Positions 1-64,000 of a stretch of DNA of 64,000 bases are shown here, in pieces. Under the pieces are notes generated by a model. The model was not told the DNA's origin. It worked only from the letters and a program-made list of their open reading frames with translations, and did not search any database. The translations under genes and the position numbers were made by a program. This stretch comes from Anthoceros angustus. Taxonomy: Eukaryota; Plantae; Anthocerotophyta. The stretch spans positions 558,001 through 622,000 of the forward strand of contig VJWM01000118.1 of the NCBI GenBank assembly GCA_010909165.1. Direction: 5' to 3'. The first letter of the stretch is position 1. Every line of letters begins with the position of its first letter.

Positions 1-401
1 ATCTTCACAAGAGTGTAGCTCCCAAGTGCTAGGATCCTTCTTGACATGCTCACACTCAAGGCTCCCAAGGCCTTTAGGCTCCAAAGTTCTATCCTCACGA
101 GTGTAGCTCCCCATGCTAGGATCACAAGATGCTTCTCTACGGCTAGCCTCATCTCCTTTTATAGGGAGGCTTACAACATTTCCAAAGTAACTGCTTAAAG
201 CAGACTTTCTTCCTTAAGCCCTAAGCTAAGTCTTACCACCACTACTTACAACTTACTGACTAGATCCATGGCTGCATGCTAGACTTTCTTCCTTAAGCCC
301 TAAGCTAAGTCTTACCACCACTACTTACAACTTACTAACTAGATCCATTGCTGCATGCTAGACTTTCTTCCTTAAGCCCTAAGCTAAGTCTTACCACCAC
401 C
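1..401 (-). mobile_element. Truncated LTR fragment of the same Ty3/gypsy family as the element at 60.2 kb, inverted
   Basis: Bases 1-~280 are the reverse complement of ~60290-60567 (e.g. cacaagagtgtagctcccaagtgctaggatcc vs ggatcctagcacttgggagctacactcttgtg). Confidence 0.85.
202..401. repeat. 79-bp tandem repeat, ~2.5 copies, inside the LTR fragment
   Basis: agactttcttccttaagccctaagctaagtcttaccacc recurs at 202, 281 and 360. Confidence 0.9.
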
Positions 402-782
402 AATTTTTGTAACTATATGCATATATTAGACCTCGCATCATAAAAGTCTAGCTATGTCTTCCATTAACAAGTTTGTTTCTTATCTTTGTAATTCGTTTGA
501 TCAATCTCATTCAAGTTATTCTAATGAAAACCCTCACAAATAAAACTTTCTCATTTTGCGGTCTCACAATGAGCTAATTATCAAATAAGCCACATACATG
601 AGAATGCAAAACTAATTAAACTAACGGTTGTTTTGATGTACGTGAATTTTTAGCATGTATTTCTAGTGTGGAAGTGTTAGTGAAAAGAGGTGCATCTAAG
701 TAACAGCCTAGAGAAAGATGATAGGTTTATACTACAGTAATTTGTCCACTGTGTTTATCTACAGGATGCATGACGACTTGTA

Positions 783-913
783 CAATTATGATATAGAACT
801 ATTCAACAAATAAATAACATGTTAGTTTTGTCCTTGCTAAAAAAAGGCCAATTATGATATAGAACTATTCAACAAATAAATAACATGTTAGTTTTGTCCT
901 TGCTAAAAAAGGC
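783..913. repeat. 66-bp tandem duplication
   Basis: caattatgatatagaactattcaacaaataaataacatgttagttttgtccttgctaaaaaa at 783 and 849. Confidence 0.9.
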
Positions 914-1532
914 AACAATGTTCTGCATAAAGTATGTAAAATAGTTGGTGAAACCTGTGTACATAAAATAGCTCGTGCACCCAAGACCTTCAAAATCTTC
1001 GGCACCACGACCCATGAAGAAGAAGAAGAATTTTATTTAAGTCCGCTAAGGACGGATTTCCATCATGGGACTGAAATATGATAACTGCATCCATGGAAGA
1101 TGGATTTATCCCATCTTTTTGTAGTCATTAAAGCATCTATTAATTATTCTTTACATACTATTCAAGTCTTTAGAAGATGATATTATAAGGAAAAAATAAT
1201 TATTTACTTTCTCGAGATTTATGCATATTCTCACATTTTTCATGTGTTCACATATTCTTTGCAATTTTCACAAAAGTTTATATGTTCTTATGCCTACACA
1301 TGTGATTAGTGCATCTTTTTAAAAATTAATTGTTTCTTATTTCCATGGGTTTATTTGGTGTATTCAAATGCGGGTTAGTACATATGTTCACAACAAAGAA
1401 CTATGAGGTTCTTATAATGCATTATGTAAAACACACATACATAAGGACTATGAGATTTGAGTTCTCATTTGCATGTACTTATCCGTCACTGGTTGTAGGA
1501 TACTTGTCTTCTGATAATTTGGGGAGCTCAAA

Positions 1533-1964
1533 ATGAATTCATCCTATTTTGTTATCAAAATCAAAGTGCCAGTATTTGTTGGTTTGGTTTTGCTGTCGTA
1601 CTCTTGTCCCACGACCGCAGCAAGATTAGACTTTCCAAGTTCAACTTCTATGTTTTTGTCATCCCTTAAGCCACAACAATCACCTCAAGTCCTTGCACAG
1701 GAAGTTCCGCAATGTCCTTGCACTCAAGTTGCTGACCCTCGAAGCAACACATGCCCCCCTAAGAAAATCTTTGTATGCCTTTGTTACCTTACCATTGGAT
1801 CTAAAGAACAATACGGCATTTGCACAAGACCACTTGATATGATATACCCGAAATGTTATCAATCTTCATTTCCAATATGGCCTGATGCACCGTGGGCACA
1901 ATGGAACATACTTTGTAGATGTCCACTTCAATGTGCAATATGTAAGGCAGAACTTAGAAATTAA
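1533..1964 (+). CDS. Putative secreted cysteine-rich small protein (143 aa, orphan)
   Basis: Single ORF in AT-rich DNA; hydrophobic N-terminus (VPVFVGLVLLSYSCPTTAA); Cys-rich C-terminal half (CPC, CLC, CRCPLQCAIC). Confidence 0.45.
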   Translation: MNSSYFVIKIKVPVFVGLVLLSYSCPTTAARLDFPSSTSMFLSSLKPQQSPQVLAQEVPQCPCTQVADPRSNTCPPKKIFVCLCYLTIGSKEQYGICTRPLDMIYPKCYQSSFPIWPDAPWAQWNILCRCPLQCAICKAELRN

Positions 1965-2415
1965 AATAGACTTTGGTCACAAGTCTTGTTGTTCTTTCGT
2001 ATTGAGAATATCGATTCATAATTCATCTTATATAAATAGATCCTTAAAGATAGATTTAAGTATAAATTTTATCTATATATCTGAGCTATATATTGTGCAG
2101 GTGTGAAGATGGTCTTGCCTTACTCTTTATCACTCTACTATTTTGGCACTAGATCTCTTTGTTATGAAGGAAGCATCATTGGACAAATAGGAGACACAAA
2201 AGTATTCAATTTGGGTTAAGACTAAGTTTCAGACTGGGTGCTTACACAATTTTGTAGGTTGAGCCAGTTTCACAGATTTTTGGAGTTTATGATTTTTGCA
2301 TCTTCAAAATCTAGCGAATTTAGCAAGTATGCTGTGATGTCCAAAATAAGATCTTTGTTTGAATATTTCATTCAGATATTAGATTACTCCAGTGGCCTGC
2401 TGATTTCTCTACGCC

Positions 2416-2596
2416 TTTCTTTGTGTCTGGCCTCTCCCAAAGCTCCCCTTACATTTGACAGGAATGCAGGGATACCCCTTTCGTTGTGTCTGCCCTCTCC
2501 CAAAGCTTCCCTTACATTTGGCAGGAATGCAGGGATACCCCTTTCGTTGTGTCTGCCCTCTCCCAAAGCTTCCCTTACATTTGGCAGGAATGCAAG
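2416..2596. repeat. 63-bp tandem repeat, 3 copies, just 3' of the GST gene
   Basis: ttgtgtctgccctctcccaaagcttcccttacatttggcaggaatgca repeated with period 63. Confidence 0.9.
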
Positions 2597-2696
2597 GCCA
2601 CCTCCTCAGGTGAGATGTGCAAAAGAACTCCAATAACGAATTGGGTATGCATTCCATTCACTCCCGAGTAGCTAATCCTAGTGCTTTCAAAAACGC

Positions 2697-3557
2697 CTAC
2701 TGGTCTGTTTTGGGCAACAGCGCATTGGCCAGTTCCACATACTTCTTACAGGAGGGCCTAGCACTGAGATCCTCCCACCAAGCGTACACATGCTTCCGGC
2801 TCTTGAAGATCTCGACACCCTCAGGATATGTGCGGAGCAGCCAAAGGGTGGGCCCGAAGTGCGATAAATCAGCGAGGGAAATGCCGTCACCAGCAAGATA
2901 TTTGTGTTTGGATAGCTGAGCTTCGTAGACATCCAACACCGCCTCCAGCTTCTTTACGTTCTCTTGAACCTTAGCCTCGTCTCCTGGCCTGCCCAAGAGC
3001 CCCAGGGGATAGAATTTCTCCGACACAATGCCCCGAGTGCAAGTGCTGTAGTTATGCTGCAGCACATCCAGCCACTGGTTCACCTGGCTTCTAGCCCTCA
3101 GATCCTTAGGGTAGAGCTCAGTTCCCTGCCCAGCAAACTTGTCTGCGATGTAGGACGAGATGGCACGAGACTCTGCAAGCATCGACCAGCAGAGCATGCT
3201 CAGAGGGTCAGACAATCAGACCACGTATGCAAAATTGTACTACCGAAGAAGGAACATGACACTCACCGAAGAGACTGTAGTCTCCGTCTTTGATATATGG
3301 CATTTGTCCGAAGGGCTGCAAGCCAGAAAATTCAATCGTGAAGTGAACACATTTCGGTAGCAGCCAGTCGCCTGTTCTGGTCATGCAAACCCGGAAATGC
3401 AAAGACTGACCTGCATTTGCAGATGGACTGGCTGCTTGTGGGCACGAGAAGGAATGTCCACAGTGACAAACTCGAATTCTGCATCCTTCTCCCACAGGCT
3501 GATGAGAACAATGCCCGTGAAGGGAGATGGGCCGAAACCGAACAGCTCGATCGTCAT
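2697..3557 (-). CDS. Phi-class glutathione S-transferase (3 exons)
   Basis: MTIELFGFGPSPFTG...HKQPVHLQMQ / PFGQMPYIKDGDYSLF / ESRAISSYIADKF...LDVYEAQLSKHKYLAGDGISLADLSH; typical Phi two-intron layout. Confidence 0.92.
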
Positions 3558-3634
3558 GGCCTGAAAGTGCTTGGCGCCGAGGGCTGCAGGAGAGAGAGCT
3601 GATGGCCGATATAAGAGGGCAGGATCGGGCTTCG

Positions 3635-3640
3635 TTTATA
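3635..3640 (-). promoter_or_regulatory. Probable TATA box of the GST at 2697-3557
   Basis: TATAAA ~80 nt upstream of ATG; same spacing as at the GST at 33.7 kb. Confidence 0.5.
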
Positions 3641-3825
3641 CCGTCGGCAGACGAGTAGGAAAGCGCCAGGGAAAGCAGGAAGAAGCTGTACCGGAAGCAG
3701 CTCAAGCTTCAGGATTTGATTATCTCACATACCAGACGAATTTATGGGCTTTCATGTTTGGAGGCTATGCGGTCCCATTCCCGCAGCTTCCACGTCACAG
3801 CTTGCGGCATTGCTTGGTCTAGACT

Positions 3826-4663
3826 CTAGTGCTTGATCTTAGGGTAGGAGGGTCCAGCCAGCTCCCAGTACTTTTGAGCGGAGCTACGACTGGTGATGTC
3901 TTCCCACCATGCCTGCACATGCTTCCGGCTGCTGAAGCTCAGGGCCAGCTCAGGGGCAATGTTTCTCAGCCAGAATGTGGAGGCGATGTGGGCGATGTCT
4001 GCCAGGGAGAAGAAGTCGCCGGCAAGGTACTTGTGCTTGGATAGTTGGGCTTCGTAAATGTCCAGCACTTCGTCCAGCTTCTTGAGGTTCTCTTGAGCTT
4101 TAGCCTCGTCTCCTGGCCTGCCCCAGAACCTGGGAGCGTAGAACTTCTCCAATGCGATGTTGAACCCGAATGTGCTGTAGCTGTGGGATTCCACTTCCAT
4201 CCACTGGTTCACAGCGCCCCTAGCCTTCGGGTCTTGGGGGTAAACGTCGGTTCCTTGTTCTGCAAACCTGTCTGCAATGTACCTAACAATGGCACGAGAC
4301 TCTGCCCAAGCATCACACAAGAACCATGTCAACTGAGTTTAATTGCAGTAAGCCTCGCCCACATGGATCACACTCACCGAACAGCTCCAAGTCTCCGTCT
4401 TCGATGTAGGGAACCTTTCCGAAGGGCTGGCAGGCAGATGAAGATGTAGATTAGGTCAGGAAACAGGATCTGCAAGGCCCACAAAGGGGGTGAGATGGAG
4501 CAAAAGTGTACGGTACCTGCTTGGCCAGATGAGGCAGCTGCTTGTGGGCCCCCGCGGCCATGTCGACAGGCACCACCTCGAAGGCTGCATCCTTCTCCCA
4601 CAGAGTGATGAGAACAGTGCCGGTGAAGGTGGACACAGGGACGCCGTGCACCTTGATCACCAT
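3826..4663 (-). CDS. Phi-class glutathione S-transferase (3 exons), tandem paralog
   Basis: MVIKVHGVPVSTFTG...HKQLPHLAKQ / PFGKVPYIED / ESRAIVRYIADRF...WMEVESH...YLAGDFFSLADIAH. Confidence 0.92.
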
Positions 4664-5405
4664 GGTGTAGAAGGTCTGCAGCCGCTGCACCGAAGGGACT
4701 AACAGACTGGAAGAGAAACAATGCCCAACTTCATCTGCTGGAACTTCAGGTTTAAGTAGAACGCTGGATCTCCTAGCAGCGGCGATCCTGCCTGGCTCTC
4801 CGATCGAGACTGGAGCAAGGTTAATGCTCCTCATCAGACTTTAATGGGCACGGCCAGCCAAATAATGGACCCTGTTCAAGATGAAATTCCATGGCGATGG
4901 AAAGACTGTCTAGCTGCGGTTTTGCTGAAGCGGCTCTCGTCTGCTCGAGATCCTCGTCTCATGTCACGCAGTCGAAATTCGGAACAATCCATGTGAGAAA
5001 CGGGGTTTCAACTGTGGGGGCATCTCGTGGGGCAGAATATGCTGACAAGCTGGAGCTTGTGGCTCACAGTAGCCCGGCAAGTTCAGGTACTACGGATGCA
5101 TTGAAGGGAGAGACGCATCGGCCCCTCAGCGGGTTTGGCCCAACTGAGAGGACGACAGCTCCCTCACATTCGGACCGGGTTAAGGGACACACACACTGCC
5201 AGCATCGATAGGAGTGTAATTGGAGATGGGCAATCTGCCCAAAGCCGCTCCTCAAGTGGTCACACTGTCTAACGTGCCTACAAACTGAACAATCCTGCAG
5301 CACCACCCCACACAGAACAATCAGTTCACTGAGGATGATCCAAGTTGAAGCTCTCATCGGTCCGAGAAGAGGTGGAATACAGACCAGCTGATTAGTCGCT
5401 GCTCT

Positions 5406-6542
5406 TCACTTCTGCTCTGTTTTCTCCTTGTCATCCTTCCATGTAGCCTGCCATTGATTGTCGTAGAAGGTCCACTCTTTTGCTAGGCTCTTGAGCTTGG
5501 ATACATCGTCGGTCTTTCGGATGAAGAGAACACCGAGAATGGTGAGCAGCAGCAGAAGCTTTCCCAGAAAGCTGCTCTGTTGGTCCACGAGCCCGACACC
5601 ACTCAAGCTGTCCACGATGAAAGCCGAGGCATAACCCACCATAGCAGCTCGACCTGCAGACAAAAGTCCATATCCACACACAACAGCACCGCATCACCAC
5701 TTGCCCACACATACCAAAACACCTCAACACAACATAACACAACACACGCAAAAAGAAGCCTCCATCCTGCATTCCTCGGCATACCATTCAGCAACTCCGC
5801 CTCCGGAAGGTGAAATCTCTTCACCCACGCCCACCAGGGCACGACCGAGGTCTCGAACACCACAGGCTCGTCGTTGCTGGAGGCCTCGGGGTTATCCTCA
5901 AGCCACTTCCTCCTCAGAACCTCTGTAGAAAAAACCCAACACCAGGCCTGTCACTCCAGCTCCTGCATGCAAGCCAAGCACCAGGACCCACCAAATCCAA
6001 CACCGCATTCTCCATCCCACCCAATCCAACAACCCACCGGCATCAATCACGGCATCCCAATCCGTCTTCCCGTTCTTGGTGAACTGCACCAAGTCCCAGG
6101 TCCCGCTGCGCCAGCGGGGATCCTCAAACTTGTCCCCGCCCACCACGCCCGTCTTGATCCCCAGCGCGGCGGGGCCGGGATCCTTGCCCTCGGCCCCGGC
6201 CCCGGACAGCGTGCCGCCCTTCTGAAGCGGGCCTGACTTCCGCGGGCTCTCCACCAGGGGCGTGTCGGGCTGCTCCGGCAGCGCCGCCACCTCCGCCACC
6301 ACGGAGTCACTCCCGGGGCCCGCCAAGCTCCCCACCGCCTCCTCCTCGTCCACGGCGCGCACCACCAGCCTGCTCCACCTGCCCTGCCTCTGCCCGCTCT
6401 GCAGCGCCGCCCCCCATGGCCCCTGCAGCTGCAGCTGAAGCTGCACCTGGCTCTGCTGCTGCTGCTGCTTCTGCCCGGCCGACGCACAGGGCAAAGCGAA
6501 GCCCGCCAACGGCCTCACCAGCGACGACGCCATGCTCGCCAT
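5406..6542 (-). CDS. LIL3: Light-harvesting-like protein 3, chloroplast (3 exons)
   Basis: Transit-peptide-like start MASMASS; [21 protein letters not shown]; [29 protein letters not shown] motif. Confidence 0.92.
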
Positions 6543-8338
6543 CCCGCACCAGTCACTCTCCTGCTCCACAGCCCACCACGATTCAACCCAAAATGCCAAC
6601 CGCCCACCTCCCGAATTCCCTCTCCCGCACAATGCAGGCAGCAAGGGAAGCAAAACCCAACAAAACCGAACAAAGCCCAGCAAAACCGAGCACACCCGGC
6701 CGGGGCCCAGACAAAAATGCAGCTGAATGCGGAGCGGAGAAGGAGGCTGCGGACGGCAGCAGAATGCGAGAAAAAAAACGCGGAAAATTAGAGCGCAACA
6801 GGACGGGACAGGGCGAGCGGCTGTGTGTGGTTGGGGGATTCGCTCACCTGGAGAGGAGAGGCCTGAATGACACCGCGGCGGGCGAGCTTCGAGACCTGGA
6901 AGATGGAGGGAGCGGAGCTCAGGATAGAGAAGATCCTGCAACGGTGATCTCGGAAGCCCTTCGCCTTCCGCCCTTGCCAAGGGCGGGTTTCGCCAAATCT
7001 CGCCAACCCGAGGGTCGATTAGCTCGCAAACCCTGCATCGCGCCCTTGACAAGGGCTCGGTGGAGTCGATGCCGGGTAACCCAACCCCCGGTTACCGCGG
7101 CCCAGGTGGCGCCTTCGGGCGCCGCGTGTCGAGCGCCGGGGCCTCACAATATCCTCATTTTTCCAGGGATTAACTCGGTGGGGGTACGTATCGTGGTTCC
7201 GTTGCCGGCCCGGCCCAGTCCGTCGTTGCTGCGCTCGCTGGCCAGGACGCCATGGCCGGAAGCGAGGAAGCGAGGAAGGGAGCACCCGATCAGAGGCAAG
7301 AACGCTGGGAGATGCTCGATGAGAGTCCAAATTGCGACGATTCACGATGTTCTGCCGTGAGAAGGACACTGAAAAGCTAGCCAGCGCTGCTGAAATTCAC
7401 ACTCTCCCTTGTGCAATTCTTGAGAAGAGGGATCGGGAGAGAGCCTGATCTAGTCGTAGCAACAGTTGTCGGAGGAGACAGACTTCCAGCTGAAGCTTCT
7501 CCAAGGATTGCAGACTCGACTCTCGAAAACAGCAAGGGAAGCGAGCCGGGATGTACAACATGGGATGCGGGACCAAATCCAACAGATTCAATTACAGTAC
7601 GTAAAGATGATCAAGCCAAGAAGCCACAGACTGATAGTGCCGATTCAATCGGAAATGGTGCCGTCGGACGGAGATGGAGCTGCGGAATCTTCTGCCTTCG
7701 CGGCCCGCTGGGAGTTGGAAGCCTCCGGGCAGTAATTCGCGAGGCTGTCACTGCGCTTGTGGATTTCCTCCCAGACCAACTGGTCCTCCAACAACACGCG
7801 GCTGACATAGTCTTGCATATCTTCTGTGGTTGGCGAGCTCCCATGCATCCCCTCCCACGATTGATGGTAGACAAAGATCGGTGGCGCCGGCGAATTGTGC
7901 ACTCCACGCTTCCCTTGCGCTGTTCTTGAAAAGATGGAGCGGGCCAGAAGAGCTGCTCTCGTCATAGTCATGGTTGTAGGAGCGGACAGAATTCCAGCTC
8001 AAGCTTCTTCACGCGCCGGTGTGAGCTCACTTAGGTCGCTAACAGGATTGCGCCGCTCCAAGACGTTGTTAGCGGACATCAGCATCTGTCTCCTGAGAAT
8101 TCCAACCCTGCAAACAAACTGCGTTATCAAAAGGGGAGCACTACACTACATATACACACCTTCTACGACTCCTCCGAGATCCGAATTGGTAAAACTCCTC
8201 CGAGATCGAGACATCTGAAGGCAGATTAGAGAAGCTCCAAAAGCAGATTGAAACGCCTCAAGCCAGAACTGTCTCGTCGGCAAGGAGGAGTAGAGAGAAC
8301 AAGCAAGCTCTGTCGCCCAAACCGTAACGGTCAGTGTC

Positions 8339-10927
8339 TCACGAAGGACCGGCACCCACCTCTTTCCTCGTGATCTGCTTTTTCCTGCACATGCAGTCCG
8401 GTGCCGGCCACGTGTAGATGGATCCACCTGGCTCCCGTAATTCTTGCGCTTTTAAATCGTTGTCTCTTCTGATTTTCTGCATTGCAGAGGAGAATTCCTC
8501 CCATCTGCAATTCAAGAACAAGCATAGGTTAGTTCGTGGAGGGCAGGGAGGTGCAGGTGAGGACGGTATGCAAGGAGAGTGATTAGTAGTACCCTATGTT
8601 GGGATTGTCCATGAGGAGTGCCATCTTCCGCTTGGCAGGTCTGATTGTTTTGGAGTGACCACCGTTGAGGAAGCGTCGATGTCCGATCAGGAATGAGACA
8701 AAGTTGCCCCCATGAGAAGCCACGAAAACCTCACTCTGTAGACAGACTGTGTAGTCCAGGGCTGCCATTCTGGAAGAGTAGTCCTGCAATTCTCCATGGC
8801 AACTCCAGTCAGAATCTCAGCTTACGGTCAAGCTAAACCGTGGTCTGTTTACTGTGAAGGACAAGAGGCCCACCTTGAAAGGCTCTAGTTCCTCTGGGGT
8901 AACCAATGTCTCTTTGGTTACAAGACCAGGGAACATCTTCTTAAGGGGCCCAAGGAATTTCTCCTCCTCGTAGATCTTTCCCGCAGCTATGTATATTGGG
9001 GTGTCAGGGCCGAATCCCATCCCTCTTAATTCCAAGCCCACCTGATAACCTTGCGTGTCAATCTCTCAGAGGTCTGATGAAACTTGAGACACCATGCATA
9101 GTCATCTAGAAACCCCCCAACAGCAGAGGTAATACCAACCTCTACAGGCGATAGAGGGCACTTGCCATCCTTTCTGAGCACGTCAGCGCCCGGGAGTCGT
9201 TTTCTGTTGAACTTCATTTTCCAGGATGCCTCCCTTGCTTCATCCATCTCCTCCTTCTCTGCTTGGCTTCCTGTGTACTCGCAACGTGAGAAGGCAACAA
9301 TGTCCTACACAAAGGTTTCCGAGGGGGACAAGTAAGTTGCAAGTATTTGTCTCTAACAAAAGAATTACCATAGATGATAACAAACCAGCAGACGACAAAC
9401 TCACCTTTTCAAATCGCAGGTGAACAGATACATAATTCCCACCAGTAGAGGAACTTCTCTCTCGCATCCTATCAACGAGCTTTTGTCCAAGAGAGGAAAT
9501 GGGTTTGGTGAAACGCAGAGCCTCAATATTTGTCCTACATCTTAGCCGCTGTATGCTGGCTGGGATGCCATCATAAGATAGTCGGTTTGCAAAGGGAGAG
9601 ATTTCCAGCACACTGCAAGCATACACCCGATGAGCAAACTAGCAAAATGAACAAGCTGGAATCAGCGTTGGGAAAAAGCTTTCTGTCTGAGGTTACGAGA
9701 CAGATTACCCAAAGAATCGCAGCCGAGGGAGAACTTTCTCCAAGTAGAAACTCGGGGAAGCAAATGCTGTAACCTTAATGTTATCAACGTTGCTGATATT
9801 CTCCTCCAGCTGGTCCATCAACCTATCTGGCAATTCTTTCACGATAGTCACATCCTTTGCAAGTGTACGCAAGAAATGTTCCTCATCATAAATATCACCA
9901 AATTCACTGCAGCAAAGGTGAACCACGATCTCTTAGCAGACGTTTGGGCAGACCAGCAAGTTCAAGACGTGAAAGGAGAAGACGCTTGTTCACACCTTGT
10001 GTCCTGCCAGACGGAGTTCACTTGGAACCGAGGAATCACAAGAGTGGCATTCAGAAGACGAGCTACGGCCACAGCATTACAGATCTGAACAACATAGGTG
10101 AGGACGACAAATCAGCTCCCTCCCTCCTTGTCCTTACTCGTAGGGACACAACACACTGACCAAGCAACAAGGATCTTACAGATGCACGCTGCTGGTTGAG
10201 ACCACCATTTGCCTCAACTATCAAATAGCCGGTGGACTCGGGCAACCCTGACAGAAGCAACATTCCTCATCAGCTCCATCTGTCAAAACTTCCCTGGAGA
10301 AGCTCATGAGCAAAATCACTAGGTTCCAGCAAATGACCCACCTCCATCGGACAGCTGCCGATCAAAACAAGACTCCCACTCTCCTGTTCTCTTCAAGTGC
10401 TCCCAAGCTGGCAAAAGAGGAAACCCTGCCGTCTTGACAGATTCGAGGAACCGAGATCAACATCCTGGAACCAACACGCTTGCACAAATACTTCAGTTCG
10501 ATTCAGGAATTCGCAGTACCTTATTCCCAACCCTGGTGGCCTCAGCTTCCATGGCAGGCCACATACGATCGAAAAATTCCTGGCTGTGGTAGGTGAAACC
10601 GGGAGGAGGAGATCTCGGAGTTTGTACGTTCAATTGGTGCCAAAACGTTGATCCGGATTCCGGATGCCAGTGAGAAGCAGGAAGCTCTAGCCATAGATGT
10701 CCGCAGAAGAACACGAAACACAGCAACGCTACCAGGACCGTCAGCAGGAACAAATTTCGTCCGGTGCAAGCTCGACCAGGGGCAATGTAGGAGAGGACCC
10801 ATCTTAATCGGCTCCTCAAATCGGCACCCACTTGTACTGATCCTTCAAACTGGCTGAACCGGCTCTGCCCATGGCGATGAAGCTTCCTGGCACGGTGGAC
10901 CTCTTGGGGCCCCTGGCTGTTCTGCAT
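8339..10927 (-). CDS. O-fucosyltransferase family (GT106-like) glycosyltransferase, multi-exon; 3' end approximate
   Basis: N-terminal TM helix; [76 protein letters not shown]. Confidence 0.88.
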
Positions 10928-11234
10928 TACCAATAGCCCTTCATCCCTAAGCGCTCTACCATCGTCAGATCTGTGCTCTTCTGGGTAACAGCGCTTCCTC
11001 AACACCAACGAGACAGATGGACATGCCAGGACCCATTACTTGCATATGTAGATTTCATGTGAGGAGGTTACCGAAATGGGAGTCACATCTAACCGAAATG
11101 AGACGAATCTGCTCACCAGCTTATAAAGATTAACTCAGAATAGTTCACATCCCGACTTCTCTGATGCTCTATGTACATGTAACATGGGCGGGAACCAAGA
11201 CCACAAAATTCTGGCACCCAGGCTAAGAATCTTC

Positions 11235-14025
11235 CTAGCGTCTGAATAAATTCTTGAACAAAGAAGTAACACTATTAGAAGCTCCGTCGTCCATGTGGGC
11301 GGTCCTCTGGATGTCAGCTTCGGACCTTTCCTGCCTGGGTTCAGATGGGAGTACTCCTAGTCTGTCAGCATGCTTCAATGCCCAGTCCTTGAATTCTTCT
11401 GATGCCAGTAGGTCACCCACTGCCTTCCGGGTGTAAGTCTCAGACATATCCTTGTACTCTGTTTTGCTAATTGGCCTATGCTCCATCTTGTGGAAGGTGG
11501 AGTAAAAGCCAGGTTCGGGGGCGACATCGCCACCTGCAGCTGGTCTAGCAGGTGCACTTGACGGACTAGAGAATGGAGGAGAGCTTGACCAGCGACCACC
11601 AAATGGCGAGCTTGAAGAATTTCTGTACAGAGGGGTTAGAGGAGAGGACTTTAAGGGTGACACTATCGACTTCTGCGGAAAAGATGAGGGCCTAAGGGGT
11701 CTTGGGACTTCTTCTGGGGCGGGAAACTTTCCCAGTCTTGGTTCTGCATAATCAAGGATAGCATGAGAGAGAGTAGTAACAGTCAAGAGAAGTTTGAACT
11801 GAATATGCACTCTGAAGGTTAGACGGGAAAATGAACATCAGCAAGACCAGCAGCAGTGCATGTTCTGAGTCGCACGTCTTTCTTGAAACCAAAATTGCTT
11901 TACAGTCAACCTACCTGCAATGGGCGTTTGATGTCTTGGATGAACAGATCGATTCCCCGGTTCCGGAGTTAAAGGGGATGTGCCTGGCCTTTTCAGACCC
12001 TGGTTAACTGGCAGGTCCTTCAATATCTTGACTGGAGAATGCTTGACAGTACTGGTTTGCTTCGCAGCTGTCAGGTAAGGGATATCACGTGGGATAAGAG
12101 ACCTGTATGCACATATGGGTCAGGCAAAAGTTAAGAGAGAAAAATCAGACTCCTCCTCCATGCCATGGACTAAAGAAGCGTCTGCGAAGGAACAGCAGAG
12201 TACAGAACCTATACATGCTACTGCGATGACACCATTCTGGAAGGGTCATGCAGACAGCTTTGATGCTTACTCGGGCCATGGTGGCAGCTGCATTGTCGAT
12301 AGGCTTTCCACCAAATTGCTCAGAAGGAAGGGAAGAAAATCAGCACCAAGGGTAACCAGCAATCCAAACAGCACCAGCAGAACTGAGATCACCGGATCCT
12401 GGGAGCTCTGCCATACAGGAAGGGAGAGAAAACAACTTCAGATGCTTTTGCATGAGATAACCGTCAGTAAAATCACCAATTCCTCACTTCAACAAATATC
12501 AAGTACTCATTCACCTGAGCAATTGATACAGCACCGAGTAAGCGAAGGGCCCATTTAACAAACTTAGCAGTTCCTTCGTCAACATCACCACTTGCTGAAA
12601 GAGCATACTTGCGCACAGAAAAGTAACCAAGTGCAGCACCCGCAATACAGACTAATGAACCCATGAGGTAGACCAGCTGCATTCACAACAACAGTACGTG
12701 GGCATCAGCAAACCATCACAGAAGTAATTTGACATCCTGACATCTGGGAAAATTAAAGTATGTGCAAGCCACAACTATACTCACAGGATGCACTAAGTCA
12801 TCACCATACCCCAGCTGGTAGAGCACAGCAGCTGCCCATTGGTAAGCGTAACTCACGATTACGGTGCCCAAGCCTGCCTGAAGGAATGGAAGAGGTCAAT
12901 ACGTGAGAAGCTAAAAGAAGAAGACAAAAGATTGACATAAATACGTGCTCAGGACAGAAAGCGAGACTATGTTTGATAACTTACCACCGTTCCATACACA
13001 GCAACATACAAAGTGCTTCTTCGACTTGTGGGAAGCAGCTTCATCAACTGCAGGCAAGAGCTCACTCAACACTGGGACAGATCTCCAAAAGGCTAAATCA
13101 AGCTCGTATTTAAAAGCGTAACCCCTTCATCCCACCTACTAGCAAACTGAGCCACACAAGGATTTGACTGTACCTGAAAGAGAATGACCAGCACCACGAG
13201 CAGGATTCCTAAAGTGATACCACTAGAGTAATAAAACGGCACCCAACTGCTGACCAGAGGTGCGATGACTACCAAGGCCATTCCCAGAGCCAAACAAGCA
13301 TATCGATATGCTTTTGGTCCTGTCGAAGACAAACGGGCTGTGATTAGTCATAAACCGAGATCAACCACACACAAAGAAAAGGTCACATACACAGCGCAGC
13401 GCCTTCACCAGTTACCTTCCGTGACCGTAACGTTAGCCGAGGAACCATCTGCCGATGCCTTGATGTCCAGAAAGCAAGTGTCAAAGGGTGACATGACATC
13501 AGACCACCCATCTTTCTTGTCAACCAGGCTCCAGGTTTCCTTTGCACAAGGGCTCAAGGGCTGAGAGCCATTGCTGTTCAAGAAATGCAAACCCAGGTGA
13601 GAAAAGAATTACTACACCGATACAAGACTCAAGCACGTTGAAGCCAAACAACCCACAAGACCCAGAGAAGAAAGCAGCCACTCACCCATGAAAACAGACC
13701 TCGAGTTTGGCCTTGGTAGGCACAGTGTGCGCGACAGTCACGTGAAACGTGTACGCAAACTTGAAAAAGTCGTGAAGCCTGGAACGCCCAGGAATTCGCA
13801 ACCGCACAGGCAACGTCGAGAGAGGCTCCACGACCCGAGGGACGCCAATCACCACATCTGCTCATAGCAGCGAAAATGAGATTCAAGCACGATACCCCAC
13901 GCAAGACAAAATTGCTCAAGCCAGCAAATCGAAGCACAGAAAGACGGTGCACCTTCATACGTTACAGCACAGGAAATTCCGGACAAGAAAGAAAGGACAA
14001 GCAGGAAGCTCAGAAGCTGCATCAT
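11235..14025 (-). CDS. Nuclear envelope integral membrane protein (NEMP family), multi-exon
   Basis: Signal-like start MMQLLSFLLV; SSWVPFYYSSGITLGILLVVLVILFQ; GDVDEGTAKFVKWALR; C-terminal FYSTFHK...TRKAVGDLLASEEFKDW. Confidence 0.85.
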
Positions 14026-14624
14026 CCCCGGAGTGCAAAGCTCCAGCTGCCCGCTTTTCTCCCTGTTTGCCTTGGTCCGCCCGTCACCGAGCAAACCCAT
14101 TACTCTTAGCTCCTTCCTCCCAGGCCAAAGACTCAGAACTACATGAACAGCAGCACAGTAAGCAAAACCCTAGGCCCTGAATCACGTCTCAACATCCTTC
14201 GTGCGGTCAAAGACACCATCCAACGCTCGCCACACTGTACGCAGGAACAGCTCCCAAGCAAAACACGTTTCCCTCCAACGGAGACTCAAAATTGAGGAAA
14301 GAGAAAACACAAGTACGACGCTGCTCTCAAGGTTCTGCTTCTTGTTGATTTTACTCAACCCTCGATCTCCCTTTTTTTAGTCCAGATCTCTCATCCCAGT
14401 AGAAGAAGAAGTCTATTTGAGTCCTGTACTGTTCCGCCAGCAGCACGCTAATCTGCAGCGTTCTGATGGCATCACGGATACCTCGATAGAGGAAGAAACG
14501 GAAAAACGTCTCATTTCTGCAACAACCCAAATCATAAAAACAGAGCATCTCTTCCCCGTGGAGGAACTGCAGCATCTGCGCATAGCAAGAGCCTCAGCTG
14601 GGACTGCTGCTGCTGCTGGTGCAG

Positions 14625-15875
14625 ATGGATGGAGTGGAGAGGAAGGCAGTTGCGGTGATCATGGTAGGTGGCCCGACAAAGGGCACACGCTTCAGGCCCC
14701 TTTCTTTGAAGCTCGCCAAGCCTCTGTTCCCCCTGGCAGGACAGCCGATGGTGCATCACCCGATTCTTGCATGCAAGAAGATCCCCAATCTGGTGCAGGT
14801 TTATCTCGTAGGGTTTTACAAGGAGGAAGATTTCGCGTTGTACGTTTCTGCGCTGTCCAGCGAGTTGAGAATTCCTGTGAGGTATCTCCATGAGGACAAG
14901 CCGCAGGGCTCGGCTGGTGGGCTGTACAGATTCCGGGATTTGATCATGGAAGATGGCCCGGAAGACCTCATAGTGCTGAATTGCGACGTGTGCAGCAGCT
15001 TCCCATTGCTGGAGATGCTGGAGGCGCACAGGAAGCACCAGGGGCTTGGGACGTTGCTGGTCAAGCAGGTGGCCCGGGAGGCGGCCATGGAGTTTGGAGA
15101 GCTGGTGGCGGATGCGGCCAGCGGAGAGCTGGTGCATTATACCGAGAAGCCGGAGACTTTTGTGAGCGAGTACATCAACTGCGGAGTGTACATTTTCACG
15201 CCTGAAATCTTCACAGCAATTGAGGAAGCGTTCCGTGCCGGGTCGAATAGAGCAGGTCTTAGACGGATTTCCAGCTTCGAGGCACTGCAGTCTGCCACCA
15301 AGACGATTCCAACGGACTTCTTGCGGCTGGATCAGGACATTCTAACCCCGCTGGCCGGGAAGCAGAAGCTGTACACGTATGAAACGAGCGATTTCTGGGA
15401 GCAGATCAAGACTCCAGGCATGGCGTTGCGTTCTTCTTCTCTGTACCTGGAGCAGTACCGGATTGTGCAGCCTGAGCTTCTGGCTAAGCCAGGGGATGGG
15501 ACGAAAAGTGCGATCGTAGAGGGCGATGTTTACATCCATCCTTCTGCGAAGGTGCATCCTACTTGCAAAATTGGTCCCAACGTTTCCATCTCTGCCAATG
15601 CTCGAATTGGTGCCGGTGTGAGGCTGCGGGAGTGCATCATACTGGATGGTGTGGAGGTGAAGGAGCATGCCGTGGTGATTCATTCCATCGTGGGATGGAA
15701 ATCCCAACTGGGAAGATGGTCTCGGGTGGAAGGGGTAGCTGCCCATTCAGAGAAGCTGGGCATCACCATTCTAGGTGAGGACGTTGTTGTGGAAGACGAG
15801 GTGGTAATAGAGAACTGCATCGTGCTACCACACAAGGTGCTAAGTCACAATGAGGCTGACGAAGTCATCCTCTGA
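14625..15875 (+). CDS. Mannose-1-phosphate guanylyltransferase alpha / KONJAC-like (GMPPA), intronless
   Basis: AVIMVGGPTKGTRFRPLS, LVHYTEKPETFVS, FWEQIKTPG, hexapeptide beta-helix C-terminus; uninterrupted ORF. Confidence 0.93.
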   Translation: MDGVERKAVAVIMVGGPTKGTRFRPLSLKLAKPLFPLAGQPMVHHPILACKKIPNLVQVYLVGFYKEEDFALYVSALSSELRIPVRYLHEDKPQGSAGGLYRFRDLIMEDGPEDLIVLNCDVCSSFPLLEMLEAHRKHQGLGTLLVKQVAREAAMEFGELVADAASGELVHYTEKPETFVSEYINCGVYIFTPEIFTAIEEAFRAGSNRAGLRRISSFEALQSATKTIPTDFLRLDQDILTPLAGKQKLYTYETSDFWEQIKTPGMALRSSSLYLEQYRIVQPELLAKPGDGTKSAIVEGDVYIHPSAKVHPTCKIGPNVSISANARIGAGVRLRECIILDGVEVKEHAVVIHSIVGWKSQLGRWSRVEGVAAHSEKLGITILGEDVVVEDEVVIENCIVLPHKVLSHNEADEVIL

Positions 15876-16428
15876 GTGCGAGTTGAGAGACAACACAGTT
15901 GGAAGAGCAATATACATATTATTGCTCACGGTGAGAGATAGGCATAGGAACAATCAGTTTTGACCTGGGACTCCATAAGGGCCCCGATTCCCCAAATTCC
16001 AAGACCTATGCATGGCAACAACCTATGTTTGCTCTGAACATTTATCTGTCCAAGGTTCAGCTCCGTCATTAACCTGGCCTTAGACGCTGTTCAGTGTCCT
16101 CCTTCTAACTTCCATATCCACAAATAGAGTCTATAACTACAGGCTACATTGTTACACCTGGCTTGCTTCCCCTGGAAATCACCAGATTCAAGCTCCAGTG
16201 AAGAAGAGGACAGATATCCTGACAACAAGCAGCTCCTGCACAACAAGCAATAATCAGGTTGTTAGTATACCATCTCCTCCACATCCAATCACACAGCAAG
16301 TGCAGAACCACAGAACACATACCAGCATCAGAAGCCCTCAAAAACCCAATCAATACCGCCGGTTCTGCCTCATGAAGCCAGCAGTACTTCTGATTCATGA
16401 CAACCAAGGGAGCCAATCCAGAAATGCA

Positions 16429-18145
<1,717 letters not shown>

Positions 18146-18403
18146 CGCCGCCTGCTTGCGCTCATGGACGAAGGAAGAATGCCAAGAATCGATCCCGGCT
18201 CCGGAGTCTCCCGCAGCCGTGCCCTTTGCCGGTTCCGTTAGTCGCCAATCCAGACGGATATCGTCTGCCTACAAGCACGCCGATCGCATTTCGAATCGCG
18301 TCGCGTCTCATTTCACCTCATTTCAGAGCTGGTATGTATTGGAGTTAAGGATGCATCCGATGCGCGGTAAGCGACTCGAGACGTCTCGCAATGAGAAGAC
18401 CGT

Positions 18404-18459
18404 GTGAATCGCGAATCGTGAGTCGTGAGTCGTGAGTCGTGAGTCGCGAATCGTGAATC
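18404..18459. repeat. 7-bp tandem repeat x8 in the divergent katanin/mL60 promoter
   Basis: gtgaatc gcgaatc (gtgagtc)x4 gcgaatc gtgaatc. Confidence 0.9.
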
Positions 18460-18586
18460 CTGTCTTGTAGGGCAAACGGAGGACCAGATACCGCTCGTGC
18501 GGCAGACGTCGGATTTTATGGCGGGAGCAGCGTGTTAGCCTCCTCGCATCGGAGCCTGTGGCTGAGCTTGGGCAAGGGATAGGACC

Positions 18587-18921
18587 ATGGGGTTTATTGG
18601 AACCAGGGTCATGCAGGTGGTGTACAAGCAGACGGGAGGTTTGGTGTGGAAGAATTGGCCGATGAATCACACGCGCCGCGCCAACTCCAAGAAGCGGCAC
18701 CGCCGCATCCGGCAGGTTTGTGAGCGGGTGCATTTGCTGGATCGGATTATTGGATTGAACTGGACTGAACTTCGTTGCGGAGAATGAGAGCATGTGGTTC
18801 TTGTGGGGTACAGGTAGAAGACATTCTGAGGGCTTGTGCGGAGGGTGAGCCTCCTAGTCACATCAAGAAGGAGCAAGTTCAAGCTGCGGCAGTGAAACCT
18901 GCAAGGGCAACGTCGAGCTGA
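18587..18921 (+). CDS. Small basic protein, probable mitochondrial ribosomal protein mL60-like (2 exons, ~78 aa)
   Basis: Exons 18587-18715 and 18814-18921 (GT-AG); GGLVWKNWPMNHTRRANSKKRHRRIRQVEDIL resembles the GGLxWK...R..R...R.V pattern of mL60/YmL31 as recalled. Confidence 0.6.
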
Positions 18922-19313
18922 AGCTGGTGTGAGGGAGCAACATTTTTGAACCGTGGTTGTCCCCAGGCTGCACATGGTTGGCAGTTGGAATGGGGGAATG
19001 TGCGTATGACGTTAGGTGACGCTGGTGGAGCCACAACTGCGTCCTCAGATAGAGGACATAGATTTGAATGATGTTGAAAGGATTTCACTTGCAACGTCGC
19101 CTTAGGGACAATAGCATTGCAGGTTGGTGGCGGTGACAAAGTTTTGCCCGTAGTTTGTCATTGGGCATCTAATGTGTAGAATTCAATCGTTCACGATGTT
19201 GAGAGCTAGGGAGAAGGGCCCTGAATGCGCCTTCTGTGAGAGAGGGAAAACTTACAGGTGGAGACGGAGACTAGTTTACACTGCATGAAGGCATGAGGGG
19301 TGCTGCGCTAATA

Positions 19314-22300
19314 TTACAGTTCTAGTATGGTTTCACCACCTCTCTCCCCCTGAAGTGATGTGCCATCTGCCTGCCTGCGAGAGTCGGCATATCGCAGCCG
19401 GAGGTTGGCTGGGACATGTGTTGCAGCCAGGACATCCTTAGCCGCATCGCCGCCCTTGAGAGAGAGAGATTGTTTCCAGGCTTCGGCTGCCTCGTTCCTT
19501 TGCTTTGTTCCGTGTCGAAAGAAGAAGACGATGACTGTCATGTCATCGTGATAGTCTCTTCGTTGACCTCCAGGCATCTGAAGCAGCTCGCTGTATGCCA
19601 CCTCGTGCTTCCTCGCTGCCTTCTGTAAAGCGTATTTAACAAGGAAACGTGCAATGTCCTGCGAGACATCCCACGAATGTTTTGGAACGAAAGAACTACT
19701 TTGGGGAGATTGCTTAAGAAACGTTTATCCGGTGACTTGATTTACCTTTCTGCCGTGTGCCGAAACGATTTCCACAGCTTCTTCGTTGCTCACATATTCC
19801 CATAGTCCATCAGATGCCAAAATAAGGAACTCGTCATTAGCAGAGAGCATATGAAGTGACACGGATGGCTCGGAGGATACTAACGGTGGTACAAAAGGCC
19901 CCGGAACACGAAATCTGGAAAACAAAGGATCTCGGTTGAATTCTAGGTGTTTCATGAACAAATCTCCAAAGCAGCGAGTCACCTGCCAGGTCAGCCAAGG
20001 GTACCACTTGCATCAGAATTATACTCTCAAGGCTGCAGCATTGAAAAAAACATCTTTGTGCATTCCGCTGACCTGAAGTTTTCCTTTAATCCTCCAGATC
20101 CCATTCTTCTCCCACACCAGATTCCCACCACAGCAAGCTTCATGCGCTCGTGTGTAAGCCTCCCTGACATCAGGTATGTTCACGTTGTCATCCTGTGACA
20201 GCTGAACGGGATATAGGCCGTCCTTCCCCCTACAACCCAGGACAGCTCTGCTATCTCCCAGGTTTGCAATGAACAATGTCTCTCCTGTTATGATGGCTAC
20301 GATGGAACAAGAGCCAACTGTGGCTAAGTGCGGAGATTTCTGAAAAGCATCTCGAACAATGTCAATGAACTGTCCCTCTGTGCTTGCAAATGCAGCTTTG
20401 ATCCCTTCCACAGACACCTTTCCATGATTTTGCACAAAGCGACCTGCCCCACAGCCAGTAATCAATTAGGACCCACTCCTGCATTTTTGTCTTACCACAA
20501 GCTGGATCACTAGTCATCAATCAGTGGAACAAAACAACAATGAAATCGTGCACAAGTCACATACTCTTTAGATTATCGTACAGATGGTCCTTCAAATATT
20601 TCGATGCTTCTGTACCCCCATGACCATCATGGATTCCAAGATATACACCGCTAAGAGTTGCCTCCACCTTAAATCACCCATTGACTATGGTCAGCAAAGA
20701 CTTTTATGACAACTACCTCAGCACTTCAAACCTGCAAAGCTTGTTTGTTTAGCCTCACCTCACCAGTGTCCTCCATGAAATAATTGGCTTCATACATTGC
20801 AAATGAGAATTCTCCAAAGGCTGTTCGCTTTAGAGACTTGTGCCAGAGTGAGCTTTTCAAAGACCTGTCTCCTTTGCGAGGTAACAGGACAGCTTTGATT
20901 CGACGAAATTGTCCCACAGAAAAGATCTTCCTATCTCTCACAAAATCAATACGACTCCGGCGGTCCCGGCGGAGAAACTCAGTTGTGTCCTTGTCCTCAC
21001 CGCCATGAAATGCTAAATCCAAGCCAGCCTGCAATAACAATAATGCTGGATGAAGTCTGCAAAAATCTGAAGCAAAGCTCTCCAACACATGCACCTTCAT
21101 GGGCTTTGTTGAATATCACCTCTTCTTCCTGCCGGTCCACCCGTAGAGCATTGAAGAAGGCAAGAAGATAGAATAATACAAAACTTGATATCCCAACCCA
21201 CAGATATACTGTGAATAATCCTACCATCTGGATGCCAGGAATAGGTAATCAGGCGATATTATCTCATTCCACAGCCTCCCACAACAGAAAAGAAATTGTT
21301 GGGAATCTTGCCTGGACGAACAACTGCCTGAACCCACCGCCGTGGAACAGCCCGTAACTTCTGGGGTGCAGAATGTTGAAGGACTTGCGGATATTGTATG
21401 GTGTGGAGAACAAGCCGACAGCCAGACCTCCCCAAGTGCCACAGAATAGGTGTACAGGCGCAGCCATAACCACGTCATCTATCTGGCACTTTATCATGAC
21501 CTTGACTCCAGCAAGATAAAAAAAACCGGAGATCAAACCTGCACACATCATGCCCATCAGAACAGTGGTAACAACACATGATACCAAGTCAGCAACAGAC
21601 TTACTTGGATGCATCACCAAGCGAGTTTCCACCCAGACAATGAAGAGAGTAATGGAGCTCACCTATGACAGCTGCACCATATGGCTGCACGACACTGCTT
21701 GTGGCACATGCTGCTACCAAGCCACCGATCACGGCATTGAACACATCCTCGGGTTTTGATTTTTTGTTGACCGTTTGGGTAAAAATGTAGACCACAAACC
21801 CCGAGAATGCTGCTGTTAACGTAGTGTTCTGAGCCACTCGTGCCAGCTCTACTGTCCAGACTACATTTTGATCTTGTATAATGTCAACAGGACCTGTGTT
21901 GAAGCCAAAAAAGCTAACCCACAGCAACACTGTGCCTGCTGCCACCAAAGCCTGCGAGAGGTAGCACATGTTAATGTTTGGTCAACAGCCAGAAGAGAAA
22001 GCCAGCGAAGCCTCCACTACCACAACGTTGTCACTGACTGACTCAAGAGGAACAAGCATCCACACTCGCCACAGGAACGGTTCAGAAAACCTAAAAACCA
22101 ATGAGATTGATTCACGAACCACGGAGTGACTTTGCATAGGCACAGGATTCCCCTCGATGTCAAACCTGCCAATTCTAGGTCCCACCATCCACGCCCCTAC
22201 AAGTGCAGTCACTCCCCCAGTGACATGGACCACCATGGATCCCGCATTGTCCAACACGCCATCTGTACCAAGTATTCTTGCCGAGCTGTTGGCACTCAAC

Positions 22301-23075
22301 AGGCCCTCTCTCGACCATATCAGATGAGCTGTTATTGGGTAGATGAAGGAACTCAGGAAGAAGCTGGTACACATGTACCAAAGTGTCAGAAACTAAAACT
22401 TACATCCCCATGACTGACTCTGGCAGACTACGAAGGGGAGCAAACTGAAAGCCTTGGAGCTAGTTAAAACCCGAGCAAAAGACACTCGCCAGGAGAGGAG
22501 AACCCGTACCTGTAGATCAGATAAGCTCGCAGTTGCGTACGTTCAGCAATAGATCCAGCAATGATATTCGCACACGTTGTAGCAAAAGCTAGCTCAAAGA
22601 AAAACTTGAGCTGCTCACGATCACCAGAAAACGCCGGCTTGCCGTCTGAATACTTCCAACCTATAACCTCATTCCCGTACCCAAACCCGATGGCATACCC
22701 AAACAGCCAGAATGAAATGACACAAATGCACATATCCAGCACATTCTTGACCATAATGTTGCGGGTGTTCTTCACACGCACAGTGCCAGCTTCTATCAAA
22801 GAGAATCCCACCTGCAGCAAAATCCAACCACACCAGAACTTTTAACAACACAACAAGACCACAACACTCTCAGGTCAATCCCCAGAACCGCAGCACAGTG
22901 ACTATACCTGCATGAGGAAGACGAAAAAAGCCGCCTGGAGTTTCCACAGGTCGGCAGAGATCCTCCCATTGTCAGAATTGCTCTTCGCCAGAGCATCCAA
23001 TACTGACGAAATGTTGGCAATTTGGCTCTGGATTTCTCCAATTGTAGAAGGATCCAGCTCCTCCCCCGGATCCAT
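19314..23075 (-). CDS. Ammonium transporter (AMT) - clade D PP2C phosphatase fusion protein, 11 exons, ~887 aa
   Basis: Exons 23075-22908, 22811-22510, 22363-22120, 21951-21663, 21538-21312, 21227-21120, 21028-20759, 20667-20565, 20443-20073, 19982-19746, 19658-19314 sum to 2664 nt in frame. AMT motifs MQVGFSLIEAG, GSIAERT, DNAGSMVVHVTGG, GPRIGRF, FGFN, IDD...VHLFCG, EEEAGLDLAFHGG. PP2C motifs LWHK..FGEFSFA, MED, DGHGG, ANLGDSRAVLG, LILASDGLWE, HDDMTV. Confidence 0.9.
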
Positions 23076-23085
23076 CTCTCAATTC

Positions 23086-23214
23086 TCAAACTCCAAGCCT
23101 GGACTCTGGCAGCCAATCCTTCTCCTCCATCTTAGACATAACTCCCTGTACGGACTCCGCCCCGTCGCTTCCCACACTCCTCATCCTCCTCAAATTCAGC
23201 CCAGGAGCCTCCAT
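23086..23214 (-). promoter_or_regulatory. Candidate upstream ORF (42 aa) ending 10 nt before the AMT-PP2C start codon
   Basis: ATG 23214 to TGA 23086, four Met codons; the main ATG has its own in-frame TGA two codons upstream. Confidence 0.35.
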
Positions 23215-24736
23215 TTCACACAATCCCAACCCGGAACCCCAGACTCCCTCGCCTACTCGCCTCCGCTGCCCACCTCGATGCCGACGGGCTCGCAATCGGC
23301 CCTCCCGAGCTCCAATTCTTCACCTCAAATTGCAGGTCCGACTGCCTCTCCCGGCCGATGGAGGCCAGCGCATGCAGGCGCCGGGGACTGGAGAGCCGAG
23401 ATCCCGACAATCTGCAACCCCAGTCGTTCAACGGCTCCGACTCCAGTCCAGGAAGCAGGCCTCTGCGAATCCATCCCAAAATGCGTCTCACGACACTATC
23501 TTGGAATGGCTGGCATCACCTGCCCCGCATGGCCGCCGGAATCGCAGAATCAAGAGCGCCTGGGTCTGAAGCGGAACAAGGGACGTCGCATTCAGCCAGC
23601 TTCTGGCCTCGGAGGCCCGGCTGAAGGACCGAGGGGGAGAAACAGGCCTTTACTGTCCCAGCCGAGACCCAGCCTCCGATGGCCTCCGATGGCCTCCGAG
23701 GCCGCAGCAAGGCCTGCTGCCGCCCTCTGCTGCCCTGGGCCCCCCAGAGCTACCGCTTCCCATGAAAGGACTGGCAGAGTTAGTGGAGACGTAACCTTGG
23801 TGTAATCGACCCGATTCGACTCCAGTTCGCAGTTGCATGAGAAGACGTCTCGCCGGAGACGTCTCACTACAGTGATTGGAATTCGGGCATTTGACGTACT
23901 CGATGTCGGCTGCTGCGCCTCGGAGATGGCGGAGCCAGGAGAGTTGCCAGGTACTTTCGAGATGCTGGTCGATCCGACGCTTGTTGTTATCGGGCCTGGG
24001 GCCTGGGCCTGGGGCCTGACGCGGCTGTCCGGCGGAACTGTGACAGATTTGGGGAAAGGAATGTGTGAAATATCATCACGAGAACTAGCTGAACGAAATT
24101 ACACATACTAGCTTGTTGCACATGCTAGTCACTCTATGGTGTTACAGACTAGCGATTTGATTAGGGATCTGATCAGGAATTAATAACTGGCCACAAGGAC
24201 AAGCACTTACATCAAAGGGGTCGGCAAGTTACAACCGCAAGCACCGGTGCAGCTGCCCACGTCACCTGGCCCAAGGAGGCACCGGCTTCGGTGCTTCAGT
24301 GAGGAGGCAACACATGGCACCTGTTGTACAAGTGCCACAAAGCTGATGTCACACCAGTTTCAAATGGGGAAGCTTGACAACCAGGATATCCTTAACGCGA
24401 CTGAAAACATGAACTGTACAGGGCGTACTACGACATCAAGCTCACATGCATCTTGGGCAGTGCTGTCCAACTCCTATGCACCACAGCCATGAGCCTGTCG
24501 AGTGGTGTCATCGTCGTGACCATACGGCAGCTGGGTTGCATGGAGGCCAGTCCGATTCTTGACTCTGTTGGTGGAATAGAGGAGGAGGACTTGAGCAATG
24601 AGCACTGGGGTAGAAAGAGAGCACTGTAGTTGGAGAGGCAATGACCCAAGGCCAGAGTGCCCGACCTTGCATCTTGAGGTGACGAGGCGTTTGGTACGAC
24701 GTCACATCCGTGCTCTCCGTGTCGTTGAAGTGAGAG

Positions 24737-26070
24737 TTAGCCGCTCCTCCCTCTTTCATAGTCATACGGGGGATCATATATTTGGGAGGGATCGTCATCC
24801 CATACATCATCTAAGCCAATTACGTGATGACCTTCTTCCTCGTCGGAGGAGGAAAGCCCAGATCCCATCCAAGACTTGCGATAGCCCTGATTCACTCTCC
24901 TCTCCAACATAGATTGTGGCACAGGTGTCGCTTCCAGTAGCTCAACCCCTGATATGTGGTGGCCATAGAACTCGCCTTCATCCATTATAACAGCTGCTTT
25001 GCGCTTCAAGAATATCGCTGTTCCTCCAAGCAAGATAGCAAGTCCCCAACACAGCACTTCATAGCACCAAAATAACACATAAGAGCAGTCTGTCTGCAAG
25101 ATGAGAATAGAGGAGCCTAGGAACAAGGCCATGAGAGCGAAGGCAACAGCGAAGCAGATATTCAGCGTTGCCAGGCAGCGTACACCTCCTGCAAACGCAA
25201 TCGCACATGAGTTGTGAGCAGCTAGGGTATTGGAACCACCATACAGCTCGGACAGTCCAAATCAGGCCAAGCAGCGTGGAAAAGGCTAGTACGGAATATG
25301 CAAAGCCAGAAAAAAACTACTACCTCTCCTTGATGCACAGCAGTTGTTCTCCACAACCTTTAAACACCCGTGTCTCTCAGGAGCACTGTAAGCGACCGCA
25401 ATGCCTGAACACCACCCAAACAAGCCTCAGCTCTTGCAACAACCTCAAGCCACCATAATTCAACACCTACAAACTTTGACAGCACCTCAACTGGATGGGC
25501 AACCATATTTACAGCAACACAGATACATCCGAATAAGCACCGTGGCTTCCCATCCTCATATCCATTCTGGCAAAACCTAGGGTTTCTCAAAACGCCCCAA
25601 CTCCATCAACCACAACATACGCCCTCAGCAGGCACGCAAGCACTTCAAAAATCACAGACTTCAGAGCAGCTGGACACAACAGACCACTTGCCTGCGATCA
25701 AGTACACGGTAGCCACCGCAAACACGACTGCTGTTGGAAGGAAAACGACGAGCCAAAAATACTGCGCTGCCTCCTCTTCCGTGTAGGCATACGCACTCGT
25801 CATTGTCTCCTGGCTCCTAGGCCGCATCTCCGCCAAGGGGATCTGATCCAAGCGTTTTTTTTGACAAAACGGATACTCCTCTCCCGTCACCGCAAACACG
25901 ATATGAATCATCACTGCCGCCGCAATAACAATAGAAATCCAAATCACCGTCACGACCGTCATGAGCAGCGGCCGTGTGAGTTTCCCCCACACCTTTTCCT
26001 CATCCCTAAGATTTTCGTAATCATCCCTGGACATAAACGCCTGGAGCAAAGCCGTCTGCGCCAGATTCAT
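24737..26070 (-). CDS. Conserved-looking plant multi-pass membrane protein of unknown function (3 exons)
   Basis: Exon1 ...FWLVVFLPTAVVFAVATVYLIAG; exon2 IAVAYSAPERHGCLKVVENNCCASRRG; exon3 GVRCLATLNICFA...LFWCYEVLCWGLAILLGGTAIFLKRKAAVIMDEG; canonical splice sites. Confidence 0.8.
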
Positions 26071-26639
26071 CTTTCCCGATCCAATCTCCCACCACACGCA
26101 ACACAGATTCCACCCCGCGGCCCCTGCCTAGAGTCTGCAACAGCCTGCCCTCTGTCCCTGCCCTAAGTTCCACAACAATGTAGCACTACACTGCCAAAGA
26201 AGCAAGTGCTGAGAAAATCCTTCCCCGAGAACCCGAGCCTTCATCTCTTCTACCCCACCGATCAGCTTGCCATTCCTTGCTCACAACCAAATCCCAAACC
26301 GCTGTCTGTGCAAGCTCCGCAAATTCAGACTCTATGCCTGCAAATACATCCTTGCCGGCACAAGATTGACATCAACCACGCGTCAAAGACTGTGCGGCGC
26401 TAGACTGTTGCTTACGTAAGGGGGGGCTCATGCAGTAATAGCCGGAAAATAACATATGCCACCACAAAATGCTGCGACCTGCGTGCATACATATATAGAG
26501 GGGACTTTTCAACCTATCCAAAAACAAAAGCTTCATCTTGGATGGGGTGGGAGCTTTCCCAAGGCAAGTAGAAGCTGACCTGGTATCTATTTTACGTTTA
26601 TATGTACAATGGCTAGTGATGTTTCACTCATTACTTCCC

Positions 26640-27240
26640 TCACCTCTTTTGAAGCCCTCCGTAGTGAGCTACGTGCTTAGTTCATTACATAGAATCTGAT
26701 TGGAATGCGAGAGATAAGTTGGCTCACCTTATGGAGTACAAGCCAGGTGAGAAATACATTGAGGAATTCATGCAACTGGTATTAGCTATCTCTGGAATGA
26801 CTTAACAAGAACAAGTCGACCTGAGAAATACATTGAGGAATTCATGCAACTGGTATTAGCTATCTCTGGAATGACTTAATAAGAACAAGTCGACCTGAGA
26901 AATACCTTGAGGAATTCATGCAACTGGTATTAGCTATCTCTGGAATGACTTAACAAGAACAAGTCGACCTGAGAAATACATTGAGGAATTCATGCAACTG
27001 GTATTAGCTATCTCTGGAATGACTTAACAAGAACAAGTCGACCTGAGAAATACATTGAGGAATTCATGCAACTGGTATGAGCTATCTCTGGAATGACTTA
27101 ACAAGAACAAGTCGACCTGAGAAATACATTGAGGAATTCATGCAACTGGTATTAGCTATCTCTGGAATGACTTAACAAGAACAAGTCGACCGTTACATTC
27201 GAGGCCTGCAGAGGAGATTGATAAAAGAAGTAGAAGTGAG
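26640..27240 (+). mobile_element. Degenerate LTR-retrotransposon gag remnant
   Basis: Translates as DKLAHL...EKYIEEFMQLVLAISGMT*QEQVDRYIRGLQ, a gag-like pattern with a stop. Confidence 0.55.
26748..27191. repeat. 74-bp tandem repeat, 6 near-identical copies
   Basis: ctgagaaatacattgaggaattcatgcaactggtattagctatctctggaatgacttaacaagaacaagtcgac repeated. Confidence 0.95.
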
Positions 27241-28079
27241 GCTTAACAAAAATTTTCTTGAAATATGTGATTCCAGGGAAAATAATGGATACGAATCAGA
27301 GCCAGGTCATGTGGGCATGTGGAACATGCTTCAAAGGGATTCAAGTCAACTGAGACATTGTTGTGAATATATACTTTCTACCTTTGAATTTATTCACGTC
27401 TCAAGGTGAATCACTCGCATACAATGAAGAGGACTGGAACACATCAACATGCTCTCCAATCAGCTGACAGCAGATGTAAGGTGCTGCAGGGTGCTTGCCA
27501 GAGTGGCCACAAAACTATTCGTCCTATAAATATGGTCTGTGAAGTATCACAACATTTTTGCTCAACAAAGGCTCACTCATGTTGCATTAGAAGGTGCTCC
27601 TATGTAGCAATCTCATACGATTGTTGCTACAATAGTACTCTCCTTTTCTGGAATACTTCATTTAGATCGGCTCAAATTCAAAGTTGTCATGATCCATAAA
27701 ATGGAGGCTCCCTCAGTGTAAGCATATAGCAAAGACGTATCAAAAAAGACAATATAGGAAAGAGTGGGCAGCCCGCCATAAGGAAGCCTGCTCAAAAGAT
27801 CCTCACTCATGCTCGTATTGAAAGGTTCTCGTATTAAAAGGTCTCATACGGTTGCATCCTCCAAACTACCACACTTCATATATTAAGAGCATCGTTCAAA
27901 GAAAATTTGCTTCGTTGAGACTGAGTTGCCACAAGCGAAGAGTTTCGTCCAAAGAAGAATGTAGCTTTACCATTTCAAGAGCTCCTACAAGCCCGTCTTG
28001 AAACCTGGCGTAATTGACGAAAGGGCATGCTGCTGAAACTTAAGAGATTGAGTCGGTCATGCGAGGCAGAAGTGCCAGG

Positions 28080-28388
28080 GTCTCACGAAGCATAACATTT
28101 GGCCATGTGTGGCTCTCAACATTGTAGTAGACCTGAATATATACCACATATTCAAGTCTACTACAAACACATATTTATTTTATGCATATATTCAAGCCTA
28201 CTACAAACACATTCGCTCATGTTCATATTCTTTGGTCTCACGAAGCATAACATTTGGCCATGTGTGGCTCTCAACATTATAGTAGACTTGAATATATGCC
28301 ACATATTCAAGTCTACTACAAACACATATTTATTTTATGCATATATTCAAGCCTACTACAAACACATTCGCTCATGTTCATATTCTTT
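28080..28388. repeat. 155-bp tandem duplication
   Basis: gtctcacgaagcataacatttggccatgtgtggctctcaacatt at 28080 and 28235. Confidence 0.9.
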
Positions 28389-28716
28389 GCACCTCTTTCT
28401 CATTGTTCATTACTGGGTATGTGCATAAGTTGCAAATGCATGTATACACACCATATTTGTTAGGCATATTAGTAACAACAAGGTTTGTTTTATAATTATA
28501 TTATAGAACCAATCGCTAAAACCTTTCCAACCCCATACTTGTGGAAATGTTTGTTTAAAACTTATTATGTAGAACTAATTGCTAAAACCTATCATACCCC
28601 TTATCCACACAAAATTTTTGTTCTAAAATTATGTTATAGAACTCATCGCTGAGACCTTTCTACCCATATGCTCGCCTCGAATTCCAAGATGTCGATTAGT
28701 GCTGGCATTCCCTAGG

Positions 28717-31227
28717 TGATCATGAAACAGCCTATAGATCTTTGGAACATGATCAAAGAGAGTCGGCCTAAATGATCTAGTCAGTAGAATACAATAAAAT
28801 ATATTCTATGATGTATTATATCTAAAATAAATTTCAAAAAGCACTATTAGGGAAATGTTAAGTCAATGCTATTCATCTTCATTATTTGTTTATATATGTG
28901 AGGTTGTTCCCTAAGAATATAGATGTAAAGTGCTGAGACCACCAAGTTGGATGAGCACTTTTGAGTTACCAAGCTTACTTGCTATGAGTCCTACTATTCG
29001 AGCTCAATCATTCGTTTAAAGGTTTAAAGATCAGCGTTTGAATTCATGAGTCATATAATGTTTTACTTTTGTACATTTATAGTTTAAGTATTTTGATATT
29101 ATGAGTCGATATTTTATTTGAGAATTATAAATTCGCAATTTATATATGTGCTATGTGAATTTTTCCTTTGGCTTGTTGAGGTAATGGAGCTTACAAAATT
29201 AAGGTTGACTTGTATGACGGTAAAGTTGAGACGATGGCGGAAGGGAATGCAAATATGAGTAACATGCATGCCGTAGTTCCTAAATGGCTCATGCACTTGG
29301 TCAACATTCAAAATGATTTTTTCCCATTCGAAAATTCCAAGAGCATGAAGCAAAGGCCTTGCAATTATCACATACAAGATCTAGGGTGGTGAACATAGGA
29401 AGAGATACCTGAATTTCCAGAAATTCTATATCACTTGTAACAAAGGATCACTTTGTGCGATTGGGGTATAGCAAAGTCATGCAGATCATAACAAACTTTA
29501 TATATGAAAATGTACTTATAGAGCATCCATTGATATGAAGGAGAACAAAGACTAACTTAGAGCTGAAAATATTGATCTTTCATACATCATCACTTGTCGA
29601 TCCAATAAATTAAAAGTATATTTTTGGGGAGCAAATGAGGGAAAAACCAATTGGGAGGCACGATTTTTGCAAAACAGGTGAGAGAGCCTTGATGAAACAA
29701 CAGGGTTGACAAATGGCTTAGCTTTGCAGCATCAATTGCAAAGTGAGAGCTATAATTACTGGCCAATATGAAGGATTATATCTTATCAGAAATCCTAACA
29801 ATCTTAATGGGAGGGTGTTGGCGGATGATATAATTGCTAGAACATCATCAATAGAACAAGGATCAGCTACGCGCTTGCTTCTACACGACGAAGAAGTGCC
29901 ATTGGTAAACAACGAATCATCCTCCGAAAGGCCACAAGAACAAGATGTACCTGCACCTTCTAGTGTAAATAACACTGATCATGAAACAGCCTATAGATCT
30001 TTGGAACATGATCAAAGAGAGTCGGCCTAAATGATCTAGTCAGGAGAATACAATAAAATATATTCTATGATGTATTATATCTAAAATAAATTTCAAAAAG
30101 CACTATTAGGGAAATGTTAAGTCAATGCTATTCATCTTCATTATTTGTTTATATATGTGAGGTTGTTCCCTAAGAATATAGATGTAAAGTGCTGAGACCA
30201 CCAAGTTGGATGAGCACTTTTGAGTTACCAAGCTTACTTGCTATGAGTCCTACTATTCGAGCTCAATCATTCGTTTAAAGGTTTAAAGATCAGCGTTTGA
30301 ATTCATGAGTCATATAATGTTTTACTTTTGTACATTTATAGTTTAAGTATTTTGATATTATGAGTCGATATTTTATTTGAGAATTATAAATTCGCAATTT
30401 ATATATGTGCTATGTGAATTTTTCCTTTGGCTTGTTGAGGTAATGGAGCTTACAAAATTAAGGTTGACTTGTATGACGGTAAAGTTGAGACGATGGCGGA
30501 AGGGAATGCAAATATGAGTAACATGCATGCCGTAGTTCCTAAATGGCTCATGCACTTGGTCAACATTCAAAATGATTTTTTCCCATTCGAAAATTCCAAG
30601 AGCATGAAGCAAAGGCCTTGCAATTATCACATACAAGATCTAGGGTGGTGAACATAGGAAGAGATACCGAATTTCCAGAAATTCTATATCACTTGTAACA
30701 AAGGATCACTTTGTGCGATTGGGGTATAGCAAAGTCATGCAGATCATAACAAACTTTATATATGAAAATGTACTTATAGAGCATCCATTGATATGAAGGA
30801 GAACAAAGACTAACTTAGAGCTGAAAATATTGATCTTTCATACATCATCACTTGTCGATCCAATAAATTAAAAGTATATTTTTGGGTACTGAGCAACAGT
30901 AGGAAAAACCAATTGGGAGGCACGATTTTTGCAAAACAGGTGAGAGAGCCTTGATGAAACAACAGGGTTGACAAATGGCTTAGCTTTGCAGCATCAATTG
31001 CAAAGTGAGAGCTATAATTACTGGCCAATATGAAGGATTATATCTTATCAGAAATCCTAACAATCTTAATGGGAGGGTGTTGGCGGATGATATAATTGCT
31101 AGAACATCATCAATAGAACAAGGATCAGCTACGCTTGCTTCTACGAAGTGCCATTGGTAAACAACGAATCATCCTCCGAAAGGCCACAAGAACAAGATGT
31201 ACCTGCACCTTCTAGTGTAAATAACAC
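28717..31227. repeat. ~1.26-kb near-identical tandem duplication of AT-rich, probably TE-derived DNA
   Basis: Identical ORFs at 29114/30373 and 29210/30469 (period 1259); junction ...aataacac|tgatcatgaaacagcc at ~29975. Confidence 0.92.
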
Positions 31228-31424
31228 GACGGCATCGGCGAATGCTACATTTTTTAGCAAACAAATAATATCCCATCGCTGTTCAAAAAAAAGGCAAGTA
31301 TTAGTTTCATTTTTTTCCTTTCTTTCTTTCTATTGCTTAACTTATGTCATGTGATGAGTTCATGGTGACATATAATTCAAACTTGTGATGTTAGCTTTAA
31401 CTGTTTTTTAGAAAGTATAGCAGG

Positions 31425-31736
31425 ATGCAAGCGGGCCACTTCGTTATTCCGCTTGCACTCGAAACGTATGGGGCAATGGCTATGGACTTCGATCAATTTC
31501 TCAAGTCCTTTGCCAAATCCTATCACGCTTGCAGGCATGGCGCGGGGTTGTCCCTTACTTATTTCACAGCTTACTTCAGACAGCGAGTCTCCAGGGCCCT
31601 TCAAAGGGCCATCTCGACAGCAATCTTTCACAAGGCGGCGACGACAAGTGACGCTTCTTCCTCTTCCTCCATCATTTGCAGGCCATTTGTTCTTCCTGCA
31701 TATGATGTTCTAGGAGCAGTAGGTAACTTTAGGTGA
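31425..31736 (+). mobile_element. 3' fragment of an RLE-type (CRE-like) non-LTR retrotransposon ORF
   Basis: FVIPLALETYGA...FRQRVSRALQRA resembles the C-terminus of restriction-like-endonuclease retroelement proteins. Confidence 0.55.
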
Positions 31737-32859
31737 GGGCTTAGTCGCTCTTTTTCTCCTTGACCCCCGAGGTCCGCCTTCATTGTCCTGTGCTGGTTGC
31801 TTTACGCGTTGTTCTCTTGGGGAGAGTGTGTGTGTGCCATGACATGTGAGCTACTTTGTCTTATTGTTATTGGTTTGCACCTATATTTGCATATTAGATT
31901 TGTTTTGCTTGGTTGTTTGTTGAGGAAATGCTCGTATGAATGCAAGTGCTTACCTCGTGCGACATGGTTCCTATACATGTGTACCCGGTGAAGAGATGCC
32001 TCGAACATCCTATACAACAGTATTGTATTGAGAACACATGGGCAATCTACACAAGAGTAGGCGAAGAGCCTACCTTCCTAGCCCCTTATCTTGATTTGGG
32101 CCACTGTCCTAGCGTTGGAGCTAGGGCCTTCTTTTGCGTAGCTGTAATGTGGCTTGGTTTCCTCCGGAGGCACTAGCACCCGCCGGTTCCTCCCCCCTGG
32201 TCCGCCACCGGACTAGGGTCTTAGGATTACGCCTAAGACATAATCTGGCCCTAGGAGGCCTTATTGTCTAACCTACCTCCTGTGTGCACAACAACCCATC
32301 GCAAAAAGACATCTGACCATTGGCAGTGCCCTTCGATAAGAAATGTGTTGAGCAGCCACAACTGTTGTCATGAGTGTGTTCTGCATCTCCATACTCCATA
32401 CTTAGAAAGTTCTCTGTACGTGTGTACATACCATACGTAGGTCAATTTGTGACACTGCGATAATCCAACATACCCCATAATTCATGTATGAACATGTGCC
32501 TTTCCTATAGCCTATTTTACAAGCCCTGAGCAAAGTCTGGTACGTTACATGTACACGTGTGTGGGTGGATACTAACCTTGTGAATGTATGTATTAAGATA
32601 GGAGCAACCTTACCAGTTCTCAAGAACCTCATTAACAATGGTCAATTATATGAGTAAGTTAGTGTTACCTTAGAAATTACTGCAAATATTTTTCTTTTCA
32701 GAAACATAATAGTGGTACTTGAATAAATATAAATAGATAAATATATATTTATGTCCAACAACCTCAATTTAGGTATGAAAATTGCATGCACTAGGTCTAG
32801 GTGCGTATATCTATGCCCCCACACACAGGAGAAAGCCTCCAGTTGAGAACAACATTGGG

Positions 32860-33737
32860 TTACTTTGTAGTGGTAGCGGGGAGGGCAATAGGAGAGAACT
32901 CCAAATACTTCTTAACGGAGGGCCTACTGCTGACATCCCCCCACCAGGCCAGCAAGTGCTTCCAGTTCTTCATGTTCTCCGCAATCTCAGGAGACAAAAG
33001 GAGGAGCCAATGGAACGCTATGACGTGTCCCAGATCTGCGATGGTAACGGTGTCACCGGCCAGGTACTTGCGCTTGGAGAGCTGGGCATCGTAGACGTCC
33101 AATGTTTCCTCCAACTTCTTGATGCTTTCCTGAGCCTTAGCCTCGTCTCCTGGCAAGCCCTTCAGCCTGCTGGCAAATCTCTCGTGCGCCAATTCTTGAA
33201 CATGCTTGCTGAAGTTATGAGCCTCCACATCGATCCACTGGTTTACCAAGCTTCTTGTCTTGAGATCCGTAGGGTAGACGTCAGTTCCCTGACCTGCAAA
33301 CCTATCTGCAATGTACCTCGCAATAGCACGAGACTCTGCACCCATGACAGCAGTAGAAGCAGGCAGGATACAGGCGCACGGTCAGGCACTTGTCAACGGG
33401 AGCTGAAAACAAACGCCTGCAACGCAAGCGAAGAAAGGGGCCCGGATCTCACCGAACAAGACATAATCTCCATCTTCTATGACGGGGATCTTTCCGAAAG
33501 GCTGAAACCGGAGCAGATGAAACCGCATTAGACCTTCCATGAGACTCAAATTCACAGAAAGCGGCAAAGCCTCGAAACAAATGTATTTACCTGCAAAGCC
33601 AGATGCGCCGGCTGCTTGTTGGCACCGCCGTACACGTCCACAGGCAGCAACTCGAATTCAGCATCTTTCTCCCACAGAATAAGCAGAACCAAGCCCGTGA
33701 AGGGAGAGCCCGCACTGCCATGCACTTTGATCGTCAT
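32860..33737 (-). CDS. Phi-class glutathione S-transferase (3 exons)
   Basis: MTIKVHGSAGSPFTG...NKQPAHLALQ / PFGKIPVIEDGDYVLF / ESRAIARYIADRF...YLAGDTVTIADLGH. Confidence 0.92.
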
Positions 33738-33815
33738 GTTTTCTTGGTCTTGGACTGAGCTCAGCGCCGAGAGCAACACAGTAGCAGATGAAAAACTAAG
33801 CCAAGCAGAAGCTCC

Positions 33816-33821
33816 TTTATA
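33816..33821 (-). promoter_or_regulatory. Probable TATA box of the GST at 32860-33737
   Basis: TATAAA ~80 nt upstream of ATG. Confidence 0.5.
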
Positions 33822-33910
33822 TCAGCAGCTCACCAGCCGACAAGAAGCGGGCCGTACTACCAGGAAGCAGCACCCGAAGCAACTTAGACCTCGGGAGAAG
33901 TTACGATGCA

Positions 33911-34193
33911 CTGGGATACGTACCTGGTAGGTAATGAAGTGCGGTACAAGAATACCAAGCTCAAGTCGGGCATTGGACAGGAAAGGAGGCGAGTCTTCGA
34001 GAAGAGTCTGGGTGGTGGGTCATGCATTGCTCTCAGGTCCGTGCTTCAATTTGCTGGATACCTACCGGTAATGAAGTGCGGTGGAAGAATACCAAGCTCA
34101 AGTCGGGCATTGCACAGGAAAGGAGGCGAGTCTTCGAGAAGAGTCTGGGTGGTGGGTCATGCATTGCTCTGAAGTCCGTGCTTCAATTTGCTG
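33911..34193. repeat. ~137-bp tandem duplication upstream of the GST
   Basis: ggtaatgaagtgcggt...aagaataccaagctcaagtcgggcattg...tccgtgcttcaatttgctg twice. Confidence 0.88.
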
Positions 34194-35358
34194 TGCTGTA
34201 AACACCTGCGGCCTTAATCAGTTTGTGGCACCGGGTGTAAACAATGAAGGGGGGAACGCGCTCGGCGCACCTTGCGTCGAACCTTCAGATTCAAGTGAAG
34301 ACTGGCAACTCACCGAAAAGCTAGTAGTGTCCACATCTCCAGAATAGCAAGCTTGTGCGGATCACGAGAGTGCCCCTGGTACCTGCGGCAACACTCTAGC
34401 CACAAGGTGAACATGATCGTCCTCACATCAAGATGGTAAAAGTGACCCAGGAAAGGATCACAACACTGCTCCTATCCAGTGCCTGTAGGCTTTATCCGAT
34501 ACCAGCCTGTGTCGAGTGAGAGCTCGAAGTCTTCTCCCGCAAAAAGGGCTAGGAGAAGCAGACCCAAGAAAGCAACTGGAGAATATGAAGATCCTTGTCG
34601 GGAGCGAAGATTCGTCAGACAGCAGCAGACACTTGTCGCTTCATCTGCCCTGCCCCCGTGCTGCTGCGATCTCGACGTCGGGATCCGCCGCTGTCATTGC
34701 AATTCCTGTGTTTGCATGATGTTCTCAAACAGATCATGAGCCGGTTTCTGCGATGCCTCCAGTGCCTCCAGTGCCTCCAGTTCCGCAGTGCTTGGAAGAA
34801 GCTCCGAGTGTCAGATGGCCCAATGGCCGCTTTCCAATGCAGGTGCAGCGGCTCCAGAGAGGTCTTCTGTCACGCAGTGGGAAGTGGAGTTCGTGGAACG
34901 CCAGATCTGGGATGCACGTGGGTCCCACTGTCGCAAGCACGGCTCTGAAGAACGGTGTGATCAATCCATACCCGCAGCCTGCATCTGCAAGCACAGGTTC
35001 AGCAAGCTGCGGCTGACAGCCTCCTGACAAGAGAAACATGCTATCTGAACCTCTTGAGGACGACCTAGGTTGACAGCCTCGCTTCTCTGATTGGGAAGTC
35101 CATAAGCCACGCACCTGCTTACTGCTCACTCGATCCCCTCGTGTCTGCACCAATTTCAGTGGAAGGTCACTGGCACTGGCGCTATCCATACTGAATAGCA
35201 GGTCTGCAAGGTTTTCTTCAAGCTGTTAGTAAACGAAGAGAATCCATACAGATAAGAGAGCACAGTTCGGGCTCAATCACTTACATAGACTCGAGCCAAT
35301 TCAAAGCATGCTCCACCGCCTCCAGATCGACAAAGTCCGACCCGTTGTCCACAAGCTC

Positions 35359-37947
35359 TCAATGCTGATCCCCACATGAACAACTGCCATCCAGGAAACG
35401 GTGCACTCGGTGTGCATCTCGCACTATGATCTCTCGCTTTTCAAGACGTGACATGATCTTGGTGCTACTGTGACAGTCATCACACATGCGGAGATTTTTG
35501 GTGACTAGCAAAGTTGCACCATCTGGAGTATTCAAAAGACCGTAGGCCAATGCCAGTTTCTCTGCATGCCCGCACAATGCATCTTCCTTCTCCTGCTCAG
35601 ACACTGGCTTCAGCACCAGCTTCGTTTGTGGTACATGGCCTCCTTCCTCCTTCAACCTCTTATTCACGCTCCTGAGAGTGGATGAAATATCGGACCTGTC
35701 GTCTCCAACTTTAAACTCATGCACTTTGTTCTCCACTTCGATACACGCCTTGGCAGCCTTCTTACAAGCTCCTGCCGTCTTTCTCATGCCTTCTATTTCA
35801 TCCACATCACTCCACATGCCTGCATCTGCGTAGATGTTGCCCAACAAAACGTAAGCAGACGCATTTTCAGGCTCTAATTGTAGAAGGCGGTGAAAACATC
35901 GCCTTCCACGCTCTGCATCGCCATAGGGTTTACACGCACTCAGCAGAGATCGCCACCCGACGACATCATTCCCAAATGGCATGGTCTGCAGAAAATGTTC
36001 TGCCTCGTCCAGATGCCCTGACCGCGCAAGAAGATCAACCATGCAGCTACAATGGTAATCAGTAGGTACAATGCCATACTCCTCCTGCATCATCTTGAAA
36101 TATTGCCGGCCCTCGTGCACCAGGCCTGCATGGCTGCATGCGACAAGAATACAACTAAACGCAGTATCATCTGGCTTAACGCCGTGCTGACACATTTCCT
36201 TGAAACACTCCATTGCCCTTTGACCATCACTCTGTTCAGCATAGCCATTGAGCAAAGCACTCCAAGTCACCACATCTCTTGTAGGCAGTGTGTCAAACAC
36301 CTTGCGGGCATCATCCAAGCACCCACATTTTGCATACATATCCACCAGAGAGTTGCCAACCAACAGGTCATCTCCCAGGCCCATTGTGCGAATCTGTAAA
36401 TGAAGCTGCTTGCCCTGATGCAGTGCACCCGTGCTGGCACAGGCTTGAAGGAGGCAGACGAATGTAACATTATTGGCTGGAGTGATTCCCTTCTGCTGCA
36501 TAGCTGCATAAAGATCGAGGGCTGCCTGACCCATCCCCTGCTGAGCATATCCTGCAATCATGGCAGTCCATGTCACCACATCCTTCCTAGGCATCCGCTC
36601 AAAAACTGTCCGAGCATCCTCAACACTCCCGCATTTGGCATACATGTCCACCAGACAGTTGCCAACCAGCAAGTCCGCTTGCAGTCCCTTTCGTTCTATC
36701 TGTGCATGAAGCTCCTTACCCTGATGCAGAGCGCCAACAGCAGCACACGCTTGCACAAGGCACACAAAGGTCACACTATCAGCTACATTGACAGCCTCAT
36801 TTTGCATACACAGATACAGAGCAAGGGCTTCATGTCCAAATCCCTGATGAGAATACCCTGCGATCATGGCTGTCCAAGTCACCACATTTCTAGAAGGCAG
36901 TCTGTCAAACACCCTGCGAGCATCTTCCAAACTGCCACACTTCCCATACATGTCCACCAAACCGGTACCGATAAACTCATCACCTTCCAGTCCCCTTTCT
37001 TGAACCTGTGCATGAAGGTCCTTCCCAATGTGCAAATCTCCCACAGCAGCACAAGCTTGAAGGAGGCAACCAAACGTAACACGACTCCCCGGAGTGCCAC
37101 CTTCCTGTCGCATCCTCGAGTAAAAGGAGAGAGCATCCCGCCCCAGCCCCTGCTGCGCATACCCTGCGATCATTGCATTCCACGACACCACATCCCTGGA
37201 CGGCAACTCCTCAAACACTCTCCTCGCAGCCTCCAAGCTCCCGCACTTGGCATACATGTTCACCAGGCTGTTCCCCACGAACACATCGCCATGGGCAGCA
37301 GCAGCAACAACATCCGCATGCACCTCCTTGCCAGCCACCAGGTCTCCTGCAGCGGCACACGCCTTCAGAACCGCCATGAAAATGTGGCTGTCTGCCTCCT
37401 CGCCGGACTCTCGCATCCGCCGATAAAGACTGATAGCCTCCCCCGGCTCTCCATGTCGGGCATGCACCAAGATGATGGCGGCCCATACATGAGCGTCCGG
37501 CGCAGCGCAGTTCCGAAACACCTGCACTGCCTCCTCCAATCTGCCGTGAGCAGCGTACATCCGGATGATATGGTTCCCTAGGAATGCGCTACCCTCGTAA
37601 CCGCTCCTCACAGCAAGCGCGTGAACGCGCCTGCCAAGCCCCAAATCCCTGTCTTGCATGCACCTCTTGAGCACAAGATAGAAAACAGAGGTAGGAGCAC
37701 ATTCTCCCCGCTCCACCAGAAAATGCAATGCTTCCACAGCGTCTCCCAGCTCCGCCTCCTCGCAGCGCCTGCTCAGCTCCTCCACGGAATACGTCACGGA
37801 AGACTGCGTTTGTGCCTTGCGTAGGATTCCATCAACTCGTCGCTCTTCCCTCGGTGACAGCGCCCAGATCGAGCTTCCCGATTGTTCCTTCGTCACCACA
37901 CTTCCCCAATCACAAGCTGCCAGAACCGGCAGCTCCATCCTCGCCAT
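35359..37947 (-). CDS. PLS-class PPR protein with E and DYW:KP-type deaminase domain (C-terminus DQH), intronless; start approximate
   Basis: Repeated GNSLVDMYAKCGSLEDARxVF/DVVTWTAMIAGY units; E domain; KKAAKACIEV, CGHAEKLALAYGL, KNLRMCDDCH, CSCGDQH. Confidence 0.93.
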   Translation of the reverse strand: MARMELPVLAACDWGSVVTKEQSGSSIWALSPREERRVDGILRKAQTQSSVTYSVEELSRRCEEAELGDAVEALHFLVERGECAPTSVFYLVLKRCMQDRDLGLGRRVHALAVRSGYEGSAFLGNHIIRMYAAHGRLEEAVQVFRNCAAPDAHVWAAIILVHARHGEPGEAISLYRRMRESGEEADSHIFMAVLKACAAAGDLVAGKEVHADVVAAAAHGDVFVGNSLVNMYAKCGSLEAARRVFEELPSRDVVSWNAMIAGYAQQGLGRDALSFYSRMRQEGGTPGSRVTFGCLLQACAAVGDLHIGKDLHAQVQERGLEGDEFIGTGLVDMYGKCGSLEDARRVFDRLPSRNVVTWTAMIAGYSHQGFGHEALALYLCMQNEAVNVADSVTFVCLVQACAAVGALHQGKELHAQIERKGLQADLLVGNCLVDMYAKCGSVEDARTVFERMPRKDVVTWTAMIAGYAQQGMGQAALDLYAAMQQKGITPANNVTFVCLLQACASTGALHQGKQLHLQIRTMGLGDDLLVGNSLVDMYAKCGCLDDARKVFDTLPTRDVVTWSALLNGYAEQSDGQRAMECFKEMCQHGVKPDDTAFSCILVACSHAGLVHEGRQYFKMMQEEYGIVPTDYHCSCMVDLLARSGHLDEAEHFLQTMPFGNDVVGWRSLLSACKPYGDAERGRRCFHRLLQLEPENASAYVLLGNIYADAGMWSDVDEIEGMRKTAGACKKAAKACIEVENKVHEFKVGDDRSDISSTLRSVNKRLKEEGGHVPQTKLVLKPVSEQEKEDALCGHAEKLALAYGLLNTPDGATLLVTKNLRMCDDCHSSTKIMSRLEKREIIVRDAHRVHRFLDGSCSCGDQH

Positions 37948-38129
37948 GCAAACCCTAGCTGACGCATCGCCTAAGACGCCGGCGCCATCGCCATCGCTGA
38001 AAGCCTTGCAAGTTGCTTCGTCCTGCTCCGCGACGGGCTGAAGGGCTGGACATGGACGGAGACGGTGAGTTTGATTGCATTGTAAAAAAGCTAAATGTGC
38101 CTTGGCGACACCTACGTATTGTGTGTCCA

Positions 38130-40443
38130 AATGACTTAGGCCAAATGGACACACAATTTATAAGAACGTCGTTATTAAGCATCCTGGGCTTAGATGGGGT
38201 GCCTAAAGGGAGTGGATGCCCTTGGTGCAAGTAGCTTAGGCGGGGTGCGTAAAGGGAGTGGATGCCCTTGGTGCAAGTAGCTTAGGCACACCATAGTGCA
38301 AGTAGCTTAGGCACACCATAATACAAGTTGTTAAGTATCAAGTCCCATGACGGAAATTCCGTCCTTAGTGGACTTAAATAAAATTCTTCTTCTTCTTCTC
38401 TTCTTATGTAGTCTAGACTTAAAGTGGATCAGCTCATACTCTGGGTTCGATTGCCAACTTCGGAATGCGTAAAAACTTATCACTTATTTTTTAGTTGAAA
38501 ACTACAAATACTTTTCCGTAGTAAATCACATGAAAACTACAAATACTTTCCCGTAGTAAATCACATGAAGTCTATAATTGACTTATGGCATGCACATGGA
38601 GTCTATAATAGACTTCTAGCTTACTAGATCGTTTAACAAACCTTACCCGGGACATCGTGTAATAGACCCTACTCGGGACGTCGTTCACCAGACCCTACCC
38701 CAGACCCTACCCGGGATATCGTTTGACCCTACTTGGGACAATGTTTGCGAGTATGTTATTCTCAACCTTCCCGGGTGGGCGGCGGTAACGAAGATCCACT
38801 AGTACTCTCCCAATTGGTTTGCAAGCATGTTATCCTCAACCCTCCTGGGTGGGTGGCTGCAATGAAGATCCACTAGTACTCTCCCACTTGGTTTGCGAGC
38901 ATGTTATTCTTAACCCTCCTTGGTGGGCGGCGGCAATGAAGATCCATTAGCACTCTCCCACTTGGTTTGTGAGCATGTTATCCTCAACCCTCTGGGGTGG
39001 GCGGCGGCAATGAAGATCCACTAGTACTCTCTCACTTGTTCTAGGGATCGCTTAACAGACCCTATCCGGGACAAGGTTTGCGAGCATGTTATCCTCAACC
39101 CTCCTGGCTGGGCGCCGGCAATGAAGATCCACCAGTACTCTCTCACTTGTTCTAGGGATCGCTTAACACACCCTACGCGAGACAAGGTTTGCGAGCATGT
39201 TATCCTCAACCCTCCGGGAAGGGATGTGAGACAGATGGCGAAGATCCACTAGTACTCTCCCATGCAGGATGACCACGCCTTCATCCCTTGCTATCGTAAC
39301 TCACGGTGCCATAGGCAAGATTTCTCCAGGTTTGTCAAGGCTTCTGCCAAGGCTTACCACTCTCGCAACAATGGGGTTGGTCTCCCCCTTTCTAGTATTG
39401 TGACTTTCTTCAGGCAATGGACCAACCCCCTTTCATGAGGCAATGGACCAACCCCCTTGCGTGTGCACCAACCCCCTTTCGTGAGGCAATGGACGAACCC
39501 CCTTTCGTGAGGAGCAACCCCGTTTCGTGTGGACCAACCCCCTTTTGTGTTTTGTGACTTTCTTCTGGCGTCCATCGCTCTGAAGCGGGCGCTAGCGAAC
39601 GAAGTGTATAGGACGAGGGTAAGCGTAGGGATGTGGTATCTTTGGCCACGGTGGTAGGTAGACTTTTCCTCTCCGAACCACAAAATTCTCAGATTACGAA
39701 ATTTCGGAATAGTTTCAATATGAGTGATAGTTTGGCTAGTCTCCTTGGCCTGGTGCCCTCCCGAGGGTTGCACCCCCTTTTCCTTGGGTAATGAAATTTC
39801 CCAATTTCTTTGTTTTATTTTTAAGTCTCCACGTTCCTTCACGTTCACTTTCTTTTGTGTGACCAAATGGCCTAGGCCAAATGGACACACATTTATAAGA
39901 ACGCCGTGATTAAGCATCCTGAGATGGGGTCGGTACTTAGATGGGGTGCCTAAAGGGAGTGGATGCCCTTGGTGCAAGTAGCTTAGGCACACCATGATAC
40001 AAGTTGTTAAGTACCAAGTCCCATGACGGAAATCCGTCTTTAGTGGACTTAAATAAAATTCTTGCTCTTCTTCTTCTTCATATCAGCTTGAGTTCAAACC
40101 TAGCCCTAACAACCTTCTACCCACATTCAAACTATTTCAGCTCCAACAATAGGCTACTTCCTCTTCTTCTTCTTCAACAATCCACCGGTACTTAGATGGG
40201 GTACCTAAAGGGAATGGATGCCCTTGGTGCAAGTAGCTTAGGCACACCATGGTACAAGTTGTTAAGTACCAAGTTGTCCCATGACAGAAATCCGTCTTTA
40301 GTGGACTTAAATAAAATTCTTGTTCTTCTTCTTCTTCATATCAGCTTGAGTTCAAACCTAGCCCTAACAACCTTCTACCCACATTCAAACTATCTCAGCT
40401 CCAACAATAGGCTACTTTCTCTTCTTCTTCTTCAACAATCCAC
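38130..40443 (+). mobile_element. Non-coding repetitive element with ~280-bp direct repeats (38130-38405, 39865-40080, partial 40187-40340) and internal tandem arrays
   Basis: ggccaaatggacacaca...gcccttggtgcaagtagcttaggcacaccat...cccatgacggaaat..ccgtc.ttagtggacttaaataaaattctt repeated. Confidence 0.6.
38743..39262. repeat. Diverged tandem array of ~74-bp (and ~110-bp) units
   Basis: gtttgcgagcatgttatcctcaaccctc...gcggcaatgaagatccactagtactctc repeated ~6 times. Confidence 0.85.
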
Positions 40444-41720
40444 CCTATGTGAAACGGACATATGTATGTGCAAGCTGCCGAGCTCCGGACGAAAGATCCA
40501 CGCTCCGAGTCAAAGCATCAAAGTAAACATGCTTACTCATGAAGATCGCATAGAATTCATGAAGATCAGATTAAACTCATGGAAACCTTGAAGGTAGCAG
40601 CATTGACTGTTCGCGGCTCACGAACCTGGAGTTGTGACAGATGGCTCAGGGAGAAACATTGGGCAACTATCTTCTTCGTCCATCCAGCTTGGTGCTAACC
40701 CAGGGCCAAAGTCACTAACTGTGCCCCATTGAAGAAACAGATAGAACACGTCCATGGTGGACAGAATTCATGGGTGAAAGAAACATGGTTACCTGACCTT
40801 TCAGCACCTGATGCTTGGTCTGAATCTCAGCCTGACACTATAGCTTTCATTTCCGACAGCCGGTGTAAAACAGCATCATAAACAGCTGATTTAGTGAGCT
40901 TTCATTGCACTTGAGGTCGTGGATGAGCTCCATTGTGTACGGAAATGTATGTGGAAAAGCTCACAGCCAGAGGAGCTTCCATGGTGCTTCTTGCAGTGTC
41001 TCCATTGCCAAGGAGAGAACAAACAATAGCTCAAGCATATAAACATGGAAGCTACAAATACCATGATGGGCAGCCACAATTCGATGTACCCTGCTCATCA
41101 GGTTGAGAGCTGAAGATGCGACAAGGCAGAAGAGGCCCACTGCGGAGTCCGGGATTGTTTTTAACAATCTTGGAGTAGGAAAAACTAGGAGAAAGGTAAT
41201 GGGCATTGTAGCAGAGACGCTGTTGTTGGACAGATTGATATTGACCAAATCGAGCAGTCGAAAGAACACCTTACCTGGTAGTTTTGCCATGAATTGCTGA
41301 GACTAAGGTCCAAGACTAGGACAGTAACAGGAACCCATGGTGGAATGGACGGAGAAGCCTCTATGTGGATCCATTGAAATGCAGCAAGCAAGTGGAGCAA
41401 AACTTTGAAAAGCTCAACCACCAGTCTGGCAGCTCCCCCTCCACACCACGATCCAATGCTGAAGAGTCACAACAAGCTTTCCTGAATGACCTTGAGACCC
41501 TGTTGCTACATACATTCAAATCGGTCATGTCTGAAGTGTTTTCCCCAACTTGAACGATGCAAGCCGCAAAGTGTTAGGGAAGTGGAGAGCGAAGCCCAAC
41601 CTTGTCGTTAACCAATGACATTACCCTGGGGAAATTGGTATAAACTGCAACGTCTAGACCATCCAAGGGGATGATGTTTCACAGCTGTTGGCCTCATCAG
41701 AACCAAAGATTAATTCTAGA

Positions 41721-42452
41721 TTACATGAAAATCTTGAAGACTGGATCGAACTTCAGATGTGCCCCATACACTTCAGGTCTAATGCATTTTTCTTGCCAAT
41801 ACCTCCACTTCCTAGGCAATGGTTTCGGTTTTTCCTTAGGAGGATAAGGAAGCCCACCACCCGGAAGAACCTCATATGGCGCCTTTTCTATCAGCTCATC
41901 AGCTTTGGTCTCACTAAGGTCAATCCAATAAGCAGGAGTGATCTTATACAGTAAGTACAATTGTTTCATCTGCCAATATTGGATGGGGTTCTCTCCAGTT
42001 CTAAACCGAAAGAGCCGTTTGAATGCCTCGTCTCGAGATAGTGATAGTTCGTCAATCTTCTCCCCCAGTTCTGTTAAGAACTTTTTACAACATCCAGTTG
42101 CATGATATCTGTTTCCATTTGCTGCCATGAAAGCTACTAATTTCCGCCCACCTTCTTCAAACAACTGATCATATACAGTTTGTAGCAACCCATCCCAATA
42201 CACATCTGGGTCATAACCCATGTTATCTAGTGAAACCATTTGTGGTATGTTCAGCTTAAATGGTATTGGCAAAGGTTCAGGAATAGGTTCCTCTACTACT
42301 TCAATTTTAGCCTCATTTCCTTTTCCTACTTTCTTCTTATCTTCAGATTTTTCCTTTTCTTTTTTATCATTATTCTTTGAGCTATTTTCTGTTTTATCTC
42401 TTTTATCCTTCTCATCCTTTTTGGTACTTGTATCCTTTTGTTTAGGAGCCAT
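41721..42452 (-). CDS. Orphan ORF (~243 aa) with Lys/Asp/Glu-rich N-terminus, possibly TE-derived
   Basis: Long uninterrupted ORF in AT-rich DNA; no family recognised. Confidence 0.35.
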   Translation of the reverse strand: MAPKQKDTSTKKDEKDKRDKTENSSKNNDKKEKEKSEDKKKVGKGNEAKIEVVEEPIPEPLPIPFKLNIPQMVSLDNMGYDPDVYWDGLLQTVYDQLFEEGGRKLVAFMAANGNRYHATGCCKKFLTELGEKIDELSLSRDEAFKRLFRFRTGENPIQYWQMKQLYLLYKITPAYWIDLSETKADELIEKAPYEVLPGGGLPYPPKEKPKPLPRKWRYWQEKCIRPEVYGAHLKFDPVFKIFM

Positions 42453-43728
42453 TAATTTGGCTACATGAGTCACATTTTTTCCAAACTAGGATTTTTATTA
42501 ACTATACACTATGATAAAACAAAACTCTTGACTCCATTTCTTGGCTTAGAATGCTTGGCACACTATGTAGAAGACTCTTTCTTATAACTATGAGTGAAAT
42601 AATAAAATAATTCTTTGTACTATCACAGATGTAAAATACAAGGAGAAAGAACCCTAAGCAACATACTATCCTCAAGAAGAAATGCGATGAGGAAACCCAA
42701 GGGAATTTCTTCCATCTAGAATATACCCATTATTTGAAAATAAAAAATAAAGAAAATACAATTTTCTTTTGTCATACATCATGAATTGGACATGAATGCA
42801 TAAAATTCATTCTCTTATTGCACTACTTTCATTTCTTGGATATTGAAGTTCCACAAGTACTTACATTATAAATATAAAGAATAATATGAACATACTGTAA
42901 AATTATTTAGATTGTATATATATACCCTATATATATTTGTTTTCATATTTCAGTCCCATGATAGTCATTCATCCTCGGTGGATTTAAGACATTCTTCAAT
43001 GCTTCTTATTGCAAGTTCATTATGCTTTACTGAATTTTCACACATCATATTATGATGAATTCATAGTGCAAATTTTTTAAGAGTTGACTACAAGTCTATA
43101 GCATAGGTTCTCAAGGTTTGTACAAGAAATAAACATTTTTTCTTTCCTCTTATATATAATGAGACCTTTGACATGGATTCAGTTCCTTTAGTATATTGTG
43201 AAAAACGCTAAGAAAAGATTTTGTATACATATTAGAATAAATGTATGGAGTGTAATATATTTTGATTGGATTCTTGTTAAACATGCACATTGGATGTGAT
43301 GGGTAGAGAAGTATATGTTTAGGATTTTAAAAATATAATTAGATAATACTCTAAAATATATTATATTAAATATTATTATAATTAAATATTTAAATGAATA
43401 AAAATATATAAAAATATACTATCAAATATATCCATTGAACGTGTTAGACTATTTGAAATTAAGAGCATTTTTAGACTTAATGATATCTAGATACTTTTTG
43501 AAGATAATAAATAAGATGAAAATTTTATAAATTAACAGAAGAAAAATCTCATATACACCAAGGTATGAGTAACCAACCCTCTAGAGACCCTAAGATGTGA
43601 TGGGAATAAGAAAGGATATATTTACCAAATCTCGATGATACTAAATCTTCGTATTCGATTCCGTGTCAATTTAGATAATGCTTTGGCTATACCCGAGACA
43701 AGATCTAGAAGTCATCTCAAGTCCATTT

Positions 43729-43808
43729 AAACCCTAAACCCTAAACCCTAAACCTAAACCCTAAACCCTAAACCCTAAACCCTAAACCCTAAACCCTAAA
43801 CCCTAAAC
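43729..43808. repeat. Interstitial plant telomeric repeat (CCCTAAA)n, ~11 units
   Basis: aaaccctaaaccctaaaccct... with one degenerate unit. Confidence 0.95.
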
Positions 43809-44270
43809 CGAGACAAAACCTAGAAGTCAGCTGAAGTCCATTTAAACCCTAAACCCTGACCTGCTCAAACATTCCCACCGGGCCAACATTAAATATGGGA
43901 AGTATGGTAATGAAGACGTGTTTAATAAGTTTCATCAAGGAGGTTGTACTTTGTGATTGGCTAGTCTAACCGGCTCCCTTTGGTCTGCTGGCCTACTGCG
44001 AAGGGTAGGATTTGAAGGAATCGAGGCGCCAGACGCCTGAAATCTGCGGTAGCTAGACCTGCTCACCTGCCTGCAATCGATCAACGCTTCGCCTTTCGGC
44101 CTGCGCCGCAGAATTCCGATAATCGGCCAATGGGCGATCGTTTATAACTTGATCGCTATATGATCACAGCAAGTGCAAACCTGGGAGGCTAGAAGGCATT
44201 CGACTCTTTCATTTCGTGACGTCCCTTTCCGCTTCTCACAATCTGCGTCAGGGGAGCTCTCCAAGCAGCC

Positions 44271-46944
44271 ATGGGCACCGAAAGCACCTCCACCCCTGCA
44301 CCCCGGGGCCGCGGAAGTTTTCTGGGTCGGCTTGACGACGATGGGCTGCCAGGATCCGATTCTGGCAAAGGCCTTGGCCATGCCACTCCCTTGCAAAACA
44401 AGTTCCAAGAGAAGATCCGCCCGATGCTCGATGTGGTGGACAAGCTCAGGAACTTGGGGGTGATGGAGGAAGGCATCGCCTTGCCCACCATCGTCGTGGT
44501 GGGCGATCAAAGCAGCGGGAAGTCCAGTGTTCTGGAATCACTCGCGGGAATCACTCTCCCCCGCGGGCAGGGTATCGCCACCAGAGTACCCTTGATTCTT
44601 CGGCTGCAGACCAGGTGAAAGTTTGTGGGCGGTAGACGTCGACACTTGTTCTGAATTTTCAGTACCTGATGTGATGTACAACACTGTGTTTTGATTTTGG
44701 AACACGCAGTGACGAGGAAAGAATCACGATCGAGTACACTGGAGTGAAAGAGGAGATTCATGAGGAGGATGGCATCGAAAAGGCTGTTGTGAGGGCGCAA
44801 AATGAACTTGCCGGCGATGGGAAGGGGATTTGCGACAGTCCCATCTCGCTGCACATCCGGAAGCCTGATGCGCCGGATTTGACTATGGTCGACCTCCCGG
44901 GTATCACCCGGGTCCCTGTCCACGGCCAGCCAGAAAACATCTATGAGCAGATCGCTGGCATTATTCGGCATTACATCACTCCGCCGGAGAGTGTGATTCT
45001 CAATGTGCTTTCCGCTAGTGTGGATTTTCCAACCTGCGAGAGCATAAGAATGTCCCAAGTTGCAGACAAACCAGGAAAGAGGACCTTGGCTGTGGTCACC
45101 AAGGTGAGTCGCCCACAAGCAGTCAGTCTATTTTGTTGCGTTGTTCTTTGTGCAGCAGAGCTTTCTGAGCGCTCGAAGTCGGCGTGGATCTATGGAAATC
45201 TAGAAGTGCTAACCGATTCCTCATCCAAATTTTGGCAGGTTGATAAATCGCCTGAGGGCCTTCTCGAGAAGGTCACCACAGACGCAGTGAACATCGGTCT
45301 GGGTTACATCTGCGTCCGGAACAGGATAGCGGAATCGGAGTCTCATGAGGAAGCAAGAATGATCGAGAAATCGTTGTTTGACACACATCCGCTTTTGTCC
45401 AGGCTCGACAAGCGCATCGTCGGGATTCCAGTACTGGCCGATCGGCTGACGCAGATACAGGCCGACAGTATTCGGCGGCTTCTGCCTGACATCATTTCAC
45501 AGATAGAGAAAGGTTTTACCCATCTGTTTACAAGCAGGAGTACTAGAAGATTTTCCTTATGTGTTTCTCAATCTTAAGACAGGAATTATCTGTCTGCAGG
45601 ACTGCAGAGCAAGAGGCAGGAGCTGGCAAGCCTGCCTCAAGGAATGAACAACAACGCCGAAGCCTTCATGGTGTTCTCGAAAACCATGGCAGCCAGAACA
45701 GAAACTGTGAAGCAGTTAGTTGTCCGGGGAGACAACACACAGAGTTGCTTTGCAGAGGATAAGAAAATGCATTACACAGCGAGATTAGACGACATGTTTT
45801 CTGGTATTGTCTTTTCTGGTGCCCTGAAGCCAGGAAGCATATTTGGGTCCATGGGTGAACTACTGATAGGGAGCTTTTTTGTTCATTTCCTTGTGCACAG
45901 CCTTTGCGGAGTATATGCGAGAATCAGGCAGAGGATTGATGGATCCTTCAAACACAGATGAGATCATGGACATGATCGGTGAAAGTAAAGGGACCAGTCT
46001 CCCTAATTTTCTCCCCTCGTCGGTGTTCCAGAACTTGGTAAAGAGGCAGGTCGACAAGATCGCAGCAACCTGTGATACTCTCGTCCAAGATGCACACTCG
46101 TACGCTGATCGCGTGCAAATTGAGGTATGAAATTCTGTAGATTTTCACGGTTAACTGTTTACAGTAGTCTCTACAATTTACATCTGTATTTGCTGGTCAG
46201 CTGAGATTTCACCACATCTGTAATCACCATGTCAGGTGATTGGAAATTCCACTTCCGGCTATCCAGCCCTGAAAGCTGCCACCGAGGTGGCAGCCCGTAC
46301 CGTGATTTCTGAAAGCCGCACCGATTGTGAAAGGTTTGTGGAAAGGATGCTGGCCAAGGAGCAGGCTATCATCTTCACGAAAACCGCGCTGTACATAAAG
46401 TTGGTGAATAGTATGAAAAGTGTACAAGATCAAGAAAAATTGGATGTGGACAGCGAGGCAGAGAGAAATCGAGAGGGACTTTTGAAATTCGTCCAAGACG
46501 AAATTGGACAATTTGATTACACAGAAGTGAAGGGGAAGACTTCAAGTGACTTTCTGGTTGGACTGCTACTGCAACTCATGCTTAGTGTCGTCAATAAGAA
46601 TTTCATTGCCTGCAATTGGATCTCACAGTGTCGAACAATCGTGTTGCCATTTGCAGACAGCGTGGGACATGAAGGTTTCTCTTGCAGCCTATTGGGCGGT
46701 GGTGAGCAGCAGAATATCTGATATGCTGTCCCAGGAAATAAAATACTCGTTGCAGGAGGCTATGGTTGGTGGTGTGTTAAATCGTCTTCTGCTCCAAACG
46801 TCGGCTGCAGGGTTCCAGTTCCATAAACTCATGGACGAGGACAGTGTACTCGCTCAAAGACGGCGCAGATTAACCCATAGTGTCGAAATTCTGAGACAAG
46901 CGAGAATTGCCGTGTCAGAAACTCTAGGGAAGGCTAGTAGCTGA
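44271..46944 (+). CDS. Mx-like dynamin-related protein (DRP4 family), copy A, apparently intact
   Basis: [58 protein letters not shown], middle domain, GED-like C-terminus AYWAVV...[15 protein letters not shown]. Confidence 0.88.
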
Positions 46945-48456
46945 ATACACTCTATCTGGTCCCCTTTCGAGTGGATGGAAGCTTGAACGACCTGACCGAA
47001 TGTTTCCAAATGAACAAATTTTGCAGCCCCTACTGGAACAAATGCGTCCAGTTGTTCATGAATAGCAGATAGTGCAATGCTGTGGACTAGTCCTGCCCTC
47101 GGAAGGTTGGTTTCGCAGGTAGGGAAACGTGCGTTATGACATTGGTATCATTGCCGGAGTGAAGTTTCACACCTCCCAAGTGGTTTCTAGAGTAGTAAAG
47201 TTTGACATAGTGGCTTCCTACTTACCTCCCAAGTGAAGTTTGAGATGCTGGCTTCCTACTGAACTCCCAAGTCGCTTCTCAAAGTGGACTCCCGTACATG
47301 GGTGCTCCCTTCATACATGTATTAATTATTACAGGAGGCTATGGTGGATAGTGTGCACAATCATCCACGCTGCAAACGGCTATGTCCTGACCCATAATGT
47401 CAGCATCCTGATGAGCCAAGCCAGATTTGCTTTGCACAGACTCTAGGTAGAGAAGATTGACAGCTGAAAACACCATAGCTACCTAGCAAGTAAATCGAAA
47501 CTTTGACCCATATGTTCAAAACAAGCAAATTGCTTCAGCCCGTTTTGGGACAACCGACGACACCCCGAGTGTGCAACCAGAAACCTATTCCAGAAAAGCT
47601 GTAGCAGTTTCTGTGACCAGGATGATCCGATCAGACTAGCTAGATATGCATGCCGAGAATATGCTGTTAGTAAAGTTTGTTTAGTATACCAAATAAAAAT
47701 TCAAATGATTATCCACATGAAAGCACAATGTTTCCTTGGTCAAGTTGGGATGTCACGGATGTGAATGTGAAGATACATACTTTGCTATGTATCAGCGATT
47801 TCAAAGTACACTGGCGGGAGGCAAACTTGTAAAAAGAACCTGGAGCTAGGATCTCGTAGTGGAATATACTAATCAAACTCATTAACTCCGCAAGGAGCAC
47901 AGGAAGGAGACATGGCGCCATCGGCACCAGTTGTAGGTAGGCCTTTCCTCATGGGGGCGATAGGTAGCATTTGTGGGGGGTAGTCCCTGCTCTTGGCCCT
48001 TTAGTGGGTTGTCCCCCCTCTCAGTTCGGGGTAGATGGGTTCCCAATCTCTTCTTTTTAATAAAGCCTCCGTTGTTCTAACTCATTACCATGATGATATA
48101 CGTACCGCGGCCAATATAATATGGATATGTTTTAGGACATGGCGTTGTAATATGAAATCTAATGAAAGACTTTGTTTACGGTTTCATCAACCAGCTTGTA
48201 CGCTGTGGTAGCTAGTATGAGTGGCTCACCTGCTGAAATTCAAGTCGCCTTAATTCTGCACTCTAATCGGGTAGCTCGACCTGCCTGCCGGCAGTGGACC
48301 CACTGTTTGCAATTCATGGGCTCCACTCGCGGATCATTAATGACTTGATTGCTATATTATAGCCAGCGACATCCCCCTGAAGTCATCCAGCTCTTCTCAT
48401 TTCCTGACTTTCCTGTGCTGTTCTCACTATCTTCGTCACCAGCTTCCTCAGTCGCA

Positions 48457-51400
48457 ATGGTCCGCAAATGGTCCAAGACCCTTGCACTGAGCACCAGAAA
48501 TCTTCCGAGTCCGGTTGCTCAGGATGAGCCGCAGCAAGTCCAGGAGCTTCCGCGTCCTGATTCTAGCCATGGCCCTGGCCATGCCACTCCCTTGCAGAAC
48601 AAGTTCCAAGAGAAGATTCGACCGATGCTCGATGTCGTGGACAATCTCAGAAACTTGGGGGTGATGGAGGAAGGCATCGCCTTACCCACCATCGTCGTGG
48701 TGGGCGATCAAAGCAGTGGGAAATCGAGTGTGCTGGAATCACTCGCAGGGATCAGCCTGCCGCGCGGGCAGGGTATCGCCACCGGGTGCCATTGATTCTT
48801 CGGCTGCAGACCAGGTAAACGTTTGTGGGTGGTAGACGTCGACACTTGTTCCGAATTTTCAGCACCTCATATGATGAACACTTTGTTTTGATTTTGGAAC
48901 CCCAGTGACGAGGACAGAATTACGATCGAGTACACTGGAGTGAAAGAGGTGATTGAAGAGAACGGCATCGAGATGGCGGTTGTGACGGCGCAGAATAAAC
49001 TTGCTGGAGATGGGAAGGGATTTGCGACAATCCCATCTCACTGCACATCCGGAAGCCTAGTGCACCGGATTTGACTATGGTCGACCTCCCGGGTATCACC
49101 CGAGTCCCTGTCCACGGCCAGCCGGAGAACATATATGAGCAGATTTCTGCCATTATTCGTCATTACATCACGCCACCGGAGAGTGTGATTCTGAATGTGC
49201 TGTCCGCTAGTGTGGATTTCCCAACCTGCGAGAGCATAAGAATGTCCCAAGTTGCGGACAAAGCGGGAAAGAGGACCTTGGCCGTCGTCACGAAGGTGAG
49301 TTGTCCACTATTTTCAAGTCTATTTATTGGGTTATTCCTTGTGCATCAAAACTTCTTGAGCGCTGGAAGTCTGCGTGGATCGATGGTAACTTCGAGGTGA
49401 CTGTGTCTCTTTTCTATCATCAGGTTGATAAATCACCAGAAGGCCTTCTCGAAAAGGTCACCACAGACGCAGTGAACATCGGCCTGGGTTACATCTGCGT
49501 CCGGAACAGGGTAGCGGAGTCAGGTCTCATGAGGAAGCAAGAATGATCGAGAAATCGTTGTTTGACACACATCCGCTTTTGTCCAGGCTCGACAAGCGCA
49601 TCGTCGGAATTCCTGTACTAGCTGATCGGCTGACGCAGATACAGGCCGACAGTATTCGGCGGCTTCTGCCTGACATCATTTCACAGATAGAGAAAGGTTT
49701 TACCCATCTGTTTACAAGCAGGAGTACTAGAAGATTTTCCTTATGTGTTTCTCAATCTTAAGACAGGAATTATCTGTCTGCAGGACTGCAGAGCAAGAGG
49801 CAGGAGTTGGCAAGCCTGCCTCAAGGAATGAACAACAACGCCGAAGCCTTCATGGTGTTCTCGAAAACCATGGCGGCAAGAACAGAAACTGCCAAGCAGT
49901 TAGTTGTCCGGGGAGACAACACACAGAGTTGCTTTGCAGAGGATAAGAAAATGCATTACACAGCGAGATTAGACGACATGTTTTCTGGTATTGTCTTTTC
50001 TGGTGCCCTGAAGCCAGGAAGCATATTTGGGTCCATGGGTGAACTACTGATAGGGAGCTTTTTTGTTCATTTCCTTGTGCACAGCCTTTGCGGAGTATAT
50101 GCGAGAATCAGGCAGAGGATTGATGGATCCTTCAAACACAGATGAGATCATGGACATGATCGGTGAAAGTAAAGGGACCAGTCTCCTAATTTTCTCCCCT
50201 CGTCGGTGTTCCAGACTACACAGGATGATTTGATGATATGTTTACTGGTACACGTGCGTGTCCCTTTTCACCAGCTTTATCTCATGCCCTGGTTTCTGGA
50301 TACATTTTCTAGCAAACTTCTCACAGTAAATGCAACAATCAGGAACAGGATGATATGAATCCTTATGAGGAGACGACATCAGGAAGATGATAGCTGAATG
50401 TAAACGATCCAATCTGTTCAATTTTGCACCCACACATGTCTTCCAGAACTTGGTAAAGAGGCAGGTCGACAAGATCGCAGCAACCTGTGATACTCTCGTC
50501 CAAGATGCACACTCGTACGCTGATCGCGTGCAAATTGAGGTATGAAATTCTGTAGATTTTCACGGTTAACTGTTTACAGTAGTCTCTACAATTTACATCT
50601 GTATTTGCTGGTCAGCTGAGATTTCACCACATCTGTAATCACCATGTCAGGTGATTGGAAATTCCACTTCCGGCTATCCAGCCCTGAAAGCAGACATCGT
50701 GCTACCATAACGTTTACCGTCTAGATTCATGCCCTGGTCCTTGCGATTTCATGAATACTGATGGGCAGTTGTTTTGTTATCTTCCGCGCAGCCTTTTCGG
50801 AGTATATGCAGAAATCAGGAGGAGGATTGATGGATCCTTCAAATACCGATGAGATTATGGAGATGATGGCTGAAAGTAGAGGAACGAATCTTCCCAATTT
50901 TCTGCCCACGCAGGTGTTCCATAGCCTCGTAAAAAGGCAGGTTGACCGGATTGCCGATGCTTGTGATAGTCTCGTCCTTGAGACACACTCGTACGCAGAT
51001 CGCGTGCAAATGGAGGTATACATCTTCGTGGATCTTCGGGATTCTTGGTGTCTTCTGGGCACCATTAGAGTTGACCTTGTTTGGAATTGCCTTGTCAGGT
51101 GATTGAAACCTGCACAGTCGGCTATCCATCCGAAGTCTGCCACCGAGGTGGCAGCCCGTGCAGTAATTGCTGAAAGTCGGAGCAACTGTGAAAGGTTTGT
51201 GGAAAGGATGCTGGCCAAGGAGCAGGCTATCATCTTCACCAAAACCAGACTCTACATGAAATTGGTGAAAGCTATGGCCGCATGTGCAAGAGCAAAACGA
51301 ATCGAAGAATGAGGACAGCGAGGCAGAAAGAAATCAAAAGAGATTCTAAAATTCGTCCAAGACGAAATTGGACAATTTGATTACACAGAAGTGAAGGGGA

Positions 51401-51809
51401 AGACTTCAAGTGACTTTCTGGTTGGACTGCTACTGCAACTCATGCTTAGTGTCGTCAATAAGAATTTCATTGCCTGCAATTGGATCTCACAGTGTCGAAC
51501 AATCGTGTTGCCATTTGCAGACAGCGTGGGACATGAAGGTTTTCTCTTGCAGCCTATTGGGCGGTGGTGAGCAGCAGAATATCTGATATGCTGTCCCAGG
51601 AAATAAAATACTCGTTGCAGGAGGCTATGGTTGGTGGTGTGTTAAATCGTCTTCTGCTCCAAACGTCGGCTGCAGGGTTCCAGTTCCATAAACTCATGGA
51701 CGAGGATAGTGTTCTTGCTCAGCGACGACGGAGATTGACCCATAGTGTCGAAATTCTGAGACAAGCGAGAATTGCCGTGTCAGAAACTCTAGGGAAGGCT
51801 AGTAGCTGA
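48457..51809 (+). pseudogene. DRP4/Mx-like chimeric copy with frameshifts and internally duplicated exons (pseudogene or misassembly)
   Basis: 5' part matches copy C, middle matches copy A; indels near 48783, 49018, 49522; repeated middle-domain exons. Confidence 0.65.
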
Positions 51810-51887
51810 ATACACTCTATCTGGTCCCTTTCGAGTGGATGGAAGCTTGAACGACCTGACCGAATGTTTTCCAAATGAACAAAATTT

Positions 51888-54800
51888 TGCACTACACGGC
51901 AAGATTGGATGATATGTTTTCCGGTATGGACGAGTACCTTTCATCTTCTCGTTATCGCTGCCCTGAAAGCAGACATCGTGCTACCATAACGTTTACCGTC
52001 TAGATTCATGCCCTGGTCCTTGCGATTTCATGAATACTGATGGGCAGTTGTTTTGTTATCTTCCGCGCAGCCTTTTCGGAGTATATGCAGAAATCAGGAG
52101 GAGGATTGATGGATCCTTCAAATACCGATGAGATTATGGAGATGATGGCTGAAAGTAGAGGAACGAATCTTCCCAATTTTCTGCCGCAGGTGTTCCATAG
52201 CCTCGTAAAAGGCAGGTTGACCGGATTGCCGATGCTTGTGATAGTCTCGTCCTTGAGACACACTCGTACGCAGATCGCGTGCAAATGGAGGTATACATCT
52301 TCGTGGATCTTCGGGATTCTTGGTGTCTTCTGGGCACCATTAGAGTTGACCTTGTTTGGAATTGCCTTGTCAGGTGATTGAAACCTGCACAGTCGGCTAT
52401 CCATCCTTGAAGTCTGCCACCGAGGTGGCAGCCCGTGCAGTAATTGCTGAAAGTCGGAGCAACTGTGAAAGGTTTGTGGAGAGGATGCTAGCCAAGGAGC
52501 AAGCTATCATCTTCACCAAAACCAGACTCTACATGAAATTGGTGAAAGCTATGGCCGCATGTGTGCAAGAGCAAAACGAATCGAAGAATGAGGACAGCGA
52601 GGCAGAAAGAAATCAAAAAGAGATTCTAAAATTCGTCCAAGATGGGGTTGGAGATTTTGACCCCACAGAAGTGCACAGGAACAAATCCTCTAGTGACTTC
52701 CTGGTTAGACTACTGCAACTGATGCTTGGTATCGCACCCTATTGAAATTGCACAGGTAATATCTTCCAGATAGATTTTCGTTGCCTACAATTTGATCTGA
52801 CAGTGTCGAACAATCGTGTTGGTACTTGCAGACAGCTTGGGATATGAAAGTATCTCTGTCGGCCTATTGGGCGGTAGTGTGCAATTGCAGATGTTCTCTC
52901 CCAGGAGATTAAATTCTCCTTGCAGGAGGTCATGGTGGCTGGCGTGCACGATCGAATGTTGCTACAAACCGCGACTGCAGGCTTCCAATTTGACGGACTG
53001 ATGGACGAGGATAGTGTTCTTGCTCAGCGACGACGGAGATTGACCCATAGTGTCGAAATTCTGAGACAAGCGAGAATTGCCGTGTCAGAAACTCTAGGGA
53101 AGGCTAGTAGCTGAATACACTCTATCTGGTCCCCTTTCGAGTGGATGGAAGCTTGAACGACCTGACCGAATGTTTCCAAATGAACAAATTTTGCAGCCCC
53201 TACTGGAACAAATCGCATGACCCCAAGTGTGGAGCCTTGCATCTCAAAATTTGTTCCAGACTACACAGGATGATTTGATGATATGTTTACTGGTACACGT
53301 GCGTGTCCCTTTTCACCAGCTTTATCTCATGCCCTGGTTTCTGGATACATTTTCTAGCAAACTTCTCACAGTAAATGCAACAATCAGGAACAGGATGATA
53401 TGAATCCTTATGAGGAGACGACATCAGGAAGATGATAGCTGAATGTAAACGATCCAATCTGTTCAATTTTGCACCCACACATGTCTTCCAGAACTGGTCT
53501 TGTACCTCAAGATTTTCGAGTTTTCCGAGTAAGGCTGTCTGCAGACCATGGTCGAGCTTGCCAAAAGTAGATGTGAAGCGAGGGTCTCTGTCACTTACAA
53601 TGCAGTGAGGGATCCCGTGAAGACGATATACATGCTGGAGATGCTGTTGTGCGCACTTGGAAGTTGTGCTACTGCTAACTACTGCTTGGGTTTGCAGCGG
53701 AGCCTGAGCTGAGTGAGAGAAATATACCGCTCTAACAGACAAAGTGGAGGAACTGAAGCTGGACAATCACTCAAGTTCCTCTTTGGTCACGTCATACTGA
53801 TCGTTTTTCTTTCTGTTAACGTCATGATCATAGCCGCACTGGACACACACCTCACCTTCCTCATTGCCAACTCGAGCTGAGGGCGCATGTATGTTTAAAA
53901 TGAGTCCTGCCCTCGGAAGGTTGGTTTCGCAGGTAGGGAAACGTGCGTTATGACATTGGTATCATTGCCGGAGTGAAGTTTCACACCTCCCAAGTGGTTT
54001 CTAGAGTAGTAAAGTTTGACATAGTGGCTTCCTACTTACCTCCCAAGTGAAGTTTGAGATGCTGTTGTGCGCACTTGGAAGTTGTGCTACTGCTAACTAC
54101 TGCTTGGGTTTGCAGCGGAGCCTGAGCTGAGTGAGAGAAATATACCGCTCTAACAGACAAAGTGGACTCCCGTACATGGGTGCTCCTTCATACATGTATT
54201 AATTATTACAGGAGGCTATGGTGGATAGTGTGCAGCAGGATTGCAGATGTTCTCTCCCAGGAGATTAAATTCTCCTTGCAGGAGGTCATGGTGGCTGGCG
54301 TGCACGATCGAATGTTGCTACAAACCGCGACTGCAGGCTTCCAATTTGACGGACTGATGGACGAGGATAGTGTTCTTGCTCAGCGACGACGGAGATTGAC
54401 CCATAGTGTCACCATCCTAAGGAAAGCCAGATTTGCTTTGCACAGACTCTACATGAAATTGGTGAAAGCTATGGCCGCATGTGCAAGAGCAAAACGAATC
54501 GAAGAATGAGGACAGCGAGGCAGAAAGAAATCAAAAGAGATTCTAAAATTCGTCCAAGATGGGGTTGGAGATTTTGACCCCACAGAAGTGCACAGGAACA
54601 AATCCTCTAGTGACTTCCTGGTTAGACTGCTACTGCAACTGATGCTTGGTATCGCACCCTATTGAAATTGCACAGGTAATATCTTCCAGATAGATTTTCG
54701 TTGCCTACAATAATTTGATCTGACAGTGTCGAACAATCGTGTTGGTACTTGCAGACAGCTTGGGATATGAAAGTATCTCTGTCGGCCTATTGGGCGGTAG

Positions 54801-55924
54801 TGTGCAGCAGGATTGCAGATGTTCTCTCCCAGGAGATTAAATTCTCCTTGCAGGAGGTCATGGTGGCTGGCGTGCACGATCGAATGTTGCTACAAACCGC
54901 GACTGCAGGCTTCCAATTTGACGGACTGATGGACGAGGATAGTGTTCTTGCTCAGCGACGACGGAGATTGACCCATAGTGTCACCATCCTAAGGAAAGCC
55001 AGATCTGCTGTTTCAGAAACTCTGGGGAAGGCTAGTAGCTGAATACTTGTACCCAGTAACCTAGCAAGTAAATCGAAACTTTGACCCATATGTTCAAAAC
55101 AAGCAAATTGCTTCAGCCCGTTTTGGGACAACCGACGACGACACCCAGTGTGCAACCAGAAACCTATTCCAGAAAAGCTGTAGCAGTTTCTGTGACCAGG
55201 ATGATCCGATCAGACTAGCTAGATATGCATGCCGAGAATATGCTGTTAGTAAAGTTTGTTTAGTATACCAAATAAAAATTCAAATGATTATCCACATGAA
55301 AGCACAATGTTTCCTTGGTCAAGTTGGGATGTCACGGATGTGAATGTGAAGATACATACTTTGCTATGTATCAGCGATTTCAAAGTACACTGGCGGGAAA
55401 CTTGTAAAAAGAACCTGGAGCTAGGATCTCGTAGTGGAATATACTAATCAAACTCATTAACTCCGCAAGGAGCACAGGAACAAATCCTCTAGTGACTTCC
55501 TGGTTAGACTGCTACTGCAACTGATGCTTGGTATCGCACCCTATTGAAATTGCACAGGTAATATCTTCCAGATAGATTTTCGTTGCCTACAATAATTTGA
55601 TCTGACAGTGTCGAACAATCGTGTTGGTACTTGCAGACAGCTTGGGATATGAAAGTATCTCTGTCGGCCTATTGGGCGGTAGTGTGCAGCAGGATTGCAG
55701 ATGTTCTCTCCCAGGAGATTAAATTCTCCTTGCAGGAGGTCATGGTGGCTGGCGTGCACGATCGAATGTTGCTACAAACCGCGACTGCAGGCTTCCAATT
55801 TGACGGACTGATGGACGAGGATAGTGTTCTTGCTCAGCGACGACGGAGATTGACCCATAGTGTCACCATCCTAAGGAAAGCCAGATCTGCTGTTTCAGAA
55901 ACTCTGGGGAAGGCTAGTAGCTGA
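51888..55924 (+). pseudogene. Series of partial 3' DRP4 copies ending at 53114, 55042 and 55924
   Basis: Repeated last exons (...[10 protein letters not shown]) joined at short shared sequences. Confidence 0.65.
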
Positions 55925-56420
55925 ATACTTGTACCCAGTAACCTAGCAAGTACCAGAACACAGAACAAGCTACAAAAAGGTTCAATGTGCATAATTTTGG
56001 CAGCCTGTAGACTGGAACAAATCGCATGACCCCAAGTGTGGAGCCTTGCATCTCAAAATTTGTTCCAGACTACACAGGATGATTTGATGATATGTTTTAG
56101 GACATGGCGTTGTAATATGAAATCTAATGAAAGACTTTGTTTACGGTTTCATCAACCAGCTTGTACGCTGTGGTAGCTAGTATGAGTGGCTCACCTGCTG
56201 AAATTCAAGTCGCCTTAATTCTGCACTCTAATCGGGTAGCTCGACCTGCCTGCCGGCAGTGGACCCACTGTTTGCAATTCATGGGCTCCACTCGCGGATC
56301 ATTAATGACTTGATTGCTATATTATAGCCAGCGACATCCCCTGAAGTCATCCAGCTCTTCTCATTTCCTGACTTTCCTGTGCTGTTCTCACTATCTTCGT
56401 CACCAGCTTCCTCAGTCGCA

Positions 56421-59155
56421 ATGGTCCGCAAATGGTCCAAGACCCTTGCACTGAGCACCAGAAATCTTCCGAGTCCGGTTGCTCAGGATGAGCCACCAGT
56501 CCAGGAGCTTCCGCGTCCTGATTCTAGCCATGGCCCTGGCCATGCCACTCCTGCAGAACAAGTTCCAAGAGAAGATTCGACCGATGCTCGATGTCGTGGA
56601 CAATCTCAGAAACTTGGGGGTGATGGAGGAAGGCATCGCCTTACCCACCATCGTCGTGGTGGGCGATCAAAGCAGTGGGAAATCGAGTGTGCTGGAATCA
56701 CTCGCAGGGATCAGCCTGCCGCGCGGGCAGGGTATCGCCACCCGGGTGCCATTGATTCTTCGGCTGCAGACCAGGTAAACGTTTGTGGGTGGTAGACGTC
56801 GACACTTGTTCCGAATTTTCAGCACCTCATATGATGAACACTTTGTTTTGATTTTGGAACCCCCAGTGACGAGGACAGAATTACGATCGAGTACACTGGA
56901 GTGAAAGAGGTGATTGAAGAGAACGGCATCGAGATGGCGGTTGTGACGGCGCAGAATAAGCTTGCTGGAGATGGGAAGGGGATTTGCGACAATCCCATCT
57001 CACTGCACATCCGGAAGCCTAGTGCACCGGATTTGACTATGGTCGACCTCCCGGGTATCACCCGAGTCCCTGTCCACGGCCAGCCGGAGAACATATATGA
57101 GCAGATTTCTGCCATTATTCGTCATTACATCACGCCACCGGAGAGTGTGATTCTGAATGTGCTGTCCGCTAGTGTGGATTTCCCAACCTGCGAGAGCATA
57201 AGAATGTCCCAAGTTGCGGACAAAGCGGGAAAGAGGACCTTGGCCGTCGTCACGAAGGTGAGTTGTCCACTATTTTCAAGTCTATTTATTGGGTTATTCC
57301 TTGTGCATCAAAACTTCTTGAGCGCTGGAAGTCTGCGTGGATCGATGGTAACTTCGAGGTGACTGTGTCTCTTTTCTATCATCAGGTTGATAAATCACCA
57401 GAAGGCCTTCTCGAAAAGGTCACCACAGACGCAGTGAACATCGGCCTGGGTTACATCTGCGTCCGGAACAGGGTAGCGGAGTCAGAGTCTCATGTGGAAG
57501 CAAGAACGATCGAGAAATCGTTGTTTGACACACATCCGCTTTTGTCCAAGATCGATAAGCGCATCGTCGGAATTCCTGTACTAGCTGATCGGCTGACGCA
57601 GATACAGGCCGACAGTATTCGGCGACTTCTGCCAAACATAATTGCGAAGATCGAGAAAGGTTATATCCACCTGTTTACAAGCAGCAGTAGCACTACAGGT
57701 TTTCTTCCATGTGACTCTCATGCCCGGAGTGGACTTCATTGACTGCAGGACTGCAGAGCAAGAGGCAGGAGTTGGCAAGCCTGCCTCAGGGAGTGGAGAA
57801 CACCGCTGAGGCTTATGTGGTGTTCTCGAAAACCATGGCGGCAAGAACAGAAACTGCCAAGCAGTTAGTCGTTCGGGGAGACTGTACTGACTGCTTTGCG
57901 CAGGATAACAAAATTTTGCACTACACGGCAAGATTGGATGATATGTTTTCCGGTATGGACGAGTACCTTTCATCTTCTCGTTATCGCTGCCCTGAAAGCA
58001 GACATCGTGCTACCATAACGTTTACCGTCTAGATTCATGCCCTGGTCCTTGCGATTTCATGAATACTGATGGGCAGTTGTTTTGTTATCTTCCGCGCAGC
58101 CTTTTCGGAGTATATGCAGAAATCAGGAGGAGGATTGATGGATCCTTCAAATACCGATGAGATTATGGAGATGATGGCTGAAAGTAGAGGAACGAATCTT
58201 CCCAATTTTCTGCCCACGCAGGTGTTCCATAGCCTCGTAAAAAGGCAGGTTGACCGGATTGCCGATGCTTGTGATAGTCTCGTCCTTGAGACACACTCGT
58301 ACGCAGATCGCGTGCAAATGGAGGTATACATCTTCGTGGATCTTCGGGATTCTTGGTGTCTTCTGGGCACCATTAGAGTTGACCTTGTTTGGAATTGCCT
58401 TGTCAGGTGATTGAAACCTGCACAGTCGGCTATCCATCCTTGAAGTCTGCCACCGAGGTGGCAGCCCGTGCAGTAATTGCTGAAAGTCGGAGCAACTGTG
58501 AAAGGTTTGTGGAGAGGATGCTAGCCAAGGAGCAAGCTATCATCTTCACCAAAACCAGACTCTACATGAAATTGGTGAAAGCTATGGCCGCATGTGTGCA
58601 AGAGCAAAACGAATCGAAGAATGAGGACAGCGAGGCAGAAAGAAATCAAAAAGAGATTCTAAAATTCGTCCAAGATGGGGTTGGAGATTTTGACCCCACA
58701 GAAGTGCACAGGAACAAATCCTCTAGTGACTTCCTGGTTAGACTGCTACTGCAACTGATGCTTGGTATCGCACCCTATTGAAATTGCACAGGTAATATCT
58801 TCCAGATAGATTTTCGTTGCCTACAATTTGATCTGACAGTGTCGAACAATCGTGTTGGTACTTGCAGACAGCTTGGGATATGAAAGTATCTCTGTCGGCC
58901 TATTGGGCGGTAGTGTGCAGCAGGATTGCAGATGTTCTCTCCCAGGAGATTAAATTCTCCTTGCAGGAGGTCATGGTGGCTGGCGTGCACGATCGAATGT
59001 TGCTACAAACCGCGACTGCAGGCTTCCAATTTGACGGACTGATGGACGAGGATAGTGTTCTTGCTCAGCGACGACGGAGATTGACCCATAGTGTCACCAT
59101 CCTAAGGAAAGCCAGATCTGCTGTTTCAGAAACTCTGGGGAAGGCTAGTAGCTGA
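56421..59155 (+). CDS. Mx-like dynamin-related protein (DRP4 family), copy C, near-intact (indel near 56550)
   Basis: MVRKWSK start, full GTPase motifs, middle and GED exons; gccactcctgcag vs gccactcccttgcag in the sister copy. Confidence 0.8.
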
Positions 59156-59296
59156 ATACTTGTACCCAGTAACCTAGCAAGTACCAGAACACAGAACAAG
59201 CTACAAAAAAAGGTTCAATGTGCATAATTTTGGCAGCCTGTAGACTGGAACAAATCGCATGACCCCAAGTGTGGAGCCTTGCATCTCAAAATTTGT

Positions 59297-59540
59297 TCCA
59301 GACTACACAGGATGATTTGATGATATGTTTACTGGTACACGTGCGTGTCCCTTTTTCACCAGCTTTATCTCATGCCCTGGTTTCTGGATACATTTTCTAG
59401 CAAACTTCTCACAGTAAATGCAACAATCAGGAACAGGATGATATGAATCCTTGTAAGGGAGACGACATCAGGAAGATGATAGCTGAATGTAAACGATCCA
59501 ATCTGTTCAATTTTGCACCCACACATGTCTTCCAGAACTG
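59297..59540 (+). pseudogene. Older diverged DRP4 middle-domain fragment (also at ~50214 and ~53258)
   Basis: DYTG*FDDMFTG vs [12 protein letters not shown]; DDIRKMIAECKRSNLFNFAPTHVFQN vs [25 protein letters not shown]. Confidence 0.65.
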
Positions 59541-59544
59541 GTCT

Positions 59545-59960
59545 TGTACCTCAAGATTTCGAGTTTTCCGAGTAAGGCTGTCTGCAGACCATGGTCGAGA
59601 GCTTGCCAAAAAGTAGATGTGAAGCGAGGGTCTCTGTCACTTACAATGCAGTGAGGGATCCCGTGAAGACGATATACATGCTGGAGATGCTGTTGTGCGC
59701 ACTTGGAAGTTGTGCTACTGCTAACTACTGCTTGGAGTTTGCAGCGGAGCCTGAGCTGAGTGAGAGAAATATACCGCTCTAACAGACAAAGTGGAGGAAC
59801 TGAAGCTGGACAATCACTCAAGTTCCTCTTTGGTCACGTCATACTGATCGTTTTTTCTTTCTGTTAACGTCATGATCATAGCCCGCACTGGACACACACC
59901 TCACCTTCCTCATTGCCAACTCGAGCTGAGGGCGCATGTATGTTTAAAATGAGTCCTGCC
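59545..59960 (-). mobile_element. Ty3/gypsy integrase remnant (also at ~53500-53900)
   Basis: VYRLHGIPHCIVSDRDPRFTSTFW integrase core motif. Confidence 0.75.
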
Positions 59961-60223
59961 AGCATGTCCGCTAAGCGTTTTTGGCGGCTTGATTTTCCTC
60001 AACGTTGTGCTGATCAAAAGGCGTGACTCAGTCATTGTGATGACACACTATGCTTGTGTCGCCAATCGCAGCAAACAAGTCCAATCGACCTGAACAACCA
60101 GTGACCCTATGCTAGTTTCCTCGTGAGAGGTTCGTGGAGCATCTGGCATGGAGGAGCAAACTGAAGCCACCCTTGGAAGCCTGCAAAACGCCTTAGGGTT
60201 GGGAGAGCCACGAGGCCCAATGG

Positions 60224-63200
60224 TGTAAAAACGTAGGAATTCAGTTGGTTTGGTATGGAGGGAGGAAGTAAGAAGCCTTACATGAGAAGCATGCAGCCAT
60301 GGATCTAGTTAGTAAGTTGTAAGTAATGGTGGGAAGACTTAGCTTAGGGCTTAAGGAAGAAAGTCTGCTCTAAGCAGTTACTTTGGAAATGTTGTAAGCC
60401 TCCTATAAAAGGAGATGAGGCTAGCCCTAGAGAAGCATCTTGTGATCCTAGCATGGGGAGCTACACTCTTGAGGATAGGACTTTGGTGCCTAGAGGCCTT
60501 GGGAACCTACGAGTGTTAGCATGTCTAGAAGGATCCTAGCACTTGGGAGCTACACTCTTGTGAGGATAGGACTTTGGTGCTTAGAGGCCTTGGGGAGCCT
60601 AGAGTGTGAGCGTGCTAGAGGAGAGCTGCTAAGGGGAGATCGAGGGAGGAGAGCTAAGCTCCTAGCTTAGGCAAAGATGGGATCTCTCATGTATTCTTGT
60701 TGACTCTTCTTTGGAATAAATAGCAGCGATCGTGCGAGTCGTCCGTGGAAGGACGGCGGGCTACTTGGAGGCCTAGTCTTTGGTGTCGGTGATGTTTTTG
60801 TCGCTAATCGTGATCGCCCACCTCGAAAAGGGGTGTTACTTGTGGTATCAGAGCTTAGCTAGGGCACTAGCTGGAGATGGTCGATCTTGAAGAGCCAGGC
60901 AGAGCAGAGAGAATACGGCGGAAGAAAGAGAAGGCTCCTATGTTGGAGACCACAATGGATGAGCCTCAGATGGAGCCACAAATTCCTGGAACGACAGAGC
61001 AAGATACCTCTGGGCCGAAGACCGTCACCATGCCACAAGAGGAGCTTCAAAATCTTTTGAGGAGAATGGAAGCTCTAGAGCAACAAGTACAAGGAAAAAG
61101 AAAGCTCGATGAAGCAGAGAAGGATGATGAACAGGACGAATTGGAGCTGGCCAAAAGGAGTAGAGCAAGGAGACCCAAGAAGTTGAGGCTAAGCGCTCAT
61201 TTCGATAGGTATAAGGGTGAAGCGAGATGTGGAGAAAATCAATTCGTGGTTTTCTCATTGGAAGGATACTTTCGTCAAGAGGATTCCGCAGAAGAGTATC
61301 TAGATCACATCGTTAACTTCTTAGAAGGGTACGCCTTACTTGGTGGAGAACTTATGTTCAGTATTGAACAAGGTAATAGAGTGGAAACTATTTCCACAGG
61401 CAATTCAAAGATGCACCAACTTCAATTCCACCAACTAATGCATCTATCTTTGGCAAGAAGGATGCTAGAGAATGTAAAGCACAGGAATGTTGCGGTATGT
61501 GAGTGAATTTACATTGTTACAATGCCACGATATGCGGAGGTGGATAAGCTCCACAGGTTTTATAGTGGACTCAAGAGGTGGGCTCTAGAGAGAATTCAAA
61601 TGACAAAACCTCAAACTCTGCGAGAGGCTATTGTAGTCTAGATGCGATACGACACAAGTCGTGCCGAGGAAGCACCGGTGTCTTCGAGGAAGGTATCCAA
61701 GATCTTTTCAAGGAAGATCACGAGGTAGAGGAAGAGCCACCAACACTGGGCATATTGGAACAAATGATAATGTTGGTAGAGGCAGAGGAAGAGGAAGAGG
61801 AGCCAATAGAGGTCGTGTGGAAGCCAAAGGACAGCCCTCAATTTGGTGTGCTTCAATTGTGGAGAGCAAGGACACTTTGCGAAAGATTGTCCGCATGGGA
61901 ATTCCCAACTAAATGTGATAGCCAATCCTCAAGCTCCGGACTTAGGATTCAGCTTGCAGAGCCCAAATGATGCGGTGGCCACATGTTGTGGTGACATGTG
62001 AGTCATCTAGTGTCAAGGATGACACTATTTTGAGGGAATGTGGAGCCCTTATGTATATATGTGGGAAGATGAATGGCTTAGAAGTAGAGTTATTGTTGGA
62101 CTCTGCTGCCACTCACAATTTTATAACTCCTCGCAAGGCGAAAGAGCTTGGGCTAGAATGGGCTAGTACTTCCGTGCCATATGGAATCAAGCAAGCTAAA
62201 GGAACTCTGCTTTTCTTACGTGAATTGCATGGAGTAAAGCTGCAAATAGAAACGTGGGAAGGATACATGAGTTTCACGATTGTAGACATGGATGACCATG
62301 ATGTTATCTTGGGTCTAGAGTGGATGAAATCCAATGAAGTGCGTGTAGATGTGAAGTCCCGCACCATTGAGATATTGAAGAATGGAAAGCACAAGGTGGT
62401 TTGTGCTAATCTTAGTCAAGCTTGAGATGTGCTCGATGCAGTTGATTTCAAAAGAGAGCTCAAGCGGGACATAAGACAAAGAAGGAGCTTTATCTAGTTA
62501 TGCTCCAGGATTAGAGGATGGTCTTGAGGAAGAATCCTCAGAACAGAAAGACATCCCGAAGGAATTACAAGTTGTCTTGGATGATTTTAAGGATTTGATG
62601 CATGATGAATTGCCACCTTTACCGTCTCATAGAGTAGTAGATCATGAGATTGAATTGAGGCTGTGGAGTACGCCTCGTCGAGAGCACCATATAGATTGTC
62701 GCAGGATGAGCTGCAGAACTCAAGCGACAACTATCCAACCGGCAAAGGGATATATCGAGTCTCTAAGTCTCCTTTGGTGCGCGGTATTGTTTACGCAAGA
62801 AGAATGGAGGACTAAGGATGTGTTTAGATTACGAGCTCGAATCAAATTACGAAGAATGCATATCCTTTGCCAAGAATGGATGATATGTTTGATAGTTGAA
62901 GGGTGCCAAGTATTTCACCAAGCTAGATCGATGGCGGGTACTATCGGATCGAATCGCAGAGGGACATGAGTACAAAAGCGACTTAGGACCGTATGGGGCT
63001 TTTGAATTTTGGTCATGCCATTTGGACTTACTAATGCACTGCCACATTTCAAACACTTATGAATACTATATTCATAGATCCGTGGACAAGTGTGTTGTAA
63101 TCTATCTGGATGACATTTTGATCTTTAGCCATACCTTGGAGGAACATCGAACACTTAAGAGAAGTGTTACAGCTAAGAGAGAATTCTTTGTTCTTGGCAA

Positions 63201-64000
63201 TTAAGAAGTGTGACTTGTCAAGACAGAGGTAGCTTTCTTAGGCTTTATTGTCTCTGATGGCATTAATGGTGAGGGCCATTCAAGATTGGCAACCTCCTAG
63301 GAACATTCATGAGGTTCGCTTTATGGGTTTGGCTTACGTATGGAGATTTGTACATATGTTTGCTAAGATAGCAGCCCCATAACGACCTCTTAAAGATGAC
63401 GAAAGCTTGGAAGTGGGATCTTTGAATGTCAAGATTGAATACTTGAAGATGAAATTGAGTACAACTCGGTTTTAGGAATGTATGATCCCAAGAAGGATGT
63501 GGAAGTGTCTGATGCCTCGGGCGTGGCCATAGGTGGAGTGTTGATGCAAGACCATAAGCCGATAGCTTTTGAGTCAAGGAAATTGCATCCTTATGAGTTG
63601 AAGTATACCACCTATGAGAAGGAAATGACTACTGTCATTCATTGTTTGAAGGTATCGAGACACTATCTCTTGGGCAGATCTTTTGTGCTCTATACTGATA
63701 CTATTAGCACAACATACTTCTCTAACCAATTGAAATTGAATGCAAGACTAACTAAATGGCAAGATTTCCTAGCTATGTATGATGTGACTCTCAAGTATAA
63801 ACCTGGAAAAGAGAATAAGGTTGCGGATGCGCTGAGTCACAAAAAGAGTCAGGAAGTAAAGGCAATGACAATGCTGGTTGAACCTATGGACACTCACAAA
63901 CAGATCAAGGAAGCATATCTGCAGGATCCGGATGTTCGTGGATTAATGGAATAGAGCGAGAAGGAAGCAAGTTCAAATTGAGGATGGTTTGTTGATATAC
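60224..64000 (+). mobile_element. Ty3/gypsy LTR retrotransposon (5' LTR ~60224-60840, gag, protease, RT, RNase H), frameshifted, running off the window
   Basis: LTR begins TGTAA; PBS TGGTATCAGAGC; protease LLDSAATHNF; RT YLDDILIFS; RNase H DASGVAIGGVL...IAFESRKL; PR-RT-RH order. Confidence 0.92.
60843..60854 (+). promoter_or_regulatory. Primer binding site complementary to initiator tRNA-Met
   Basis: TGGTATCAGAGC just after the LTR end. Confidence 0.9.

What the first reader, a model, noticed from the sequence alone, without database searches (positions are those of the whole stretch)
19314..23075. Ammonium transporter fused to a clade-D PP2C phosphatase: candidate plant ammonium transceptor
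Seen: 11 exons splice into one 2664-nt ORF (~887 aa), with ten canonical-type introns (nine GT-AG, one GC-AG). The fusion does not depend on a splice guess. Exon 21028-20759 reads without a stop from the AMT C-terminal motif AGLDLAFHGG through a basic linker into the PP2C-D N-terminal motif (SLWHKSLKRTAFGEFSFAMYEANYFMED). The PP2C half has no separate start or promoter space. Its metal-binding motifs are intact (ED, DGHGG, GDSR, SDGLW, HDD). Established: Amt proteins fused to signalling domains act as ammonium sensors in bacteria (e.g. Amt-histidine kinase). Plant PP2C.D phosphatases dephosphorylate plasma-membrane H+-ATPases and are inhibited by SAURs, and plant AMT1 is controlled by C-terminal phosphorylation. 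I know of no plant AMT-PP2C fusion, but could not search. Inference: a membrane sensor coupling ammonium to dephosphorylation of H+-ATPase or AMTs. If the host is a hornwort, it could relate to ammonium supplied by symbiotic cyanobacteria.
Basis: partly seen in the sequence, partly recalled or inferred. Interest (0 to 1): 0.95.

Follow-up and report, generated by a model that had tools for sequence, protein, structure and literature searches.

The report
Ammonium transporter–phosphatase fusion (AMPC)
This plant gene really does join an ammonium transporter to a protein phosphatase, but the same fusion was named in 2024 in green algae and early land plants; what it does is still untested, and its sequence fits an ammonium-linked signalling switch better than the self-regulating transporter first proposed.

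Summary
In detail: 11 minus-strand exons give 2664 nt / 887 aa without a stop, and exon 21028-20759 joins the AMT tail to a clade-D PP2C. It is not new. Zeng et al. 2024 (PMC11665922) named this architecture AMPC in charophytes and bryophytes, lost in vascular plants, function untested. I recovered it in Klebsormidium, Chara, Mesotaenium, Closterium and Marchantia. All 10 introns match Marchantia AMPC in position and phase, and both halves group with Marchantia. The host is probably a hornwort. The fusion predates hornwort-cyanobacterial symbiosis. My addition is a residue comparison. All 16 AMPC sequences have Ala/Val at the AMT1 phospho-switch Thr460, which argues against self-dephosphorylation at that site. 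They share two pore changes (F161N in 15/16, W212F in 16/16) and keep most of the N1/N2 ammonium pocket and the phosphatase metal ligands. Best reading: an ammonium-responsive membrane phosphatase acting on other proteins (about 0.4). The linker is flexible, so simple tethering is a close rival. No RNA test was possible for this genome. The scan had noted only this same stretch before.

The parts
22908..23075 (-). Exon 1, aa 1-56: start codon, N-terminal helix, start of TM1 (Q56 = N2-site Gln)
22510..22811 (-). Exon 2, aa 57-156: AMT; N1/N2 pocket E63, K78, N79, D82, N138 (Thr in all others), A141, Y153; Phe gate F132
22120..22363 (-). Exon 3, aa 157-238: AMT; W173, D195, N196 (family-specific, Phe elsewhere; codon 22248-22246), twin-His H203
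21663..21951 (-). Exon 4, aa 239-334: AMT; F252 (Trp212 equivalent), Phe gate F255, P259 (Ser219 equivalent; Pro only here and in Marchantia; codon 21891-21889)
21312..21538 (-). Exon 5, aa 335-410: AMT; D356, twin-His H364; followed by the GC-AG intron
21120..21227 (-). Exon 6, aa 411-446: last AMT helix and start of the C-terminal regulatory tail
20759..21028 (-). Exon 7, aa 447-536: junction exon; AMT tail with A452 at the Thr460 position (codon 21013-21011), about 48-aa basic linker (about 20998-20855), PP2C.D N-terminus with the first metal Asp
20565..20667 (-). Exon 8, aa 537-570: PP2C DGHGG motif
20073..20443 (-). Exon 9, aa 571-694: PP2C GDSR motif; D656 in place of a His conserved in the other AMPCs
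19746..19982 (-). Exon 10, aa 695-773: PP2C clade-D insert and SDGLW motif
19314..19658 (-). Exon 11, aa 774-887: clade-D C-terminal helices, HDD motif, variable tail, stop

Best explanation
Identity (shown, about 0.97): the gene is this plant's orthologue of the ancient streptophyte AMPC gene, one polypeptide with a complete AMT domain, a flexible linker of about 50 residues and a PP2C.D domain with all metal ligands. Mechanism (inferred, about 0.4): it forms an AMT-type membrane trimer. Ammonium passes a remodelled outer vestibule, the intact Phe gate and twin-His pair, and occupies the N1/N2 pocket or is carried through at a low rate. This changes the AMT's cytoplasmic face and tail, which releases or repositions the tethered phosphatase. 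The phosphatase then acts on other membrane proteins, most plausibly the plasma-membrane H+-ATPase C-terminus (the known PP2C.D target) or ordinary AMT1s, coupling ammonium supply to proton pumping or uptake. It cannot act on its own Thr460 switch, which is absent. Shown: gene structure, orthology, folds, residue patterns. Inferred: localisation, trimer, ammonium binding, coupling, substrates.
For: The fusion has been kept since before the Klebsormidium split, and window plus Marchantia are sisters in both domain trees. The AMT half forms one clade on a long stem (0.85, support 100) with family-wide pore changes: F161N in 15/16 vs 0/123 unfused relatives, W212F in 16/16 vs 4/123. That indicates a changed job. 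The Thr460 position is Ala/Val in 16/16 vs Ser/Thr in 79/123, and T460A strongly impairs AtAMT1;1 in yeast (PMC13745463; one earlier study saw only a minor effect). The Sd-Amt1 switch residues E29, K44, N45, D48, Y119 and Q22 are invariant in AMPC, whereas AtAMT1;1 has Cys64 in this pocket, apparently at the Glu position by spacing. The nearest solved structures are the sensors Ks-Amt5 and Sd-Amt1. Stand-alone Chara PP2C.D binds the H+-ATPase (PMC11665922).
Against: No functional data on any AMPC were found. The N1/N2 residues are also present in most unfused algal and protist AMTs (E in 98/123) and in transporting AtAMT1;1, which shows no ligand-dependent switch, so they are not diagnostic. 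Two N1 ligands deviate: S107 is Ala in 13/16 AMPC, and T104 is Asn in this protein alone. The linker is 47-88 aa, poorly conserved (5-41%) and predicted disordered (pLDDT <50 at 448-504 in Marchantia), unlike the HAMP coupling of Sd-Amt1. Closeness to sensor structures may only reflect shared Amt1-type ancestry, and no plant AMT1 was among the PDB hits. Single vestibule mutations have little effect on AtAMT1;1 transport. The 16 AMPC rows include several Closterium copies, so they are not independent.
Confidence: 0.42

Rival explanations
1. Tether without sensing: the AMT domain is a working or weak transporter that also anchors a constitutively active, or otherwise regulated, PP2C.D at the membrane beside H+-ATPase and AMT1. 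Ammonium does not switch the phosphatase.
For: The linker is flexible and variable. Phe gate, twin-His, D195 and D356 are intact, and these are the residues that matter for transport in AtAMT1;1. N1/N2 residues also serve plain transport. S107 is Ala in most AMPCs.
Against: A plain anchor would not explain the family-specific fixed pore substitutions or the long AMT stem. Stand-alone PP2C.D already reaches the H+-ATPase in Chara.
Confidence: 0.32
2. Autoregulated transporter (proposal of Zeng et al. 2024): the phosphatase dephosphorylates its own AMT domain to keep uptake on.
For: PP2C ABI1 activates AMT1s (PMC9516733). The linker has 2-15 Ser/Thr (5 here), and AMT1;3 has several tail sites (reference list).
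Against: The canonical site is Ala/Val in all 16 AMPCs, and the linker Ser/Thr are not conserved.
Confidence: 0.15
3. In this species the gene is decaying, or is expressed mainly as separate AMT and PP2C products.
For: 12 departures at 192 otherwise invariant columns, including T138N and H656D, against 6 for Marchantia. No RNA check was possible. One relative's contig (L001) starts within the last AMT helix.
Against: The frame is open over 11 exons, all introns are conserved, codon-position identities are 0.71/0.81/0.38, and branch lengths are close to Marchantia's. Chara and Klebsormidium show 18-30 such departures. The junction lies inside one exon. Relatives have uninterrupted 904- and 911-aa ORFs on short contigs.
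Confidence: 0.07
4. A hornwort device for sensing ammonium from symbiotic cyanobacteria.
For: The host is probably a hornwort.
Against: The fusion is present in non-symbiotic algae and Marchantia. Two hornwort symbiosis or N-starvation transcriptome papers mention no phosphatase or PP2C.
Confidence: 0.04

Closest known systems
AMPC (AMT-PP2C.D) of charophytes and bryophytes, Zeng et al. PNAS 2024, PMC11665922; e.g. Marchantia polymorpha BBN10952.1/OAE28726.1, Chara GBG59851.1, Klebsormidium GAQ77789.1 and GAQ84673.1
   Same: Same domain order, 69%/66% identity to Marchantia in the AMT/PP2C halves, 10 of 10 introns shared, same family motifs.
   Different: Only species-level differences: T138N, H656D, a GC donor at intron 5. 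Whether a hornwort copy is in the paper's figure table could not be read; the main text never mentions hornworts.
Bacterial ammonium receptors Ks-Amt5 (Amt-histidine kinase) and Sd-Amt1 (Amt-HAMP-diguanylate cyclase), PMC5764959, PMC11152129
   Same: Amt domain with a C-terminal signalling enzyme; Q, E, K, N, D, Y of the N1/N2 pocket kept; nearest solved folds.
   Different: Output is a eukaryotic Ser/Thr phosphatase, there is no HAMP and the linker is flexible, the full signature is not met, the fusion arose independently, and sensing is not shown.
Bacterial Amt-SpoIIE fusions
   Same: Amt plus PP2C-fold phosphatase (PF00909 + PF07228).
   Different: Their Amt domains sit on the bacterial side of the tree, apart from AMPC. 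The paper also finds independent origin.
Land-plant AMT1 (AtAMT1;1)
   Same: Amt1-type fold, Phe gate, twin-His, tail motif G-x-D-x-x-x-H-G-G.
   Different: Thr460 and Arg461 replaced by Ala and Phe; three of four conserved vestibule residues differ here (Q131/F199/S262 to E/N/P); no named land-plant AMT1 among the 120 best hits of the AMT half.
Stand-alone PP2C.D (SAUR-inhibited H+-ATPase phosphatases)
   Same: 36-43% identity and the same clade-D motifs and insert.
   Different: AMPC has its own motif variants (YEANY.MED vs VQAN.LED; HDGHGG; FGD vs IGD). SAUR binding is untested.

Membership tests
AMPC (AMT-PP2C.D) | N-terminal AMT domain and C-terminal PP2C in one ORF | tested here: met
   junction inside exon 7
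AMPC (AMT-PP2C.D) | PP2C domain of clade D | tested here: met
   Clade-D motifs and 51-67% identity to AMPC, 36-43% to angiosperm PP2C.D-type proteins. No clade-C outgroup was in my tree.
AMPC (AMT-PP2C.D) | Orthology to charophyte and bryophyte AMPC | tested here: met
   Sister to Marchantia in both domain trees (98 SH-aLRT; 0.96), AMPC AMT clade 100, 10/10 introns shared
AMPC (AMT-PP2C.D) | Transcribed as one mRNA in this organism | not testable with these tools
Ammonium receptors (AmR: Ks-Amt5, Sd-Amt1) | Full N1/N2 signature QX6EX15NX2D[FT]X54-60TX2[ST] | tested here: not met
   Q, E, N, D are present at the right spacing; the remaining three positions are M, N, A here. Other AMPCs mostly have T, T, A.
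Ammonium receptors (AmR: Ks-Amt5, Sd-Amt1) | Fused transducer whose activity changes with NH4+ | not testable with these tools
   needs an enzyme assay
Ammonium receptors (AmR: Ks-Amt5, Sd-Amt1) | Intact Phe gate and twin-His leading to the pocket | tested here: met
   F132, F255, H203, H364
Phospho-regulated land-plant AMT1 | Phosphorylatable Thr in the tail motif (T460) | tested here: not met
   A452; Ala/Val in 16/16 AMPC
Phospho-regulated land-plant AMT1 | Ammonium transport | not testable with these tools
   needs yeast or oocyte assay
Active PP2C phosphatase | Metal-binding Asp residues (ED, DG, GD, DG, DD) | tested here: met
   all present; PP2C fold in the orthologue's model; the non-ligand His656 is Asp here
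Bacterial Amt-SpoIIE | Amt domain of the bacterial lineage with a SpoIIE domain | tested here: not met
   eukaryotic branch of the tree, PF00481 not PF07228

The most novel reading that the evidence does not exclude
AMPC is a true single-chain ammonium receptor-phosphatase, the first in plants or any eukaryote to my knowledge: ammonium bound in its N1/N2 pocket switches a PP2C.D that controls the proton pump, and vascular plants replaced this input with SAUR control. The architecture is published, but this function and the family-wide loss of the Thr460 switch are not described in what I could search.
Probability: 0.3. Interest if true: 0.8.

Novelty: new member of a known kind. Interest (0 to 1): 0.4.

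Why it matters
Whether plants have an ammonium receptor is explicitly open: the 2026 AtAMT1;1 structure paper finds no transceptor evidence (PMC13745463). AMPC is the obvious candidate, has one descriptive paragraph in the literature I could search, and has an orthologue in the tractable Marchantia. The hornwort copy adds little by itself. The useful results are that the proposed self-dephosphorylation site is missing in every AMPC examined and that the pore carries fixed family-specific changes. Both give precise mutants to test.

Tried and rejected
The joined 887-aa model was not sent to any search or fold tool: searches were run exon by exon by reference, then with returned orthologue ids (P0006, P0018). 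The joined model was used only in local scripts for alignments and trees, and the structure shown is that of the Marchantia orthologue. A single-sequence fold failed (pLDDT 37); the alignment-based one worked. An exact look-up of a neighbouring window protein did not identify the host. The Atlas gave only plain AMT clusters. The first paper searches missed the key paper; the third found it. Its supplement is not held. The Klebsormidium intron mapping stalled at aa 340 (2 of the first 6 positions shared). Rejected: assembly join or read-through of two genes (conserved in five other genera, same introns); splice artefact (junction is inside an exon); bacterial Amt-SpoIIE origin (tree); symbiosis as the origin. 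No moss, lycophyte, fern or seed-plant protein with both domains was among the hits, but those searches are word-based and capped, so this is not proof of absence. One search returned nothing and was rerun; one search was a frame slip corrected.

Full report
Observation. Eleven minus-strand exons between 23075 and 19314 join to 2664 nt and translate to 887 residues with no internal stop; nine introns are GT-AG and intron 5 is GC-AG. The ORFs over exons 2-5 match Pfam Ammonium_transp and those over exons 9-10 match PP2C. Exon 7 (21028-20759) carries the end of the AMT tail, a basic linker and the start of the phosphatase in one frame, so the fusion does not rest on a splice choice. No second copy of either half lies in the window.

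Relatives. A search with exon 7 alone against 1.84 billion representatives gave 11 hits, five covering the whole exon. Two are complete AMT+PP2C proteins, from Chara braunii (GBG59851.1) and Closterium. Using these and the Marchantia protein as queries gave the same two-domain protein in Klebsormidium nitens (two copies), Mesotaenium, many Closterium strains, Marchantia polymorpha and M. paleacea. Logan contigs of 2.8-3.7 kb carry uninterrupted ORFs of 904 and 911 residues; these are probably transcripts, but I did not check the run types. No moss or vascular-plant protein with both domains appeared. The window protein is 69% (AMT) and 66% (PP2C) identical to Marchantia's and 52-62% to the algal ones. 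All ten introns coincide with Marchantia's in column and phase. Window and Marchantia are sisters in both the AMT tree (SH-aLRT 98) and the PP2C tree (0.96); the AMPC AMT domains form one clade (100) on a long stem among eukaryotic Amt1-type proteins, apart from bacterial Amt-SpoIIE. Codon-position identities to Marchantia of 0.71/0.81/0.38 indicate purifying selection.

Host. The gene is sister to, but far from, Marchantia. A PPR-DYW gene at 35359-38154 ends in DQH, resembling the hornwort DRH variant of DYW:KP (PMC9478123; resemblance only, no tree). A hornwort is therefore probable; earlier scan notes say the same.

Literature. Zeng et al. 2024 (PMC11665922) report that many PP2C.Ds of charophytes and bryophytes carry an N-terminal AMT domain, name this AMPC, find it independent of bacterial AMT-SpoIIE and lost in vascular plants, and suggest autoregulation of the transporter. 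Their interaction tests used the single-domain Chara PP2C.D. Further searches found no other paper on it. The finding is thus a new member of a described but uncharacterised family.

Anatomy. In the AMT half, the Phe gate (F132, F255), twin-His (H203, H364), W173, D195 and D356 are intact. Two pore positions are changed across the family: the F161 equivalent is Asn in 15 of 16 AMPCs and in 0 of 123 unfused relatives, and the W212 equivalent is Phe in 16 of 16 against 4 of 123. The S219 equivalent is Pro only here and in Marchantia. These counts include several Closterium copies. The AMT1 phospho-peptide GMDMT(p)RHGG (PMC9516733) aligns with GLDLAFHGG; the Thr position is Ala or Val in all 16 AMPCs and Ser/Thr in 79 of 123 unfused proteins. 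The N1/N2 pocket of bacterial ammonium receptors (PMC11152129) is mostly kept: Q56, E63, K78, N79, D82 and Y153 are invariant. The S107 equivalent is Ala in 13 of 16, and the T104 equivalent is Asn in this protein only. The pocket is also common in unfused AMTs and serves transport in AtAMT1;1, so it is compatible with sensing but not diagnostic. All PP2C metal-binding aspartates are present. An AlphaFold2 model of the Marchantia orthologue (mean pLDDT 82) shows two folded domains joined by about 57 low-confidence residues; its best structural matches are Ks-Amt5 and Sd-Amt1, then PP2C phosphatases. Linkers are 47-88 residues, mostly net basic and unconserved.

Mechanism. The most likely reading (about 0.4) is an ammonium-responsive membrane phosphatase acting on other proteins, such as the H+-ATPase C-terminus or ordinary AMT1s. 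It rests on the long retention of the fusion, the fixed pore changes, the loss of the Thr460 switch, the retained pocket and the intact catalytic site. Coupling and substrates are inferred. Simple tethering without sensing (about 0.3) fits the flexible linker. Autoregulation in cis (0.15) would need non-canonical sites. Decay or split expression in this species (0.07) is not excluded without RNA, but conservation speaks against it. A role tied to cyanobacterial symbiosis (0.04) cannot be the origin.

Limits. My trees lack land-plant AMT1 and PP2C.C outgroups. The species table in the paper's figure could not be read.

Verdict. Real, intact and ancient; already named; function open. New member of a known kind, interest 0.4.

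Noticed in passing
window 16429-18145 (-): Katanin p60-like gene. Its N-terminal part (ORF 17024-18145) and AAA domain (ORF 16429-17961) are in different frames, with the switch in a GC-rich stretch; small intron, frameshift or assembly error not resolved.
   Followed up: partly
window 35359-38154 (-): Single-ORF PPR-E-DYW gene ending in DQH with an HAEK active-site motif, resembling the hornwort DYW:KP 'DRH' candidate U-to-C editing factors.
   Followed up: partly
window 14619-15875 (+): Intronless GDP-mannose pyrophosphorylase-like gene.
   Followed up: no
window 2697-4332 and 32860-33345 (-); 44744-46721 and 56901-57742 (+): Several GST copies (phi-like) and two dynamin-related gene copies.
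   Followed up: no
window 60877-63954 (+): Fragments of what looks like an LTR retrotransposon (protease-like and RNase H-like ORFs, by eye).
   Followed up: no
P0020 (Klebsormidium GAQ84673.1) and P0022 (Closterium): The second Klebsormidium AMPC has Gly for the metal-binding Asp of the SDG motif, a possible pseudophosphatase; one Closterium copy has Gly for the Asp of FGD.
   Followed up: no
P0073 (ENA metagenome protein, 955 aa): Amt domain fused to a protein kinase domain (PF00069/PF07714), the mirror image of AMPC.
   Followed up: no
L001 1-400: A Closterium-like Logan contig begins in intron-like sequence and enters the last AMT helix: retained intron or an alternative start giving a nearly AMT-less phosphatase.
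   Followed up: partly
window codons for aa 138 (exon 2) and aa 656 (exon 9): T138N and H656D are unique to this protein at columns invariant in nine other AMPCs, each one base from the conserved residue; could be real or sequencing errors.
   Followed up: partly
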